This document shows, in pieces, positions 1 through 64,000 of a stretch of 64,000 bases of DNA. Where the stretch lies: the NCBI GenBank assembly GCA_016187565.1, contig JACPJR010000010.1, positions 68,596 through 132,595 on the forward strand, in the 5' to 3' direction. Made by a program: the position numbers and the translations under genes. This stretch comes from Candidatus Woesearchaeota archaeon. GTDB taxonomy: Archaea > Nanobdellota > Nanobdellia > Woesearchaeales > JACPJR01. Under the pieces are notes generated by a model that saw only the letters and a list, made by a program, of their open reading frames with translations, had not been told where the DNA came from and searched no databases. Each line of letters starts with the position of its first letter. Position 1 is the stretch's first letter.

Positions 1-1020
1 AATAATACTCTTGATGGGAACGGGTATGGAATTGACATTTCTTTGGGTTTTCGTAACCAGGTTCTAGGAAACAAGGTGAGTAATAATAAGTATCCTGGCA
101 TTAATCTTTACGGTGATAACAACACTATTTTGACGAATTCTCTAGAGAATAATAGCCATGGTCTTTTTTTCGCTGAATTATCAAATAACAATACGATAAC
201 CAAGAATCAGATTATGCATAATAAGGACAGTGGTATAACCTTACATGGGTTAAACAATACCATCTCTCGCAACAGTATGAGTAATAATGATAACGGTATT
301 GTCTTTACAAATGCTAGTTTTAATACACTCTTTGAAAATAATATTCTAGGAAATAATCGTTCTGGTGTTTCTCTGGAAGATGGTTCAAGGGGTAATCTTT
401 TTTTCGAAAACTATTTTTTACATAATAGGATAAACGCCTATGAAGAGGTAGCTTCACGCTTTAATCAATGGAATTTGAGCACTGATGGTAATTACTGGTC
501 AGATTTTGCACGAAACCCTGGATACCCTATGTTTTATCAAATATCTGGTCCAGGTCAGGGTATTGACTGGTTCCCTCGTGAACCTTCCTTTACCATCATC
601 GATGATAGTGATCCTGGATTTTTAGTACTTTCAGGAAATTGGTGGCCTGTTAATCTCACGGATGCCTACAATGGGCAGAGTAGGTATAAGCTTCCTGGTA
701 ATGGGAGTGGAAGTGTTGGATGGCGTGTTGATAACCTTCTTGCTCCAAGGAGCTATGCAGTATTTGTCTGGAGGTTCGGTCACCGCTATTCACCAGACAT
801 GGCTACGAACGCTCCTTATAGAGTCTACCACCGTCAAGGAACTAGTCCCCGGATTGAGGTTGATCAATCTGCACCAGGGAGTGCATGGATTTCTCTTGGG
901 GTGTATGATTTTAATGCTGCGAGTCTGCAAGGGGTTATTCTGAATGACTTTGCCAATGGTTATGTTCTCGCAGATGCTCTTCAATTTTTTCCGGTCTGGA
1001 ATACAAGTAATGGTGAATAG
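1..1020 (+). CDS. Right-handed parallel beta-helix repeat protein (NosD / pectate-lyase-like PbH1 repeats), 5'-truncated by the window edge
   Basis: The frame is open from nt 1. There are recurring ~22-aa units of the form N-x-I-x-x-N / G-I-x-L (for example NNTILTNSLENNSHGLFF, NNTITKNQIMHNKDSGITL, NNTISRNSMSNNDNGIVF), which is the pattern of PbH1 beta-helix repeats. The C-terminal ~150 aa is non-repeat. Confidence 0.55.
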   Translation, partial: NNTLDGNGYGIDISLGFRNQVLGNKVSNNKYPGINLYGDNNTILTNSLENNSHGLFFAELSNNNTITKNQIMHNKDSGITLHGLNNTISRNSMSNNDNGIVFTNASFNTLFENNILGNNRSGVSLEDGSRGNLFFENYFLHNRINAYEEVASRFNQWNLSTDGNYWSDFARNPGYPMFYQISGPGQGIDWFPREPSFTIIDDSDPGFLVLSGNWWPVNLTDAYNGQSRYKLPGNGSGSVGWRVDNLLAPRSYAVFVWRFGHRYSPDMATNAPYRVYHRQGTSPRIEVDQSAPGSAWISLGVYDFNAASLQGVILNDFANGYVLADALQFFPVWNTSNGE

Positions 1021-1256
1021 ACCTCTTTTACTCTTTTTATTTTGAAAGAATTAGGTTCAAATGAAAATGTTTTAAGAGACAAATAGAGAAAATAGCAGTT
1101 CAACCTTTGACTGGCGTGTTGTTGCTAAGCGACGGGGCTATGAGAACACAAGGACGGAATTAAGTGAAGGAACAGCAGCTGACCCTTATTTTTTAGCAGA
1201 AACCAAAACTTCACAAGCGAGGAACAGTTAGTTCCTCTTAATTTTTAATTTATTCT

Positions 1257-2387
1257 TTGCACGTCTTCTCGGGGTTTAGCACAAATTATTTAAAGAACAG
1301 GATTCCTTTATCTTTGTGTAGCACAAAGCTCTGTACCATGGGACTACTGCAAAATCTTGGTAAATATCAAAAAAAAGAGGATAGGGGAGAAAAAGATCGA
1401 TTAGGTTCTTCGGGAATGAGCAATCTCCTCGACGAAAAAAAAGAACAAATATTGCTGGAAAATCCAGGATTATCTAAGGAAACTGAGCTCAATGAGGCTC
1501 TTTCTCTACCTTTATCAATGGAACAGAATTCAAATCTCCAAGATGCAGCAGCCCTAAGTTCAACCACGACCACGGTCTTGCCTTCATCCAATTCCTTAGA
1601 CATGGCCTCTATCAGGGCATCCATAAAGAAAAAACTCCATCATGGTAACACCGACAAGGCATTCATTCCATCTCAACTACAAACCCAGTCTCTGTTACAG
1701 CAGCGTGTGTGCACGGGCATTCCTGGGCTGGATCAGGTTATGGAAGGCGGTTTACTTTCTGGATCAGTTACCTTGATTGGTGGAGGAGCTGGTTGTGGAA
1801 AATCTATTTTGGGTATGCAATTCCTTGTTCAGGGCGTTGAACAGTACAATGAACCGGGCATTTACCTGAGTTTCGAAGAGACTCCTACAAATATATTTAG
1901 GGACTTCTATCGTTTTAGCTGGAACATTGAACAAAAGATAAAGGATAAAAAATTAACTATCCTTTCCTATACACCAGAGCAAGTAGCCAAAGTGCTTGAG
2001 TCTGGTGGTGGTACCGTAAGAGACGCTATTGAAAGTATTGGTGCAAAGCGTTTAGTGTTAGATTCATTAACCGCCTTTACCTTACTCCATGAAACTGAAC
2101 TTGCAAAGCGAAAAGCGGTCTTAAAACTTGCAGAAACACTGGCTTCATGGGGCATTACGGCTTTACTTATCGCTGAGCAGGAACCAGACCCTGAGCGTCA
2201 TTTATCAACCATTGCAGAGTTTCAAACTGACGGGGTTATTTTGCTCTACAACATCCGCAAAGGGGATATCCGTGAACGAAGTTTAGAGATATTTAAGATG
2301 CGTGGCGTCAAGCATGCAGCTAAGATCTTTCCTATGCGGATTGATGAACGGGGTATAACGATCTATCCCGAAGAAACGATTTTTTAA
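1257..2387 (+). CDS. KaiC-like RecA-superfamily ATPase (single KaiC domain)
   Basis: It has a Walker A motif (GGGAGCGKS) inside the context GIPGLDQVMEGGLLSGSVTLIGG, followed by the KaiC/RadA-like core IYLSFEETP...LVLDSLTAF. The N-terminal ~100 aa is low-complexity, so the start is uncertain. Confidence 0.6.
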   Translation: MHVFSGFSTNYLKNRIPLSLCSTKLCTMGLLQNLGKYQKKEDRGEKDRLGSSGMSNLLDEKKEQILLENPGLSKETELNEALSLPLSMEQNSNLQDAAALSSTTTTVLPSSNSLDMASIRASIKKKLHHGNTDKAFIPSQLQTQSLLQQRVCTGIPGLDQVMEGGLLSGSVTLIGGGAGCGKSILGMQFLVQGVEQYNEPGIYLSFEETPTNIFRDFYRFSWNIEQKIKDKKLTILSYTPEQVAKVLESGGGTVRDAIESIGAKRLVLDSLTAFTLLHETELAKRKAVLKLAETLASWGITALLIAEQEPDPERHLSTIAEFQTDGVILLYNIRKGDIRERSLEIFKMRGVKHAAKIFPMRIDERGITIYPEETIF

Positions 2388-2481
2388 GCCATTCTAGCCC
2401 TAATCATAATGATAATTTCGTCTTTTTCATTGATTTCTCTCATATTTTCGAAATTCTTCTACGAATCCTACCAAAACCCCT

Positions 2482-5139
2482 ATGAATAGTTTCAGATCTA
2501 ACTGCTGTATGGCTGATTTTATCAGAGTATACACCAGACACCCGAAACAATACTTTTCTCTCTTACTCTTTGGTATGATACTTTTAGTAAGCAACCTACC
2601 CTTTACCCATGCAGAGCTTATGCTTAACGAAATTATGTACAATCCCTCTACCCTGATGGGAGATGATTCTGATGTGGAATGGGTTGAGCTTTACTATGTT
2701 GATCCTCTGTACCCTTTATCCAATAATTCATTGAACCTTTCAGCGTGGGAACTGATCATTGGAGGGAAAACAACAACTTTAGAAGGTGATCTTGCTTCAG
2801 ACAGTTACGTTATTGTCGCTAGAGAACTCCATGATGGTTCAGATGTGGATAATGATAGTTTCCTGTCTTTTTATGGTGAGAATCTCTCAGCTATTGCAAT
2901 AGATGGGTATTGGGATTATCTTTCGAATGAAGAAGGAACGATTATTCTTCAGAATCCATCCCAAAATATTTCATTGACGGGTACCTATACTGATGCCTTA
3001 GGAGCTGATGGTAATGGTAATTCGCTTGAGTATGCAAACGAAACGTTCTTTGAAAGTCTAACCTTGTACGGAACTCCTGGTTATCAAAACAGTGTTCTTG
3101 AAAATCTTCCAGGTTTTAACCAGACAAATGAAACAAATGAAAGCAACGAGACCAATGAAACAACGAGCTATGATCTCGAACTGAGCATTTCGCTCGACAA
3201 TCTCCTCTCGAGCAATGTTTCCTACGACCATTTATTTACCCTTACTAATCTTGTTTACCAAGAGGGAGATCAGGAAAACATTACGGTAACGGTTAACTAC
3301 ACGGTTTTTAATAGTGCGGGAGAACAAGAACGGTTGTATGAGAGCAATTTTACCACCCATCTTCTTTCCGTTACTAATGATGGAACCGGTAATTATACCT
3401 TTCCCGGCGAGGGGAATTATACCTTGTGTGGACGTATTCTCTATGCCTTTATTAACGAAACAAATCCACTCAATGAAACAAATCTGTCGAATAATGAGGT
3501 TTGTCAACAAATCATTGTTCTTCATACGATATTGCAGCCTTGTGATATTTCATTAACAATCCTCACACCAAAAGATCTCTATTTCACCAATGAATCTCTC
3601 GAGTTTACACCAACGCTCAATAACGAGAGCTTTTTATTTACCATTGAATATTGGATTGAGGATCTTTTTGGTATGGTGGTAAAGTCTCCGTACAATACCA
3701 GCAACACCAACCAAAAATCATGGACTCCTGATGAGGAACAGATTAATGTTTACCGCATTAAGGCACGCCTTGTTATGCTTGCCTGCAATGATTCTTTTCT
3801 TGACGACAATGTGGCTGAAAAAAGGGTTATTGTTCAAGGAGAAAAGCCATTTTCTCCGGTTCTTGAAGTTGAGGACATCATGCTCGGTAGTGACGAGGAG
3901 GCTGCTTTTGGAGAAGATATTCCGGTAAAGCTATCGATCTCTCGAGGGAATAGCACCAAATCAAGTATTGATCTTTGGGTTGAGGATAGTGATCAACAAA
4001 AGGTAAGTACGGTAAGTTCTGTTCGAGTTTACGATTCATATACCACCTACAAAGTTACCGTGCCTGTACAACTTAAACCGAATTGTGATGACGCATTTCC
4101 TGACACCAATTACACCCTTAAGATAGAAGGTCTTAATGGGGAAATAAATACCTCTTTGGTTGTTCATGGAAAGACAAGTTCACTTTGCCCTTCTGCATCC
4201 TGTCCTCAACAACAATCCTGTGGAAATTCTCCTTCTTCCTCTACCTCCTCTTTTGCCCCACCTCCAAAAGATCTCTCATTTGAGGTACTTACGCTTCCCG
4301 ATCATATGATTCTTGAAACACCCTTCTCAACGAAAATTCGTATCACGAACAGTGGAACTCTCGAACGTACTGCAACGCTCTGGAGTTATGCTTATCGAGG
4401 GAATAAAGCCTACTCAGGAGAACGGGAGGCAAATAAGCAAGAAACAATCATAAAGCCTGGTGGTCAGGTGACGCTTGTTTTGACCAACACGATTGTTGCT
4501 GCAGAGCCGGGAATCTATCAGTTCAAAGTCAAGTACAAAAAAGACGACCAGAAAACAGAAAATGATTTGATAACCACCAATATAACACTCGCAGAAAATC
4601 TTCAAGAAAATGCATTACCCTCGCCCTCTGTTTCCATCACCGATTTTTATACCAGACATCGAAAATTTGCCGATGAAATTACCTTATATGTTGCGCTTTC
4701 CTCGCCCGAAATAACAAATGTTACCGTTGTTGTTGAGGGAGTTTCCTTTACAAATGCAACCTCGGTGTTGGTTAATGGCACAGAGATTATTGCATTTCCC
4801 GCCTTTCTTTATCCTGGGAAAAATGTTTTTTTTACCACGGTCTTTGATTCTCAGAATATTTCCTTGGGATTTCAACGCTTAGTTCTTTTTGCCAATGAGA
4901 CAACCATCAAAACCCTTAACGAATCAGAAGTATTGTACCTTTCAAAAGATGATGGTAACTCCCTCACTAATACATTCACTGGCTCCGGTCTTCCCCAAAT
5001 AACTGGTTCTGTTACTGGAGACTCTTTGGTTTATGAGTCCACCACAGCAAAAGCAAAAACAATGGTGTTACCGCTCCTTATTGTTGTTTTGGCCCTGATT
5101 TCAGTAACACTTGCATGGAAATTTTGGAAAGGAAAATAA
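2482..5139 (+). CDS. Cell-surface glycoprotein with an N-terminal lamin-tail domain (LTD) and a C-terminal transmembrane anchor
   Basis: The N-terminus is a hydrophobic signal or anchor. An LTD signature follows (LNEIMYNPSTLMGDDSDVEWVELYYVD ... SAWELIIGG ... SYVIVARE). There is an NETNESNETNET repeat and dozens of N-x-S/T sequons. The C-terminus is hydrophobic (MVLPLLIVVLALISVTLAWKFWKGK). Confidence 0.6.
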   Translation: MNSFRSNCCMADFIRVYTRHPKQYFSLLLFGMILLVSNLPFTHAELMLNEIMYNPSTLMGDDSDVEWVELYYVDPLYPLSNNSLNLSAWELIIGGKTTTLEGDLASDSYVIVARELHDGSDVDNDSFLSFYGENLSAIAIDGYWDYLSNEEGTIILQNPSQNISLTGTYTDALGADGNGNSLEYANETFFESLTLYGTPGYQNSVLENLPGFNQTNETNESNETNETTSYDLELSISLDNLLSSNVSYDHLFTLTNLVYQEGDQENITVTVNYTVFNSAGEQERLYESNFTTHLLSVTNDGTGNYTFPGEGNYTLCGRILYAFINETNPLNETNLSNNEVCQQIIVLHTILQPCDISLTILTPKDLYFTNESLEFTPTLNNESFLFTIEYWIEDLFGMVVKSPYNTSNTNQKSWTPDEEQINVYRIKARLVMLACNDSFLDDNVAEKRVIVQGEKPFSPVLEVEDIMLGSDEEAAFGEDIPVKLSISRGNSTKSSIDLWVEDSDQQKVSTVSSVRVYDSYTTYKVTVPVQLKPNCDDAFPDTNYTLKIEGLNGEINTSLVVHGKTSSLCPSASCPQQQSCGNSPSSSTSSFAPPPKDLSFEVLTLPDHMILETPFSTKIRITNSGTLERTATLWSYAYRGNKAYSGEREANKQETIIKPGGQVTLVLTNTIVAAEPGIYQFKVKYKKDDQKTENDLITTNITLAENLQENALPSPSVSITDFYTRHRKFADEITLYVALSSPEITNVTVVVEGVSFTNATSVLVNGTEIIAFPAFLYPGKNVFFTTVFDSQNISLGFQRLVLFANETTIKTLNESEVLYLSKDDGNSLTNTFTGSGLPQITGSVTGDSLVYESTTAKAKTMVLPLLIVVLALISVTLAWKFWKGK

Positions 5140-5275
5140 TTTTGGCGTTTCTCTTGAATTATGCAAACAAGATTCTGAAAACTTTAAGAATTTTCTGAGG
5201 GAGTACCTTTAAAGTAGTAACCTTGAGAAACATTTAAATACGTCCTGTTGATCCGTAAAACAAGGAGGTAATACT

Positions 5276-5590
5276 ATGCAAGAGACTTATCACGTTCAAG
5301 GCAAGAACGAATTTTTGGAAGCAAGGCTTGTTGAAGAAAGTGGACGACAAGTGGTGCTTACTTATAGAAATGCAAGGGGAGACACAGCTACGGTAACTAT
5401 CCAACATGGTTTAAGCACTTCAGTAAAAGGAAGATACACCGGTGGACTCATAACTGACCAGGGGATAGGAGGCTATCTTCTTGGATTAGACAGACTTGGA
5501 CCAGAGTTAAGAGCACAAATTCCATCAGATTGGTATCAAGACTTAGGAAACTGGCTTGCGTCCAAAGAACATATTAAGTGTGATGAATAA
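5276..5590 (+). CDS. Hypothetical protein
   Basis: A 104-aa ORF with a strong RBS (aaGGAGGtaatactATG). No recognisable motif. Confidence 0.45.
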   Translation: MQETYHVQGKNEFLEARLVEESGRQVVLTYRNARGDTATVTIQHGLSTSVKGRYTGGLITDQGIGGYLLGLDRLGPELRAQIPSDWYQDLGNWLASKEHIKCDE

Positions 5591-5630
5591 ATTTCACAAT
5601 CTTTATAACTAATGTTCCTATTCTTGGTGT

Positions 5631-6272
5631 ATGGCACTCCTGAGTTTTGCGCAACAAGATATCTCTCTTGAAGATTTTACCGATCCTTCACGAAGACCAC
5701 CATTTCTTCAGGATGCACTCCAGCACGATACCCATCTTGATTACTTAATTTCTCAATTGGATACGGGTGGGATCTCTCTCAGGATTGATACCGATTCTTC
5801 TGATTATGAACGGTTTCAACCTTTGTTTACTCAGCATATTCAACCATTGGTAGAGGCATCTGGATATGCTGTTGACGATGCTCGGCTTCTCCTTGGTGAG
5901 GTATATGTAAATGCAGTACTTCATGGCAACGAAGCAGGCGAAATTCTGGAGTACCGACGGAGAGGATTGCCTATTCCAGAGCATCATGATGAAAATCTCC
6001 AAAAACATATCACGGTTGAGTATCTCCTTAGTCCTGCATTTTACCTTCTTCGGGTTACTGACGAGGGAGAGGGATTTGATATAACTTCAATCCAACATGA
6101 TTTGACTCCAGAGCATCATCTAAGTAAATCCGGAGGAACAGGACAAGTAATGATCTTTCGATTATCGGATTCTTTTTATTACACGCCACCAGGAAACCGA
6201 ATCACTATGGTAGTCTATCATCCCACGGTTAAGCAAGAAAGAATTTGCAGCGCATCTGCAGCACAGTCATGA
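5631..6272 (+). CDS. Stand-alone GHKL (HATPase_c) ATPase, anti-sigma-factor/serine-kinase-like
   Basis: It has an N-box (EVYVNAVLHGNE), a G1 box (VTDEGEGFD) and a G2 box (KSGGTGQVMI). There is no His-kinase dimerisation or phosphoacceptor domain. Confidence 0.5.
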   Translation: MALLSFAQQDISLEDFTDPSRRPPFLQDALQHDTHLDYLISQLDTGGISLRIDTDSSDYERFQPLFTQHIQPLVEASGYAVDDARLLLGEVYVNAVLHGNEAGEILEYRRRGLPIPEHHDENLQKHITVEYLLSPAFYLLRVTDEGEGFDITSIQHDLTPEHHLSKSGGTGQVMIFRLSDSFYYTPPGNRITMVVYHPTVKQERICSASAAQS

Positions 6273-6317
6273 GATTTAGTCGTGAAATTTATAAAGCCCG
6301 TTCTGTTTATTCCTTTT

Positions 6318-8543
6318 ATGTGCGGTATTATGGGCATCTTTGGTACAAAGTACGCAACCTCTTCTTTAGTGCATGGACTATCCATGATGGCAAACCGTGG
6401 TCAGGATGGGTATGGTATCTCTGATGGTCACCAGTTTTTGTTTGAAAAAAAACTGACAAAACTCCGAGAGAAGACATCTCATCCTCGATGTGCATTTGCG
6501 GATAAAATAGCAATGGTTGGTCATTGCTTGCATTCGATTGTTGGTTTTGTTCCACAACCTTTACTTGGTAAAGGCACACTTGTGGTGAACAGCGAAATCT
6601 ACAACTGGCAAACATTAGCCAAAAAATATGGTTTTTCCATAACTCCTTCTTCTGTTTCTTCCTCAACACTGACTTCAGCTCGTTTTTCTGTTGCAAATGA
6701 TGCAGAGCTTCTGCTCAAGCTCTTGGATACGCATTCAGTAGAGCAGTTCCCTGCACTTCTTGAAGAACTTGATGGAGTCTATGCATTTGCTTACTGGCGT
6801 CAGAATACCCTTATCCTTGCACGTGATATCTTAGGCGTCAAGCCTCTTTGGTATGCAACACAGCCAAATTTTGCATTTGCGTCTGAACGTAAGGTTTTAG
6901 AAGTGCTCCATTACTATCCTATAACCGAAGTAAATCCGCGAAAGGTATTGCTTTACACTCCTGAAACAGGGATCCAGAGTATTTCACGCTCTTTTTTTAC
7001 TATTACTCCTGAACATACAGCCCTAAAAAGAGGAATGGAAAAAGAACTTTGGGGTTTGTTGACTAATGCAATTGCTAAACGTATCCCGGATCAACCATTT
7101 GGTATTTTATTCTCCGGTGGCATTGATTCAACAATCATTGCTTCTATTTGCCAGCAATTAGGATTGCCGTTTACCTGTTACACAGCAGCCCTTGCTCCTC
7201 AGCCTGGGCAAAAGACCGCTGAAGATCTCATCATGGCAAAAAAAGTTGCTGAACATTTCGGATTTAAACTAAAAACACGAATCATTTCGCTGCAAGAAAT
7301 GCAAGCATATCTTCCTAAAGTAGTACCACTTATTGAAGATACCAATGTGGTGAAGGTTGGTGTAGCATTACCCTTTTATCTTGCCTGTGAAATTGCAAAA
7401 AAAGAGGGGATAAAAGTAATGTTTTCAGGGTTGGGTTCAGAAGAACTTTTTGCTGGCTATGAGCGTCATAAGAATGCATTACTTCAGGAAGCTAACGTCA
7501 ATAAAGAATGTCTTTCCGGGCTCTTGAAATTGTACGAACGAGATACGTATCGTGATGACGTTGTCACCATGCATCATGGTATTGAACTGCGATTACCATT
7601 TTTGGACAAAGACCTCGTAACTTATGCATTAAAAATTCCGACGAAATATAAATTAGATGGTCCACAAAAAGAGCATCCTCAAAGCAAGAAGATTTTGCGT
7701 GATACTGCACGGCAGATGGGCATTCCTGAAGAAATAGCAATGCGCAAAAAGCGAGCCGCGCAATATGGAAGCAATGTTGATAAGGGATTAGCACAACTAG
7801 CGAAGCAACAGGGATTTTCACATAAATCAGCTTATCTTCAACAATTTCTTCCAAGAAAAAACCTTACCCTCGGTGTTCTTTTCAGCTCTGGAAAGGATAG
7901 TTGTTTTGCTATGTATGTCATGCATCGACAAAATTATGAGATAGCTTGTCTTATAACCATCAAAAGTAACAACCCCGATTCGTATATGTTTCATACACCA
8001 AACATTGATCTTGCAGACCTTCAGGCACAGGCATTGGGCATACCTCTTGTTGTACAAATAACTGAAGGCCAGAAGGAAGAAGAATTACAAGATCTTTATC
8101 AGGCATTATATACTGCACGAGAAAAATACCACCTTGATGGAATTATTACTGGCGCTCTGTATTCAACCTATCAACGAGACCGTATTGAACATATCGGTGA
8201 TACCCTTGGGCTTAAGATCTTTTCACCCTTATGGCATATGCATCAAGAAGAAGAATTAAAGATGCTTATTGATAATAACTTTGTTGTTCTTATCGGAGCT
8301 ATAGCCGCTGAAGGACTTGATGAACATTGGTTAGGAAGAAAACTTGACGCAATGATGATTGAAGACTTACGAAAATTGCACGAGAAATACGGTCTTAATA
8401 TTGCGGGAGAGGGTGGCGAATTTGAAAGTCTCGTGCTTGACTGCCCGATGTTTCACAAGCGCATCGAGATTGTCAAAGCAACAACAACAATGGAGTCCGT
8501 TAACCGCGGAAGATATATTGTCCATGATGCCAGATTAGTATAG
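6318..8543 (+). CDS. Fusion protein: glutamine-hydrolysing asparagine synthase (AsnB-like) fused to a C-terminal PP-loop ATPase of the Dph6/MJ0570 (diphthine-ammonia ligase-like) family
   Basis: The N-terminus MCGIMGIFG carries the Ntn-amidotransferase Cys2 nucleophile, so I moved the start to ATG 6318. The central region has the AsnB PP-loop FGILFSGGIDSTIIASI. The C-terminal ~230 aa has a second PP-loop (LFSSGKDSCFAM) and the Dph6-type motif GEGGEFESLVLDCPMF. Confidence 0.7.
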   Translation: MCGIMGIFGTKYATSSLVHGLSMMANRGQDGYGISDGHQFLFEKKLTKLREKTSHPRCAFADKIAMVGHCLHSIVGFVPQPLLGKGTLVVNSEIYNWQTLAKKYGFSITPSSVSSSTLTSARFSVANDAELLLKLLDTHSVEQFPALLEELDGVYAFAYWRQNTLILARDILGVKPLWYATQPNFAFASERKVLEVLHYYPITEVNPRKVLLYTPETGIQSISRSFFTITPEHTALKRGMEKELWGLLTNAIAKRIPDQPFGILFSGGIDSTIIASICQQLGLPFTCYTAALAPQPGQKTAEDLIMAKKVAEHFGFKLKTRIISLQEMQAYLPKVVPLIEDTNVVKVGVALPFYLACEIAKKEGIKVMFSGLGSEELFAGYERHKNALLQEANVNKECLSGLLKLYERDTYRDDVVTMHHGIELRLPFLDKDLVTYALKIPTKYKLDGPQKEHPQSKKILRDTARQMGIPEEIAMRKKRAAQYGSNVDKGLAQLAKQQGFSHKSAYLQQFLPRKNLTLGVLFSSGKDSCFAMYVMHRQNYEIACLITIKSNNPDSYMFHTPNIDLADLQAQALGIPLVVQITEGQKEEELQDLYQALYTAREKYHLDGIITGALYSTYQRDRIEHIGDTLGLKIFSPLWHMHQEEELKMLIDNNFVVLIGAIAAEGLDEHWLGRKLDAMMIEDLRKLHEKYGLNIAGEGGEFESLVLDCPMFHKRIEIVKATTTMESVNRGRYIVHDARLV

Positions 8544-8598
8544 CTTATTGGCAATTTTGCCATAAGTCTTATATATTCTAAAACCTTTCTCCGCTCTA

Positions 8599-9486
8599 AT
8601 GGTAACAGTTTCAGTTACAGACCTTTCTGCATATCTTTTTTGTCCTAGAACCCTCTACTTACGACGAGTGTTAAAAATTGTTCCTCCTCCTCGGGAAGTT
8701 ATGGTTAAAGGAACAATTAAGCATGCCATAATAGATCTCATGAATCGGCGAGAGCAAACCATTGTGACTTCTGTGCGAAGATTTATTTCTTATCCAGAGG
8801 TCTATCATATTTATAAAACAACCTATGGAAAACTGTTACGTATGACCATACTCAATAATCATCCTGCCTTAGCTGCTGTCGGTATTAGTGATCAAGAGAT
8901 GTTCCGCCTTGCATGGCCTATGGTTTTGCGTGAAACCGAAGAACGGGCTCAGCATCTTTTTCAGTTCGTGAAAACCAATCAAATCTTTGGTGAGGAACTG
9001 TGGGATCGTCTTGAACCGAAGATTAAGTCAGAATTAAGCATTACCTCTGACAAACTTCAATTAAATGGAGTCGTCGATCAGATTAGAATTTATCCTGATA
9101 AGATTGTTCCTTATGAACTCAAGAGTGGCAAAACTCCACCAGAAGGTGAAATCTGGAAGAGTCACAAAATACAATTGACCGGCTATGCGTTACTTTTGGA
9201 AGAATCCTTTGGAAGGCCAATTAACGAAGGGATTATTCGGTATCTGGATGCTGAACGTCGAACTTCTCACGAAGAGACTTTAGATGTAATACCATCAGTC
9301 CATGATGATCGCATCCTTGCTATCAATCCTTTTTTGCGTGATGAAGTGAAAGCATTAATTCAGAAAGTTCAAATCCTGCTTTCATCACCGATTGTTCCAC
9401 CTAAATGTCCTGAAAAGAAAGGATGTAAAGAATGCATGGCAGACCGACTATCAAGTCCAAAAGAGAGTGCTCCTCTAGAATCATGA
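8599..9486 (+). CDS. Cas4-like / RecB-family PD-(D/E)xK nuclease (DUF83), stand-alone
   Basis: The N-terminus SVTDLSAYLFCPRTLYLRRV carries the Cas4 N-terminal Cys. Nuclease motifs are present (VDQIRIY ... YELKSGK ... QLTGYALLLEE, the QhxxY motif). There is a C-terminal Cys cluster (PKCPEKKGCKEC) consistent with Fe-S ligands. No CRISPR array or other cas genes are in the window. Confidence 0.6.
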   Translation: MVTVSVTDLSAYLFCPRTLYLRRVLKIVPPPREVMVKGTIKHAIIDLMNRREQTIVTSVRRFISYPEVYHIYKTTYGKLLRMTILNNHPALAAVGISDQEMFRLAWPMVLRETEERAQHLFQFVKTNQIFGEELWDRLEPKIKSELSITSDKLQLNGVVDQIRIYPDKIVPYELKSGKTPPEGEIWKSHKIQLTGYALLLEESFGRPINEGIIRYLDAERRTSHEETLDVIPSVHDDRILAINPFLRDEVKALIQKVQILLSSPIVPPKCPEKKGCKECMADRLSSPKESAPLES

Positions 9487-9535
9487 TTCTCGTGATACTC
9501 TTATTCTATGATCTAAAAATGGTCGGTAAAATGCA

Positions 9536-10291
9536 ATGACAACAAATGAGCGATATTGGGAAATAGATAGTTTACGTGGTATTGCCATTGTGATGATGGT
9601 TTTGTATCATCTCCTCTATGATCTTTCTTTTTTTGCGGGGTATGCAATAGAAGTTCTTTCAGGATTTTGGTTGTACTTTGCTCGGGCAACAGCAACCTTA
9701 TTCTTACTTGTCGTAGGAATATCCCTTACCTTGAGCGCATACCATGCACGATCTCAGAATAAAAAATTATCTTTTGTAAAACAACTGAAGCGTGGTCTTT
9801 TTGTTTTCGCTTTTGGTCTTCTTATTACCCTAGCAACCAGGTTTATTTTTCCTGAACAGTATGTTCGTTTTGGTATTCTCCATCTTATTGGCGTCAGTAT
9901 TATCCTTGCTTATCCATTTCTCTCCTTTGGTATTTTAAATCTCATTGGGGGAATGGCGATTATTGGAATCGGTTTTTTGTTGAAGCAGACGACCTTCTCA
10001 TTTCCGTGGTTACTATGGCTGGGGTTTCGTCCTGAACATTTTGCAACAATTGATTATTTTCCTCTCTTTCCCTGGTTTGGCGTTGTCTTGATCGGAATCT
10101 TTTTAGGAAATCTACTCTACACCATGTCAGGTCGTCGTTTTTCATTCCCTGATTTTTCTTCGTTGTTTGCTGTTCGATTACTCAGTTTTCTTGGGAAACA
10201 TTCTTTACTCATTTATCTGTTTCATCAACCGTTTCTCGTTCTTCTCCTCTCAGTTGTAGGAGTAGTTCCTGTATCACTCCTAATCCAGTAG
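9536..10291 (+). CDS. DUF1624-family (HGSNAT-like) integral membrane acyltransferase-like protein
   Basis: The N-terminus has the D-x-x-R-G-x-A...M...H signature (DSLRGIAIVMMVLYH). About 8 predicted TM helices. Confidence 0.5.
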   Translation: MTTNERYWEIDSLRGIAIVMMVLYHLLYDLSFFAGYAIEVLSGFWLYFARATATLFLLVVGISLTLSAYHARSQNKKLSFVKQLKRGLFVFAFGLLITLATRFIFPEQYVRFGILHLIGVSIILAYPFLSFGILNLIGGMAIIGIGFLLKQTTFSFPWLLWLGFRPEHFATIDYFPLFPWFGVVLIGIFLGNLLYTMSGRRFSFPDFSSLFAVRLLSFLGKHSLLIYLFHQPFLVLLLSVVGVVPVSLLIQ

Positions 10292-10554
10292 CACTTGTCA
10301 TCAATACGGATATTACCCTCACTGATTGGGTAAAACTCTACTTTTCGAGCAGTACCATTAGAGCCAGGTACCATCTCATTTTCATCAAATTCGTGTCTCC
10401 AAGGTGGTGGAGCACCAAATAGTCTCGTCAGTTCTTGGGTTAGCTCGTCAATAGACACGGTAGGTCCATGCATTTCAAGAAAGCCATAAAATGCCTGATT
10501 TACTTTTGGTTCTCTGGGAGAATAGACAAGATATTCTTTCATAGCCATGATCAT
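10225..10554 (-). CDS. Hypothetical protein (convergent 67-bp overlap with the upstream gene end)
   Basis: A 109-aa ORF with non-repetitive composition and a G-rich RBS-like sequence before the ATG. No motif recognised. It overlaps the 3' end of the 9536..10291 gene, so one of the two ends may be mis-set. Confidence 0.35.
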   Translation of the reverse strand: MIMAMKEYLVYSPREPKVNQAFYGFLEMHGPTVSIDELTQELTRLFGAPPPWRHEFDENEMVPGSNGTARKVEFYPISEGNIRIDDKCYWIRSDTGTTPTTERRRTRNG

Positions 10555-10652
10555 CCCCTGGTATCTTTTTTGTAATCTTCTATCCCGTTATAATCAATAA
10601 TTTGGGGAAAAGTCCATAAAGTTATAAATACTTTTTCTATTTTCTGTCTCAG

Positions 10653-11690
10653 ATGTACCTGCTTAAAAAAATTCCTGAGGATTTTATTGTTCAAGAGAAG
10701 AAACAGCTCACGTTTATAGAAAACGGAACATATAGTTATTTTTTATTGCGGAAGTGTGATTATACAACTGAAAAGGCTGTTGCGTTAATCGCACAACAAC
10801 TTCACCTGCCCAGAAAGCGTATTAATTATGCAGGAGCAAAAGATAGGTATGCATGTACTGAACAATATATCTCTATCCGTGGTTATGTTCCTCGATTTCA
10901 GGAAAAATCCTTTGGAGCAAATGGGAGTATCACCCTTCGCTATTTCGGCAGAGGAAATGAACGTTTGAATTTGGGAAGTCATGAAGGAAATGCTTTTGTG
11001 ATTACAGTCAGAAATCTTGATTCTGCTGATATTGACCAGCTCCAACAGCAATTACTGGTACTTAAAGATATCAATTATCACTTACCGAATTATTTTGATG
11101 TACAGCGCTTTAGTTCCCAGAACATTGCCATCGGTATGGCATTACTTCATCAGAACATGGAACAAGCAGCAAAACTCATGAATCCTTCAGTTACCCATCC
11201 TTTCGAAGAACTTCGCAGAAACCCTAAACGGATTCTCCAGCTTTATGTGCACAGTGTCCAGAGTGTAATCTACAATCGTATGGTTACGTTGTTTCTTCAA
11301 CAAAAAATCAGCAAATATGTAATAGTCAATGAGCTTCTTTTTCCTACAGAGCGGCTTTCTTCAGCAATCTATGCCGCTGGTGCTCCTCTTGTCGGATTTG
11401 GAACTCCCGATGAACTCGAAACATACGATCCTGAAATGATAGCGCTTATCCAAAAAATAATGCAGGAATATCAGGTAACCTTTCGTGACTTTATTGTACG
11501 AAAATTACCTGAAGCAAGCTCCGAGGGAACTTCTCGTCAGCTCTTTTTTGATGTTGCTTCACTGAAGACTGGTATTCCTGTATCTGATGAACTACATCCA
11601 GGGAAGAAGAAGGTGCAAATCTCTTTCATACTACCTCAAGGATCGTATGCAACCATTGTCATTAAATTTTTATGTTTATCAAGAAGCTAA
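10653..11690 (+). CDS. truD: tRNA pseudouridine(13) synthase TruD/Pus7 family
   Basis: It has the TruD N-terminus (KIPEDFIVQE) and the catalytic region INYAGAKDRYACTEQYISI, which contains the GxKD motif. Confidence 0.75.
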   Translation: MYLLKKIPEDFIVQEKKQLTFIENGTYSYFLLRKCDYTTEKAVALIAQQLHLPRKRINYAGAKDRYACTEQYISIRGYVPRFQEKSFGANGSITLRYFGRGNERLNLGSHEGNAFVITVRNLDSADIDQLQQQLLVLKDINYHLPNYFDVQRFSSQNIAIGMALLHQNMEQAAKLMNPSVTHPFEELRRNPKRILQLYVHSVQSVIYNRMVTLFLQQKISKYVIVNELLFPTERLSSAIYAAGAPLVGFGTPDELETYDPEMIALIQKIMQEYQVTFRDFIVRKLPEASSEGTSRQLFFDVASLKTGIPVSDELHPGKKKVQISFILPQGSYATIVIKFLCLSRS

Positions 11691-11781
11691 TTTGCTGTAG
11701 GAGGCAAAGCCCCATAGCTAACATTCATGGGTTTTCTTTCAAGCCGTTCTTCAGGAACATACGGTACCACTCTTAGAAGAT

Positions 11782-12882
11782 TTAATGATTTGGGCATTTT
11801 ATCTCAATTGCTTTTTCAAAACATTGTTCTAAATGACTTGGATAATAAAGCACAAAATCTCCAGCAGTCATTTGTAAATATTTACAGCCTCTTGGAAAAA
11901 TTTTTAATAATGCAGAGATATTTGGTTTCCCAGGGAGTACTACCCAAACAGGGCATTTTATTTCTTTAAACAATTTATTTAAATGATCGTCTAACTCGTT
12001 AAAGCTGTATCCAATTACAAAAACTCTGCTTGCTTTTGTTAATTCGTTTTTTGCATTTTCCTGGGTAGTATCAAAGTACGCCTGAAAAGAGTTTATCAAC
12101 TTCTTTTTTGTGCCATCATCTAGGGGCGGGATTATTATTTGTTCATATTTTATATCATTTTGTTTGAAACCAATATCATTTCCATAATCGCCCATCTTTT
12201 TTTTACAATCCGTATAACTTAGAAATTTTTTATTATCATTAGTGTAAATAAACAAAAAATCTTTTTTATGACTTTCTTTTTTACTTTGATCAACATAAGC
12301 ATGACCACCATGAATCTTCAAGATTAAAGGATATTTTATCTCTTCATTATTTTTTTTAAATCCGCAATGAATATTCTTGAGTTTAGAAATAGAGGTCTTG
12401 TTTTCATAACATCCTCCAGGAAGTTCACGTTCTATTAAGTTATCATAGTTGGGAGTTATTATTGTATTCTTTTCTCTAATTATCTTTTTATAAAAATCTA
12501 ATCTTTTTTTGTCTTTGAAGTATTTCAAATAATTGAGATATAGCATCCAGTTAATTAAACACATAAAATCTTTTAAGTAGGTAGTATTCTTTTGATTTTG
12601 AAGATAAATTAAAGCCTTACAAATATCCTTTTTTATGGATGAATCTACTCTTGCTAATAAATTGAATATCTTCCTTATATCTTTTTGAAGCACAGCATCA
12701 TCGCAAATTGATTTTTTTTCATTATCCTCCAACCAATTATAATCATACAGAAATTTTATAGATAACTTATCAAATTGAGATATCTGCTCAAACCATTCAC
12801 TTACTAATGGAATGCCGTACTCCTTAGAAAACCCCGCACCTATGAAAAACACGTCTTTTTCATTTGGGTATGTTTTACTCAT
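11782..12882 (-). CDS. SIR2-like domain protein (DHS-like NAD-binding fold; defence-type SIR2_2 family candidate)
   Basis: The N-terminus VFFIGAGFSKEYGIPLVSEW matches the GAGxS...G-x-P nucleotide-binding start of SIR2-like domains. The gene is very AT-rich and Lys/Asn/Tyr-rich relative to its neighbours. The RBS is GAGGAGAG. Confidence 0.5.
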   Translation of the reverse strand: MSKTYPNEKDVFFIGAGFSKEYGIPLVSEWFEQISQFDKLSIKFLYDYNWLEDNEKKSICDDAVLQKDIRKIFNLLARVDSSIKKDICKALIYLQNQKNTTYLKDFMCLINWMLYLNYLKYFKDKKRLDFYKKIIREKNTIITPNYDNLIERELPGGCYENKTSISKLKNIHCGFKKNNEEIKYPLILKIHGGHAYVDQSKKESHKKDFLFIYTNDNKKFLSYTDCKKKMGDYGNDIGFKQNDIKYEQIIIPPLDDGTKKKLINSFQAYFDTTQENAKNELTKASRVFVIGYSFNELDDHLNKLFKEIKCPVWVVLPGKPNISALLKIFPRGCKYLQMTAGDFVLYYPSHLEQCFEKAIEIKCPNH

Positions 12883-13009
12883 TTTAAACTCTCCTCAATG
12901 ATTTTATGTTCTTCTTTTGTTATCCTATTGAGGTTTTAAACTTTTTGAAATCTCTCTTGGTCAATCTCGTCTGATTTCAAGAACTTGTGCATCTTCAGGA
13001 AAATATCCC

Positions 13010-13117
13010 TCAAAAAAAGCAGTCATCACACATTCCATCATACCAGTACTTATTATGCCCGCCGATCTCAATTCCGCATTTGTTGCAGTTGAATTTTTCT
13101 TCTTCAGCATTAGACAT
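13010..13117 (-). CDS. Small zinc-ribbon peptide (35 aa) between the SIR2-like and Schlafen-like genes
   Basis: My own translation of the minus strand gives MSNAEEEKFNCNKCGIEIGGHNKYWYDGMCDDCFF, with two CxxC pairs 16 residues apart. A GGAG lies ~10 nt upstream of the ATG. It is too short for the supplied ORF track. Confidence 0.3.
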   Translation of the reverse strand: MSNAEEEKFNCNKCGIEIGGHNKYWYDGMCDDCFF

Positions 13118-13167
13118 TTTCTATTATCTCCATAAGCGAATATTTCTTTTTGTATTTGCTGATTTTT

Positions 13168-14547
13168 TCATGTTATTACCCCCCAATGCCCACCTTTGTC
13201 GGGGCCGATTCTTTTTAATAACCCTTTTTCTTTTAGCTTTGCAAGATATTCCTTTACCGTTTCAGGGCTTAATTTGAGCTTCAGGGCCATCTCTTCACGG
13301 GTAATTGCGTTGTTTGTGGAAATAAGGTTAAGTATTTCTTCCTCTAACCTTGTGGGTTTCTGGGGGGTTTTCTGGGGGGTTTTCTGGGGGGTTTTCTGGG
13401 GGGAGTACTTTCCGACAATTTTGCCTATTTTATCTTCATCAGGCCTAAGCAAGGTTACAGCAAAGAACTTCCCGAATTCAAAAACTGGCGATTTCAATTC
13501 TGCTTTTTTCATTGCTTCTCTTATCCGGTTTATTCCGCTTCCGACCTGCTCAACTAAATCAGCTTTTTGCATTAAACTAAAGAGCAGGGGGTTTCTTGAC
13601 AGGCTTCTTTTCCCGAATTCTTCCTCTTTAATAATCAATCCGCCGGGGTTGCTGATTTCAACCCTGTCATCAAAAACATCAACCTGAACTCTTGCGCCTT
13701 TTTCCAGATAGTCTCTATGTGCCAAAGCATTGATTAAGCACTCCTTTAAGGACTCTTCTGGAATTTCAAGAATTTCTTTTCTTGGCCCAGAGCCCTCAAT
13801 CCGATAAATGATTTTAAGGTTAGTATACAAAAATTTCATGGAATTTTCATAATTGGACATAATGTCCTCATCAAAATCCTTTTTGTCAATAATATAGGTT
13901 TTATCTTTTCCCTTATAGAGGACGCAAGTAACAACCGCATGAGGGATGAATTGGCTCACATTTTTGCAAAAGAATAGAACCCCTGCGTTCTTGAATTTTC
14001 CATCATCAGTAAGTGTTCCAATATTCTTCAGAATTTCCCTTTCAGGAATTACTCTGCTTATTTTTGCAAGTGCCAGAAAATTGTTAAACTTCTTCCGATC
14101 ATAGCCGTTTTGAAAACCAAATGCAGTATTAGTTGCTTCATCAAATAATATTTTTCTCTCTTTATTAAAAAATTCCCTGATTTCTTCAGTTGATAATTTT
14201 TGGGAATTGGTTCCTTGCCTTAAAAAGAAACCTGCAGAGCACCTATAAGGCTTGTTTATTCCTTCTTTAACATTTATGACTAAAACATTGTCAATTTCTT
14301 CGATAAAAACAGTTACAGGTGGATCGCAGTTCCTTGCAATATCTTGTATCTCTGATTTTAATTTGTTGGTTACCTTAACGCCCCTTATCTCACCTAAATC
14401 AGATATCCCTATGAAAATCTTGCCTCCTTCTGAATTGGTAAAAGCGACAATCTCTTTTGCTATGTTTTTTGAGTCAAAAGACTCTTTGAACTCTGTTTTA
14501 ATTCCTTCTCCATTCTGGATAATAAACTCCAATCCTGTTTTATTCAT
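13168..14547 (-). CDS. Schlafen/AlbA_2 domain ATPase-like protein with a RecG-C-terminal-like HATPase_c_4 domain and C-terminal winged HTH (putative DNA-binding regulator or defence protein)
   Basis: An AlbA_2 signature is present (TEFKESFDSKNIAKEIVAFTNSEGGKIFIGISDLGEIRGV). The middle region matches the RecG-C-like family (LINALAHRDY ... VQVDVFDDRVEISNPGGL). A (PQKT)x4 linker follows, then a C-terminal wHTH (ITREEMALKLKLSPETVKEYLAKLKEKGLLKRIG). Confidence 0.65.
   Translation of the reverse strand: MNKTGLEFIIQNGEGIKTEFKESFDSKNIAKEIVAFTNSEGGKIFIGISDLGEIRGVKVTNKLKSEIQDIARNCDPPVTVFIEEIDNVLVINVKEGINKPYRCSAGFFLRQGTNSQKLSTEEIREFFNKERKILFDEATNTAFGFQNGYDRKKFNNFLALAKISRVIPEREILKNIGTLTDDGKFKNAGVLFFCKNVSQFIPHAVVTCVLYKGKDKTYIIDKKDFDEDIMSNYENSMKFLYTNLKIIYRIEGSGPRKEILEIPEESLKECLINALAHRDYLEKGARVQVDVFDDRVEISNPGGLIIKEEEFGKRSLSRNPLLFSLMQKADLVEQVGSGINRIREAMKKAELKSPVFEFGKFFAVTLLRPDEDKIGKIVGKYSPQKTPQKTPQKTPQKPTRLEEEILNLISTNNAITREEMALKLKLSPETVKEYLAKLKEKGLLKRIGPDKGGHWGVIT
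13353..13404. repeat. Tandem 12-bp repeat (tggggggttttc, ~4.3 copies) encoding the PQKT-repeat linker of the Schlafen-like protein
   Basis: Read directly from the sequence. The repeat is coding and in frame. Confidence 0.85.
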
Positions 14548-14562
14548 ATTCCCAGTCGTCTT

Positions 14563-14660
14563 CTATTATAGCAAAGGACACTAATAACCGTAACTTTATG
14601 TCCTTTGCTTATTAGGAAAAGACATACAAATTATTACGAAAATTAATGTATTTTCCTATA
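14563..14660. repeat. Left copy of a ~98-bp near-perfect inverted repeat (partner at 35850-35947); it contains two internal hairpins and a TATA-like end facing the adjacent gene
   Basis: The reverse complement of 14563-14660 matches 35850-35947 at ~97/98 positions. Internal stems are GCAAAGGACA/TGTCCTTTGC and AGGAAAA(T/G)ACAT/ATGTCTTTTCCT. Confidence 0.85.
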
Positions 14661-14718
14661 GATCCTCTTGTGGCATTTGTTTAGGCATCTCAAATTGAAT
14701 ATATATATATACACAGTA

Positions 14719-15669
14719 TTAAAGTTCCATCCCTACCCGTGATTCAACTAAGCTAACGAGGATGTCATAGCAGTGGTGCATGAGAGTTACTAAAATCAGT
14801 TCATTTGTTGGGATTTTCCCTTGTAGTTCTGTGATCTTTGCAAAATTGTTCCATCGTGATCTACTGATATGCATGATTCTTTCCTTATTTAACTCATAAA
14901 AGAGAAGATGATATTCCTCAAAGGCTTTCTGAATGTCCTTCATTAATAATTTTGTTTTTTTATCTAATGTTTCTTGTTTAAATGTCAATAAATGTCGGGC
15001 AGCGAGACGATAAACATCAACGATCTCATCCAGTCCAGTAATGATATGATATAAGAAGATGGTCTTACGGTAATCTTTATAGCCAGCGCGATAAAGTATT
15101 CTCAGGCAGAAATTCGTGAATTTGGTGAGGCCATCATGTTTTTCCTCCATGGTTGCAAGTAATGACGTGTCCATCTTTTCTACTGCTTCCATTACCTGTG
15201 CAATATAGTCACGAATTAACAGGAAAATCCGTCGAAGGATGTCATCAAAGTCTTTCAGCGAACTCTCTGAAATATCTTTAATAATGGCATGGTCTTTTCG
15301 TTCCTCGACAATTTCAAACCCAACCAGCATACCGACTTCACGTTTAATGGCATCGATGGTTTTTACCGTTGTACCCATCTCAAAATTTTCACACAGGGGA
15401 TTCTTGAATAGTACCGTAATCTCGTCAGCACCAACCTTGTAGGAAGACCTCAGCTCATGTCGAACCGAAGAATAATCTAAGCCGGTAATGTCAATAGTAA
15501 TCTGCTGTGCTGTTTTACGGTTCTCTGCGAAGGAACTGATAAGGAGGGTATTGCCACGTTCTTCGACATCTACCTCTGTTTTTGTTGTAATACCACACTG
15601 TTGCGTCCACTGCTTTGGGAGCGTGATCGTGAGCGTGTTGTTTCCCTGCTGGATGACTTTTCGCTTCAT
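14719..15669 (-). CDS. AbrB/SpoVT-domain protein with PhoU-like helical domain (putative phosphate-uptake / transcriptional regulator)
   Basis: The N-terminus KVIQQGNNTLTITLPKQWTQQCGI has the swapped-hairpin AbrB-like pattern. The remainder is helical with PhoU-like D-x-x-x-D periodicity. Confidence 0.45.
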   Translation of the reverse strand: MKRKVIQQGNNTLTITLPKQWTQQCGITTKTEVDVEERGNTLLISSFAENRKTAQQITIDITGLDYSSVRHELRSSYKVGADEITVLFKNPLCENFEMGTTVKTIDAIKREVGMLVGFEIVEERKDHAIIKDISESSLKDFDDILRRIFLLIRDYIAQVMEAVEKMDTSLLATMEEKHDGLTKFTNFCLRILYRAGYKDYRKTIFLYHIITGLDEIVDVYRLAARHLLTFKQETLDKKTKLLMKDIQKAFEEYHLLFYELNKERIMHISRSRWNNFAKITELQGKIPTNELILVTLMHHCYDILVSLVESRVGMEL

Positions 15670-15737
15670 GCTCGCAAGAGGTAACTACGTCTTTATAAAA
15701 CTTTTGAAAATATATTTTTCGAGATAATAAGACTATT

Positions 15738-16442
15738 ATGATATATTTCAATATATTTGATAAGGTAAAAGAATATAAGTATCTACCTGTTTTAAGAAGC
15801 TGTTTTATGGGTACAGCATCTCCAGAGTATAACGGACATTTGTCCTATGACCGCGACGACGCAGGAAGACCACATCTGTCGATTGGCGTACCTGCAGGGC
15901 TTGTTTCTTATCTTTGTGAGCGGTTACCTCAACCAGGTGTTCTTCATGTTGGACCCCGAGATGACCAACCCACCTTGGATTTTACGGTTTTAGATGATTA
16001 TTTTGGTCATGATGGCACACTAAGCAGACCTCTTACAGTCAGCCAAGGAGGGACTATGGTTAGTATTGAAGGGAGAAATGGGTTGTACACTCATCCAGGG
16101 GTTGCAGTAAACTATGATGATGGCTCTATGGTGGAGTGCGTTGATATTTCACCGAATGCCAAGTCTATCTACTGTGGATTTACAGATATTAAAGTGCCTA
16201 CAGGGGATACAGTTGAGGACCAAGTACGCCTCTTTTATGTTCCAGGCAAAGAATTTTTTGATGTAGTGCTTTCTGTCCCTCGAGGAGAGCGTACTCATCT
16301 TTTGGGTATCAGCGGTATTGTTGCTCGACTTATTAGTGAGAATCTTTCCCCATCCTATGTTCATTCCCGACAACCCTTGGATGATGCATTAGTTCAGTTA
16401 GGATATGGTAGACCTAGTCCACAACGACCAGACGTTTGGTAG
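15738..16442 (+). CDS. Hypothetical protein (GC-richer than surroundings; start possibly at ATG 15807)
   Basis: A long ORF with clear codon structure. Composition shifts GC-rich after the first 23 codons. No motif recognised. Confidence 0.4.
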   Translation: MIYFNIFDKVKEYKYLPVLRSCFMGTASPEYNGHLSYDRDDAGRPHLSIGVPAGLVSYLCERLPQPGVLHVGPRDDQPTLDFTVLDDYFGHDGTLSRPLTVSQGGTMVSIEGRNGLYTHPGVAVNYDDGSMVECVDISPNAKSIYCGFTDIKVPTGDTVEDQVRLFYVPGKEFFDVVLSVPRGERTHLLGISGIVARLISENLSPSYVHSRQPLDDALVQLGYGRPSPQRPDVW

Positions 16443-16479
16443 GCTCTCGTCCTTGTACTATCTTCTTGCGTGTGAACAC

Positions 16480-17115
16480 TTATACTTTCTTTACGAGGTT
16501 CATAATATCCGTCGTTACTTCTTGAATGGGTTTGCTTCCGTCAATCGTTCTGAGTAATCGTGCTTTCTGATAATACTCAACGAGAGGTTTTGTTTGTTGA
16601 TGATACACTTCTAATCTTCTTTTGATGGTTTCTTCCTTTTCATCATCTCGTTGGATGAGTTTGCCTTTACACTGGTCACAGATGCCCTTAACATGAGGGG
16701 GGTGGTAATCTAAATGATAGACTGCACCACAATTACTACAGGTTCTTCGACGGGAAATGCGCTTAATTGCTTCCTCATCGTGGAGCTGAATAGAGAGCAC
16801 ATGATCAATAGGCGTCAATTTTTGTAATGCTATTGCCTGTGCTGTTGTTCGTGGAAATCCGTCTAAAATAAAGCCGTTTATGCAGTCTTCTTTGGTAATC
16901 CGTTCCTTAATAATCTTAATGATAAGATCGTCAGGTACAAGCTCTCCAGCATCCATATAAGCCTTGGCTTTCTTTCCGAGGAGTGTGTTGTTCTTTACTG
17001 CTTCTCGTAATATGTCTCCTGTTGAGATCTGCGGTATCTTGAGAAGTTCCATCATTTTTTTTGCTTGTGTACCCTTTCCTGAACCAGGTGGGCCTAAAAG
17101 GACGATCCGTTGCAT
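16480..17115 (-). CDS. adk: Adenylate kinase with Zn-binding lid
   Basis: It has the P-loop LLGPPGSGKGTQA, the AMP-binding region ISTGDILR, and four lid cysteines (CSNCG...CDQCKG). Confidence 0.9.
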   Translation of the reverse strand: MQRIVLLGPPGSGKGTQAKKMMELLKIPQISTGDILREAVKNNTLLGKKAKAYMDAGELVPDDLIIKIIKERITKEDCINGFILDGFPRTTAQAIALQKLTPIDHVLSIQLHDEEAIKRISRRRTCSNCGAVYHLDYHPPHVKGICDQCKGKLIQRDDEKEETIKRRLEVYHQQTKPLVEYYQKARLLRTIDGSKPIQEVTTDIMNLVKKV

Positions 17116-17148
17116 ATGCTGCTCCTTAATTCCTTGTTATTTGTGTGT

Positions 17149-17610
17149 TTAGCCGAAATAGGCAAGTCTTTCCTGCGCCTCGCTCTCGAGTTGCCAGCCT
17201 TCCTTTACTTTTTTCATAATTGGGGCTATTTTTTTCTTAAGAGCTGGCCATTCTTTCCAAAACAGATTAATAAACAAGGCGTTCTCTTTTTCGGTGTTTG
17301 TCACACTTACTTCTGTTGCATAGCGCAGATACCACATAAGGCGTCGATATAAAACATACATCTCCTTTTTTTCTTCTTCATCAAAATTCTTTGCCTCATA
17401 GAGCTCGGTAAAAACCTGGTCCGGTTGTAAGATCTTATCAAGAATATCCAGGTATGGGTCAATTCGGTCAATGATCTTTTTACGGATCTCGCCTAGAAGG
17501 GACCTTTCTGTTTCGATATCGTTTATTTCAAATTCCTCATCAAGCTCTTTATAGAGAGGAAGTTTGTATTTTTTTTGTAATGTTTTATAATGTTGTTCTT
17601 TGTTGCTCAT
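17149..17610 (-). CDS. Hypothetical protein
   Basis: A 153-aa ORF lying upstream of adk in the same orientation. Confidence 0.4.
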   Translation of the reverse strand: MSNKEQHYKTLQKKYKLPLYKELDEEFEINDIETERSLLGEIRKKIIDRIDPYLDILDKILQPDQVFTELYEAKNFDEEEKKEMYVLYRRLMWYLRYATEVSVTNTEKENALFINLFWKEWPALKKKIAPIMKKVKEGWQLESEAQERLAYFG

Positions 17611-17706
17611 GGTAACGCAGGAGAGTAACCTCTTTATTTAAATTTTGTTGTCCTCTAAGGTAAACGAAAGAAACATATAAATAGCCAGTCCCTCTTTTTC
17701 GTCTTC

Positions 17707-18444
17707 ATGAAAGTTTGTATCATCTTGCCTACCTATAACGAACGAGCAAATATTGCTCCTCTTTTTGATCAGCTTATGACCGAATTTTCAGTGCTTGAAC
17801 GTCTTTTTTCAGTGCAGATGCACCTTGTTGTTGTTGATGATAACAGCCCTGATGGTACTGCAGATGCTGTTAAGGCCTACAAGGGCCGTTATCCTCAGGC
17901 TATAGATCTCTTGACTGGCCAAAAACAAGGGTTAGGTATGGCCTATATACGGGGGTTTCACTATGCACTCCAGCAGGGATATGATGTTGTGTTTGAAATG
18001 GACGCAGATTTAAGCCACGATCCCAGCAATTTACGTAATTTCTTACAAGCAATCCAGGAAGGAGCGGATTTTGTTATTGGTTCACGATATATCCATGGAG
18101 GGAGCATCAACGACTGGAGTATCTTCCGGAAAGCGATAAGTACTGGAGGAAACTTTTTTGCACGTATTGTTGCAGGAATGTACACGGTTCATGATTGTAC
18201 CTCTGGCTATCGGGCAATTCGTGCAGATCTGTTACAACGCATTCATGTTGATACTTTACATGCAAAAGGATATGCCTTCCAGATGGATCTGTTGGCAGCA
18301 GCATTACAGGCAAATGCGAAAATTGTAGAAATCCCTATTGTTTTTGCTGATCGTACACATGGAAAATCAAAATTAGGTGCAAAGGACTTTACTGAGTTCA
18401 TCCGTAATGCGTTTATCTTGCGATTGAAAAAGTTTAAGGTTTAG
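17707..18444 (+). CDS. Dolichol/polyprenol-phosphate glycosyltransferase (Dpm1-like GT2)
   Basis: A GT2-A signature is present (ILPTYNERANI ... VVVDDNSPDGT ... GSRY). There is no TM tail, which is typical of Dpm1-like synthases. Confidence 0.75.
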   Translation: MKVCIILPTYNERANIAPLFDQLMTEFSVLERLFSVQMHLVVVDDNSPDGTADAVKAYKGRYPQAIDLLTGQKQGLGMAYIRGFHYALQQGYDVVFEMDADLSHDPSNLRNFLQAIQEGADFVIGSRYIHGGSINDWSIFRKAISTGGNFFARIVAGMYTVHDCTSGYRAIRADLLQRIHVDTLHAKGYAFQMDLLAAALQANAKIVEIPIVFADRTHGKSKLGAKDFTEFIRNAFILRLKKFKV

Positions 18445-19468
18445 GTTTAAGCTTTGTTACTGTTCCCTTGTCTGTATCTACTTCTATCAGGTCACCATCA
18501 TTAAGAAGTTTTGTTGCATTTCCTGTTCCCAGCAATACAGGTATCTTGAGTTCTCTACTGAGTACAGCGGCATGGCAGGTCACACCTCCTTCATCGGTAA
18601 CTATTGCTCCTGCTCTTTTCACACCCTCTACTATTAAATCTGGTGTTGTCATTCTTGAAACTATAATATCACCATCATTCATTTTCTCTATATCTTCAAT
18701 AGTTCTTACTACTTTTACTTTCCCTGTATACGATGCTGGGAATGTTCCTCTTCCTGTAAGTTCATTACTTGCCTCTTCATTAATAACATAACTTTCATTT
18801 TCCTTTAGAAAAAACTTACCTTCTTGAAGGAGGAAATAACAGTTCTGTCTATTGCTGATAAGACTCTTTACATCTAGCTCATCCCCATCCAGCAAATGTA
18901 TGATTTCTATTGGTTTTAGGAATTTTACTTCATCTGTACTTACATCAAACCTTTTTCCAATTTCTTCAAATACTGGCTCAATAAGTTCATGTGTCTTGTT
19001 AAAACTTGATCTTCCTAAGAATCTTAAATCCGCCATTCTATCTATTGTTTTCTTTTTTTCTTCTAATCCATCGGTAAAAATAGTGATATTAAAATAAGGG
19101 TAAGGTGCCTTATATCGTCTGAAGTATCCCTCTAATAATTCCTTAAGCTCCCTATTTGATAATCTATCTAAATCTCTTTTTGCAATCTCTTCTGAAAAAT
19201 GAACCAAGTTTTCAAAATGGAATTTCCCTCTTTCCAATATCTTACTCATGAATTGAGGATTTTGAGCTATTTTATCTTTCAAGAATTTTGAAAATTCTTT
19301 TCCACTTTGCTTCTGAACAAAATGAGCAAACGTGTTTCCTCTTCTTATTGTTAAAAAATTGCTATGGTGTCTATTATGAACCTGTGGGAAATCCTCAACA
19401 TAGTTCTCATAGAGAAGATAATTCTTCAAAAAGTCCCCTTCTCTTTCCACTAATTTTTCCCAGGTCAT
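18434..19468 (-). CDS. Protein with C-terminal PEP-utilising-enzyme mobile (swivelling phospho-histidine) domain
   Basis: The C-terminus GDIIVSRMTTPDLI ... AIVTDEGGVTCHAAVLSRELKIPVLLG carries the conserved T(S/C)HAA phospho-His motif. Confidence 0.6.
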   Translation of the reverse strand: MTWEKLVEREGDFLKNYLLYENYVEDFPQVHNRHHSNFLTIRRGNTFAHFVQKQSGKEFSKFLKDKIAQNPQFMSKILERGKFHFENLVHFSEEIAKRDLDRLSNRELKELLEGYFRRYKAPYPYFNITIFTDGLEEKKKTIDRMADLRFLGRSSFNKTHELIEPVFEEIGKRFDVSTDEVKFLKPIEIIHLLDGDELDVKSLISNRQNCYFLLQEGKFFLKENESYVINEEASNELTGRGTFPASYTGKVKVVRTIEDIEKMNDGDIIVSRMTTPDLIVEGVKRAGAIVTDEGGVTCHAAVLSRELKIPVLLGTGNATKLLNDGDLIEVDTDKGTVTKLKPKP

Positions 19469-19469
19469 G

Positions 19470-20153
19470 TTATTTTACCATCAGATCTATACCTCGACAT
19501 CCAGTGACTAAGTCAGACAGTCTTTTTTTTGCTTGGGGTAGATTTACTTCTACTTCAGTAATATGATTTGAGAATAAATCCAATAACATATAGGAACAAA
19601 CTGCAAATTGCGAAATCATGTCATTTGGAAATTCAGATACTGATACATTTGCTTTTTCACCCTTTTTTTTATGTACTACCATCCTTTCAACTAATTCTCT
19701 CTGTCTTCGTGCGTAAGAAATATCACTGACTTCCACTGAATTGAAGTCCCGTTCATTTTCAAATATGTAATGTACAGTGTCCTTGTAACAGTAAAAGCGA
19801 ATAGGAAAAGAAATGCCTTCTGGAAGAAATCTCATCTCTCTTCTTTCCGTGACTGCTCTATCTTTCCCGAATTTCTCGACTAACCACTCTGCAGGATAAT
19901 ATAATCCTATTGTTGCTATTCTTTTTTGCTGTTTAATTGGAACGATTTCTCTTCTGCTTCTATCAGGCATTCCAAGAGTATTCCATAAAGTATCAGAATG
20001 TCCGACAAAATGGTGGTAAGTTTCACTTTGATCAAGATATATGATCATAGCCTTTATTCGCTGAAATACTTGTCCTGAACCAAAATAGGTTTTGTATTCT
20101 AATACACTAAAATCATATTGAAGGTCTTTCATGGTAGTCTTTAACCCCATCAA
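19470..20153 (-). CDS. Hypothetical protein (same operon as the PEP-utiliser-domain gene)
   Basis: A 227-aa ORF. Its start overlaps the end of the upstream gene by 41 nt. Confidence 0.4.
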   Translation of the reverse strand: MMGLKTTMKDLQYDFSVLEYKTYFGSGQVFQRIKAMIIYLDQSETYHHFVGHSDTLWNTLGMPDRSRREIVPIKQQKRIATIGLYYPAEWLVEKFGKDRAVTERREMRFLPEGISFPIRFYCYKDTVHYIFENERDFNSVEVSDISYARRQRELVERMVVHKKKGEKANVSVSEFPNDMISQFAVCSYMLLDLFSNHITEVEVNLPQAKKRLSDLVTGCRGIDLMVK

Positions 20154-20799
20154 AACATGATATTTTAACCACGCCCTTATCTACCAATCCCTCTAAGACT
20201 TCACCAGAGTATTGATTTTTCCTATCAACTAAATAGATGCTCGCTGAACCATTGGCTTGCCTGATACCATCTGAGGCAGCCCTGCAAACAGAGGGCTTAT
20301 CGTCAAAAATAGCATAAATCCCTCCTTCTGTTCTTTCCCATAACCTTACAAATGTCTCTGGAAAGTCTTTATCTCCAATTTCCTCTCCAAGAAAATACTC
20401 ATCTACAAGATCAGACAGCTTTTGATTTGCTCCAATTGGCAACCCATAAAGAATATCGGTAAAATCTTTTGAAGCTGAGGTTAATATACCAATTCTTCTT
20501 CTATTTTCCTTAACTTTTTGAAATCGTGGAACAGTATCTGGAAATATAGTTGCTTCTAAATCTATTAGAAAATCGCCAGTTCTATATGCCTGAGTCCAAA
20601 CAGTACACATAGCTGAGAAACACTCTTGTGGTATGCTATGTCCTTGAACTTCTCTATTTCTCGCTTCTTCTTTTAGCTTTTCTGCTAATTGCTGATCACT
20701 AACATATCTATCAATATTATTAACTATAAATTCATACATCCCTTTTACAGCTCTGTGCGTTGTTCTTCCCATATCATAAAGTTCTATCATTTTCATCAC
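20113..20799 (-). CDS. Hypothetical protein (first gene of a three-gene minus-strand unit)
   Basis: A 228-aa ORF with no recognisable motif. Confidence 0.4.
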   Translation of the reverse strand: MMKMIELYDMGRTTHRAVKGMYEFIVNNIDRYVSDQQLAEKLKEEARNREVQGHSIPQECFSAMCTVWTQAYRTGDFLIDLEATIFPDTVPRFQKVKENRRRIGILTSASKDFTDILYGLPIGANQKLSDLVDEYFLGEEIGDKDFPETFVRLWERTEGGIYAIFDDKPSVCRAASDGIRQANGSASIYLVDRKNQYSGEVLEGLVDKGVVKISCFDGVKDYHERPSI

Positions 20800-20895
20800 C
20801 CTAACTCAATAACAGAATCAATATATAAATTTTTGTTGTTATATAGTATTACAACAATAATAAAATTTAAATACTCGTGGGTATTACTGGATCAT

Positions 20896-21639
20896 ATGGA
20901 CGTAAAATCAATACTCGAAGAAGCAGGATTGGCAGGCAATGAGGCCAAGGTTTATCTGGCATTATTAGATTTAGGCTCTACATTAGCTGGAGATGTCACC
21001 AAAAGATCAGGAGTAAATAGAACTAATGTTTATGATGCGTTAGACAAGCTTATTGAAAAAGGTCTGGTGAGTTATGTGATTAAAGCTAATAGAAAATATT
21101 TTGAGGCTGCATCTCCTACAAGGATTATCAAGTATCTTGACGAAAGAGAAGAGGAAATCAAGAGAAAGAGAGAGCTTGTCAATTCTGTCTTAACAGATCT
21201 TGAAACAAGGAGGAAATTAAATAAAGAACCTCAAGAGGCAACCATCTATAAAGGAAAAAAAGGATTGAGATCAATAGCTGAAGATGTTCTGAAAACAAAA
21301 AAAGAATTGCTGGTTTTTGGAGCAGAAGGGAGATTTGTTGACATATTCCAGCATTATGCTGAACAGTGGCACATGAAACGAGGACTATTGAAAATTCCAA
21401 TAAAGATAATTTACACTGAAAAAACAAGGAAAAAAAAAGCTACAGCGAAGTTTCCCATTTCACAGATAAGGTTTAATCCTCATGTCTATGACACTCCGGC
21501 AACTACCTGGATCTATGGGGATAAAATCGCAATAATTGTCTGGTCAGATCAACCTATTGCTACCCTTGTAAGGAGTAAAGAGGTAACGCATTCTTACCGA
21601 CAATTTTTTACGGTGTTGTGGAACTCATCAAAAAAATAA
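20896..21639 (+). CDS. TrmB-family transcriptional regulator
   Basis: An N-terminal wHTH is present (LGLAGNEAKVYLALLDLGSTLAGDVTKRSGVNRTNVYDALDKLIEKGLV). I moved the start to ATG 20896, because the 69 codons upstream are AT-rich junk. Confidence 0.6.
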   Translation: MDVKSILEEAGLAGNEAKVYLALLDLGSTLAGDVTKRSGVNRTNVYDALDKLIEKGLVSYVIKANRKYFEAASPTRIIKYLDEREEEIKRKRELVNSVLTDLETRRKLNKEPQEATIYKGKKGLRSIAEDVLKTKKELLVFGAEGRFVDIFQHYAEQWHMKRGLLKIPIKIIYTEKTRKKKATAKFPISQIRFNPHVYDTPATTWIYGDKIAIIVWSDQPIATLVRSKEVTHSYRQFFTVLWNSSKK

Positions 21640-21646
21640 AAGAGCA

Positions 21647-22069
21647 TTACTTTTTTTCAACCGTACAGCCAAGCTTTTCAAGAGTCTTTATCGCTCTTGT
21701 TAGGTTACTTTTCTTCACCATGAGGTGATCTGTGGAGTACGCAGAAATCACCATAATCGGAATTTTTTCTTGTGCAAGTGCTGTAGAAACAGTTGCCACA
21801 AATCCAATTAACTCAAATGGCAAAACCATAGCAAAAGTCAGCATTCTCCAATTCTTTTCAATGGCAATTGCATTTTTTTGAAGGAATTGGTTTTTGTTGC
21901 ATTGTAATTGATCAATAATAACGGTTGTTTCATTCTTATCGACAATATTTACAAAAGCATCCGGACTTGTCGTCTTTGATTTGACAATGACAAAGGTTTC
22001 TTTCCAGACATAGACTTTGCCATTTTTGAAATAGGCTTCAACGTCCATGGTCAGGCTTCGCTTATTCAT
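21647..22069 (-). CDS. ACT-domain-containing protein
   Basis: The C-terminal half (LTFAMVLPFELIGFVATVSTALAQEKIPIMVISAYSTDHLMV) has ACT-like beta-alpha-beta-beta-alpha-beta spacing. Confidence 0.45.
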   Translation of the reverse strand: MNKRSLTMDVEAYFKNGKVYVWKETFVIVKSKTTSPDAFVNIVDKNETTVIIDQLQCNKNQFLQKNAIAIEKNWRMLTFAMVLPFELIGFVATVSTALAQEKIPIMVISAYSTDHLMVKKSNLTRAIKTLEKLGCTVEKK

Positions 22070-23309
22070 TCTTTTTCCATTTGTTGTACTGTTCCTTTTT
22101 GAAATACTCTGGAATACAAATAATCTGAATCATCATCATGAGAAGCCAGAAGGGGAACATAAAAAATAAGGGAATGAGATGCCAGAGATCAATTTTCTTA
22201 TCATACTTAAGAATAGCTATAAGATATAATGGATAGGATAAAAGCGTTGCAAGAATTCCTGCAATAGTTATGAAGGTCAAGGGAGTTTGGCCTTGGAAGA
22301 CGGTTATCATCCACTTAATGGTACCAACAAGAGAAAACCATTCAAAAAAGAATTTCAAAACCAACCAATTGAAATAGATTCCTTTAGAATAAAAATAGGT
22401 AGTGTATCCAGAAATGATCTGATAAACAAGCCACGAACCCATAATTAGAGATTGGACATAACCAAAAAGGAATAAAGGTAGGGTATAGAGATCAATAATG
22501 GAGTTGTTCAATTGTAAATGTTTCTTTAATAATTTAATGAGACCTCGTGCAAACCTTGTTCGTTGTCTGAAAAACCCTTTGGCATCATAGGGCATATTGG
22601 TTTCAGCCATTGCTTTTTCTGAAAAACCGATAGTATATCCCTTCCGGATAAGTCTAATAGTGACGTCAGCATCTTCTGAAAAACAATCAGTGCTAAAACC
22701 CCCTATCTCGAGAAGTTCTTTTTTGCGGTAAACACTGAGCGGCCCAGGTGTAGTAATGTTCGCATTTACCTTGCTAAATATATTTCTCATCAGGGAATAA
22801 TATATTTCTCCGATATGGAGCCATAAGCAGATGAATTTCTTTCTATTTTTGACCTTTACCGGGCAACATGCAGCCACAACATTTTTCTTCTCAACTTCTT
22901 TTGTGAGCTCAGTAAGAGAATCTTTATGAATAACGCTATCTGCATCTACGACGGCAATGAGATCACCTTTCGCTAGAGCAAGGGCTTTATTGATTGCATT
23001 TGACTTTCCAGTGTGTTCTGTTTTCAGTAAGGTAACCTTGAATCGAGCAACAATCTCGCTTGTTTTATCCTTACTGCCATCGTCAACCACAATGATCTCC
23101 TTATCACCATCAAAACGAGCATCAATGACTGAGGCGAGACAGTCTGCTATATATTTTTCTTCGTTGTGAGCAGGAATAATAATGCTGATGCTGTTGAATT
23201 TTTTTTCAGCAATAGCCGATTTTCTCTTGATGAATAAGAGGACGTAATAAGAAAGAATGACTACAAAAAAGATGACGGTTATTGTATTCGTGAGAAGTTG
23301 TATAGTCAT
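22062..23309 (-). CDS. Membrane-bound processive family-2 glycosyltransferase
   Basis: A GT2 motif is present (IIIPAHNEEKYI ... IVVDDGSKDKT). An R-x-R-F-A-R-G motif matches the Q/RxxRW class, and there are multiple C-terminal TM helices. Confidence 0.7.
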   Translation of the reverse strand: MTIQLLTNTITVIFFVVILSYYVLLFIKRKSAIAEKKFNSISIIIPAHNEEKYIADCLASVIDARFDGDKEIIVVDDGSKDKTSEIVARFKVTLLKTEHTGKSNAINKALALAKGDLIAVVDADSVIHKDSLTELTKEVEKKNVVAACCPVKVKNRKKFICLWLHIGEIYYSLMRNIFSKVNANITTPGPLSVYRKKELLEIGGFSTDCFSEDADVTIRLIRKGYTIGFSEKAMAETNMPYDAKGFFRQRTRFARGLIKLLKKHLQLNNSIIDLYTLPLFLFGYVQSLIMGSWLVYQIISGYTTYFYSKGIYFNWLVLKFFFEWFSLVGTIKWMITVFQGQTPLTFITIAGILATLLSYPLYLIAILKYDKKIDLWHLIPLFFMFPFWLLMMMIQIICIPEYFKKEQYNKWKKNE

Positions 23310-24568
23310 TTTCCATTGACAAAATGATCATTGCCAACTTTTGGCGTGCAGAACCAGTGCAGCGGATGATTGATGAGTGCTTTGCAAAAAGCGATCGTAT
23401 TGTTCATAGCTAGGACAATTCCGAGCGTAAACGTCGTTGCTATAAGGTACTTTGTCTCCCCAAGTAATCCTCGCTTGTAAAGAGTGACCATCCCCATCAG
23501 GAAAAATCCAGCGGTATACATAAATCGTGAGAGCAGATCGAAAATATCCATCATATTGAACAATTGAGGTTCTCCTAGAAACCAACCTCCAAACCCAAAA
23601 AAGGTCATGGCTATGATTATTGGGGCGATGATATTTCCGAGGGTAATGTAGATTATCATCAAGCGCTGCTTCATGGTTAACTCTTTTCCAATAAGAATGG
23701 TCCGTGCATTATCCATGAAAACACGAACATTTCCATAGCACCAGCGCATCTGTTGTTTAAGAAAACTTTCGAAGGTTTCAGGAACTTCACTTTGATTTTC
23801 ATAATCGAGGTAGATAGTCGTATACCCGTTGATGAGCAGATGAAAACTCAAATCAGCATCTTCGGTTACGCTCTTCGTGTTCCATCCTCCTACCTTTTCA
23901 AAGGCGCTTCTTCGTAATGCACCGCCTGTTCCGCAGAAGAAAACACAGTTTATTTTATTGTTGATGGGCATGATGATGGTGTGGTAGACCATCAAAAGAT
24001 AGGAAGCGAATCGAGTGATAAAGTTATAGTCTTTATTGTAAAATCCCTGTCTGGTTTGTACTAAGGCAACCTTTGGGTCTGAAAATGGTTCAATAACTCT
24101 TTTAAGAAAATCTCTCTTTGGTGTCCAATCTGCATCAAAGAGAACAAGAATTTCTCCTCTCGTCATCTGCATTGCATTCTGTAATGCTCCTGCTTTGAAG
24201 CCTTCACGATGATTACGGTGAATATACTTTACAAAGCCGGGATGTTTATCAGCGAATTGTTTGAGTTTTTCTTGCGTTTCTTGATTGGTGCTATCATCTG
24301 CGATAATTATTTCATACTTTTCCTTTGGATAGTCAAAGGCCATACAATGCTTGACACACCGCATCGCAATAGGGTCATTATAAGTTGGAATCTGAACACT
24401 GATAAAAGGCAAGGTCTTTAATTTCTTATATCGAGTAGGTTGTTGTTTAAGCGAAAGGTTTAGAAGAACAAACAAGAGAAAGAGTACAGAGATAAAAATA
24501 ATCGGAACGAGAGTGAGATTGTAAATCCACAGTGAAAGATCATAGAGCATGCTCATCTTAATCACCAA
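23306..24568 (-). CDS. Membrane-bound processive family-2 glycosyltransferase (cellulose/chitin-synthase-like)
   Basis: A GT2 motif is present (QIPTYNDPIAM ... IIIADDSTN). QQMRWCYG matches the QxxRW motif, and TM helices flank the catalytic domain. Confidence 0.7.
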   Translation of the reverse strand: MVIKMSMLYDLSLWIYNLTLVPIIFISVLFLLFVLLNLSLKQQPTRYKKLKTLPFISVQIPTYNDPIAMRCVKHCMAFDYPKEKYEIIIADDSTNQETQEKLKQFADKHPGFVKYIHRNHREGFKAGALQNAMQMTRGEILVLFDADWTPKRDFLKRVIEPFSDPKVALVQTRQGFYNKDYNFITRFASYLLMVYHTIIMPINNKINCVFFCGTGGALRRSAFEKVGGWNTKSVTEDADLSFHLLINGYTTIYLDYENQSEVPETFESFLKQQMRWCYGNVRVFMDNARTILIGKELTMKQRLMIIYITLGNIIAPIIIAMTFFGFGGWFLGEPQLFNMMDIFDLLSRFMYTAGFFLMGMVTLYKRGLLGETKYLIATTFTLGIVLAMNNTIAFCKALINHPLHWFCTPKVGNDHFVNGK

Positions 24569-25289
24569 GTCTTACTTGATAATCCCGTATTGTTTTTTTC
24601 ATTTTTTCATAAGTTGGCAAACCATTGAGAAGCGTATTGCCTCTCCCCTGAATACCAATATACATGCGTGGAAGAATCCCACTCATCCCAAAATTTTCAA
24701 CTTCTGACATATCATAGAGAATGTCAGTGAGCGGCTCTCCATTGAAGCATTCATTAAACCTTGCCGTAGATGTATTGTCTTCTGTTTTGACGATACTTTC
24801 AACATCTTCGGGCCTTTTTCCGGTACTATACACCTCGAGAAGAAGCGGATAGTATTGTTCTGGATAGATCCTTGATAAACAGCTAAAGGCCTGTGCATAT
24901 AAAAAGGTATCACTTTTTTCTTGGATATCTCTTGTCGTGAGGTAGTTTTTGTAGGTAAATTTCACCTTTCCTGTGGCAATATACTCTCTCTCGATTTGGG
25001 GAAGATACACGCTCATGAATGTTTGTGATGCAGGTGATGTTGGAGTTAGATAGACAATAAGCGTAATACTGGCGTTTTCACTTCCATGCCAGAGGTTATT
25101 TCCAGTTTCGGGAGTTGTGCTCAGATAAAAGTCATATAATCCAGCAACATTCCTCTCTTCAGCGAGTTCTTTGGCTAAAGGTTTCTTAGTAAACTCTGTT
25201 TTTGCAAACCCGGTTGCAATGAGTGCTATATAGGCAATGAGAAAAAAAATAAGACCATACAATATCCACTGCGGTTTACGAAGCTTCAT
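24558..25289 (-). CDS. Membrane-anchored DsbA-like thioredoxin-fold protein with degenerate active site (SPAS in place of CxxC)
   Basis: One N-terminal TM helix. The fold-level resemblance is to DsbA. LTPTSPASQ sits where CxxC would be. Confidence 0.35.
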   Translation of the reverse strand: MKLRKPQWILYGLIFFLIAYIALIATGFAKTEFTKKPLAKELAEERNVAGLYDFYLSTTPETGNNLWHGSENASITLIVYLTPTSPASQTFMSVYLPQIEREYIATGKVKFTYKNYLTTRDIQEKSDTFLYAQAFSCLSRIYPEQYYPLLLEVYSTGKRPEDVESIVKTEDNTSTARFNECFNGEPLTDILYDMSEVENFGMSGILPRMYIGIQGRGNTLLNGLPTYEKMKKTIRDYQVRLGD

Positions 25290-26041
25290 TTTATGTCCGA
25301 TTTTATATCCGACAAATTTTTCATTAATTCTTCTGCAGTGAAGACCTGTCCTTGGTATACTTCTTCTGAAAAGATTAAGGCAGGTGTCATAGTAATGTTG
25401 TAATACTCTTTTAAGTCTTGGACAATTAGTTCCTCGGTACTGCTGTCAACCACAAAAAGCATAAGCTCTTTTCCACCAGTCCGTACTTTCTTTCTGAGTT
25501 CATCGAGTTCTTCTCCTTGCCGGGTACACGTATTGCAGGTTGGCGTATAAAAATAAAGCCCGACGATAGACTCATGGCCACATTGTTCATAGAGGTCTTT
25601 TGCAACAATCCACGTTCGAATGGAGTGTTGGGTGTATTGTTTTTTCAGAGCAAGGTATTCTGGAGAGAGTACATTATTTTTTTCAAATTCTTCAAGTCGA
25701 AAAGGCAAGGTTGCCCAGTAATCACTCAAGAGATCGGTTAATTTTCCCATAGCGATACGTGAAAAATTACATCTTTCTTTCTCACTAAGTGTATTCAGAA
25801 ATTGTTGTTCCATCTGCCAACTTTGAAGATTTGAATCCATCAGGCGTACATATTCTCTGAGGCTTTCATATTCCTGCTGGGTTTCCTTTTTGAGTAGGTT
25901 ATTCGCAAAAAGGCCACTGACGACGCCAAGCACATAAAGCACAATTGAAAGAACAATGGCTATGGTTATCAAACGTACTCGTTGTTGCTTAACGTTATTT
26001 TTTTGCATGTTAATCACGATACGCAATAGAATCTTTTGCAA
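25286..26041 (-). CDS. Membrane-anchored thioredoxin-like disulfide oxidoreductase
   Basis: An N-terminal TM helix. FYTPTCNTCTRQ is a CxxC active site in the thioredoxin-fold context. Confidence 0.5.
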   Translation of the reverse strand: MQKILLRIVINMQKNNVKQQRVRLITIAIVLSIVLYVLGVVSGLFANNLLKKETQQEYESLREYVRLMDSNLQSWQMEQQFLNTLSEKERCNFSRIAMGKLTDLLSDYWATLPFRLEEFEKNNVLSPEYLALKKQYTQHSIRTWIVAKDLYEQCGHESIVGLYFYTPTCNTCTRQGEELDELRKKVRTGGKELMLFVVDSSTEELIVQDLKEYYNITMTPALIFSEEVYQGQVFTAEELMKNLSDIKSDIK

Positions 26042-26534
26042 CTCCGTAGAGATTTTTATAATAAGAAATACCGGTTATGAATAGGAGTATGCTCCAAATA
26101 AACAGGGCATACGGCAACACAGGGATCCACCCAAAGAGCAACAAAGGGGTTGCTGCATAAAAGAGCGTCATGAGTAAGTGTGTGTACTTCATTTCCCTTT
26201 TCAGTATGGCAAAAAGGCCCTTTATAAGGATGCTCCCCATAAATAAAATAAACGTGCCTAGGAAAAAATACAAAAATGCTAAAGAGAGAGACATTCCTGC
26301 CAGATAGTTCACGAGCCTCAGGTACTGAACATCAGCAGAAAGTGCCATCTCAAAATAGAATGCACGAGCTAAACCGAAACCGAAATTAAAGAAACCAGCA
26401 ACAATTCCTAATGTTACCAGAAGTATCAGATAATCGATGAGTACACTTTCAAAACGCCTCTGGTAGACTACAGAAAATTCTCGGTCTGGATGAACAAGAA
26501 TGTTCCATCCTCGATGAAGGGCTTTAGTGATCAT
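26010..26534 (-). CDS. Integral membrane protein (Yip1-like topology)
   Basis: About 5 TM helices. No catalytic motif. Confidence 0.4.
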   Translation of the reverse strand: MITKALHRGWNILVHPDREFSVVYQRRFESVLIDYLILLVTLGIVAGFFNFGFGLARAFYFEMALSADVQYLRLVNYLAGMSLSLAFLYFFLGTFILFMGSILIKGLFAILKREMKYTHLLMTLFYAATPLLLFGWIPVLPYALFIWSILLFITGISYYKNLYGVAKDSIAYRD

Positions 26535-26558
26535 ACTTCATGCAGGAGATTTTTGTTT

Positions 26559-28121
26559 TTATATATCTTTCGTAACATTTTTTCTCATGACTTCCCAAAT
26601 GTCTACGTCATTACTCGTATAGACCTTCCTAAAGGTTTCATTATTACGAAACAAAAATAATAATCCCTCTTCTTTTCCTTTCCAAACCAACCCGGTTTTC
26701 ATTGTTTCATCCACCCAAATATAATCAACATCTTCTTGATCCAAAAGTTCTTTTGTTCTTTTCAGATTTCTTGAGGTAAACGTCTCATTCACTTTTGCAA
26801 AACGCTTGATGCTCAATTCTTTATCGTTTGAAGCATAGATGTAAGAGTAGCTGTCGACAAGTACGGTTCGGTCTGCATAATATTGGATCAAGAATCCTTT
26901 GGTAGGATGAGAAAGCACAACTGCATCCTCTTGACTATTTTTCTGAAGCCAGAGAAGGCTCTGGACCTGTTCTTTCGATGGTTCAAACGTGGTAAATCGA
27001 TTGAGGTAGGAAATGGTTGAAAAAAGAAGCCCACAGACAATGAGCAATAATGTTAGTTGCCGTACAATTTGTAGCTCCCATTGCATACTGCTTAATTTCA
27101 GGATCATGCTTCCGGCAAAAATCGAAAAGACAAACAAGAGATAATGATTAACCTTTACCTGGGTTACTATAACAAAGAGAAGAAAACCCAACAAAATAAG
27201 ATTAATAAAAATATGCTTCAATTGCTTTGTCCATAACGCCCCAAATCCGATAATCCCCAAAAGAAAATGGAAAATACCAAAGCCACTCGCTGCACCAAGA
27301 TCTGCAATAAGTTGCTGGTAGAATTGTGTTCCGGTTACTCCAGGCTCTTCCTTAAGCAAGGGCGGGAGCGTAAGATGAAGTAGTGAAGAGGTAACGACCA
27401 TGCTAAAGAGGATGAGCAGAAGTAGATACAGACGTTCTTTTTTCAAAAGAGTAAGTACGAGAAGCATTAAAAAGCTAATCATAATATCAAGATAATCGTG
27501 CATGCCTATTAGGATAAAGGGTAACAGCACAAGCATTTGTTTTGCTCGTACGGGTGGATCATCATCCTTTTGTTTTTGTTCCGCATGAAGTAAGAGATAA
27601 ATGCCAAGAAGATTTAGAAAAATAAGAAAGCTTTCTTTGTTTACCGTGTCGAACATAAAAATATAAATGGGCGAGATGGCCACCAGTCCACTGATAATAA
27701 AGCGAAGGGTTACTGACTGTGCATTTTCACTAGGAGATTTCTGAAATTCATGCATAAGGTATTTTAGGATAGCCATAAACAGATAAAGGGATAATAAACC
27801 CAAAAATAAGGGAACAAGAATACTAGCAAGATTCATTCCTACAAGTAAAGCAACACCGGCAAGAAGAAAATGGTAGGGCGTAATGACATACGTACGTCCT
27901 CCAGTAACCTGTTCGTCATACCAAAATGGCCATGCTGAAATTCGTGAAGCATCAAAAAGCCCTGATGCAATTCTCAGATGATAGGAAGATTCTGCTCCAA
28001 TCGGTAATGGTTCTCCGGTAAAGTATCTCCCTGCTAATGGAAGAGAGAGAAGAAGCCCTGCTACGAGAAGGAGTACTATTCTCCATCGTGATTCATGTCT
28101 GGTAATCCATGCAGTTGTCAT
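26559..28121 (-). CDS. Polytopic membrane protein, GT-C-fold glycosyltransferase-like (ArnT/PMT/AglB-type architecture)
   Basis: At least 12 TM helices, then a C-terminal soluble domain. The first-loop region (GAESSYHLRIASG) parallels that of the downstream paralogue. Confidence 0.4.
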   Translation of the reverse strand: MTTAWITRHESRWRIVLLLVAGLLLSLPLAGRYFTGEPLPIGAESSYHLRIASGLFDASRISAWPFWYDEQVTGGRTYVITPYHFLLAGVALLVGMNLASILVPLFLGLLSLYLFMAILKYLMHEFQKSPSENAQSVTLRFIISGLVAISPIYIFMFDTVNKESFLIFLNLLGIYLLLHAEQKQKDDDPPVRAKQMLVLLPFILIGMHDYLDIMISFLMLLVLTLLKKERLYLLLLILFSMVVTSSLLHLTLPPLLKEEPGVTGTQFYQQLIADLGAASGFGIFHFLLGIIGFGALWTKQLKHIFINLILLGFLLFVIVTQVKVNHYLLFVFSIFAGSMILKLSSMQWELQIVRQLTLLLIVCGLLFSTISYLNRFTTFEPSKEQVQSLLWLQKNSQEDAVVLSHPTKGFLIQYYADRTVLVDSYSYIYASNDKELSIKRFAKVNETFTSRNLKRTKELLDQEDVDYIWVDETMKTGLVWKGKEEGLLFLFRNNETFRKVYTSNDVDIWEVMRKNVTKDI

Positions 28122-29614
28122 CTTTCCTCAAGAATGCAGAGACTTTCATATATCTTTGCCCCTTCTGCATATGTTAACACAAAACATTCTCGGTCTGCAT
28201 AGGGTAAGGAATTTATGTTATATCGTTCCATTGTTCGTTCTGATAACAAAATATATCGTGCATGATATTTGTTAGCAATCGCAATGGCATTGGTTTTGTA
28301 AGGGGTCGTGTAAATCTCCTCTAAATCCTGAAGCCGTTCATCGACATCATCAATGAGCAAGAATTGGGCATCTGCGATATTTTTCCTTTGGCCTAATGCA
28401 GTAACAAGATGGCCTTCTTCAAGAGGCGTAATAACACTGGAGTTAGCGTAGGTGTTGTTGACAAGCCAGGTAAATGCAGCTATTGTCTGTTTTGTAGTTC
28501 CCATCTGTTGTTGCTTTTGGAGCGACGCCACGGTTGGGTATAGAGAGGTAATAACAAACACTATGGAGAGAATGACAATGACAAGCGTTCTGGTGTGTGC
28601 AAGCTTTGTTTTTTCGAGATATTCAAAGAATCGTCTGAAGAATTCACTGAAGAGAAGAGCCAAAACACTTCCTAAAAACATAAGTCCGGCGGTCACGGCA
28701 ATAAGTTTTAACCATAACAGGAGTGAAACGGCAATGGCAAACGAAAGCAAGAAGAAAATTGCTTTTCGCTTTTGTCCAACAAGGGACTTGTAAATCACCC
28801 AAATACCACAAATAAAGGGGATAATGCCTATCTGGTAAATTGCCTGGAGAACAGAAATTTGTGTAAAATGCTTCGCTAATAGCGATGAAGGAATATTTTG
28901 CCAGATAACTCCCAAACCATGATATAAAAGAGCGTCTTTATACATAAGGAAATAGAACCATAGGTAAAATAACAGCGCAAAAATAGTTACTTCGATTTCT
29001 CCACGAGTAAGTTCTATTCGTTCAACAAGCGCAATGATAAGATAAATTCCCATAGCAAGAAGAATAATAAACGAAGAAGGATGAAAGAGGAGAAGCGCAA
29101 CTAATGCAATAACAAAGTGGTTAAAATTTCTCTCTTTTTTGATAAAGAGGTAGGCGAGAAGAAAGGTTCCAAAAATCATAAGTGTATACACCGAACCGGT
29201 GTTAAAGGTTTCGGTCACAAAGATAGGAATAAACCCAGCAATGAGGGCTGTAAACAATGCTGCATCCTTTGTTTTTGTGATGTCTTCAGCGATAAGATAG
29301 GCAATAAAAATAAATGAACTAGCGAAAATATTTGGGAGGATTTTAATGACCAGAAGAGTAGGTATCCCTAAGCTGAAAAAAGCTAACAGGTAGGCATACA
29401 CAGGGTTAAAGAGTAAAAATCGTCCACCATAGCTTAAAGGGTCATGAAATAATGGCGTACCGGTTTTGGTGATATGCTCTACATTGCGAAGCAGAAAATA
29501 TGAATCAGCATCGCTTAATCCTTCTAGTTGGAATGCAACGTACAGCCGTATTCCTAGCGTAATTAAAAAAATGAAAACTAGGATCGTTTTTATGAGGTAA
29601 TTATTGCTGCTCAA
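28118..29614 (-). CDS. Polytopic membrane protein, GT-C-fold glycosyltransferase-like (paralogue of 26559..28121)
   Basis: The first extracytoplasmic loop (LSDADSYFLLRNVEHI) carries a D/E motif as in GT-C enzymes. About 12 TM helices and a C-terminal soluble domain. Confidence 0.4.
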   Translation of the reverse strand: MSSNNYLIKTILVFIFLITLGIRLYVAFQLEGLSDADSYFLLRNVEHITKTGTPLFHDPLSYGGRFLLFNPVYAYLLAFFSLGIPTLLVIKILPNIFASSFIFIAYLIAEDITKTKDAALFTALIAGFIPIFVTETFNTGSVYTLMIFGTFLLAYLFIKKERNFNHFVIALVALLLFHPSSFIILLAMGIYLIIALVERIELTRGEIEVTIFALLFYLWFYFLMYKDALLYHGLGVIWQNIPSSLLAKHFTQISVLQAIYQIGIIPFICGIWVIYKSLVGQKRKAIFFLLSFAIAVSLLLWLKLIAVTAGLMFLGSVLALLFSEFFRRFFEYLEKTKLAHTRTLVIVILSIVFVITSLYPTVASLQKQQQMGTTKQTIAAFTWLVNNTYANSSVITPLEEGHLVTALGQRKNIADAQFLLIDDVDERLQDLEEIYTTPYKTNAIAIANKYHARYILLSERTMERYNINSLPYADRECFVLTYAEGAKIYESLCILEER

Positions 29615-29779
29615 GGAGCATCATGAGTCGTGTTGAGATCTCTTCTTTATACTCGAAATTTCTCTTTATCGAATCTCTTTATCTTAGGAGGGGTTGCCTT
29701 AATAAAGGTATCGCCCAAATTTATGACAAACAAACCTTTTTATAGAGGTTTTCCTTTCTTTCCCGAGGATAAGCAACGT

Positions 29780-30466
29780 ATGGACACAAAAATCTCTTCG
29801 GGAACTGAAGTTTTTGATACCTTTCTTCAAGGGGGCTATGATCGGGATGTCATTACCACGATCTATGGTCCGGGTGGAGTAGGAAAAACCTGTCTCTGTA
29901 CTCTTTGTAGCATTGCGGTTATTAACCGTGGTAAGAAAGTAATATATATTGACACTGAGGGGGGATTCTCTTTGGCGAGACTACAACAACTTACCCCCCA
30001 CTATGCCACTGTTCTTAACCATATCCTTTTTCTTAAGCCAAGTCATTTCGAAGAACAGAAGCGTATCATTGAGAAGCTCAGAACAATTGCCACTGAATCA
30101 ATCGGTCTCATTGTTGTCGATACAATTGGGATGTTGTACCGTTTAGAGTTTACTAAAGACGAGGCTGTTTTTGATCTTAACCGAGAGCTTGGAAAACAAC
30201 TTGTCTGCTTGGCTGATATTGCACGGAAGCGAAACATCCCTGTTCTTGTTGCAAATCAAGTTTACTCAGCTGTGGCTGAGGCAAATGGAGTTCGGATGGT
30301 TGGTGGCGATATTCTTCTGTATGGAAGTAAGTGTTTAATTGAATTACAGAAAGAACAAAAAAATCTAAGGAAAGCAATCTTAAAAAAACATCGAAGCCTT
30401 CCTGAGCAAGAGATGTGTTTTCACATTGTTCAAGAGGGAATAGAACGAGCGATAAGGCAAGGATGA
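29780..30466 (+). CDS. radB: RadB-like RecA-superfamily recombination/repair ATPase
   Basis: The N-terminus ISSGTEVFDTFLQGGYDRDVITTIYGPGGVGKT is a Walker A motif in RadB-like context. About 229 aa from ATG 29780. There is no N-terminal HhH domain, which fits RadB rather than RadA. Confidence 0.65.
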   Translation: MDTKISSGTEVFDTFLQGGYDRDVITTIYGPGGVGKTCLCTLCSIAVINRGKKVIYIDTEGGFSLARLQQLTPHYATVLNHILFLKPSHFEEQKRIIEKLRTIATESIGLIVVDTIGMLYRLEFTKDEAVFDLNRELGKQLVCLADIARKRNIPVLVANQVYSAVAEANGVRMVGGDILLYGSKCLIELQKEQKNLRKAILKKHRSLPEQEMCFHIVQEGIERAIRQG

Positions 30467-30553
30467 AAATCTTTAGAAAAAGACAAAGATAGGTTTATAA
30501 ACAATTTCAATTTTCCCTTCTTTTTCTGAACCTGTACGTAGGAGGTGGAATGT

Positions 30554-30760
30554 ATGAAGAAGGCATACGACGAAGACATGGAAGAAGATGCTGAAGAAAC
30601 TAAAGAGGAATCTGACGACGAAGACATGGAAGAAGATGCTGAAGAAGAAGAATCTGATGACGACGAGGATAGTGAAGAAGAAGAGTCTGACGATGATGAT
30701 GAGGACGCTGATAAAGACGACAAGGACGACGAACCATTTGAAGAAGAGGACAAATATTAA
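30554..30760 (+). CDS. Small hyper-acidic protein (68 aa, ~70% Asp/Glu)
   Basis: A strong RBS (GGAGGTG) lies 6 nt before ATG 30554. The sequence MKKAYDEDMEEDAEETKEESDDEDMEEDAEEEESDDDEDSEEEESDDDDEDADKDDKDDEPFEEEDKY has DEDMEEDAEE repeated twice. Confidence 0.5.
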   Translation: MKKAYDEDMEEDAEETKEESDDEDMEEDAEEEESDDDEDSEEEESDDDDEDADKDDKDDEPFEEEDKY

Positions 30761-30904
30761 GTTGGACTTTAAATCTTTTATATAGTCTATAGACTGTTTT
30801 TTCTGTTTTTTTCTTTTTTCTTACGTTCCTTACCTTTGTTTCTTCTTTGTTCGATCGTTGAAATAAGAGAAATGCTTTTAAATGCAAACCCTTCTCTTAA
30901 CTTT

Positions 30905-32386
30905 ATGAGTATAACGATTGAAGAAATGGCGTCGTTTTGCAAACGAAAAGGCTTTGTTTATTCTGGAGCTGAAATTTATGGGGGTATAGCGGGATTCTTT
31001 GATTATGGGCATTTAGGTGTCGAGCTTAAGAATAACCTCAAGGCAGTGTGGTGGAAGGTGCATGTACATTCACGTGAGGATATTGTTGGCATCGATGGTT
31101 CTATTATTACCAACCCAAAGGTATGGGAAGCCTCTGGTCATGTTGCTCATTTTGAGGATCTTATCCTTGTTTGTCGTCAATGTAAGCATAAAGTCAGAGC
31201 AGATCAGTTTATTGAAACAACGCTTCATCAATCTGCTGATGGATTGACTGCAGAGGCTATCCAGGATCTTATCGAAAAACACCATCTTCATTGTCCTGTA
31301 TGTACAAAAGGTATGTTTGAAGCTGTTGGTCATTTTAATCTTATGTTTAAGACGCATGTTGGGCCTACAAGCGACTATGTTGCCTATCTACGGCCAGAAA
31401 CCGCGCAATTGATCTTTGCAAACTTTAAATTGGTTGCTGATAATGCTCGACTGAAGTTGCCATTTGGTATTGCACAGATCGGTAAGGCATTCAGAAATGA
31501 AATTGCTCCTCGTGATTTTCTTTTTCGATGTCGGGAATTTGAGCAGATGGAAATTGAGTATTTTATTCACCCCAATCAGCTACAGATATGTCCATTTCTT
31601 AAAGACTATCTTAGTTATAGTTTGCTGATGTATGCCGTAGATCTCCAGCAGCAGGGTAAAGATCCGGTGAAGATGACTGTTCAGGAAGCTCTTGATCAGG
31701 GTATTCTTAAAACACCGTGGCATGGCTATTGGCTTGCCCATGAGCATACGTGGTTTGTTCGTCTTGGCGTTAATCCTGATCATTTACGAATCAGGCAGCA
31801 CCTTCCCAAAGAAGTGAGCCATTATGCTCTCGATACGTGGGATTTGGAGTATAAATTTCCGTTTGGTTGGAAGGAATTACTGGGTATTGCTAATAGGACC
31901 GATTTTGATCTCCAACAACATATGAAACACAGCAAGGTTGATCTTTCCTTATTTGATGAAGCAACTAAACAGAAGGTTGTTCCTCATGTTGTGGCCGAGC
32001 CTTCGTTAGGACTAGATCGTGCATTTTTGGTGTTCCTCTTTGAAGCATACGAAAATGATCAGAAACGGGGAAATATTGTTCTCCATCTTCATCCACGATT
32101 AGCTCCTATTAACGTAGGAGTTTTCCCTCTCGTAGCAAAACTTGAAGAAGATGCACGAAAGCTCTATGCTCTGTTGAAGGATGAATTTGTCTGTTTTTAC
32201 GATAAAAGCGGCAGTATTGGAAGAAGGTATGCACGAGCTGATGAGATTGGTATTCCCTACTGCCTTACGGTAGATTTTGATACCTTGAAGGACGGATGTG
32301 TGACGATTCGGGATAGAGAGACGACAGAACAGAAACGAGTTCCTATTAGCGAACTTAGCTTGACGTTACGGGTATTATTGTCATAA
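30905..32386 (+). CDS. glyS: Glycyl-tRNA synthetase, archaeal/eukaryotic alpha2 type
   Basis: FVYSGAEIYGGIAGFFDYGHLGVELKNNLK is the class-II motif 1 region. The GlyRS-specific insertion and the anticodon-binding C-terminus (GRRYARADEIGIPYCLTVDFDT) are present. The start is uncertain between ATG 30872 and ATG 30905. Confidence 0.9.
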   Translation: MSITIEEMASFCKRKGFVYSGAEIYGGIAGFFDYGHLGVELKNNLKAVWWKVHVHSREDIVGIDGSIITNPKVWEASGHVAHFEDLILVCRQCKHKVRADQFIETTLHQSADGLTAEAIQDLIEKHHLHCPVCTKGMFEAVGHFNLMFKTHVGPTSDYVAYLRPETAQLIFANFKLVADNARLKLPFGIAQIGKAFRNEIAPRDFLFRCREFEQMEIEYFIHPNQLQICPFLKDYLSYSLLMYAVDLQQQGKDPVKMTVQEALDQGILKTPWHGYWLAHEHTWFVRLGVNPDHLRIRQHLPKEVSHYALDTWDLEYKFPFGWKELLGIANRTDFDLQQHMKHSKVDLSLFDEATKQKVVPHVVAEPSLGLDRAFLVFLFEAYENDQKRGNIVLHLHPRLAPINVGVFPLVAKLEEDARKLYALLKDEFVCFYDKSGSIGRRYARADEIGIPYCLTVDFDTLKDGCVTIRDRETTEQKRVPISELSLTLRVLLS

Positions 32387-32413
32387 AAAAGAAAAAAATG
32401 CGCGTCTCTGTGC

Positions 32414-32809
32414 TTAGCGTTTTACCGTCTCCCACAACCCAATAATATTCTCTTCCGTGTCCTTGATCTGGGCATAGAATCCCATATCGCCCACAGCAAC
32501 CTTCTTGCGGAAGATCTTACCCCCCTTACTCTCTACCTTTTTTACGTATTCATCAACCGAGGGAACATCAATGACAAGAACAGGAGTTTTGCTTGAATCC
32601 TTATCCCTCTTGTACATCCCGCCGTTAATGCCGCCGACTTCGGTTGGCATAAACTTCTTATCTACTGGTGTTGTCGTTATCATCCAATAAGGCATGCCAG
32701 GTGCTGCAGTAATATCCCAGCCAAAAATCTCCTTGTAAAACTTCTGTGCCCTATTGGTGTCGTCTGCCGGTATCTCAAAATGGACAACTTTGCGCATGTT
32801 TTTTCCCAT
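32414..32809 (-). CDS. VOC-family (glyoxalase/bleomycin-resistance fold) protein
   Basis: VVHFEIPADDTNRAQKFYKEIFGW matches the VOC beta-alpha-beta-beta-beta module start. 131 aa. Confidence 0.7.
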   Translation of the reverse strand: MGKNMRKVVHFEIPADDTNRAQKFYKEIFGWDITAAPGMPYWMITTTPVDKKFMPTEVGGINGGMYKRDKDSSKTPVLVIDVPSVDEYVKKVESKGGKIFRKKVAVGDMGFYAQIKDTEENIIGLWETVKR

Positions 32810-32825
32810 AGTTTCACCTCAATCT

Positions 32826-32895
32826 TTATTAAAAGTTTGATCAAAGGGGTGCAACATAAAGTTGCACATCGCGGCCTTCGTGTTGTCGTAATAAC
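32826..32895. repeat. Copy 1 of a ~55-70-bp repeated hairpin element (copy 2 at 47432-47501)
   Basis: aagtttgatcaaaggggtgcaacataaagttgcacatcgcggccttcgtgttg matches the 47.4-kb copy with 3 mismatches. It contains the perfect stem GTGCAAC-ataaa-GTTGCAC. Confidence 0.75.
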
Positions 32896-32964
32896 CGTGC
32901 CAATAACACCATATTTCCATGCATGTAATAAATATGACTTACTGCCCGTGTTCTGGAGAAAATT

Positions 32965-33822
32965 CTATACCTTCATAGCCTCTAATCGCTTAATGCGCTC
33001 TTCCATGGGTGGATGGGTTGAAAGCAAGTTGGTGAATCCCTTTGCATTGAACGGATTGGCAATAAACAAACTGCTCGTAGCTGGGCTACCAAAATGCATG
33101 GGATCGTGTTGTATACCTTTCTCAAGCTTTGCTAATGCACTCGCAAGACTCTTTGGATTGCGAATAGTACGCGCGCCAGTCTCATCGGCAATATACTCTC
33201 GGGAACGGGAGATTGCTAACTGAATAAGCGTAGCAATAATAGGGGTAAGTATGGCCAATACTAAAAGTTCAAGGAGGTTACTGTCTCTATCTCTATCTCC
33301 AAAACCAAAGATAGCAGACCATCGAGCCATCATGGCAACGTAGGAAATAACTCCTGCAATGGTTGCTGCAATCGTTTGAATGAGGATATCCCTATTTTTG
33401 ATATGGGCAACCTCATGGGCAATAACTCCTTTTAATTCTTCTTTAGTCAGCAGTTTCAGGATTCCTTCAGTACAGGCAACAGCCGCGTGCTTTGGATTTC
33501 TTCCGGTTGCAAACGCATTTGGGGTTGACGATGGAATAATGTATATCTTTGGCATAGGAATTCCTGCCAAGGTTGTCACTTCCTTAACGATGTGGTATAA
33601 TTGTGGTTCTTTGGCTTCTGTCACCTGCTTTGCCCGGTACATCAGGAGGACGATCTTATCCGAGAAAAAATAACTTCCGACGTTGAGGACTAAGGCAAAA
33701 ACAAGCCCAATAATAAGCCCGCTTGTTCCCCATAAGCTTCCGATCCATAGCATCAGGGCTGTTAAAAAGGAAAGGAGGATAAATGTTTTAAACTGATTTT
33801 TCATCATAGCGATCACCGGCAT
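32965..33822 (-). CDS. htpX: HtpX-like M48 zinc metalloprotease
   Basis: HEVAHIKNRD is the HExxH motif. There are two N-terminal and two central TM helices. The C-terminal motif reads LASALAKLEK. Confidence 0.8.
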   Translation of the reverse strand: MPVIAMMKNQFKTFILLSFLTALMLWIGSLWGTSGLIIGLVFALVLNVGSYFFSDKIVLLMYRAKQVTEAKEPQLYHIVKEVTTLAGIPMPKIYIIPSSTPNAFATGRNPKHAAVACTEGILKLLTKEELKGVIAHEVAHIKNRDILIQTIAATIAGVISYVAMMARWSAIFGFGDRDRDSNLLELLVLAILTPIIATLIQLAISRSREYIADETGARTIRNPKSLASALAKLEKGIQHDPMHFGSPATSSLFIANPFNAKGFTNLLSTHPPMEERIKRLEAMKV

Positions 33823-33904
33823 ATGAAGACCTTTATGCTTTAAAAAACTTATGCATTAATGGTCTAAGAGGAGTTTTTGGGCGACTTTACATTTACTTCT
33901 CTAC

Positions 33905-34288
33905 TTACTCTTGATAGTACGTAGATAATCCTTCGATTTGCCTCAGGGAAGTATGCCGAAGGAGAAAATGGCGGATTTCATTGTGGATTCGTACACCGTA
34001 ATGGTTCAAACCTCGATGAAGTGAACCATATAATTTTTTTCCTTCTTCGTCCAAATCAGTCAAAATAATGGCATCACGATACTTGGTCGCAACTTCTTCC
34101 ACAATGCTAAATAACGGTTTACTATTCAAGGTAACAATCGTATTGGTTAACCCTAATGAACGGAGTGCTGCCATATCTTTCTTACCTTCAACGATAATCG
34201 GAAATTGCGTTTCCTTTACTTTGGCAAGCAAGGCAAAAAATACTTCATGGTTTTTTTTCATAAGGATAACGAGCGAGGGATACACCAT
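33905..34288 (-). CDS. Small Toprim-domain protein
   Basis: IIVEGKKDMAALRSLG ... AIILTDLDEEGKKL matches the Toprim E...DxD acidic pattern. Confidence 0.5.
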   Translation of the reverse strand: MVYPSLVILMKKNHEVFFALLAKVKETQFPIIVEGKKDMAALRSLGLTNTIVTLNSKPLFSIVEEVATKYRDAIILTDLDEEGKKLYGSLHRGLNHYGVRIHNEIRHFLLRHTSLRQIEGLSTYYQE

Positions 34289-34411
34289 CCATGTTTTTTC
34301 TATCTTTCTATCAGTAAAAGTATATGGGTGGCCAAGTTTTAATATTTTTGTATCGCAGATTCACAACAACCCCACACAACTCTTATAAAGGAAAGAAGCC
34401 TTCTTTAGAGT

Positions 34412-35842
34412 ATGGAGCTGTCGGAATCACCAACCCCTCAGGAATCAAACGATCAGCATAAAAGAGTTTATCCGGTAATCCCTGTAGGAACGCTTTTACG
34501 CTTTTACAAGCGTCCTGAAATTCAAGAAGCCATTGTTGCTGCTGCTCAGCAACGCGAGGTGGCAGTCCGCTTTGGTAATGCGGGTTTTGGTAAACGTCCT
34601 GATATCTTACGGTATCCAAATGATGTCCTTGAACTGGTAAAAGAAGGCGCTACATCATTCCATTGTTCAGAAGAACTTTGGCATAACCCACTGCTTTTAC
34701 AAACGGGTATGAACAAGCATACGATAGAAGAGCTGCGTGTTGGATGGGATTTAGTTATTGACATTGATTGTCAGATCCTTGAGTACAGTGCTGTTGCAGG
34801 TCATCTTATTATTAATGCATTACAATATCACGGCATTACTGCGATTTCGTGTAAATTCTCAGGGAACCATGGATTTCATATTGGCGTTCCTTTTGCTTCT
34901 TTTCCTGAACGATGTTTAGGTTCTGCAACCAAGGATTTGTTTCCTGAAGCCCCTCGACGGATTGCTCGTTATCTTAAGGATATGATTGCGCCGCATCTCA
35001 GCAAAGAACTGCTCAAGAAAGACTCTTTTGAGACTATCCAAAAAAAAACAGGTAAACCAAAAGAAGAGTTGCTCAATAAACGCGTTTTTGATCCATTTAC
35101 TATCCTCGATATAGACACCTTGTTATTGTCCCATCGGCATCTCTTTAGAAGCCCTTACTCCTTTAATGAAAAAAGTGGTCTCATTTCAGTGCCTATTAAC
35201 CCTAAACGCATCCTTGATTTTCAACCAGTAATGGCTCGTCCTGATGTCGTGCCTCTTTCGCGATATTCATTTTTAGACCGTACACCTGAAAAACTTGGAG
35301 AGGCAACACAGTTATTAGTCCAGGCATATGATCACAAGCCACAGATTACGGAGATGATCGAAAGAAGAAAAGAAAAGGAAAATTCCTTTACGTTTATGGA
35401 ATCTCAAGAAGCTATTCCCGAGGAGCTTTTTCCTCCGTGTATTCAAAAGTTATTACAGGGCCTTCCTGATGGTCGTAAGCGTGCTGTTTTTATTCTTGTT
35501 AATTTCCTCCAAAGCGTTGGATGGAGTTATGAAAAAATAGAACAACGGTTACTCGCATGGAACAAGTGCAATAATGAGCCATTGCGAGAGGTTGTTATCA
35601 AAGGCCAAATAAGGTATCATAAGGCAAACAAAAAAAAGATACTGCCGCCTAACTGCGATAATCCTGCATACTACACTGCTCTTGGCGTAAAATGCGAGGA
35701 TCGTATCTGCACAAGGTGCAAGAATCCGGTAAATTATGCCAAACGAAGAATGTATCTTCAGGAGCAACCAAAGAAAAGAGGAAGAAAGAAGTCAACTGTC
35801 GATGAACCTAAACCGAATAATGATGTTCAAGAGTTGGAATAA
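34412..35842 (+). CDS. Archaeo-eukaryotic primase (AEP) catalytic subunit with C-terminal helical/Zn-binding extension (PriS-like; possibly PriS fused to a PriL-CTD-like module)
   Basis: AEP motif I (WDLVIDIDCQ), motif II (FSGNHGFHIGV) and motif III (RVFDPFTILDIDTLLLSHRHLFRSPYSFNEKSG) are present. The C-terminus has helical PriCT-like segments and a Cys cluster (PNCDNPAYY...CEDRICTRCKNP). Confidence 0.65.
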   Translation: MELSESPTPQESNDQHKRVYPVIPVGTLLRFYKRPEIQEAIVAAAQQREVAVRFGNAGFGKRPDILRYPNDVLELVKEGATSFHCSEELWHNPLLLQTGMNKHTIEELRVGWDLVIDIDCQILEYSAVAGHLIINALQYHGITAISCKFSGNHGFHIGVPFASFPERCLGSATKDLFPEAPRRIARYLKDMIAPHLSKELLKKDSFETIQKKTGKPKEELLNKRVFDPFTILDIDTLLLSHRHLFRSPYSFNEKSGLISVPINPKRILDFQPVMARPDVVPLSRYSFLDRTPEKLGEATQLLVQAYDHKPQITEMIERRKEKENSFTFMESQEAIPEELFPPCIQKLLQGLPDGRKRAVFILVNFLQSVGWSYEKIEQRLLAWNKCNNEPLREVVIKGQIRYHKANKKKILPPNCDNPAYYTALGVKCEDRICTRCKNPVNYAKRRMYLQEQPKKRGRKKSTVDEPKPNNDVQELE

Positions 35843-35849
35843 CATTGAA

Positions 35850-35947
35850 CTATAGGAAAAGACATTAATTTTCGTAATAATTTGTATGTCTTTTCCTAAT
35901 AAGCAAAGGACATAAAGTTACGGTTATTAGTGTCCTTTGCTATAGTG
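35850..35947. repeat. Right copy of the ~98-bp inverted repeat (partner 14563-14660)
   Basis: See the left copy. It contains the perfect 12-bp stem AGGAAAAGACAT/ATGTCTTTTCCT and the 10-bp stem GCAAAGGACA/TGTCCTTTGC. It ends ...gctatagtgg ~40 bp upstream of the VIT-family gene. Confidence 0.85.
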
Positions 35948-35986
35948 GATTAAAATGTTGAAATATTTATATAGGGCTAGTGTTTA

Positions 35987-36844
35987 TTGACGTCTATGGA
36001 TGTTATGTTGCAGGCCCAACGAAATGAGATCACTGAGTACCAGATCTATCACGCGTTAGCCAATAAAGTAAATGATTCTCATAATCGTAAGATCTTGGAG
36101 CGTATTGCAAAGGACGAACTCCGGCACTATCGCTTGTTAAAGAAATACACACATCAAGAGGTAAAACCAGATCGCTGGAGGGTAAACCAACACCTCTTGC
36201 TAGCATCCATTTTAGGAGTAACCTTTAGTTTACGATTTATGGAAAAAGGAGAAGTTTTTGCTCAGAAACTTTACCATACCCAGAAAACAGCGCCCTTTGA
36301 TGTGCTGCTTCTGGATGAGCAGAAACATGAGAAGGCCTTGATAGGCATGCTCCACGATCAGAGAATTGCCTATGCTGGTTCTATTGTGTTGGGTTTAAAT
36401 GATGCTTTAGTAGAACTTACCGGAGCACTTGCTGGCTTGAGTTTAGCCTTGGCAAATGGAAAGCTTGTTGCAATCATAGGTTCGATAACCGGATTTGCTG
36501 CAGCGCTTTCAATGGCAGCATCTGAGTACCTTTCCTCTAAAGAGGAAAAAGAAACTGAGAAAAAAGCGCTTACCGGAGCAATCTACACGGGTGTTGCTTA
36601 TCTTGTGACCGTAGCCTTACTGATTTTGCCCTTTCTCTTGCTTACCAATGTCATGGCAGCTATGGTTATCATGCTTTCTACAACTATAGCTATTATCGCT
36701 TTCTACACCTTTTACATAGCAACGGCAAAAGGAACAAGGTTTTGGCCGAGATTTGTTGAAATGAGTGCAATTTCACTTGGTGTTGCCCTCATCAGCTTCT
36801 TTATTGGTTGGCTAGTGCGTGCGTATATTGGTGTAGATGTTTAA
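35987..36844 (+). CDS. VIT1/CCC1-family membrane protein with N-terminal ferritin-like (rubrerythrin-like) domain
   Basis: The N-terminus EITEYQIYHALANK ... IAKDELRHY is a ferritin-like E...ExxH pair. The C-terminal ~5 TM helices are typical of the VIT family. The true start is possibly ATG 35996. Confidence 0.65.
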   Translation: MTSMDVMLQAQRNEITEYQIYHALANKVNDSHNRKILERIAKDELRHYRLLKKYTHQEVKPDRWRVNQHLLLASILGVTFSLRFMEKGEVFAQKLYHTQKTAPFDVLLLDEQKHEKALIGMLHDQRIAYAGSIVLGLNDALVELTGALAGLSLALANGKLVAIIGSITGFAAALSMAASEYLSSKEEKETEKKALTGAIYTGVAYLVTVALLILPFLLLTNVMAAMVIMLSTTIAIIAFYTFYIATAKGTRFWPRFVEMSAISLGVALISFFIGWLVRAYIGVDV

Positions 36845-36861
36845 TTATGGCAAAGAACATA

Positions 36862-36948
36862 TAGCCCCGCCCGGATTCGAACCAGGGTCACAAGGTCCAG
36901 AGCCTTGTATGATTGGCCTCCTTGATTTGGCCGCTACACTACGGGGCT
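36862..36948 (-). tRNA. tRNA (candidate tRNA-Gln, anticodon CUG) with an apparent ~14-nt non-canonical intron near the D-arm/anticodon-stem junction
   Basis: The minus strand reads AGCCCCG-TA-GTGT-AGCGGCCAA-ATCA-A-[GGAGGCCAATCATA]-CAAGG-CTCTGGA-CCTTG-TGAC-CCTGG-TTCGAAT-CCGGG-CGGGGCT-A. The A1:U72 acceptor stem is perfect, the T-loop is GTTCGAATC, and the 5-bp anticodon stem is perfect with U33 and purine-37. Removing the bracketed 14 nt gives a 73-nt canonical tRNA. The intron boundaries are my inference. Confidence 0.55.
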
Positions 36949-37111
36949 GTTCCTGAATCTTAAGGGTAGTTCATCTGCTTTTTAAAACTTTTTCTTATTT
37001 GATAGAAAGGTTTAAATAGAACGGCTCACTGTACAGTGTCAAATCTTAGCATAGAACTATGTATGAATTTATGTATGAATTGCCTATACGCGGGTAAGCG
37101 GGGGTTATATT

Positions 37112-37375
37112 ATGGCTGGAGATGAAAAAAAGTTTTCACGACAATTGTTGGGAAAAACAGTAGTCAGTAAAAGTGGAAAAAGGTTTGGCGAAGTTGGTGA
37201 TATTATCTTTGAAACACGCTCAGGAGAACTTATCCATCTTATTCTTTCAAATGCAACACCTTATACGGAAAAACTGGAACTTGAGAAAGACAGGGAAGGC
37301 CACATCCTTATCCCGTTCAGTGCAGTCATTGCCGTCGGTGATTTTCTCGTAGTTGCTGAGGAAGATATTATTTAG
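37112..37375 (+). CDS. PRC-barrel domain protein
   Basis: LLGKTVVSKSGKRFGEVGDIIFETRSGELIHLIL fits the PRC-barrel consensus. 87 aa. Confidence 0.55.
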   Translation: MAGDEKKFSRQLLGKTVVSKSGKRFGEVGDIIFETRSGELIHLILSNATPYTEKLELEKDREGHILIPFSAVIAVGDFLVVAEEDII

Positions 37376-37455
37376 CCACTCTCTCTTTTTGATGTTTTCC
37401 TTGGTGTTTTTGTGTAAACAAAACCTATATAAAGCATTCGCTATTTACCCTTTGT

Positions 37456-38436
37456 ATGGAATCTACCATCTGGACCGAGAAATATCGTCCAAGATTGTTT
37501 TCTCAGGTACGTGGACAAAAGGAAATCATTGCAAAGCTCGAAGCCTTTGTCAAACAGAAAAACTTGCCTCATTTGATGTTTGCTGGTAGTCCGGGTATTG
37601 GAAAAAGTACCTTAGCATTGGTTGTTGCACGCCAATTATTCGGTGAAACATGGCGGCAAAATTTCATTGAGTTGAATGCAAGTGACGAAAGAGGCATTGA
37701 TGTCATTCGAAGTAAGGTAAAGGATTTTGCACGTACTAAAGCGATGGGTGATGTTCCGTTTAAGATCATTTTTCTTGATGAATGTGATGCCTTGACCAGA
37801 GAGGCTCAGCAGGCATTGCGAAGAACCATGGAGAATTATACGACAACAACGCGTTTTATTCTTTCAGCAAACTATTCCAGTAAGATCATTGAACCCATCC
37901 AAAGCCGTTGTACGGTTTTTCGTTTTAAGCCTCTTGAAAAGAAAGAAATTTTTCACCTTATCGATCATATAGCAAAAGAGGAGCATCTCAAGATTGATGA
38001 GGCAACAAAAGAAGCGCTCTTTCTGGTTACTGAAGGAGATTGTCGACGAATGGAGAATATTTTGCAGAGCTGTGCTGCAGTTGCCCAACATATTACCGAA
38101 GAGATGATCTACTCATTAGCATCAGTGGCAAAGCCTAAAGAGCTCAAGCAAGTTCTTGATCTTGCCTTGGCCAACAAATTTATCGAGGCAAGGACAAAGC
38201 TTCTGGATGTGATGCTCAAGTACGGTTTGTCTGGTACTGATATCATTAAACAGATCCAACGTGAGGTCTGGAACTTGGCAATTGATGGTAGAACTATGGT
38301 TACGCTGATAGATAAGTGTGGCGATATTGAGTTTAGGATGACTGAGGGTTCTGACGAGTATGTACAGCTTGAGGCATTACTCGCTCATGTTGCCTTACTC
38401 GGTTCTGAAAATGCTGAGAAAGAAAAGGCAAAGTAA
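37456..38436 (+). CDS. rfcS: Replication factor C small subunit
   Basis: WTEKYRPRLFSQVRGQ is the RFC box II/III context. Walker A is GSPGIGKST, Walker B/DEAD-like is IIFLDECDAL, and SRC is sensor 1. Confidence 0.9.
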   Translation: MESTIWTEKYRPRLFSQVRGQKEIIAKLEAFVKQKNLPHLMFAGSPGIGKSTLALVVARQLFGETWRQNFIELNASDERGIDVIRSKVKDFARTKAMGDVPFKIIFLDECDALTREAQQALRRTMENYTTTTRFILSANYSSKIIEPIQSRCTVFRFKPLEKKEIFHLIDHIAKEEHLKIDEATKEALFLVTEGDCRRMENILQSCAAVAQHITEEMIYSLASVAKPKELKQVLDLALANKFIEARTKLLDVMLKYGLSGTDIIKQIQREVWNLAIDGRTMVTLIDKCGDIEFRMTEGSDEYVQLEALLAHVALLGSENAEKEKAK

Positions 38437-38705
38437 TGAAATTACCTGAAACTCCACCTCAACCTGGGGGAACATACTCTTTTCATTGGGATGCTTATCA
38501 TGATAAGGCACGTCCTGATGCCAATAGTTCGATGTCAGGAGTTGGTGATTTGAGTGTCCTTTGTGATCAAAGAGGACATCGATTTGTTTACGATCCTGTA
38601 AATGGATATGCACGTCTAACAGATTTGAAGGGAAAATCCTCTCTGGCTGACCACGAGAAACTAGAATTAACTCTTGATATAATCTGTCGGGAAGAACCTC
38701 ACTAG
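38436..38705 (+). CDS. Hypothetical small protein (start overlaps the rfcS stop, ATGA)
   Basis: An 89-aa ORF, translationally coupled to rfcS. No motif recognised. Confidence 0.35.
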   Translation: MKLPETPPQPGGTYSFHWDAYHDKARPDANSSMSGVGDLSVLCDQRGHRFVYDPVNGYARLTDLKGKSSLADHEKLELTLDIICREEPH

Positions 38706-38734
38706 TAAACGTAAAAAAAGAAATCACTGTTCTC

Positions 38735-39703
38735 TTAACTATCGATATGCTTAACCATTAATTCCTGGACAATGTGTTGATTATAGTCGTAGGTAAGCCC
38801 AATGTTGACCTGTTTTTCATAATCACCGAGATCATCTATCTCCTGATTGCAGGTAATTGAGCGCTCTCCGCTATATAATTGGAAGTCTCCTTCATAGCCA
38901 CTGCCAACTGCTCTTCCATTCCTGAGACCACTACATTTGAGGTCTCCGTCACTTAAGCCAGTATCTATGGTTACATGGATCCAATCTCGTTTGCTGTAGC
39001 TTTCATCACAGGAGCTGCCAGTTTGATGGGGAGATCCTTCTCCTGCATGGGTAACGGTAAATATAAAACTCACTTTATTCTTGCTTGCTACATTTTCTCT
39101 AAACGCACTGACCTTTACCGGAGCACCAGAACTTTCTGCGATCTTTTCTTCGTTTGGATTACAGAATGCAGCAGCCTTTGTCGTTCCTAAAAGATCCTCA
39201 AGCACACAGATCTTTGAGTTTGCAAAAGTACCATAACTGTAGCATGCATCTGCTTTGATATTGAAGGTAACCTGGCCGCTGACATTTCCCTGATACTGGA
39301 GGTCGTCAAAGTTAAAATTAAGAATACTTCCTGGAATAATATTGCCTTCAACATCTTTATGTCTGCCACGCATATCCTCTTCGCTGCTTGTATTTAAGTC
39401 ATCCTGAGTTTTTCCAAAATCGCTTGGATCTATGCCGGTAATTTGTATGTTCACTTTTTCGATAGGAACGTCAAATTCACCCATATTCTCAACACGGAGA
39501 TTAATACCAAACGGGAAATCGTGATCAAAAACCTCTTGTGGAGGAGCTCCTTCAAGGAAATTCATATCAAGACCTTCACTGCCTCCGATAAATGAGCCCA
39601 ATACCTGGTTATTATTATCCTCTTGGGTGGTACATCCAACAAGTAAAATAAGAAGACTCAACAATGCAATAATGATAGATCTGGATACCATTCTCGATAC
39701 CAT
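38735..39703 (-). CDS. Secreted lipoprotein-like protein, paralogue family A (1 of 3)
   Basis: An N-terminal signal with an LVGC lipobox-like motif. It shares CNPNEEKIAESSGAPVKVSAF and a tail LTYDYNQHI with the two upstream paralogues. Confidence 0.55.
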   Translation of the reverse strand: MVSRMVSRSIIIALLSLLILLVGCTTQEDNNNQVLGSFIGGSEGLDMNFLEGAPPQEVFDHDFPFGINLRVENMGEFDVPIEKVNIQITGIDPSDFGKTQDDLNTSSEEDMRGRHKDVEGNIIPGSILNFNFDDLQYQGNVSGQVTFNIKADACYSYGTFANSKICVLEDLLGTTKAAAFCNPNEEKIAESSGAPVKVSAFRENVASKNKVSFIFTVTHAGEGSPHQTGSSCDESYSKRDWIHVTIDTGLSDGDLKCSGLRNGRAVGSGYEGDFQLYSGERSITCNQEIDDLGDYEKQVNIGLTYDYNQHIVQELMVKHIDS

Positions 39704-39770
39704 GGTAAAAATCCTCCTCTTTTGTTCTCAAGAGATGGGGTGTTGCCTCTATATAAATCTTTTGCTTTAC

Positions 39771-40784
39771 TTAACTCATCCGGGTTAACTCAGTGTTGAT
39801 AATGCGGATATCTTTTTTGATAGAGTCCATATACCCATATTCTAGGCGAACATTCAGCGCAGTGGTGAAGGCAGCAGTATTACCTTCACCCAAATAAAAT
39901 TTACAGTAAATGATACCTTCGCCATCGACGAGCGTGAGCGGAGAAGCCGGTTGGCAGGGACTCATAGGCGTTATTAGCGTACCAAGTCTTATATCATCAT
40001 AATAATAATGGACTTTATCCAATCCTTGGTACTTGAGCTCAAAGGGGCATGTTCCTGTAATCGGTGAAACACCACTCGATCTCCGTACACTGCCCACGTC
40101 AACAACTCGGCCGGTACCTACATTTTTAATTTTGATCTTTACTAACGTTGAACCTTGAAATGAGTCAACAGAAATACCGGTTACTGCAACCGGAGCTCCT
40201 TGGCCTCCAGTGGTTGCAACATCCTTAACCTTACATGCCTCATTCTCCATGATCTTTGTTGGATCCGGATCAACACAGAGCGAAATACTGGCATCCGTAG
40301 CATATTTGTAGCATGCAGTTGCCACAATTGTTGGTTTGTATTCGTCAATTTTTCCAAGGACCATACCCCCCGTGGTGTAAAATTTATCGCAAATACTGTA
40401 TCCGCCTTCAGGATTGAATAGGCTCTTTCCTTCGAGTTGCCCATTATTGAGACAACTAAAGATATCGCTACTTGTCGTGAACAGAGGAATGAGTATGGGA
40501 TCAAATCCCGAGAGATAAAGAATGCCATCATCAGGAGTTCGAATAGGTTCAGTCCCTTTATTTCGCACTTCAATCATGAATTGGAGATCTTGATCACTAA
40601 AGATGTTAGCAGGTGGATTGTCCTTCACGAATCGTAAGTCCAGTCCGACACTGCCGGTATGCACATCATACGTACGCTTATCATCCTCGTTTCCTTTGCG
40701 CTTAAAGGCAGTACATCCGGTAAGACTAATAATCATAATGATCAGGAGAAGATACATGAACATCACTCTTTTTTTCTTATTCAT
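39771..40784 (-). CDS. Secreted lipoprotein-like protein, paralogue family A (2 of 3)
   Basis: Signal ...SLTGC. The conserved block is ACKVKDVATTGGQGAPVAVTGISV. The C-terminus reads LEYGYMDSIKKDIRI. Confidence 0.55.
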   Translation of the reverse strand: MNKKKRVMFMYLLLIIMIISLTGCTAFKRKGNEDDKRTYDVHTGSVGLDLRFVKDNPPANIFSDQDLQFMIEVRNKGTEPIRTPDDGILYLSGFDPILIPLFTTSSDIFSCLNNGQLEGKSLFNPEGGYSICDKFYTTGGMVLGKIDEYKPTIVATACYKYATDASISLCVDPDPTKIMENEACKVKDVATTGGQGAPVAVTGISVDSFQGSTLVKIKIKNVGTGRVVDVGSVRRSSGVSPITGTCPFELKYQGLDKVHYYYDDIRLGTLITPMSPCQPASPLTLVDGEGIIYCKFYLGEGNTAAFTTALNVRLEYGYMDSIKKDIRIINTELTRMS

Positions 40785-41079
40785 GGCCGTGCCTTTTTTT
40801 GCTTTTTGGTTATTTGCTGTCTTTAAGACGGTTATGAGTATATAAGGATTTCGATTCGTGATGTGGTTTGCCAGTCCATAAAGAAACCAGAATCCATTTT
40901 ATTTTTTATTAGTAGACATTACTTTAAGTTTACTTTAACTTACTTTTTTGACTTAAATGAGCTAGTGAAGTTTAAGTATGTTCGAAAAATAGGCTCGTAT
41001 AGGGGAGCGTATTACATGATGGAGGAGAAGAAGTAAACTACGAATCTCCAGAAAATAAAACAAGCTGAGATTCTGTACG

Positions 41080-42405
41080 TTAGGATGAGGGCTCGCAGCA
41101 GATAATGTTTGCTGGGCCAGGACAGAGTCCGGTAAAGAATGGTGGGCTACAGGTACTCTCATCGATACATTGATAACTACTCCCTTTTTGCTCTTCACAC
41201 AAACTCTTTTCCTTGCTGCAACAAACTTCATCAGTAGTTGGGCAGGTCTTTCCCGTAATTTCTGTGCCATACGCCTTTGCACACACGTTAATATCTTTTT
41301 TTTGACAGTATCCGTCAGGAGGCTGGCAAGTCGTACCACTTTCAGGAGGGTTTTCATCAGGGTTTTGCTCTGGAGGTTGATCTGGGATCCATGTTGGTTT
41401 ATGTTTTGCTTTTATTGTTAGCTCTATCTCTTCAGAAACATACCCGTAGGAGAGTGTTATGGAAAGTGGCGTGACAAAACTTCCCTGATCCTTACGGATG
41501 GTCTTGGTACAGTAGGCCTTGGAGGTTGTCGGATCATCATAGGATTGAATGATGTTTGTGCAGTCGATAATCTCGCCAGAAAGCTCTATGGTTGCCTGTA
41601 CCTTGTCAAGCCCAGTTCTCGGAGCAATCGTCGTACAGGCGCTCGCGTACTGGTCAATACCGGTTACGAGGCCCTTACCTTCATTCTTAAAGTGAACGAC
41701 GAATTGTGCCTCAAACTCATTAGGATTTCCTGTGCTTACGATGGTTTCTTCAACCTTAGTTACGGCCACCGGTGCGCCCTGCCCTCCAGAGATAGCAACA
41801 TCCTTGACTTGGCATGTTGCCTTATCCTTGTTGGCATAGTCATACATAAATGGATCGATGCAAACCTCCACACTTCCTTGCGTGGTGTATGGATAACAGA
41901 CCTTTGCCTTGAAGAGAAAATCCTTCTCGACATCAGTCGGAATGCCTGTATTTCGAACGTCAAAAATTTCAAGCTGATAGCCCTCGGTCTGACTAAAGCG
42001 ATCCTTGCCTTTAACATTGATTATGGTGTTTTTCATGGTTTGTTGTTGGACAATTTCCATGTAATCAGAGAAACGCATAAGGGCAATAGAGCCATTGGTT
42101 ACCTCGGTGTAGCCTCTGTTGCTAATCTCAATACCTATCTGAAAAGGAGTAGGCTCTTCTGGCGTTCCTGCCCATATTTCTCTGGGAGTGATCTCATCCA
42201 GAAATGTGATGACTAAACCATCCCTTCCTGTCTTTTGCTCGAGTACTCTAATACTCGTATCGCCTTGGTTATCACGCTTTAGCCGCTGACAGCCAACAAC
42301 GAGGAGGACTATGAAAACTACGGTGAGGAGTAACAACATCTGAACTCTTCTTTTTTTCTTCATTCCTGACGACGTCTTCATGATGGTTATACGTTTATTA
42401 TCCAA
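41080..42405 (-). CDS. Secreted lipoprotein-like protein, paralogue family A (3 of 3) with extra C-terminal Cys-rich module
   Basis: Signal ...LLVVGC. The conserved block is CQVKDVAISGGQGAPVAVTKV. LSYGYVSEEIELTI is followed by a ~90-aa region with 16 Cys. Confidence 0.55.
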   Translation of the reverse strand: MDNKRITIMKTSSGMKKKRRVQMLLLLTVVFIVLLVVGCQRLKRDNQGDTSIRVLEQKTGRDGLVITFLDEITPREIWAGTPEEPTPFQIGIEISNRGYTEVTNGSIALMRFSDYMEIVQQQTMKNTIINVKGKDRFSQTEGYQLEIFDVRNTGIPTDVEKDFLFKAKVCYPYTTQGSVEVCIDPFMYDYANKDKATCQVKDVAISGGQGAPVAVTKVEETIVSTGNPNEFEAQFVVHFKNEGKGLVTGIDQYASACTTIAPRTGLDKVQATIELSGEIIDCTNIIQSYDDPTTSKAYCTKTIRKDQGSFVTPLSITLSYGYVSEEIELTIKAKHKPTWIPDQPPEQNPDENPPESGTTCQPPDGYCQKKDINVCAKAYGTEITGKTCPTTDEVCCSKEKSLCEEQKGSSYQCIDESTCSPPFFTGLCPGPANIICCEPSS

Positions 42406-42411
42406 ACCAGA

Positions 42412-45400
42412 TTAGCTAAAGCTTGGCATTTCTTTGGTGCTGAAGTCTTCATAATAATACATGACGCGTGCAACATGGGTACCTACTTCCTTTACTTTAT
42501 TCTTACGCATGGAATCATCCCATGCTTTTGTTTTACCACTAGAGGTAGTGAAGGTTCCGCTATAGCCAGGAAACTGAAGCAAAAATTCTGGTGTAATCTC
42601 ATGGTAGACTCGATCCCAGGTCGGATCTGCTTCACGTGTTTCAAGAATTGCCGTGGTAATAACTTTTTCACCAATATTGTAGGCAGCTACTGCAAATTTA
42701 TCCTGGTCTTTGTAGCCTACGTAACTCTTTCGCAATTTTGCAAGATAATTAACGGTTGCCTGGATGCTTCGATGGGGTACTGCTCGATTGTCTCGTCCCT
42801 TGACAAGCTCACATTGCTCATCGCAAGGCTCGCATGCTCCTCCACAACCCCTACTACTATCGTCACTCCTTGCACAGAGAAGATACGGTGCTTTTTGATA
42901 TTCACATGCAGTACTATAACAGAACTGTCCTAAGCCATAACAGCCTGTTGGCGAGCCTGCTTTGTAATTAAAGGCGGATTCCTGCGCAATTAGCCCAGCG
43001 ACTAAATCAGCACCTTTTTTTTCACTGGCATAACTTCCATCTTGAGAGACATAATCAAGGATGAGGTCGTAGTACACTCTATTGTCAGCAGTAGGATCTT
43101 GCGTTGTTATTGCTCGTTCCCACATACTCCCAGAGGCTGGAATGCCAATGGTTGCTTTTTCGGTGTCATAGAGCTCGGCATCAGGAACATCATGGGCAAC
43201 AATACTGGCAGAGGATTCTACTTCATAATCATAGCTAAGCGAAACATCAATAATTTCGCTGTTTAAATTATTCTGGTTTGCTAAAGCAGGTTGTCCTTGG
43301 ACTTCCAGCGTACAGTAATCTAATGATTTCTGTTTCCCGTATGCTATCTCTTCGAGACTTTTCTGGCTATACCGTTGCAATGATTCTTTCTTCATAGGGT
43401 AGGTGCATGTTTTTTGTTGGCAGATTTTGCTTGCTGGATCTAAGAGCTGGCAGTTTGTCGCTGGTACAAGCCATGATGGGATGGTAACACTGCCTGAGGT
43501 AAGGGCAAGAAGCTTTCCATTCGGAACCATATTCTCCACAGCAATCTTGAGCTTTACCAAGGTACTGTTTTTTACACCAACGACTACCCGTGGATCAGGA
43601 ACAACAATGAGCTTGATAAAGCCAGGATCTGATTTTGATTCTACCTTTCCTTTTTTGTAATCATTTTCAATAACTCCGGGAAATAATTGTTGGTATTTGT
43701 AAACCTCAGCAGCAACAAGATCCTCTTCTGTTTGATGCCGGGTAATACGTTTGTTGTACTCTTCTTCAGCGGTATTAAATTCAGGATCAGTTGTAAAACG
43801 TGTTTTCCACTCATCCAAGGCAGTTTGCTCAATAAAATAAAGCACGTATTTACTCTCCACCTTGAGTTGTCCGTCAGTCATGCGTGCATTGAAGGTAAGT
43901 TTATTAGCCCCATTTTCGAGACCAAGAGTTTGTTTCGGAAAGGTACAAATAACTACGGTGTTCTCCTTAGTTGCTGGTGGATTAGTGAATCCTTTTGGTA
44001 CGGAGACCTGCCATTCGGTGGGGTCGGCAAAAGGAGTATTTTCAGTATAGATATCCTCAACCTTACAACCAAAGCTGAAGAGCACATCTTGCGTAACGCT
44101 CACGACCGGATGGAAATCAACAAACACCGGATCTCCCTGGTAGACATCTATCGAGTAGCGAGGTGCAATAATGTCGACGGTAACTGCTTCTTCTTTTGTG
44201 GTGTCAATACCTCCGCTCAGTAACGGCTCTTGGCTTTTATTTTCCTTAGGCGGTTTGCCAAAGTTTTCGCATGCAGTGGCGTCTGCAGAAAAAAGTCCGC
44301 CAATACAGGAAACAGTGCTGCTCCAGAACAAACCAAGCTGGCTCTTGCTTACGGTTCCTTGGGCAATGAGCTGTTGTTGTTCATCAGGAAGATCAACATT
44401 TCCCATCCAGCCTTGGAATGCGCCTTGGAATCCCGGAGTAAAGAGCAAGAACACGACATAAGCAAACATATAGGTCGCCCAGATTTTTGTGGAGGGATTT
44501 TCCTTGTCCTTGAGCACCGTATCCCGGTAGAGGGCATCTATGATGATGTACCATGCCCAGAGCCAGGGGAATGCATAAATGGGTGCAATGAATATATTGG
44601 CTTCAATGCCCTTGACAAGGTTACTCAAGAGGCTTTGAATGTAAAACGTTGATAAGAGAAATCCCACAATGATAAAGGGTATTGATTTGAAGTCTCGTTG
44701 GTAGAAATAAAAAAACAAAAGCAAGGCAAAGATGAGATTGATCACCGGGCTGTATAGAAAAATAGTTACGTTTAGAAGATGAACCACCAGTGCTATGACC
44801 ACAAATAACCCAAAGGAACGAACAGCCCCGGTAATACCACTCTTCGCCAATCCAAAGCCACCTTTAATCCCTCCCCATGCTGTTTTTCCCCTTCCCTTCC
44901 AATTTTCTTTTTTTTCGGTTTTTTCCTTGTTCTCTTCATCACTTCTTTCTTCGTCCTTTTTTTTGATTTCGTCTTCAACATGCTGTTGTCTTGTGAGAAG
45001 CTCAATTTCCTTGAGTTTATCTTCTGGATTCGTTGAATTTCGTAATGCTTCTCGCTGTTCTTGAATCAAGGCAAGTTGCTGTTGTAATAGGCTCTTTTCT
45101 TGCTCTTCCTCTTGTTTATTTCTTTGGAACGCATCTTTAATCATACTACCCATACCAGCAAATGCCATTCTTTTATCACTGAAACTGCTTTCTGCAGATG
45201 CAGCGGTTTTAAGGAGATGGCCAAAGGCTTGTATCGAGAGATGCTTTTGTCGCGCATATTCTACCTTCTCCTGAGCATAGGCTCTCGATCTTTCTGCTAC
45301 TGCTCGGGCAGCGAATTTTCCTGTAGCATAGGCAGCCTTTCCCACATCTCGCGCACCATAATAACCCATGCCGGTTTCATGCATTCGCTGGGCTGCAGCA

Positions 45401-45906
45401 ACATCCCCTCCAAGGTGAGTCGCAAGCCTTCGCTGAATCTCAAGACCGTTTTTTATCTGTTTTGCTTTCCACTGTTTATACTCTTCAAGAATTTGGCCGA
45501 GAACACGCTGAAGTTCCTCATGACTCGTTTCTTCAGGAAGTGCGTTTTCAACTGCTCTGACGATCTCCCGTACATCAGCTTCAGGGATTTGGTGATCTGT
45601 GGTAATGACTTCGGAAAGCCCGACGATCAGCTCGCTTTTATTGACGGTAACTTTGCTTGATGGTGGAGACTCTTGCGCCCTCGCCTCTGCTGCCATTGCT
45701 CTTGCTATTCCTCGGGAATCTTCGGCAGAAAGAGTTCCTCCCTGTGCAGCTCTTCTGAGATCTGCATCAAATGCCGCATGGTCGTCTAACTTTGCTCGTG
45801 CCCTTGCGGTGAGTTCTGTAGTGTTATCATCACCTAAAACCCTTCTCTTGGTAACAACGTTGGGGTCATCCATCGTACGCTCTTTTTTCTTAGAGTTATG
45901 CTGCAC
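42412..45906 (-). CDS. Giant (1164 aa) membrane protein: N-terminal cytoplasmic coiled-coil/charged region, multi-TM segment, large extracytoplasmic region ending in a lytic-transglycosylase (SLT/lysozyme-like) domain
   Basis: The C-terminus LVAGLIAQESAFNYKAGSPTGCYGLGQF matches the SLT E-S-x-F-N...A-x-S...G-x-x-G-L-x-Q catalytic motif. The central segment has about 6 TM helices. The N-terminal 330 aa is rich in A/E/K/R and locally GC-rich. Confidence 0.6.
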   Translation of the reverse strand: MQHNSKKKERTMDDPNVVTKRRVLGDDNTTELTARARAKLDDHAAFDADLRRAAQGGTLSAEDSRGIARAMAAEARAQESPPSSKVTVNKSELIVGLSEVITTDHQIPEADVREIVRAVENALPEETSHEELQRVLGQILEEYKQWKAKQIKNGLEIQRRLATHLGGDVAAAQRMHETGMGYYGARDVGKAAYATGKFAARAVAERSRAYAQEKVEYARQKHLSIQAFGHLLKTAASAESSFSDKRMAFAGMGSMIKDAFQRNKQEEEQEKSLLQQQLALIQEQREALRNSTNPEDKLKEIELLTRQQHVEDEIKKKDEERSDEENKEKTEKKENWKGRGKTAWGGIKGGFGLAKSGITGAVRSFGLFVVIALVVHLLNVTIFLYSPVINLIFALLLFFYFYQRDFKSIPFIIVGFLLSTFYIQSLLSNLVKGIEANIFIAPIYAFPWLWAWYIIIDALYRDTVLKDKENPSTKIWATYMFAYVVFLLFTPGFQGAFQGWMGNVDLPDEQQQLIAQGTVSKSQLGLFWSSTVSCIGGLFSADATACENFGKPPKENKSQEPLLSGGIDTTKEEAVTVDIIAPRYSIDVYQGDPVFVDFHPVVSVTQDVLFSFGCKVEDIYTENTPFADPTEWQVSVPKGFTNPPATKENTVVICTFPKQTLGLENGANKLTFNARMTDGQLKVESKYVLYFIEQTALDEWKTRFTTDPEFNTAEEEYNKRITRHQTEEDLVAAEVYKYQQLFPGVIENDYKKGKVESKSDPGFIKLIVVPDPRVVVGVKNSTLVKLKIAVENMVPNGKLLALTSGSVTIPSWLVPATNCQLLDPASKICQQKTCTYPMKKESLQRYSQKSLEEIAYGKQKSLDYCTLEVQGQPALANQNNLNSEIIDVSLSYDYEVESSASIVAHDVPDAELYDTEKATIGIPASGSMWERAITTQDPTADNRVYYDLILDYVSQDGSYASEKKGADLVAGLIAQESAFNYKAGSPTGCYGLGQFCYSTACEYQKAPYLLCARSDDSSRGCGGACEPCDEQCELVKGRDNRAVPHRSIQATVNYLAKLRKSYVGYKDQDKFAVAAYNIGEKVITTAILETREADPTWDRVYHEITPEFLLQFPGYSGTFTTSSGKTKAWDDSMRKNKVKEVGTHVARVMYYYEDFSTKEMPSFS

Positions 45907-46018
45907 AAAAGTTTATAAATTTATGCATCTCATGGAGGAAGTATAATGCACGAAAGTATGGATTTTTGTGCATTATGGTATTTGGTGTGATATTTCACGT
46001 ATACAAACCGTTGAGAAT

Positions 46019-47233
46019 TCACTCATCATTATAGACATAGACAACCATACGGGGGACATCTAAGCTAATACCGTCTGGCTCGATCTTGATCCAGTTATTC
46101 TCCTGTCGATCAACGTAATTGGTGATAGAGCGTTCATAGAAAGGGTCTCTGGTGTCAATGTAGAAGAGCCTGCCATTCACACTAATGCGGGCAGCATGGT
46201 CCTGATTATCATCAGGAAATTCCAAACTCATGTTTACTTCCAAAAATCCATCTCTGACATCCTCAAATTCTTCAGTGCTCAAGGAAAAATAAAACAAGGG
46301 ATAACGGAGCTCTTTTAAGTGAGTGGTTATTTTAACTTGATCGATAAGATAGGATCCACGTTCAGTACGGAAACGGATACTGTTCTCTCCCACGTCCAGA
46401 TATGCCGGAGAAAATTCAAGAGGACGACTGGCACCACAATCGGGAATGCCGCTGAAGACTTCCTGATTATTGATGTAGGCGTGCAGCACACCAACCTGCC
46501 CGGTTGTACACTCAGCTGAAAATCGTAAGGTTGCTTTGTCCATGTTGTACTGCTCTGTTGCTGAAATAAGGAAAATATTTCGTGCTTCCTGGCGTGAAAG
46601 ATCGGTAATGTCACCAGTTACTTTGATATTTTCAAGCAGATATTCGTTTGTTTTCCAGAATTTCCAGCCAACGCTATCAACGGTAAACTCTAAGAGGTTG
46701 TTCCGTTGAAGGTATTCTTTCGGTAAGCTTATGGGGGCTGGATTGACACTTGTTAGTTCGTTACTTAAGAGCGTGTACCCATTGAGTTTAATAGTTAGAA
46801 AGCCTTGTGCACGTTTGACAGTAAAGGAGAGAAGGACATTATCAGTATTTTCAGGATCATCAATGGCAAAGCTCAGATTTGCAAATTTTTGATCTAAAAC
46901 TCCATTCTTCACATAAACACTGTTAAATTCTTTGATGCTATTGGCCTCTGTTCGCGTGGTGACAAAAACTGAGGGTACGGTATGTTCATATTCTTTAAAT
47001 TTAAGGTAGTCTAGTCTTCCGACTCGTTCATCAAGCACAAGACGTTCATAGTCTGGCGTGAATTCACCCTCTCCTTCGCCTCCACTTGGCTCGTCGCCGA
47101 AGAGTTCTGCCCGTTCCTTACCTGGTAAGAAGACAACATACAGAACAATGAGGAGGGTAATAATAAGAATGAGAACCGCTGCCTGTGAACCGCTTGGTGG
47201 TTGTGTCACTGCCCCTTTTTTTGTAGCAAGCAT
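46019..47233 (-). CDS. Secreted / membrane-anchored hypothetical protein (first gene of the minus-strand surface cluster)
   Basis: An N-terminal hydrophobic anchor (AAVLILIITLLIVLYVVFL), then a 370-aa beta-rich ectodomain. Confidence 0.5.
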   Translation of the reverse strand: MLATKKGAVTQPPSGSQAAVLILIITLLIVLYVVFLPGKERAELFGDEPSGGEGEGEFTPDYERLVLDERVGRLDYLKFKEYEHTVPSVFVTTRTEANSIKEFNSVYVKNGVLDQKFANLSFAIDDPENTDNVLLSFTVKRAQGFLTIKLNGYTLLSNELTSVNPAPISLPKEYLQRNNLLEFTVDSVGWKFWKTNEYLLENIKVTGDITDLSRQEARNIFLISATEQYNMDKATLRFSAECTTGQVGVLHAYINNQEVFSGIPDCGASRPLEFSPAYLDVGENSIRFRTERGSYLIDQVKITTHLKELRYPLFYFSLSTEEFEDVRDGFLEVNMSLEFPDDNQDHAARISVNGRLFYIDTRDPFYERSITNYVDRQENNWIKIEPDGISLDVPRMVVYVYNDE

Positions 47234-47284
47234 CGTAACAAAGTTTAAATAGTATTATTATAAAAATGTTTCGTAAATATAATA

Positions 47285-47640
47285 GTAAGCCTTTTATCGT
47301 CACAGCGCCATTGTAGGCGGTGCGACGGTCGTTTCTGCGGAAACGCCCTACGAGTCACCCCGACGGGGTCATCCCCCGACTCGCCGCACGCCCATGGGCG
47401 CTGACGCAACGGGGCTTGCCCCCCAAACTTTACCGAAGTTTGATCAAAAGGGTGCAACATAAAGTTGCACTTCGTGGCCTTCGTGTTGCCTGGATAGCCA
47501 CGGCGAAGAGCTTCATGCTCTTCCTTGCGTGTCAACTGAGCGTAACCAGTTGCGGGGTGTGCGTAGGATTGCTCCTTGAGCAATCCGTCAGCCGCCATAG
47601 TGGTGGCGTGCGTTTTGTGAATTGTGTTTTCAATGAAAAC
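47285..47640. ncRNA. GC-rich, palindrome-dense intergenic element; candidate structured ncRNA of unknown class (strand undetermined)
   Basis: About 60% GC in a ~38% GC context. At least 10 consecutive perfect or near-perfect hairpins are visible: GCG-GAAA-CGC, CGAGTC...GACTCG enclosing GGGG-TCAT-CCCC, GCGCCCATGGGCGC, GTGCAAC-ATAAA-GTTGCAC, GAAGAGC-TTCAT-GCTCTTC, CAACTG-AGCGTAAC-CAGTTG, and GGATTGC-TCCTTGA-GCAATCC. The ORFs across it are R-rich GC artefacts. Confidence 0.3.
47432..47501. repeat. Copy 2 of the ~55-70-bp repeated hairpin element (copy 1 at 32826-32895), embedded in the GC-rich element
   Basis: aagtttgatcaaaagggtgcaacataaagttgcacttcgtggccttcgtgttg. Confidence 0.75.
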
Positions 47641-47658
47641 CCTTAACTGGTGCCTCCT

Positions 47659-48723
47659 ATGCAGATTATCCATAAAGATTTGAAACATGGCAAAGTAAAG
47701 CTTAAAGTTACGGTTCTTGATGACCTGTGGTACCTCAGCCATTTAATTGATCCTGGTGACGAGATTAGTGGTAGGACAGAGCGAAAAATAAAATTAGGAA
47801 CTGGAGAGGAACGCCAGGTAAAAATTATCAAAAAATGGGTGACGCTTACTATACATGCAGCGAAGGTAGAATTTCATCCTTCTGCAACCATCTTACGGGT
47901 ATCGGGAAAAATCCTTGAAGGACCAGAGGATGTTCCCCGCGGAAGTTATCATACGATCAACGTTGAGGAACAGAGTATCGTTGTCATTCAAAAGGAAAAA
48001 TGGTTAACATACCAGATTGAACGCTTGGGTGAGGCAACAAAAGCAAAACATCCTAAAATACTCATCCTTGTTCTTGATCGCGAAGAGGCATTGTTTGCCC
48101 TTATGAAACCCTCAGGGTACCAATTATTGAGCAGCATTAAGGGAGAGGTCCAACGGAAACGTATTTCAGAACAGAAGAAAGGAAGTTTTTATGCTGATCT
48201 TCTGAAACTGATCGTGGAATATGATACCCGGTACAAGCTTGATAAGATTATTATTGGCAGTCCTGCGTTCTGGAAAGAAGACCTTCTCAAAGAATTAAAA
48301 GATTCTGAATGTAGAAAAAAGATTATTCTTGCAACCTGCAGTGATGCTGGCGAGCATGGTATCCAAGAGGTGCTCAAGAGGCCAGAAACGCAACATGCAC
48401 TTCATGAGGATCGTATCTCCAAAGAGATGACTCTTGTCGAGCAGCTTCTCCAAGAGATTTCCAAAGATAAACTTGCGGCGTACGGTATTACTGAGACAGC
48501 AGCTGCAGTTGATGCAGGAGCAGTACAAACATTATTGATTACTGATTCTTTTATTCAGCACGCACGCCAAAAAGGAACCTATGAAGCAATTGATCAATTA
48601 CTGAAAATGACCGATGCTGCCAAAGGAGAGATTATGATGGTGAGTAACGACCATGAAGGTGGCAAGAAACTGGATGGCTTGGGAGGAATTGCAGCATTGC
48701 TCCGATGGAAGTTGGCATACTGA
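47659..48723 (+). CDS. pelA: Pelota (Dom34-like) mRNA surveillance / ribosome rescue factor
   Basis: The N-terminus MQIIHKDLKHGKVKLKVTVLDDLWYLSHLIDPGDEISGRTER matches the Pelota N-domain consensus. The C-terminal eRF1-like domains are present. ATG 47659 is preferred over the GTG at 47650. Confidence 0.85.
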   Translation: MQIIHKDLKHGKVKLKVTVLDDLWYLSHLIDPGDEISGRTERKIKLGTGEERQVKIIKKWVTLTIHAAKVEFHPSATILRVSGKILEGPEDVPRGSYHTINVEEQSIVVIQKEKWLTYQIERLGEATKAKHPKILILVLDREEALFALMKPSGYQLLSSIKGEVQRKRISEQKKGSFYADLLKLIVEYDTRYKLDKIIIGSPAFWKEDLLKELKDSECRKKIILATCSDAGEHGIQEVLKRPETQHALHEDRISKEMTLVEQLLQEISKDKLAAYGITETAAAVDAGAVQTLLITDSFIQHARQKGTYEAIDQLLKMTDAAKGEIMMVSNDHEGGKKLDGLGGIAALLRWKLAY

Positions 48724-48809
48724 CCTTATGTTGGTTGCCTTAATCTTTCGTCTTAATCGTTAAGTTTATTAAGGACAATAATTGTGATATTTAATATACG
48801 CAGATTGCT

Positions 48810-51800
48810 ATGGAACTCACACACAAAAAAAGGGGTTGGACCAGAGAAACTTCTCAAAGATTTAACGGGATTGTACGGCTATCTTTCTTGGTGACGATAT
48901 TTTTAATATTTTCTTCACTTTTCTTTATCTTTTCGATGCCTTCGGTTAAGGCAGCATCATGTTTTAGCGAAGATAGTTGTTATGATGGATGTTCTGGGTA
49001 TAGTTTGAACGACTGTTACTTTGATGCTGACCACGATTGTCAGATAGGATCCTCTGATAATTGCAAGGATTGCTCTTGTAGTTGTGGAGGCTACCCTAAT
49101 ACAGGAAGCTGTGCTACTGAAGATGTAGTTTTTGGTCCGACATATTATTCGTGCGGGGATAGTTTTGATAACGATGGTGATGGAGATGAAGACTGTGCAG
49201 ACGACGACTGTACAGACAAAGAATGTGGCGGGGGAAATGTCTGTTTTGAAGGATCCTGTGTAGGTGGGCTTGGCCTCGTGTGTACATGGTACAATGGTGT
49301 TACTCCTCTTGCGGATTGCAATGGAGTGAATTGGTGTAACACAACTTACACGCTCACTGACCCCTTTCAATTCATGTTTCCATTTTTCAATACTACCCCA
49401 TCTGCGCCAGTTCCTTCATGTATTATTAGTGCATCAGGAAGAGCTGATAATTTGCAGGGTATTTACATGAATGTTACCCTTAGTGGGGATTGTACTGGAG
49501 ATAACTGTCCTACTGAAGGAGATCTGACTGAACCATGGTGGGAACCCTTTCCCCCATCCCTTACTGCACGAACTCATACGTATGATTTGAGTGATGAAGA
49601 TGGTGTACCAGAACATACAAAACCATTTGATTGTTCTCTTCCTGCCTCGGTAAATGTTACTGAACAACCTGGCTATTTTACTAATCCGAATTGTTGTGGT
49701 GATGGTACGAACGTTTCTGATGCCCTTGCTGATCAAGGTATGATTGCGAATATTTCGAATATTCCTATCTCTCTTTGTGTTCGTCAAGATGTTGATCAGA
49801 ATGCGCTTCAGGATCAAGATACGTATGTAGGGGGTACAGGATGTCCTTATCCATTAGGCAGAAATCCTGGCATTGAGACGCAAGGTCCATGGTTATGGGA
49901 GCAAGCATCGGCGCTACAAAACCTGTGGAAGATCTATACAATAAATCTTAATGAATCTTGCTGGCAGATTCCCAAACCGCAGGGGGCATTTGACCGTCCT
50001 GTTTATGATGTTATAGGATGGGGTGCTACAAATAATCCTCAATGGATTGCATGCGATCCTTTTGGAGCATTTAATCTGAGCAAGAGTCAGCGTGAAGGAC
50101 AGGCTCCGGGTTTAGATTTGGGAAATGCAAATTCAGGAATTACCGTAACACCACCTCCTGATCTGCCGGAATCTGGAGGGGGTAATGGGGGTGTTGTCCC
50201 CGATGCTGGATTTTTTGAGGATCTTGGTATCCATATACAATTCCCTAAAAAAACATACGATGAGGACAAAAGTGCATGGATTTCCTGTCTTCCTGACGCA
50301 GGATCTGGAAGGAATCTTACACGAATTGTTTGTGAAGGCAGTGGTTTTGAAGGTGATGCTATCCAAGCAAACAGTTCCTTCTTTACGCATAATGAAACCA
50401 GTCAAGGAACGGGAACTTTCCATCGAGATGAGCTGTTGAATAACAAAGAATTTAGCAATTTACCAATATATTTTAATGGTGACTTACAAAAGGGATATCA
50501 TAATCTTACCCTCCAGACAAACGGAACAAATAGTAGGGCCTATGTTTTTGCAAGTCAATATCTTGTATTAAGCGATACTACGGAAGACGAGCCTGTTGGG
50601 TCTGATACTGATAGGGTCATCTGCTACGATGAAGGTAATCGTGGATCCTGGGCAGTGTGTTGCGGTTACTCTTATGCAGATTGTCCAACAGAAAATAATG
50701 GGTTATGGGATGTGAATGCTAACCCTAATCCTAAAGTTAAGCGATCCGGTGAGGTTCTGGGGTCTGTTATTGATTATTATAACTCTGATGATCCGTCAGC
50801 AAATTACGTCTTGAAGTTATGGATTGCTACGGCAAGAATAGACCAAGAGTCTGGGTTTATCTATGGACTCATAAATGATGTTGCTCACTCGTTCAACAAC
50901 AATCCTAATGATGATTATATGGATGCGCCTCTTCGCATTACTAACTGGAAAAATTATTCTTTCCTTGAGTTTGATATTGCTTTTACAACCACTGATCTAT
51001 GGAACATTACTATTTTTGATAGTGCTGCTTATCCTATTAGTGATGACATTTTAACTCAAGAATCACAACTTAATCTCCTGCAATTTAATATCTCTTATCC
51101 ATCAAAAGCCCCTCTTTTTAATCGTAGAATCATTGACTACTCTACTGATGGGAATGAGCTCTATGAATGGCACCATATTAAAATTCCACTTCCACCATCA
51201 CTTAAGCAAGAGGACATCTCCCTTATTATGTTTGTGGGTGATAGAGAGGCAATCAAGAATGAAGTACATTATCGTTGGGGAAAGCTTGACGTATTTAATA
51301 TTGGAGGAAATACAGCAGCAGTTTTTGGTTTAGATCGGATGTATCTTTCTCGGGATAGTATGAGTTACACTAATAACACGTTCTGTAGCGGAGGTGGCCG
51401 ATGGATTGATGACCTTGATGAAAGCGCCTTAGCTTGTGATAATACCGCTAAAACTGCATGGACAGGCTCTCAGTGTTGCGGAGATGATCCGCATGAATAC
51501 TATGCAGATCCAGCGGGCTTACATGCCTGTTGGGATGGAAGGATTGTACCACACGACACACGGATTATGCAGGTTGACTACACCGTTACCGGGTCCTCAA
51601 CAGAGTCTCATGCCTGTAAAGGATACAATTCCTTTATCAGTGCGACTGCGGAAGAAGATGCAGAGGAATTTGTGAATGCCTGTTTGTATCCGATGCCGAG
51701 AACAGGTAGAGCTCTTTATACTGTAGCTAATCCTTACACGGAACTTTACAATGTATCTTTCTTTGCCGCAGAAAATGGCGCTCAATATTTTAGTCAAGCA

Positions 51801-54023
51801 ACTACCGACAGTGCATTGGTTGCCGTCCATGATGTGAAAATGCAGGTGCTTGCAAACAATGGAAACTTGTATGGCTGCAATGCCTCTGATTATGTTATTG
51901 ATCATGCTGGCTCCGGAGTTATTCGAGAGAGTATTCCTTGCGAGGTCAAAGGATCATGGTTCTGCTCTGGCACAAACCAATGGTTAAATAAGAGCGATTC
52001 CCGATATACGCTTGGTGAAACTGAAGTCATGAACCTAACAGCCATTCCGTGGGAAATTCCCTGGTATGATCCAACACCTCGTGCAGAATGCTGTGGCAAT
52101 AATGCCTGTTGGAATGGGACAACTTGTCAATCAGAATATACGTACTTTAACCAGACAACAGATGAGGGAAATGATATCTATGTCTGTAAAGCAAGCCAGT
52201 GGTATGGCCCTGTTCCGTTGAAATGGGACTGGGATCATGATCAAGCAAGCTTCTGCTGGAACAATACCCAATGCTTTTGTCCTTACGATGATGATAAGTG
52301 TGATCCTGTCGATGATCGTAACTGTGTTGATGAGAACTATTTTTATCGTGATAACTTTTGCCTGTCAACCGGATGGAACGGCACAGCTTATAATGATAGT
52401 GTCTGGACCACGCGAACTGCCTTATTGGCCACACAACTCTTGACCTTTGTCAACCGTACCAGTTCAGATAATTATACCCTTTTCTGTGATTACTATAACT
52501 TATCAACCAATTATTGGGGCGAAACAGAGATTTGGAATGGCCCTTTTTTAGGTTTAGAAGGACTCAATAATTATTGTGTTCTGAACTACGAGACTGGTGA
52601 AGGTTGGCGTGTCATTGTTGGTGCAAGTTTATGGGAGAGTGAAGGGTATACTGTTCAGAATTTCCTTGACGAGATCCTTCAGGAAACTCCGACAATTTGT
52701 GATAATGTAGGGAGCACAACATTCGAGGAATGTGCTGATGGAGAACTGATCATGGCGTACTGGAATAACCAAACGAAATCTATGCTTTTTGCAGAGGAGG
52801 AATTACATGGATTCTCTTTAGAACCAGGTGATAAGCTTGTGCTCAACGGTGGAAACCTTCTTCAGAACTTTAATCTCTTTTTACAGTTTGTCTTTGCAAA
52901 GATACGGAATACGGCTACGCATCTCTTAGGATTACAGGGAGAAGAGACACAGCATCTTGCGGTTGCTGAAGACTTTGACAGGCTTTACCTCTTCAAAGAA
53001 AATCAGAAGGAAATAAAAGGCATGGTGCGTGAGGATTTGGATGGAAAATATCTGCTCGTATCATATTTCAACGCAACAACCGATATCTGTAAAGCAGTAC
53101 AAGCGTACAACATCTTGAATCAAGGTATGGGTGGAAGTCCTTTTGCCTGTAATGTAAGCGTTTATGAAGATGATAGCTGGTCGTATAATGTTGTTACGAG
53201 ACGTAATAGCAGTCCTGAAGAGTGGTCGTATCTCATTGGTCTGAATGCATGGCCAAGCTTAGGTGCAATGTCTCGTCTTGATGTGGCTGATTTCGGATAT
53301 GTTCCCACCATGGCTTCTATTAACGCTGAAATCATCGAAGGTCAGGCGCTCCTTACCTCGTTTGAGTTTGAAGCCGTTGTTGCTGGAACTGCGCCGGATT
53401 CATATTTGTGGGACTTTGGTGATGCTTCGCAAGGTACGGGAAAGACCATAACCCATAACTATGCAATTGCAGGATCCTACAATGTAACTCTGAATGCTTC
53501 TTATGATGGGCGTATCATTCAGGACAGGATTGTGGTTACAGTTCGTGAGCCTGCATTAGACTGTACGCTCCGAAGCACTGCTTGTAATAACGAAGAGGTC
53601 GGCGTCTTATCACTTTTAGAGCAGACAAATTCGCATATATTTACCTATGATCCGAATAGTGAATACAATATTTGCTGTACACCACCAACCTGTCAGCTTA
53701 AGGTAACAACACCCCCTAGTACTTGTGGATCTCTTGCCTGTATTACTGCTCTTACTCAAATGACTGGTTCAGGGGAAGGCTCTCATGCTGCTCTTTGCGA
53801 CACAGCTGACTTAGATCATGTTTGTATGGATGTTACTAATTGTGGTGCTTATGATTTGAGCTGTAACCAGGAAGATCAGAGTGAAGAAGGTTGGGAAAAT
53901 TGGGGTGCTTGTACAACGGGAAGCTGTGTAGTAACCATTTCATCAGATGGAACTCACCTGTCAGGTTGTGACTACTATCCCTTCCCTGTTTCAGTCTGTT
54001 GTGGACTGAATGATGATAACTGA
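48810..54023 (+). CDS. Giant (1737 aa) secreted Cys-rich surface protein with PKD domain near the C-terminus
   Basis: An N-terminal signal/anchor. About 110 Cys and many N-x-S/T sequons. PKD signature: SYLWDFGDASQGTGKTITHNYAIAGSYNVTLNASY. A C-terminal Cys-rich tail. Confidence 0.7.
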   Translation: MELTHKKRGWTRETSQRFNGIVRLSFLVTIFLIFSSLFFIFSMPSVKAASCFSEDSCYDGCSGYSLNDCYFDADHDCQIGSSDNCKDCSCSCGGYPNTGSCATEDVVFGPTYYSCGDSFDNDGDGDEDCADDDCTDKECGGGNVCFEGSCVGGLGLVCTWYNGVTPLADCNGVNWCNTTYTLTDPFQFMFPFFNTTPSAPVPSCIISASGRADNLQGIYMNVTLSGDCTGDNCPTEGDLTEPWWEPFPPSLTARTHTYDLSDEDGVPEHTKPFDCSLPASVNVTEQPGYFTNPNCCGDGTNVSDALADQGMIANISNIPISLCVRQDVDQNALQDQDTYVGGTGCPYPLGRNPGIETQGPWLWEQASALQNLWKIYTINLNESCWQIPKPQGAFDRPVYDVIGWGATNNPQWIACDPFGAFNLSKSQREGQAPGLDLGNANSGITVTPPPDLPESGGGNGGVVPDAGFFEDLGIHIQFPKKTYDEDKSAWISCLPDAGSGRNLTRIVCEGSGFEGDAIQANSSFFTHNETSQGTGTFHRDELLNNKEFSNLPIYFNGDLQKGYHNLTLQTNGTNSRAYVFASQYLVLSDTTEDEPVGSDTDRVICYDEGNRGSWAVCCGYSYADCPTENNGLWDVNANPNPKVKRSGEVLGSVIDYYNSDDPSANYVLKLWIATARIDQESGFIYGLINDVAHSFNNNPNDDYMDAPLRITNWKNYSFLEFDIAFTTTDLWNITIFDSAAYPISDDILTQESQLNLLQFNISYPSKAPLFNRRIIDYSTDGNELYEWHHIKIPLPPSLKQEDISLIMFVGDREAIKNEVHYRWGKLDVFNIGGNTAAVFGLDRMYLSRDSMSYTNNTFCSGGGRWIDDLDESALACDNTAKTAWTGSQCCGDDPHEYYADPAGLHACWDGRIVPHDTRIMQVDYTVTGSSTESHACKGYNSFISATAEEDAEEFVNACLYPMPRTGRALYTVANPYTELYNVSFFAAENGAQYFSQATTDSALVAVHDVKMQVLANNGNLYGCNASDYVIDHAGSGVIRESIPCEVKGSWFCSGTNQWLNKSDSRYTLGETEVMNLTAIPWEIPWYDPTPRAECCGNNACWNGTTCQSEYTYFNQTTDEGNDIYVCKASQWYGPVPLKWDWDHDQASFCWNNTQCFCPYDDDKCDPVDDRNCVDENYFYRDNFCLSTGWNGTAYNDSVWTTRTALLATQLLTFVNRTSSDNYTLFCDYYNLSTNYWGETEIWNGPFLGLEGLNNYCVLNYETGEGWRVIVGASLWESEGYTVQNFLDEILQETPTICDNVGSTTFEECADGELIMAYWNNQTKSMLFAEEELHGFSLEPGDKLVLNGGNLLQNFNLFLQFVFAKIRNTATHLLGLQGEETQHLAVAEDFDRLYLFKENQKEIKGMVREDLDGKYLLVSYFNATTDICKAVQAYNILNQGMGGSPFACNVSVYEDDSWSYNVVTRRNSSPEEWSYLIGLNAWPSLGAMSRLDVADFGYVPTMASINAEIIEGQALLTSFEFEAVVAGTAPDSYLWDFGDASQGTGKTITHNYAIAGSYNVTLNASYDGRIIQDRIVVTVREPALDCTLRSTACNNEEVGVLSLLEQTNSHIFTYDPNSEYNICCTPPTCQLKVTTPPSTCGSLACITALTQMTGSGEGSHAALCDTADLDHVCMDVTNCGAYDLSCNQEDQSEEGWENWGACTTGSCVVTISSDGTHLSGCDYYPFPVSVCCGLNDDN

Positions 54024-54075
54024 TCTATCAACCAATAACTAAACTAACGGAAAAAAACGCTGTGAGGTGCTGATT

Positions 54076-55068
54076 ATGCAAATAACCATTAATATTGAGA
54101 AAAAGCACGTGTATCTTTTGATTGGAACACTGGTACTCTTAGCAAGTATTGTCCTTGTTGTTGCTACCGGATGGACGTCAGGCACGTCGTTTCATGATAT
54201 TCTTTATGCAAACACTATTCGGGCGAAAGATCAAGGCACAGTAACTGTCAATGATGGTTTGACTGTCGAGAGTGCAGCAAGAGTCAACGATGGTTTGACA
54301 GCGGATGGTCTTACGATAAATCAGAATGCGGCTATTGCTGGAACCCTTACTGTTGGAGGAAGAACAACTATTGGTGGGGTACTCGACGTTGCTACCCTTC
54401 AGCCCGCCTCATCGTTACTTACTGTTTCTTCGGATCTGAAGATTACCGGGGAGTATAATGATGTTCGCTATATCCGTATGGGAAATAAGAATCCTGGAAC
54501 CTATTACTATCTACGTTTTTTAAGTGATGATATAAGTCCGAATTCAGGAGAGGGACATTTTGGTGGAATTATGCACAACGTTAATGATCCAAACTTTGGA
54601 GATGGAAATGATTTTACTATTTTCAGCTATGGCAACAGAGACATCTGGTTGTATCCTTCGGGAGGGAAGGTTGTGGCAAAGGGGAATACTGAGGTGGAAG
54701 GTACTCTTACTACTGGGAAAACTGAGGTGAGAGGTGATCTTACTGTTACTGGGAAAATACAGAGTCTTCATGTTTTTGAGTCTCTGTGTAATGATGGGCA
54801 CAAGGAAAGCGGTGAATGGAATGACGAAGCATGGTGTGGAAGCGAAAACGAGTTACTTACCGAAAGTACTTGTGTGGTTTTTGTTCGTAGCTTTAATCAG
54901 AACGATGATGATACTGACCCTATTAAAGGTGGATGGTGTGAAATTGAACAAAACAGGCTTGTTGGCCATATGTTTACCAGTGGAAGTGATGGTGATAATA
55001 CTGCTGCGAACATGATCTGTGGTGCTCTATGCGGCTCAGCGTTAATCCAACATGGGGAGTTGAGCTAG
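54076..55068 (+). CDS. Secreted beta-repeat protein with N-terminal signal-anchor (hypothetical)
   Basis: A GAGGTG RBS lies 5 nt before ATG 54076. One N-terminal TM helix. There are G/T/N-rich repeats (NDGLTVESAARVNDGLTADGLTINQNAAIAGTLTVGG) and a C-terminal Cys-containing region. Confidence 0.5.
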   Translation: MQITINIEKKHVYLLIGTLVLLASIVLVVATGWTSGTSFHDILYANTIRAKDQGTVTVNDGLTVESAARVNDGLTADGLTINQNAAIAGTLTVGGRTTIGGVLDVATLQPASSLLTVSSDLKITGEYNDVRYIRMGNKNPGTYYYLRFLSDDISPNSGEGHFGGIMHNVNDPNFGDGNDFTIFSYGNRDIWLYPSGGKVVAKGNTEVEGTLTTGKTEVRGDLTVTGKIQSLHVFESLCNDGHKESGEWNDEAWCGSENELLTESTCVVFVRSFNQNDDDTDPIKGGWCEIEQNRLVGHMFTSGSDGDNTAANMICGALCGSALIQHGELS

Positions 55069-55123
55069 TTAAACAGTTTCTTTCGTGTCTGAACAACGCT
55101 TGTTTTAACGAAACTGTTCAGCC

Positions 55124-55153
55124 TGAACGTTCTAACGTTCAGAAATAGCAAAA
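55124..55153. repeat. 30-bp repeat containing the imperfect palindrome GAACGTTCTAACGTTC (second copy 57219-57249)
   Basis: gaacgttctaacgttcagaaatagcaaaaa is present at both sites. In the second copy it directly abuts the end of the 275-bp repeat. In the first copy it lies 220 bp upstream of that repeat. Confidence 0.75.
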
Positions 55154-55375
55154 AGTGAAGCAGGAATAAGGATTTTACAATATGAACAGAGACCGTAATC
55201 TTTTTTGCTGAAACTCCTTGCTGATCATAGTTGATTTGTCACCCTGTCACCAAAGTATACGCCAAGCTGGTTTACCATCTGACTCCAGTCTCTGACTGTC
55301 TGCCGTTTCTCATATGAGTCGATAACTACCAGGTACAGCAGCTTGAACAAATCATCTTCTATTTTTAGAAGCTCA

Positions 55376-55650
55376 AAATAATGGCTCCATGACAATTGGT
55401 GAGACAGTGTCTCACTTTTTTGGTATTTCAGATAAAACAGCCTCATAGATATATCAGATTGCTTTTGCTAAACCCTTTCCCATACATCAGTTTCAAGTCT
55501 TTAGAAAGGTTTTCTAAGAGTGCTGAGAATTAATCAGTGCAGAATAATAATTTTTTCTTTTCATAAACCCCACCGAATAAAGAAACACTTGCACATACTT
55601 ATAAATATTCTGTTTACTGGCGGTGTATGGGAAAGTAATTCTGTAATCCG
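55376..55650. repeat. Direct repeat A (~275 bp) flanking the MNT-HEPN cassette
   Basis: About 97% identical to 56941-57219. The only indel is a 6-bp gcaagg insertion in copy B. Confidence 0.85.
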
Positions 55651-55683
55651 GTGTCGTCAAAAAACCAAAAATTAATTAAAAAT

Positions 55684-55732
55684 ACTCCAAAAACAGAAGC
55701 AATCACTCCAAAAACAGAAGCATTTATAAATG
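55684..55732. promoter_or_regulatory. Tandem 18-bp direct repeat (actccaaaaacagaagca x2, 3-bp spacer) immediately upstream of a TATA-like box (tttataaa) and the MNT gene; putative autoregulatory operator plus promoter
   Basis: Read directly: 55684-55701 and 55705-55722 are identical. tttataaa lies at 55723-55730, ~25 bp before ATG 55755. Confidence 0.4.
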
Positions 55733-55754
55733 AGCTTGTCTAACCATTATCAAA

Positions 55755-56327
55755 ATGAAGCCGGAAGAAAAGGTTTACAAGGCGTATTTTGAAAGTAAGA
55801 AAAGCACCCTTTACTTCAATGAAATAAAGGGGTTGTCAAAACTATCAGACAGCTCTTTAACAAACACGTTAAACAAGCTTACAAAAAACAACACTCTAAC
55901 CCAAGAAAAAACAAAATCAAACACGTTCTATAAAATAAAAGATAAAAAACTGTTTGCTTTAAAATTCTCAGAAATTGCAATACAAAAATTTAATGAGCTA
56001 AATATTGGAGTAAAAACACCGTTGAGAAACTTCTTAAGAGAAATTCCTAAAGAAGTCTATACCATTGTTCTTTTTGGATCTGCCTCAAGAAGAGAAGAAC
56101 AAAAAGAAAGCGATATTGACCTGCTAATAATCTCAAACAAAAAAATAGACTTAACCGAGAATAAAAAAGAGGCAGAAATAACTTCAAAACATCCAATTTC
56201 AATATTCCAAGCAACCATCAGCCAATTTACCGAAAACAAAGACGATATCGTCATTCAGGTAAGAAAAACAGGCTTTCCAATTTACAAAGAACAGAATTTT
56301 TACGAGGTAATGTTAGGTGAATATTGA
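55755..56327 (+). CDS. Minimal nucleotidyltransferase (MNT/MntA-like) with N-terminal wHTH; antitoxin-type partner of a HEPN protein
   Basis: LFGSASRREEQKESDIDLLII matches the GS-x(9-13)-D-x-D Pol-beta nucleotidyltransferase motif. The N-terminal 90 aa is helical and K-rich. Confidence 0.7.
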   Translation: MKPEEKVYKAYFESKKSTLYFNEIKGLSKLSDSSLTNTLNKLTKNNTLTQEKTKSNTFYKIKDKKLFALKFSEIAIQKFNELNIGVKTPLRNFLREIPKEVYTIVLFGSASRREEQKESDIDLLIISNKKIDLTENKKEAEITSKHPISIFQATISQFTENKDDIVIQVRKTGFPIYKEQNFYEVMLGEY

Positions 56328-56817
56328 AAGATTGTTTGATGATAAGAAGTATTTGGAAAATGAACTAAACTTTTTCATAAGAAAAAAGCATATCAAGAGA
56401 ATTCCAGAAAACAAAGAATTAGTAAATTCCCATCTCAAAAAAGCAAGGCATAATATAGAATTTTACAAATTAAACAAAGAGCATCATAAATTCAATGACT
56501 GGCTTATTGTAACTTTATACTATGCACTTTATCATTCAGCGTTGGCATTAATAACAAACAAAAGATTTTCCTCAAAAAATCATTATGCAACAATTCTCAT
56601 CCTCGTAAAAGAATACCCTCTAACAAAAGATGAAGCAAAATTGTTAAATGAATTATCCATAAATAAAGATGATGCAGAGCTTTACACTCAATTAAAAGAT
56701 GACAGGCACGATGCAAGTTATGCAACAAATATCAAATTCAACCAAAAAACAATAGATAACTATGAAAATAAAGTCCTAGATTTCATCAACAAAACAGAAG
56801 AATTGATACAAAGATGA
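56317..56817 (+). CDS. HEPN-domain protein (HepT-like toxin partner of the MNT)
   Basis: It overlaps the MNT stop, with a GTG start at 56317. The helical domain (WLIVTLYYALYHSALALITNK ... HYATI) fits the HEPN family pattern. The MNT-HEPN gene order is conserved. Confidence 0.65.
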   Translation: MNIERLFDDKKYLENELNFFIRKKHIKRIPENKELVNSHLKKARHNIEFYKLNKEHHKFNDWLIVTLYYALYHSALALITNKRFSSKNHYATILILVKEYPLTKDEAKLLNELSINKDDAELYTQLKDDRHDASYATNIKFNQKTIDNYENKVLDFINKTEELIQR

Positions 56818-56940
56818 AAAAACTCATTGCCGATAATGAAAGTTTCCATAAACTGCTTGTTGATGGGGTGAGTATTCCAATCTCAAAAGGCGGAGAAGAA
56901 AGGCACATTATAGTCAATCTATTTGATTATAATAACCTCG

Positions 56941-57219
56941 AAAATAATGGATCCATGACAATTGGTGAGACAGTGTCTCACTTTTTTGGTATTTCAGATA
57001 AAACAGCCTCATAGATATATCAGATTGCTTTTGCTAAACCCTTTCCCATACATCAGTTTCAAGTCTTTAGAAAGGTTTTCTAAGAGTGCTGAGAATTAAT
57101 CAGTGCAGAATAATAATTTTTTCTTTTCATAAACCCCACCGAATAAAGAAACACTTGCACATACTTATAAATATTCTGTTTACTGGCGGTGTATGGGAGC
57201 AAGGTAATTCTGTAATCCG
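56941..57219. repeat. Direct repeat B (~279 bp) flanking the MNT-HEPN cassette
   Basis: Matches 55376-55650. It is followed directly by the 30-bp palindromic repeat. Confidence 0.85.
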
Positions 57220-57435
57220 AACGTTCTAACGTTCAGAAATAGCAAAAAATGAACGTTTCGATCGAAACCTTTATAACTAAGAATAGGCTTTAACGGTTTG
57301 TGAACAGGGAAAGATTTCGATAATAGTTTCCCTCTACATTGTACATGGATGCCGCAGCAGTTAACGAGTACCTTGTTGATTTTCAGAAGAAGGGACTGAG
57401 AGGAGCAAAGGAAAAAAGATTCTCTCTGTTCCCCT

Positions 57436-60400
57436 TTGGAAATGGCTACTGACAAAAAAGTAACTTATTGGAAAAGAGGGTCCATGAAAGCACAAATAAC
57501 GATGTTTATGATCCTTGGTATTGTTATTCTGGCAGCCTTTGGTTTTGTCTTTTACGTGAATGAAATCATGTCTCAGATACGCTTGCAGCATAAGGTCGAC
57601 CAAATCATGGAAGATGTATTGGAGACAACAGCGCTTGATTATTATGTGACGATTTGTCTGGAGTCTGCAACTCAAGAAGCATTGGCAATTGCAAGCTTGC
57701 AGGGTGGGCGAATCTATGAAACACAAATCCCAGGAACAAAGCAGTTTCAAGGTCCACCTTCCTTGGCGTATGGTTCTTTTGTCCTTCCCTTGAACATGTC
57801 TCAAACAGTTTTTGGTGAGAACGCAACGCTGATCAATGTGAGTTATGGTATTGCCCGCCCTAATCTCACCGTTAGTCAATGGCATCCCGACGTGCCATAC
57901 TATCCTTATTTGCAAGACAGTTATACATTCCTCGTTGAGGATCCTCAAGCTTATGATACCCGATACAAAGATACCTTGGGTAACTTTAGACGACCAGAAC
58001 ATATCCTGCCAGCACTCTGTGACCGCTATGGTATGAATGCACTCCAGTCCTTCAATTATAGCGCTAATGGAACGAATTATACAGTTTGGGTTCGTTGCCG
58101 CGAGAGCTGGTTTGATACCGTCAATACCAGCGACCATTCCTCTATTCAGGAACAACTCCAATTTGCCATTGCGAATAAAACGCGAGCATGTGTTGACTTC
58201 CCTACCTTGTCAGCCTATTTTGGCCTAAACATCACTGAGGGAAACATTACCAGCAAGATTCTTTTCTCTGATGCTTATGTAGATTCTTACCTTGATTATC
58301 CCTTAGTGTTTTCAGTTGCAGGTCGTGAGCCCATCACAAAATTCTTGACTTTTGCCACTCGTCAGAATATTCGTTTTATGTATGTTTATGACACTGCTAT
58401 GCAGATCATTGAAGCAGATACCAACAATGTGTTCTTTGATATGGTTACTGATGCCTATTCATTAACTCGAGGAGGAAAACCTTATCTCCAAGAAGGCATG
58501 ACGGTTTTTAAAGAGGTTCAGCCCTGTAAGCGCTATGATCTCTGCCCACAAACAGGAAATTATTCTGACATCTATGTCATCCAGGATAACAACTCGCTTA
58601 TTGATGGAAGGCCTTTGCGCTTTCAGTTTGCCATTGAGAACAGAAAACCCGCGCTTAATTATATCACCTTTAGCAATTACTCAGGAGTGTATGATCTCAT
58701 TCTTCGCGAAAATGAAACTATTGTTATTGATCCCTATGCCTATGATCCTGATGAGGATTTTCACTCCCCGCTGTTTTTAGACCTCTTCAATAGGACATAT
58801 ATGCTTGATTATTATGTTTATCGGGGCTGGAAGGAAGACTATGATGAATGGTTTGATTTCTCCTGCTGCATTCCTCCGATTGGATCAGGAAGTGTTAATT
58901 GTACTGATGACACTCTTGCATCTCAGTGTGTTGTTCGTAATCTCAATGCACCACAACAATGGTCTACCTCTTCACTCTTCCAACAGACCAGCCGTTCTGC
59001 AAATTACAATCTTACCTTGAATGATACCGGTCCTCATGAGGTGAGCGTCTATGTCTTTGATGAAGAGAATGGGTCTTTTGATTATCAAGACATAACCATC
59101 TTGGTGATGGACACTGCACAGGCACGACCAAATGGGTCAAATGAGTATGATGACATCCCTGATAATTATGCCTCGATCGAAGATCGCTATATTCTCGATG
59201 CTACACGCTCCCTTGCCGTCTATAGTCCAACAACATGGTTCATGTGGTTTGATGAACAAGAGGCAACGTACCTCTATCAGGGTCCTGAGCCATTGGTTAC
59301 CATTCCTCAAGGAGCTACGATTCTGAATATGTCCTCGTATCCCTTTACTCGTCCTCTTCCAGGTATTGACACCAGTCCTCTTAATCACACTATTAATCTC
59401 TCGGTAAGCTCCTTGGGAAGCCCCTTTCATTCTGCCATCATGAATGTTTCGGTGTTTTATTGTTTACCTCATCGAACTGAAACAGCATCATTTCCGTACC
59501 ATAATCTTTCCCTTGCTTCCTATGTTGGGAGAAATTACAGCTCTTTAGATGACCCATTCCAAGCAAATCATGCCTGTTGTAGTGATGATGCGGTTATGTA
59601 TGGAAGTTATACGTTGGGAAACAGTTGCTTTACCTACGAGGAATACGGAAGTCATTATTCCTTTAACAATGATCTTTTCCTTGCCTCATCGTTGCCCGTG
59701 TCACCGTCGACGTATACGGTAACTTATTATGACTTGGCCGGTGGCCAAATTGCACAGGGGCCTATCACCCTCCCGATCATGCTGCTATACCCTTACGACA
59801 ATGACCTCTATCAACGATCATTTGAACGCAGCTGTGATGGTACTCGCGGTAATGTTTGTCAGGGAGCTGCAGACGAAAAACGGGAAAGTATTGCAGAATG
59901 TCCTGACAAACTAGAACCATGGTATGATGAACGTTGTTCTGGACCAGAAGAAGCCTATCGAAACACGGCAAGTGCAACGCCCTTAGCATGTACACAGTAT
60001 ATTACAGGAAAAACCTTTGAAAGCATCTTTCAAAATGGTCAGGGAAACTGCAGTCATGATCGTGTGTGTACGACTGGCTCTGGTGCGGGAAAGTACCATT
60101 ACAACACCCCTTCAGGTCGATTTTCTTGTGTTGGTCAATGTGGGAGCTCGGGAAACTGTGATTATGGAACAGCATGTTACTGCGATCAGAGTTGTGGAGC
60201 GAACTCGTACTGCAATCAGAAACAGCCAGGATATCGTATTGGCAGGTGTGACCAGGTAGGGCAGGTTTATTTTGAAGATAAATGCACGAATGATTGCCTG
60301 TTACAGGATACCACGCCTGTGTTTAAATGTACGGGCAGTTGTTCCTGCACTGAACCACAATGCGACGGTCATGTTGCAGGGGATGCGTTAGGGGTCTGTA

Positions 60401-60927
60401 ATCGTGCAGGAACAACCTGGTTTGAGGATCAGTGTACGAGTAATGCAGGAGCTACGGACATAACCACTATTTGTAAACTCAATGCAGCAACCTGTGATGA
60501 CAACAATGTTGCTGTTCGCGGTGTACGGATTGCTGATACTTTTTGCAATGGCCAAGCTCCGGGAGCGGTGTTTGGTTCAGGATCAAGGCTTGAGCAGGGA
60601 TGTGAATTTGATTGTACTGGCGTGAGTTGTACACCTTATGCCTTTGATCCATTAACCAAAACCTGTCATGACCGGTCAACTGCTACAGGTCTTCAGCATT
60701 GTGATGATGCCTTTGGTTGGGATCCGGAGAGCAATCGTTGCCTCTCCTGTACTAATAATAGAGAATCTGGTGGGGATGCCAGAAATCTTGGTACGTGTGA
60801 GGCAGATGCTGGAGAAGGGAACTGCAATGCAGATTCGCTTTGTGATGAGCTGTCTCCTGGGAATTCGTGTGGAACAGGCATGACCTGCCAGACAGACTGC
60901 CGTTGCCGGAGTGGGGCAGGAAAATAA
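57436..60927 (+). CDS. Giant (1163 aa) secreted Cys-rich surface protein
   Basis: An N-terminal TM/signal (MKAQITMFMILGIVILAAFGFVFYV). Dozens of N-x-S/T sequons. The C-terminal third is built of Cys-rich repeats (C-x-G-x-C, CDQSCG, CTGSCSC). Confidence 0.7.
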   Translation: MEMATDKKVTYWKRGSMKAQITMFMILGIVILAAFGFVFYVNEIMSQIRLQHKVDQIMEDVLETTALDYYVTICLESATQEALAIASLQGGRIYETQIPGTKQFQGPPSLAYGSFVLPLNMSQTVFGENATLINVSYGIARPNLTVSQWHPDVPYYPYLQDSYTFLVEDPQAYDTRYKDTLGNFRRPEHILPALCDRYGMNALQSFNYSANGTNYTVWVRCRESWFDTVNTSDHSSIQEQLQFAIANKTRACVDFPTLSAYFGLNITEGNITSKILFSDAYVDSYLDYPLVFSVAGREPITKFLTFATRQNIRFMYVYDTAMQIIEADTNNVFFDMVTDAYSLTRGGKPYLQEGMTVFKEVQPCKRYDLCPQTGNYSDIYVIQDNNSLIDGRPLRFQFAIENRKPALNYITFSNYSGVYDLILRENETIVIDPYAYDPDEDFHSPLFLDLFNRTYMLDYYVYRGWKEDYDEWFDFSCCIPPIGSGSVNCTDDTLASQCVVRNLNAPQQWSTSSLFQQTSRSANYNLTLNDTGPHEVSVYVFDEENGSFDYQDITILVMDTAQARPNGSNEYDDIPDNYASIEDRYILDATRSLAVYSPTTWFMWFDEQEATYLYQGPEPLVTIPQGATILNMSSYPFTRPLPGIDTSPLNHTINLSVSSLGSPFHSAIMNVSVFYCLPHRTETASFPYHNLSLASYVGRNYSSLDDPFQANHACCSDDAVMYGSYTLGNSCFTYEEYGSHYSFNNDLFLASSLPVSPSTYTVTYYDLAGGQIAQGPITLPIMLLYPYDNDLYQRSFERSCDGTRGNVCQGAADEKRESIAECPDKLEPWYDERCSGPEEAYRNTASATPLACTQYITGKTFESIFQNGQGNCSHDRVCTTGSGAGKYHYNTPSGRFSCVGQCGSSGNCDYGTACYCDQSCGANSYCNQKQPGYRIGRCDQVGQVYFEDKCTNDCLLQDTTPVFKCTGSCSCTEPQCDGHVAGDALGVCNRAGTTWFEDQCTSNAGATDITTICKLNAATCDDNNVAVRGVRIADTFCNGQAPGAVFGSGSRLEQGCEFDCTGVSCTPYAFDPLTKTCHDRSTATGLQHCDDAFGWDPESNRCLSCTNNRESGGDARNLGTCEADAGEGNCNADSLCDELSPGNSCGTGMTCQTDCRCRSGAGK

Positions 60928-61115
60928 GTTCTTGCTTTCTGCATTCTCTCCATGATTCATGACGTTCTTTCAACGATTTCTTACTCGGCTTATCGAAGAG
61001 AAAGAAGCAAAGATATATAAATAAGTGCTCATTTAGAGACCAGTATCTTTAGGGATCATCATCCTGCATTTTTCATGGATTTGCAGGAGAAAAAAGGGGT
61101 TATGCCATGCATGGT

Positions 61116-64000
61116 TTTAGAAAGTCATCTTTCCTTTTAGCAGTTACGGTACTTATCGTTGCTTCAAGCCTTTTTTTGTTGGATAGTTTTCTTCCTTTTT
61201 CTGCTGCTGATGAAACCGGTTGTTGTTCTGGGTTAAGTGTTCCTGGCACCTGTGTTGAAGAGTCTACTGAAGGAGAATGTACGAACAATGGTGGCCAGTT
61301 TTACCCAGGTTCATGTGATGACGTTCCTGATTGTGAACGAGGATGTTGTTGCCCCCCTGGAGAAGAATATCTCTGGCAGGAATACAGACTTTCTTGTGAG
61401 GGTGAGGGTGGGGAATTCAATACGACAATTCAATCAAGACGAGAATGTGAGAACTATTGTGAAGGTACCTATCCTTCTTGTGATCCAACCTGTGGTGTAA
61501 CAACAGAGACTTGTTGGTGTGGCGAAGAGCTTCTTGACTCAGGGAAGTTCTGTTGTCATGCGTACGGGAAAGCAGAGTCATACAGTAACCAGCCCGATTG
61601 TCAGGCAGACTGTCAGCCATCCCTTCCTTCCTGTACATACACTGCATGTCAGGGCAGTCAACAGGATTGTCTTTGTGGCTCTAACCAAACTGATGGTAGT
61701 AATCCCTGGTGTTGTATGGCTGATAATGCCGTTTTCTCTAATCAGGCAGATTGTTCTGCAAGTCCACGATGTAGCGGACTGTCCTACTGTAGTTACCAGC
61801 CTTCTGGCACGTGTTGCCCACCGGGATATGCATGTCCGGGAATTGCCTATGCAGGACCTTTTGTCGATTGTAGTGGAGAATGTTGTGATCAGCCATGTGC
61901 AGCAGTAGAAGAAATTGATTGTACGAATAATCTCAATGATGATCCAACCATGGATGCGTTTGTTGATTGTGCTGATCCTGATTGCAGCCAGGAGGACTGT
62001 ACTGGTTCATCCTCTCTAGGATGTAATTGGCAGAAGAATAATGGTCCAAGCCAGGTGTACTGTTGTGGTTCAGAAGCACGTGATTGCGATGGCAATGGTT
62101 ATAATGAAACCTGTGGTTCCTGTCCGGTAACCTGTTCAGATCTTAATGGAGATGAAGTGGGATGTCTCGCAACCAAAGCCTGTAGCTGGTGTCCTGCAGG
62201 AAGTTGTCTTGACCTTGGTGTGTGCGGAGCATGTTACGGTTATCCACGTGCTGTTGAGTACACCTGTAAACAGGAGTGTAGTGCTTATGATGAAACTGCT
62301 TGTACTACTCCGGAAAATGCCTGTTTCTGGTGCCCTAACGAAACAGTTAGCTCACCATGTGGTGATGACTGTGTTGCCTGTGCAGGATATCCTAATCTGA
62401 ATCCTAGTCTTCGTGAGTGTGTTCCCTACATTCCTGAAGGGTGTAGCCCACCTCCACGACCACAGATCATGTTATTGAGTTTTGTTGAAGAAAACCAACA
62501 ACGACAGGACCAAATCTTGGTGGAGTGGCAGACTGAATGTAGTGGTGAGTACAATGTCTACCGCTGTTTGCCCGGCATGGGGGAATGTAGCGATATTACA
62601 AACCTCGAAGAGTATAAAGCCTTACCGAACGGAAAACGGAATGCACTTCCACTAACAGAAACACCGTTTACCGATTCATTTACCCTTGCTCATACCGATC
62701 ACTGTTATATCGTTGAGGTAAATGTCTCTGGTCAGACGAATTGGTCAGAACCCTTGTGTATTAATTCTGGCGATCAAAGCTGTATAGATTACCCCAATCA
62801 ATGGTGTGATCGAGAAACCAATGCGGTAAAGGATTGTTGGATTACGGACAATACCAATACCACCTTTGAGGAATGTGGCGAAGGAGAGTACTGTATGGGT
62901 CCTTATACATCCTCTTATAATGAAGCAAAGTGTATTGCCAAAAGCCCTTGTGAGTTCTGCCAAGATCCCTTGGGAGTTTTTGCAGATTATGGAAGTAGTA
63001 CTGTTGGTGATAGTGAAGCGGCTTTGTGTTTAGAGGTTGACTATTGTTACTACGATACATCATTAACCACAGCAGATTACTTTCATAACTGTAGCCAGGT
63101 GAGCAGTTGTTATGATTACCAGTCAGCCTTTAGCTGTTTACAGAATAAATGTATTCCCTCGCAGGCATGCCAATGGGAACCTGGAGAAAATCCTCCCTCG
63201 TTGTTGTATCCAGCCTATCTTGAGTTAGGCGTTGGTGTTTGTAAGCCTGCAGATACAGCGCAAACAGACTGTGAGCAATGTTATGATCCAGTCAATAATG
63301 TGTACGGTGCCTGTACCAATGTCTCGTGCATCCTCCAGGGAGACTACACGTCGCTTGATGACACTCAGTGTCTTCCTCTGGATTTCAATCATAATGGTAT
63401 TATTCAAAATTTGGATCCAAAGGAGTTGGATCTCTGTAAAGCCCGTGTGGATGTTGTTTGCCGTGATTATCAAAGCAACGAAACCTGTGAGGGTTTGTAT
63501 CCTAACAATAAATCTGTTGCTGTGGATACTGGCCTTTTAGGGGATAACCACCTACTCCAACAGAGCAATGATGTTGTTGGTATTGGATTGTGTCGTTGGT
63601 ATTCCACCTCTGAAACAGGGCGCTGTTTTAAAGACGCGGATGGTGACACCAGTGATGATAACATAAACAATAACTATGACCATGATTTTACTCCCCCGGT
63701 TACCCAAATTATCCCTGATGGCATGGTTGATGGCGCTGTCGCAAGGATCAATTTTAGTGTCAATGCCTATGATGTGATTGATGGCGTTGTTTGTCAACCT
63801 GATTATCCGAGTTCTACAGAAACCCGATGTAGTGGTATACAAGAAACAAAGTATTTCTTCAATGAAACAGAGCCGAGTGATTATAAGAATCCCCTTGTTG
63901 CAAGAGATTTTGTACTAAACAACGAGATTGATGAAGAATGTGGGGGATCAGGACTACGAAGGTTGTTTATTGCTTCTCGTGATAAGAGTAATAATCTCGA
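61116..64000 (+). CDS. Giant secreted Cys-rich surface protein, 3'-truncated by the window end (at least 961 aa)
   Basis: This is absent from the supplied ORF track because it has no stop. I translated frame 0 from ATG 61116 (MHGFRKSSFLLAVTVLIVASSLFLLDSF...) and it is open to nt 64000. It has a signal peptide and is extremely Cys-rich (CC, CxxC and CxC motifs throughout). Confidence 0.65.

Follow-up and report, generated by a model that had tools for sequence, protein, structure and literature searches.

A mobile MNT-HEPN module bracketed by duplicated local sequence in a Woesearchaeota genome

Introduction

DPANN archaea possess tiny genomes with few recognizable mobile elements, and the acquisition of accessory genes in this group is poorly understood. 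In a 64,000-nucleotide stretch of the Candidatus Woesearchaeota contig JACPJR010000010.1, hereafter called the window, a gene pair for a minimal nucleotidyltransferase (MNT) and an HEPN protein lies between long, nearly identical direct repeats, with genes for proteins of 333 and 1163 amino acids on either side. This raises the question of how the pair came to be enclosed by duplicated sequence. The first-pass annotation of the locus saw in the repeats the attL/attR-like junctions of a site-specifically integrated circular cassette.

Results

The locus is composed of the following features:

55125–55159, R2 copy A, 35 nt, holding GAACGTTCTAACGTTC, 57 nt past the stop of the 333-aa gene
55160–55374, minus strand, U1, single-copy 3' part of a decayed DUF1016_N (YhcG-like) pseudogene (PF17761 match, three-frame reading)
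55375–55650, minus strand, R1 copy A, 276 nt, upstream region and frameshifted 5' part of the DUF1016 pseudogene
55651–55683, spacer between R1 and module, 33 nt, without homology to other loci
55684–55701 and 55705–55722, plus strand, two predicted operator sites ACTCCAAAAACAGAAGCA with a 21-nt period, abutting the TATA box
55723–55731, plus strand, TATA box TTTATAAAT, position conserved in the alignment of upstream regions
55755–56327, plus strand, wHTH-MNT gene, 190 aa (Pfam NTP_transf_2/Polbeta, PADLOC, AF2 with Foldseek, homologues)
56317–56817, plus strand, HEPN gene, 166 aa, GTG start (weak Pfam HEPN match, PDB 2hsb of AF0298, invariant residues)
56814–56940, plus strand, remnant of hsdR (type I restriction), 127 nt (Pfam HSDR_N, E=3e-5)
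56941–57219, minus strand, R1 copy B (R1'), 279 nt, DUF1016 5' part and upstream region
57219–57253, R2 copy B (R2'), abutting R1', ~180 nt before the 1163-aa gene

All sequence features claimed by the first-pass annotation are present, displaced by 1 nt at most. R1 and R1' flank the gene pair as direct repeats and are identical at 274 of 279 positions (98.2%). They differ by one SNP near the left end (11 nt in) and, ~20 nt before the right end, by a 3-nt indel and a second SNP; the 64-kb window holds just these two copies. R2 and R2' match at 34 of 35 positions, the first 30 nt being exact (0 expected by chance, 100 shuffles), show internal dyad symmetry and sit at the outer borders of a low-GC region. 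It was also correctly seen that the R2 unit adjoins the right-hand repeat, which it overlaps by 1 nt, and lies upstream of the left-hand one, at a distance of 215 nt. The permuted order deduced from this (R2...R1[TA]R1R2) had to be revised: since R2 forms an outer direct-repeat pair bracketing the whole DUF1016 pseudogene, the layout is nested, R2[U1 R1{TA}R1']R2'. As had been proposed, the repeats differ from the product of a simple tandem duplication.

R1 corresponds to the promoter together with the 5' portion of a DUF1016 pseudogene, which is frameshifted and lies on the minus strand. A 73-aa open reading frame on that strand (55225–55446) matches PF17761 DUF1016_N (E=9e-7), and R1 is 91% identical on nucleotide level to an intact DUF1016_N gene in locus L073. 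Copy A carries a 135-nt internal deletion at 55527, and the same deletion is found in R1'. The second gene remnant, of hsdR, begins with an ATG overlapping the HEPN stop; its codons 1–5 are joined to codons ~99–138, which are then cut by R1'. It is 77% (amino acids) and 80% (nucleotides) identical to residues 95–138 of the 1055-aa HsdR of locus L029. The right junction truncates the remnant at an 8-nt microhomology, the joint with R1' lying in a shared AAAATAA(TG). Module and hsdR remnant together account for a segment of ~1.29 kb between R1 and R1', which codes for MNT, HEPN and gene remnants only. A known RNA family within the repeats was rejected, as a search of Rfam with positions 54900–57600 returned none.

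Comparison with other genomes delimited the part of the locus that moves as a unit. Homology to more than 60 loci (blastn) starts at 55683/55684 and ends at 56800–56828, beyond which the flanks are unrelated, and the left boundary is constant within a few nucleotides in most loci. Positions 55684–56817 thus constitute a self-contained, sharply bounded mobile unit of 1.14 kb, comprising two operators, a TATA box, the wHTH-MNT gene and the AF0298-like HEPN gene, and its conserved ends do not coincide with the ends of the repeats. More than 100 loci of Woesearchaeota and Nanoarchaeota carry the module in varied neighborhoods. Type I restriction-modification operons are often its host. The GC content of the cassette is 0.29–0.31 compared with 0.42–0.45 in the flanks; as it tracks that of the host (r=0.79, slope 0.6), it is weak evidence for recent transfer and was rejected as proof thereof. 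Transport by a virus was likewise rejected, as the MNT protein has no relative in IMG/VR.

The gene pair has the classic overlapping order that had been described for it, with 11 nt shared at 56317–56327 and MNT in the upstream, co-directional position, and the pair recurs in all related loci. The MNT protein, with more than 500 homologues at 77–90% identity, consists of an N-terminal winged helix (residues 1–61) followed by a minimal nucleotidyltransferase, supported by Pfam NTP_transf_2 PF01909 (37.7 bits, cut-off 21), PF18765 (36.7 bits, cut-off 26.9) and PADLOC (PDC-M05A, E=3e-17). It carries the nucleotidyltransferase motif hG[GS]x9-13Dh[DE] as GSxS...DID, with G108, S109, D120 and D122 invariant in 30 homologues. 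The winged helix is modeled by AF2 with a pLDDT of 82–95, and Foldseek matched the model to wHTH regulators with a probability of 1.0, while its C-terminal domain is similar to the MntA structures 6m6u and 7bxo. The NCBIfam equivalog for MntA, NF047752, reached 28.7 of the 60 bits required by its cut-off, with partial coverage of the domain. We presume the protein to be both antitoxin and autorepressor.

Pfam supports the HEPN assignment weakly, with 16.7 bits where the cut-off is 22, yet the assignment is otherwise backed by the match to PDB 2hsb (AF0298) and by invariant residues; searching PDB with a profile of the HEPN alignment gave no gain over the single-sequence match. R130, H89, S134 and Y135 are invariant in the alignment, which agrees with what PMC3710099 describes for the AF0298-like HEPN-T variant. 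In place of the Rx4-6H RNase motif, the invariant R130 is followed five residues on by an invariant Tyr rather than a His, and H89 provides an alternative invariant His. On these sequence grounds, the protein is the presumed toxin, of the AF0298-like HEPN-T type.

The 18-nt tandem repeat upstream of MNT, previously noted as operator-like, proved to be a conserved property of the module: 54 of 57 loci contain paired sites with an exact 21-nt period. Furthermore, one residue of the recognition helix covaries with the class of site, D pairing with CTCC/GAAG (32 of 32 loci), H with ACCA/TGGT (15 of 16) and N with GCCA/TGGC (7 of 10), and it maps to the start of helix 3 in the confidently modeled wHTH (AF2). 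Winged helix, conserved paired promoter sites and covariation, as seen in sequence and model, are the attributes of a tandem-operator wHTH repressor, and a role of the repeat as predicted operator is strongly supported by this covariation. With the TATA box placed 32 nt 5' of the MNT ATG, the leader is very short or absent. From family knowledge and covariation, the winged helix of MNT would bind both TATA-touching operators, making the protein a repressor of its own operon. If the pair acts like type VII HepT/MntA, the MNT domain would neutralize the HEPN RNase by nucleotidylylation. The cassette might have had a terminal repeat in a third operator copy, AAAACAGAAG at 56791 in the HEPN 3' end; this was rejected because these letters are KTEE codons that remain unchanged in homologues with different operators.

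Bracketing of the module is not confined to the window. Locus-specific direct repeats enclose it in 8 of 46 genome loci compared with 56 of 6466 controls, and in 16 of 47 independent metagenome loci compared with 47 of 5112 controls, the rate among controls being ~0.9%. These repeats are 45–230 nt long, 76–97% identical and different from locus to locus. Six loci (L021, L023, L026, L017, L126 and L103) show one copy as a truncated fragment and the other within a full gene. Differences between copies are overwhelmingly synonymous (pooled pN/pS 0.08), to the extent that the translated copies of L126 are identical across 40 aligned codons at ~8% nucleotide difference; the copies hence diverged as functional genes before their juxtaposition, and by this sequence signature one of them probably came in with the cassette. 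The near identity of the R1 copies makes the argument from synonymous bias inapplicable to the window itself. The most common geometry elsewhere has the 5' end of a co-directional downstream gene as the duplicated piece, from which the window differs in that the duplicated DUF1016 gene is upstream of the module and divergent. Serial arrays were observed in L017 and L075, and DUF1016, MNT-HEPN and hsdR co-occur in L018 and L029.

The locus is polymorphic, which the first-pass annotation had named as a point to look for: the Logan contig L070 carries R1 with 135 extra nt, which restore the DUF1016 reading frame. This contig shows no branch or merge at the left junction of R1', yet it ends where copies A and B diverge and thus does not discriminate between the alternatives weighed below. 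The empty site, 333-R2-U1-R1-R2'-1163, was not recovered as continuous sequence, the Logan contigs of the 333-aa gene ending within R1. Access to it via orthologues of the 333-aa protein was abandoned for the same reason and because this protein found no homologue but itself among 5.8 billion proteins. L072 and L073, which show contexts of DUF1016 homologues, were rejected as models of donor or empty site, since they stem from different organisms, adjoin restriction-modification genes and are devoid of R2.

Discussion

Homology-anchored insertion, by integration of a circle or by homology-facilitated illegitimate recombination, appears to us the probable, though by no means certain, origin of the bracket. 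A donor segment [R1 - 33 nt - module - hsdR'], in whose source the module would have adjoined DUF1016 and preceded hsdR, would stem from a very close genome or from elsewhere in the same population. Entry into a resident 333-R2-U1-R1-R2'-1163 would require one homologous crossover in R1 and one illegitimate joint at the AAAATAA(TG) microhomology, linking codon ~138 of hsdR with the beginning of R1. Topologically, this would be a Campbell-type integration of a circularized fragment or the homology-facilitated illegitimate recombination of a linear one, its product being an "insertion with long target duplication". In accordance with the criteria of Furuta et al. 2010 for the latter term, the insert of ~1.29 kb is below 20 kb, the repeats of 276 and 279 nt exceed 30 bp, and neither integrase nor transposase was found nearby; of the recombination machinery, a RadA is encoded at 29630–30466. 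Since the 135-nt deletion is common to both R1 copies, which match at 98%, the event either took place within one genome or involved a donor and a recipient that hardly differed. Toxin-antitoxin addiction would select against loss of the cassette by recombination between the repeats. For the sharp left boundary of the module, this model offers a single explanation, selection that keeps promoter and operator intact; a site-directed mechanism may instead lie behind it.

Site-specific recombination of a circular cassette, with an integrase acting in trans on R1 or on the palindromic R2 motif, would account for a 35-nt near-perfect direct repeat with dyad symmetry at the borders of the low-GC region, and it would give a role to the R2 pair, of which the homology-anchored model offers no detailed account. 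We regard it as highly unlikely. R1 is a decayed gene fragment rather than an att site, hsdR' and R1' meet at a microhomology inside a truncated gene, and both the nested order and the mismatch between module ends and repeat ends speak against attL/attR-like junctions. Neither an integrase nor a transposase was found when 37 ORFs between 11.7 and 61.9 kb were scanned, although an integrase gene could lie beyond the window. No att-type core recurs at other sites of the module: R1 and R2 are absent from all other module-bearing loci, and in other genomes the module is bracketed by repeats of local, unrelated sequence that vary in length. A search of the window that allowed up to 3 mismatches gave no further copy of R2; it is missing from the JGI metagenome and viral collections and, among the fetched loci, appears elsewhere only in the Logan contigs L069–L071, which are this very locus (100% identical). 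A dispersed genomic motif or element end was thus rejected for R2. The same applies to a tRNA as target of the bracketing repeats, as the window holds no tRNA and in nine bracketed loci the repeats coincide with none. What persists of the first-pass reading is the integration of a circular cassette as a viable route, detached from site-specific att junctions.

The shared deletion and near identity of the R1 copies are equally what an intragenomic copy would show, so that a purely internal origin has to be weighed. A defence island (DUF1016 - MNT - HEPN - hsdR ...) decaying between the surface-protein genes would have lost most of its genes through microhomology deletions in the absence of incoming DNA, and R1' would have been added when replication switched templates or through a tandem duplication with subsequent deletion. 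Two clear microhomology deletions, one between codons 5 and 99 of hsdR and one of 135 nt in DUF1016, fit this course, as does the joint occurrence of the three gene types in L018 and L029. It would nevertheless demand at least two events with the second breakpoint exactly at the R1/R2' border, in comparison with one crossover and one joint in the favored model, and would leave the direct succession of R1' and R2' unexplained; moreover, the signature of purifying selection at the other loci points to imported copies, not to copies made in situ. On balance, we deem it unlikely. We would be more surprised still by an assembly artefact, the least probable origin considered, in which the chromosome reads 333-R2-U1-R1-R2'-1163 and [R1 - module - hsdR'] exists apart from this locus, as a 1566-bp circle or a tandem array, and was threaded into the contig by the assembler via the 246-nt identical core. 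That core (55386–55632) does exceed short-read length, the Logan contigs break exactly where a shared repeat predicts, both phasings yield the same k-mer set, and L070 is free of a merge at the left junction of R1'. Against this stand both junctions and the copy-specific SNP and indel, found with flank contigs in 5–6 samples, and the improbability of a 1.57-kb circle without replication gene persisting at chromosomal coverage. In addition, bracketed structures were assembled in many independent studies, and with copies only 76–97% identical, repeat collapse cannot explain those loci.

Homology-anchored insertion, the reading we prefer, has its closest counterpart in restriction-modification gene complexes, for which insertion with long target duplication was reportedly recognized by Nobusato et al. 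in 2000. To our knowledge, this type of insertion has so far been known only for bacterial restriction-modification genes. Common to both are a small addiction-type unit without mobility gene, direct repeats that span tens to hundreds of bp, consist of local target sequence and differ between sites, a GC content below that of the host, and an enrichment of repeat flanking relative to other genes. Here, by contrast, the cargo is a toxin-antitoxin pair, albeit often within type I restriction-modification operons, it resides in DPANN archaea, it can form serial arrays (L017, L075), and the copies are often 8–24% diverged with a synonymous bias, indicative of an imported homologous flank. In the screen for insertions with long target duplication of restriction-modification complexes by Furuta, Abe and Kobayashi 2010 (PMC2853133), zero archaeal cases survived.

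With Campbell-type integration and homology-facilitated illegitimate recombination, the window shares a homologous anchor and a microhomology joint that leave the inserted DNA between two copies of the anchor. The latter process is said to have been described by de Vries and Wackernagel in 2002 for naturally transformable bacteria, and we know of no demonstration of either in DPANN archaea. As to the gene pair, the order of MNT first and HEPN second with overlapping genes agrees with type VII HepT/MntA, as reportedly described by Yao et al. 2020 (PMC7641770), and so do the GSxS...DxD nucleotidyltransferase and the modeled resemblance to the MntA structures 6m6u and 7bxo. Distinct from that system are the N-terminal winged helix with its own dual operator, the AF0298-type HEPN in which the His of Rx4-6H is replaced and an alternative His conserved, and the score far below the MntA equivalog cut-off. 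Archaeal integron cassettes, reportedly the subject of Ghaly et al. 2022 (PMC9668308), are comparable in their compact promoter-proximal build, toxin-antitoxin cargo and arrays with short repeated spacers (L017, L075). Integrons differ in that no IntI was found here, each cassette has its own promoter, and what separates the cassettes is not attC hairpins but coding fragments of neighbor genes, taken from the 5' end of the gene downstream.

A more far-reaching and tentative idea, which we hold to be doubtful but possible, is that the MNT-HEPN modules of Woesearchaeota and Nanoarchaeota are integrase-free cassettes that insert repeatedly right before the start codons of nuclease genes, each time duplicating the first 50–150 nt of the target. 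If true, the targets would be hsdR, Cas4-like and DUF2779-like nuclease genes, with the HEPN stop overlapping the target ATG, and arrays of different toxin-antitoxin pairs with gene-5' fragments between them (L017, L075) would represent an integron-like capture platform, operating via homologous recombination or via a site-directed mechanism set by the left end of the module. In parallel, the three-way correspondence between one helix residue and the operator half-site amounts to a DNA-recognition code that is testable by single-residue swaps.

Taken together, duplicates of local sequence enclose a highly conserved toxin-antitoxin module in 17–34% of its loci, and the duplicated copies bear the signature of a foreign, once-functional homologue. 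This suggests that the pair spreads through ordinary recombination and does not need an integrase of its own. It provides sequence evidence that small addiction modules travel among DPANN genomes on short homologous flanks in an integrase-free manner, extending a phenomenon of bacterial restriction-modification genes to archaea and to toxin-antitoxin systems, with the bracketed loci offering many natural cases for work on the mechanism.

Layout of the repeat-flanked locus

All sequence features listed in the first-pass annotation were confirmed in the window, and the locus is composed of the following elements.

55125-55159: outer direct repeat R2, copy A (35 nt)
55160-55374: segment U1
55375-55650: direct repeat R1, copy A (276 nt)
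55684 and 55705 (starts): two 18-nt operator-like sites, ACTCCAAAAACAGAAGCA
55755-56327: wHTH-MNT gene
56317-56817: HEPN gene, overlapping the MNT gene by 11 nt
56814-57014: third ORF with an HSDR_N match, its ATG overlapping the HEPN stop (ATGA)
56941-57219: R1', copy B of R1 (279 nt)
57219-57253: R2', copy B of R2 (35 nt)
42412-45906, 48810-54023, 54067-55068 and 57436-60927: surrounding genes

The R1 copies are identical at 274/279 positions (98.2%); close to the left end they are distinguished by a single SNP, and close to the right end by an indel of 3 nt and a further SNP. The R2 copies match at 34/35 positions, and the first 30 nt of R2 occur exactly twice in the window versus 0 expected. 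The order of elements is R2, U1, R1, 33 nt, the module (operators, TATA box, MNT and HEPN genes), the cut-down restriction gene hsdR', R1' and R2'; hence, instead of the circular permutation that had been proposed, the repeats are nested, with the R2 pair outside the R1 pair. Taking out the 33 nt, the module, hsdR' and R1' yields R2-U1-R1-R2', i.e., a pseudogene between 35-nt repeats. The R2 pair may have been left by a previous event of this type, with a target duplication of 35 nt on either side of DUF1016; alternatively, it may be the relic of an old island border. Directly past R2 copy B, at 57249-57274, a short palindrome (ATGAACGTTTCGATC / GATCGAAACCTTTAT) lies upstream of the gene for a 1163-aa protein and has its AACGTT core in common with R2.

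Across the cassette, GC drops from 0.42-0.45 to ~0.30, which is weak evidence of recent transfer because cassette GC follows host GC (r=0.79) among the loci. Around the locus lie genes for secreted or surface proteins that are rich in cysteine and very large (1737, 1163 and 1164 aa; an SLT transglycosylase domain is present in one of them) and for a 333-aa protein with a weak bactofilin-like repeat match that found only itself among 5.8 billion proteins. Elsewhere in the window, a Schlafen/AlbA_2, HATPase_c_4 and wHTH protein (13168-14547, minus strand) adjoins a 316-aa protein with a MazE-like N-terminus (14719-15669, minus strand); the two may be another defence-type pair.

A conserved operator-MNT-HEPN unit

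The pair was found in 59 species genomes, 80 JGI metagenome contigs and several other contigs, in unrelated neighbourhoods (fetched loci and contigs carry L numbers). More than 500 homologues share 77-90% identity with the MNT protein, all named ones belonging to Candidatus Woesearchaeota, and the exact protein is present on a 197-kb NCBI contig. In most close loci, nucleotide homology to the window sets in with the initial base of the first operator site (55683/55684) and extends to 56800-56828, close to the HEPN stop codon (56817). Therefore, the conserved unit is operator-operator-TATA-MNT-HEPN, with ends that differ from those of R1.

The two sites are spaced exactly 21 nt apart in 54/57 non-redundant loci, 1-3 nt ahead of a TATA box that in turn precedes the start codon by 29-32 nt. 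They fall into three classes tracking one residue of the motif LS-x-SSL: D goes with CTCC-N7-GAAG (32/32 loci), H with ACCA-N5-TGGT (15/16) and N with GCCA-N5-TGGC (7/10, the remaining three keeping the TGGC right half), counts to which clades contribute as non-independent samples. Even the overall distant proteins of L042 and L068 retain D and a CTCC-type site. In the AlphaFold model, MNT residues 1-61 form a canonical winged helix (pLDDT 82-95) with the covarying residue at the start of helix 3; in Foldseek searches, the N-terminal domain matched wHTH regulators, and the C-terminal domain matched MntA and HI0073. Conserved pairing and covariation thus favour the operator-like role proposed for the tandem 18-bp repeat, and from these data we infer that the wHTH-MNT protein binds the paired sites.

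Sequence evidence for the HEPN assignment is weak (Pfam 16.7 bits versus a cut-off of 22; PDB 2hsb, AF0298, E=0.035). However, R130, S134, Y135 and H89 (within SKNH) are invariant among 40 homologues, fitting the AF0298-like HEPN-T family, which lacks the His of Rx4-6H, retains the Arg and has an alternative conserved His further upstream (Anantharaman et al. 2013, PMC3710099). Beside intact MNT genes, the HEPN gene is split into two ORFs by a frameshift at L021:5563-6062 and carries a ~350-nt internal deletion at L015:2033-2058, a decay expected with HEPN as the presumed toxic partner.

In at least 27/51 loci, the gene that follows has an ATG overlapping the HEPN stop. This gene is hsdR in the window, L018, L019, L029, L034, L047, L052 and L151, a DUF2779-like nuclease gene in L021, L103 and L126, a Cas4-like nuclease gene in L017 and L101, and a Rossmann-fold protein gene in L023. 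In type I restriction operons, the module is often found precisely at the boundary of hsdS and hsdR, with the hsdR ATG overlapping the HEPN stop (ATGA) (L029:3653-9224; also L003, L011, L018, L019, L044 and L052, with upstream ends reading ...RVPVEVR*). The HsdR, Cas4-like and DUF2779-like partners all belong to the PD-(D/E)XK nucleases, a hint that the association may be functional.

Bracketing repeats recur around the module

When related loci were compared with themselves, many proved to have direct repeats on both sides of the module. A locus was counted as bracketed if one copy ended ≤450 nt ahead of the operator and its partner began ≤450 nt past the HEPN stop; by this rule, 8/46 genome loci were bracketed versus 56/6466 random pseudo-cassettes from the same loci, and 16/47 loci of the independent metagenome set versus 47/5112 controls, some of these 16 duplicating genome-set cases. 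The repeats are 45-230 nt long, 76-97% identical and of another sequence in each locus. In the most frequent arrangement (L017, L021, L023, L075, L101, L103, L126, L151), the gene that overlaps the HEPN stop with its ATG supplies the downstream copy as its 5' end, and the upstream copy is a truncated fragment of this 5' end, finishing 0-25 nt before the operator. In L075, a second operator lies past the hsdR fragment. L017:4853-9043 carries three different MNT-HEPN pairs in tandem (5001-6060, 6167-7151, 7267-8396), and behind each pair the first ~70 nt of a Cas4-like PD-(D/E)XK gene are repeated, with a fourth copy upstream and the full gene only in the last copy (8393-9043); the array has the look of repeated capture at the start of a single gene.

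Repeated spacers of another kind were observed in the TA-rich island of L046 (10 kb), where five copies of a ~100-nt promoter module (850-985, 2610-2700, 3760-3935, 6680-6910, 8460-8590), each a tandem CACTGGACA-CACTGGACA site plus TTTATAAAT, are interspersed among four distinct MNT-HEPN pairs and further small genes.

Origin of the repeats and of the right junction

Read on the minus strand, R1 and U1 form a frameshifted DUF1016_N (YhcG-type) pseudogene: a 73-aa ORF (55225-55446) matches PF17761, and the upstream portions of this domain sit in the other two frames. What had been taken for an att-like junction is the promoter and 5' part of this dead gene. Logan contig L070 (run SRR12113390) is identical to the window over 52913-55527, continues with 135 extra nt restoring the reading frame (MKRKNYY...GKGFSKSNLIYL) and then follows the window up to 55632. 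Since both R1 copies share the 135-nt deletion, the duplication is younger than the deletion. Over 55349-55527, the pseudogene has 91% nucleotide identity to L073:6183-6359 and 85% to L072:939-1114, DUF1016_N genes of other Woesearchaeota adjoining RM genes; this homology stops abruptly at 55349, 26 nt off the border of R1, giving the pseudogene a mosaic appearance of its own.

The third ORF shares 77% identity with residues 95-138 of the 1055-aa HsdR of L029, where hsdS, the same MNT-HEPN pair and HsdR follow one another. The window copy is a remnant with codons 1-5 joined to codons ~99-138, the deletion running between two AAACTCAT stretches. R1' cuts hsdR' at 56940/56941 inside AAAATAA(TG), a stretch found in both hsdR and R1; the joint is a microhomology junction of the kind that illegitimate recombination would leave. 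Logan contigs with the identical cassette (L001, L002) always end at 56849, 92 nt short of R1', probably because k-mers from 56820 on are common to intact hsdR in the same samples; the latter could be the donor context.

Fragment and full-gene copies of the bracketing repeats differ mainly synonymously (13 versus 2 non-synonymous differences in L026, 9 versus 2 in L021). Pooled pN/pS is 0.08, compared with a ratio near 0.5 expected for a fragment decaying in place. Translated copies in L126 are identical across 40 aligned codons at 8.3% nucleotide difference, and the L017 copies show a TCA/AGT serine codon switch. Given this bias, the copies accumulated their differences as working genes before they were brought together, and one repeat copy would have come in with the cassette. 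This favours a model of one homologous crossover in a shared flank and one illegitimate joint, either by integration of a circularised fragment or by homology-facilitated illegitimate recombination. The window agrees with this model, R1 being the left-hand anchor and hsdR'/R1' the illegitimate joint; RadA is encoded in the window.

Site-specific recombination of the cassette at R2 or R1, for which attL/attR-like ends had been proposed, is improbable: a scan of 37 ORFs (11.7-61.9 kb) detected neither an integrase nor a transposase, and there was no tRNA in the window, no Rfam match in 54900-57600 and no viral carrier in IMG/VR. R1 is a gene fragment, and R2, apart from its own pair, has no copy in the window, the JGI metagenome and viral collections or the loci fetched from other organisms. 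Still more doubtful is that the cassette with R1 forms a separate circle or array, a reading that the 246-nt identical core and short-read data would allow. A continuous empty site was not recovered. L070 runs unbroken past the point where the R1' junction would merge, which suggests a haplotype without this junction, although L070 stops exactly at the divergence point of copies A and B and Logan contigs are simplified graphs.

Relation to known rearrangements

Our literature search yielded no account of MNT-HEPN cassettes bracketed by repeats or of arrays like these in DPANN archaea. Among described phenomena, the nearest is the "insertion with long target duplication" seen with bacterial restriction-modification units, for which the published screen gave no archaeal case and the mechanism was stated to be unknown (Furuta, Abe and Kobayashi 2010, PMC2853133). 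Both this kind of rearrangement and, as its cargo, this kind of toxin-antitoxin pair are already known, the window locus being a variation of the former.
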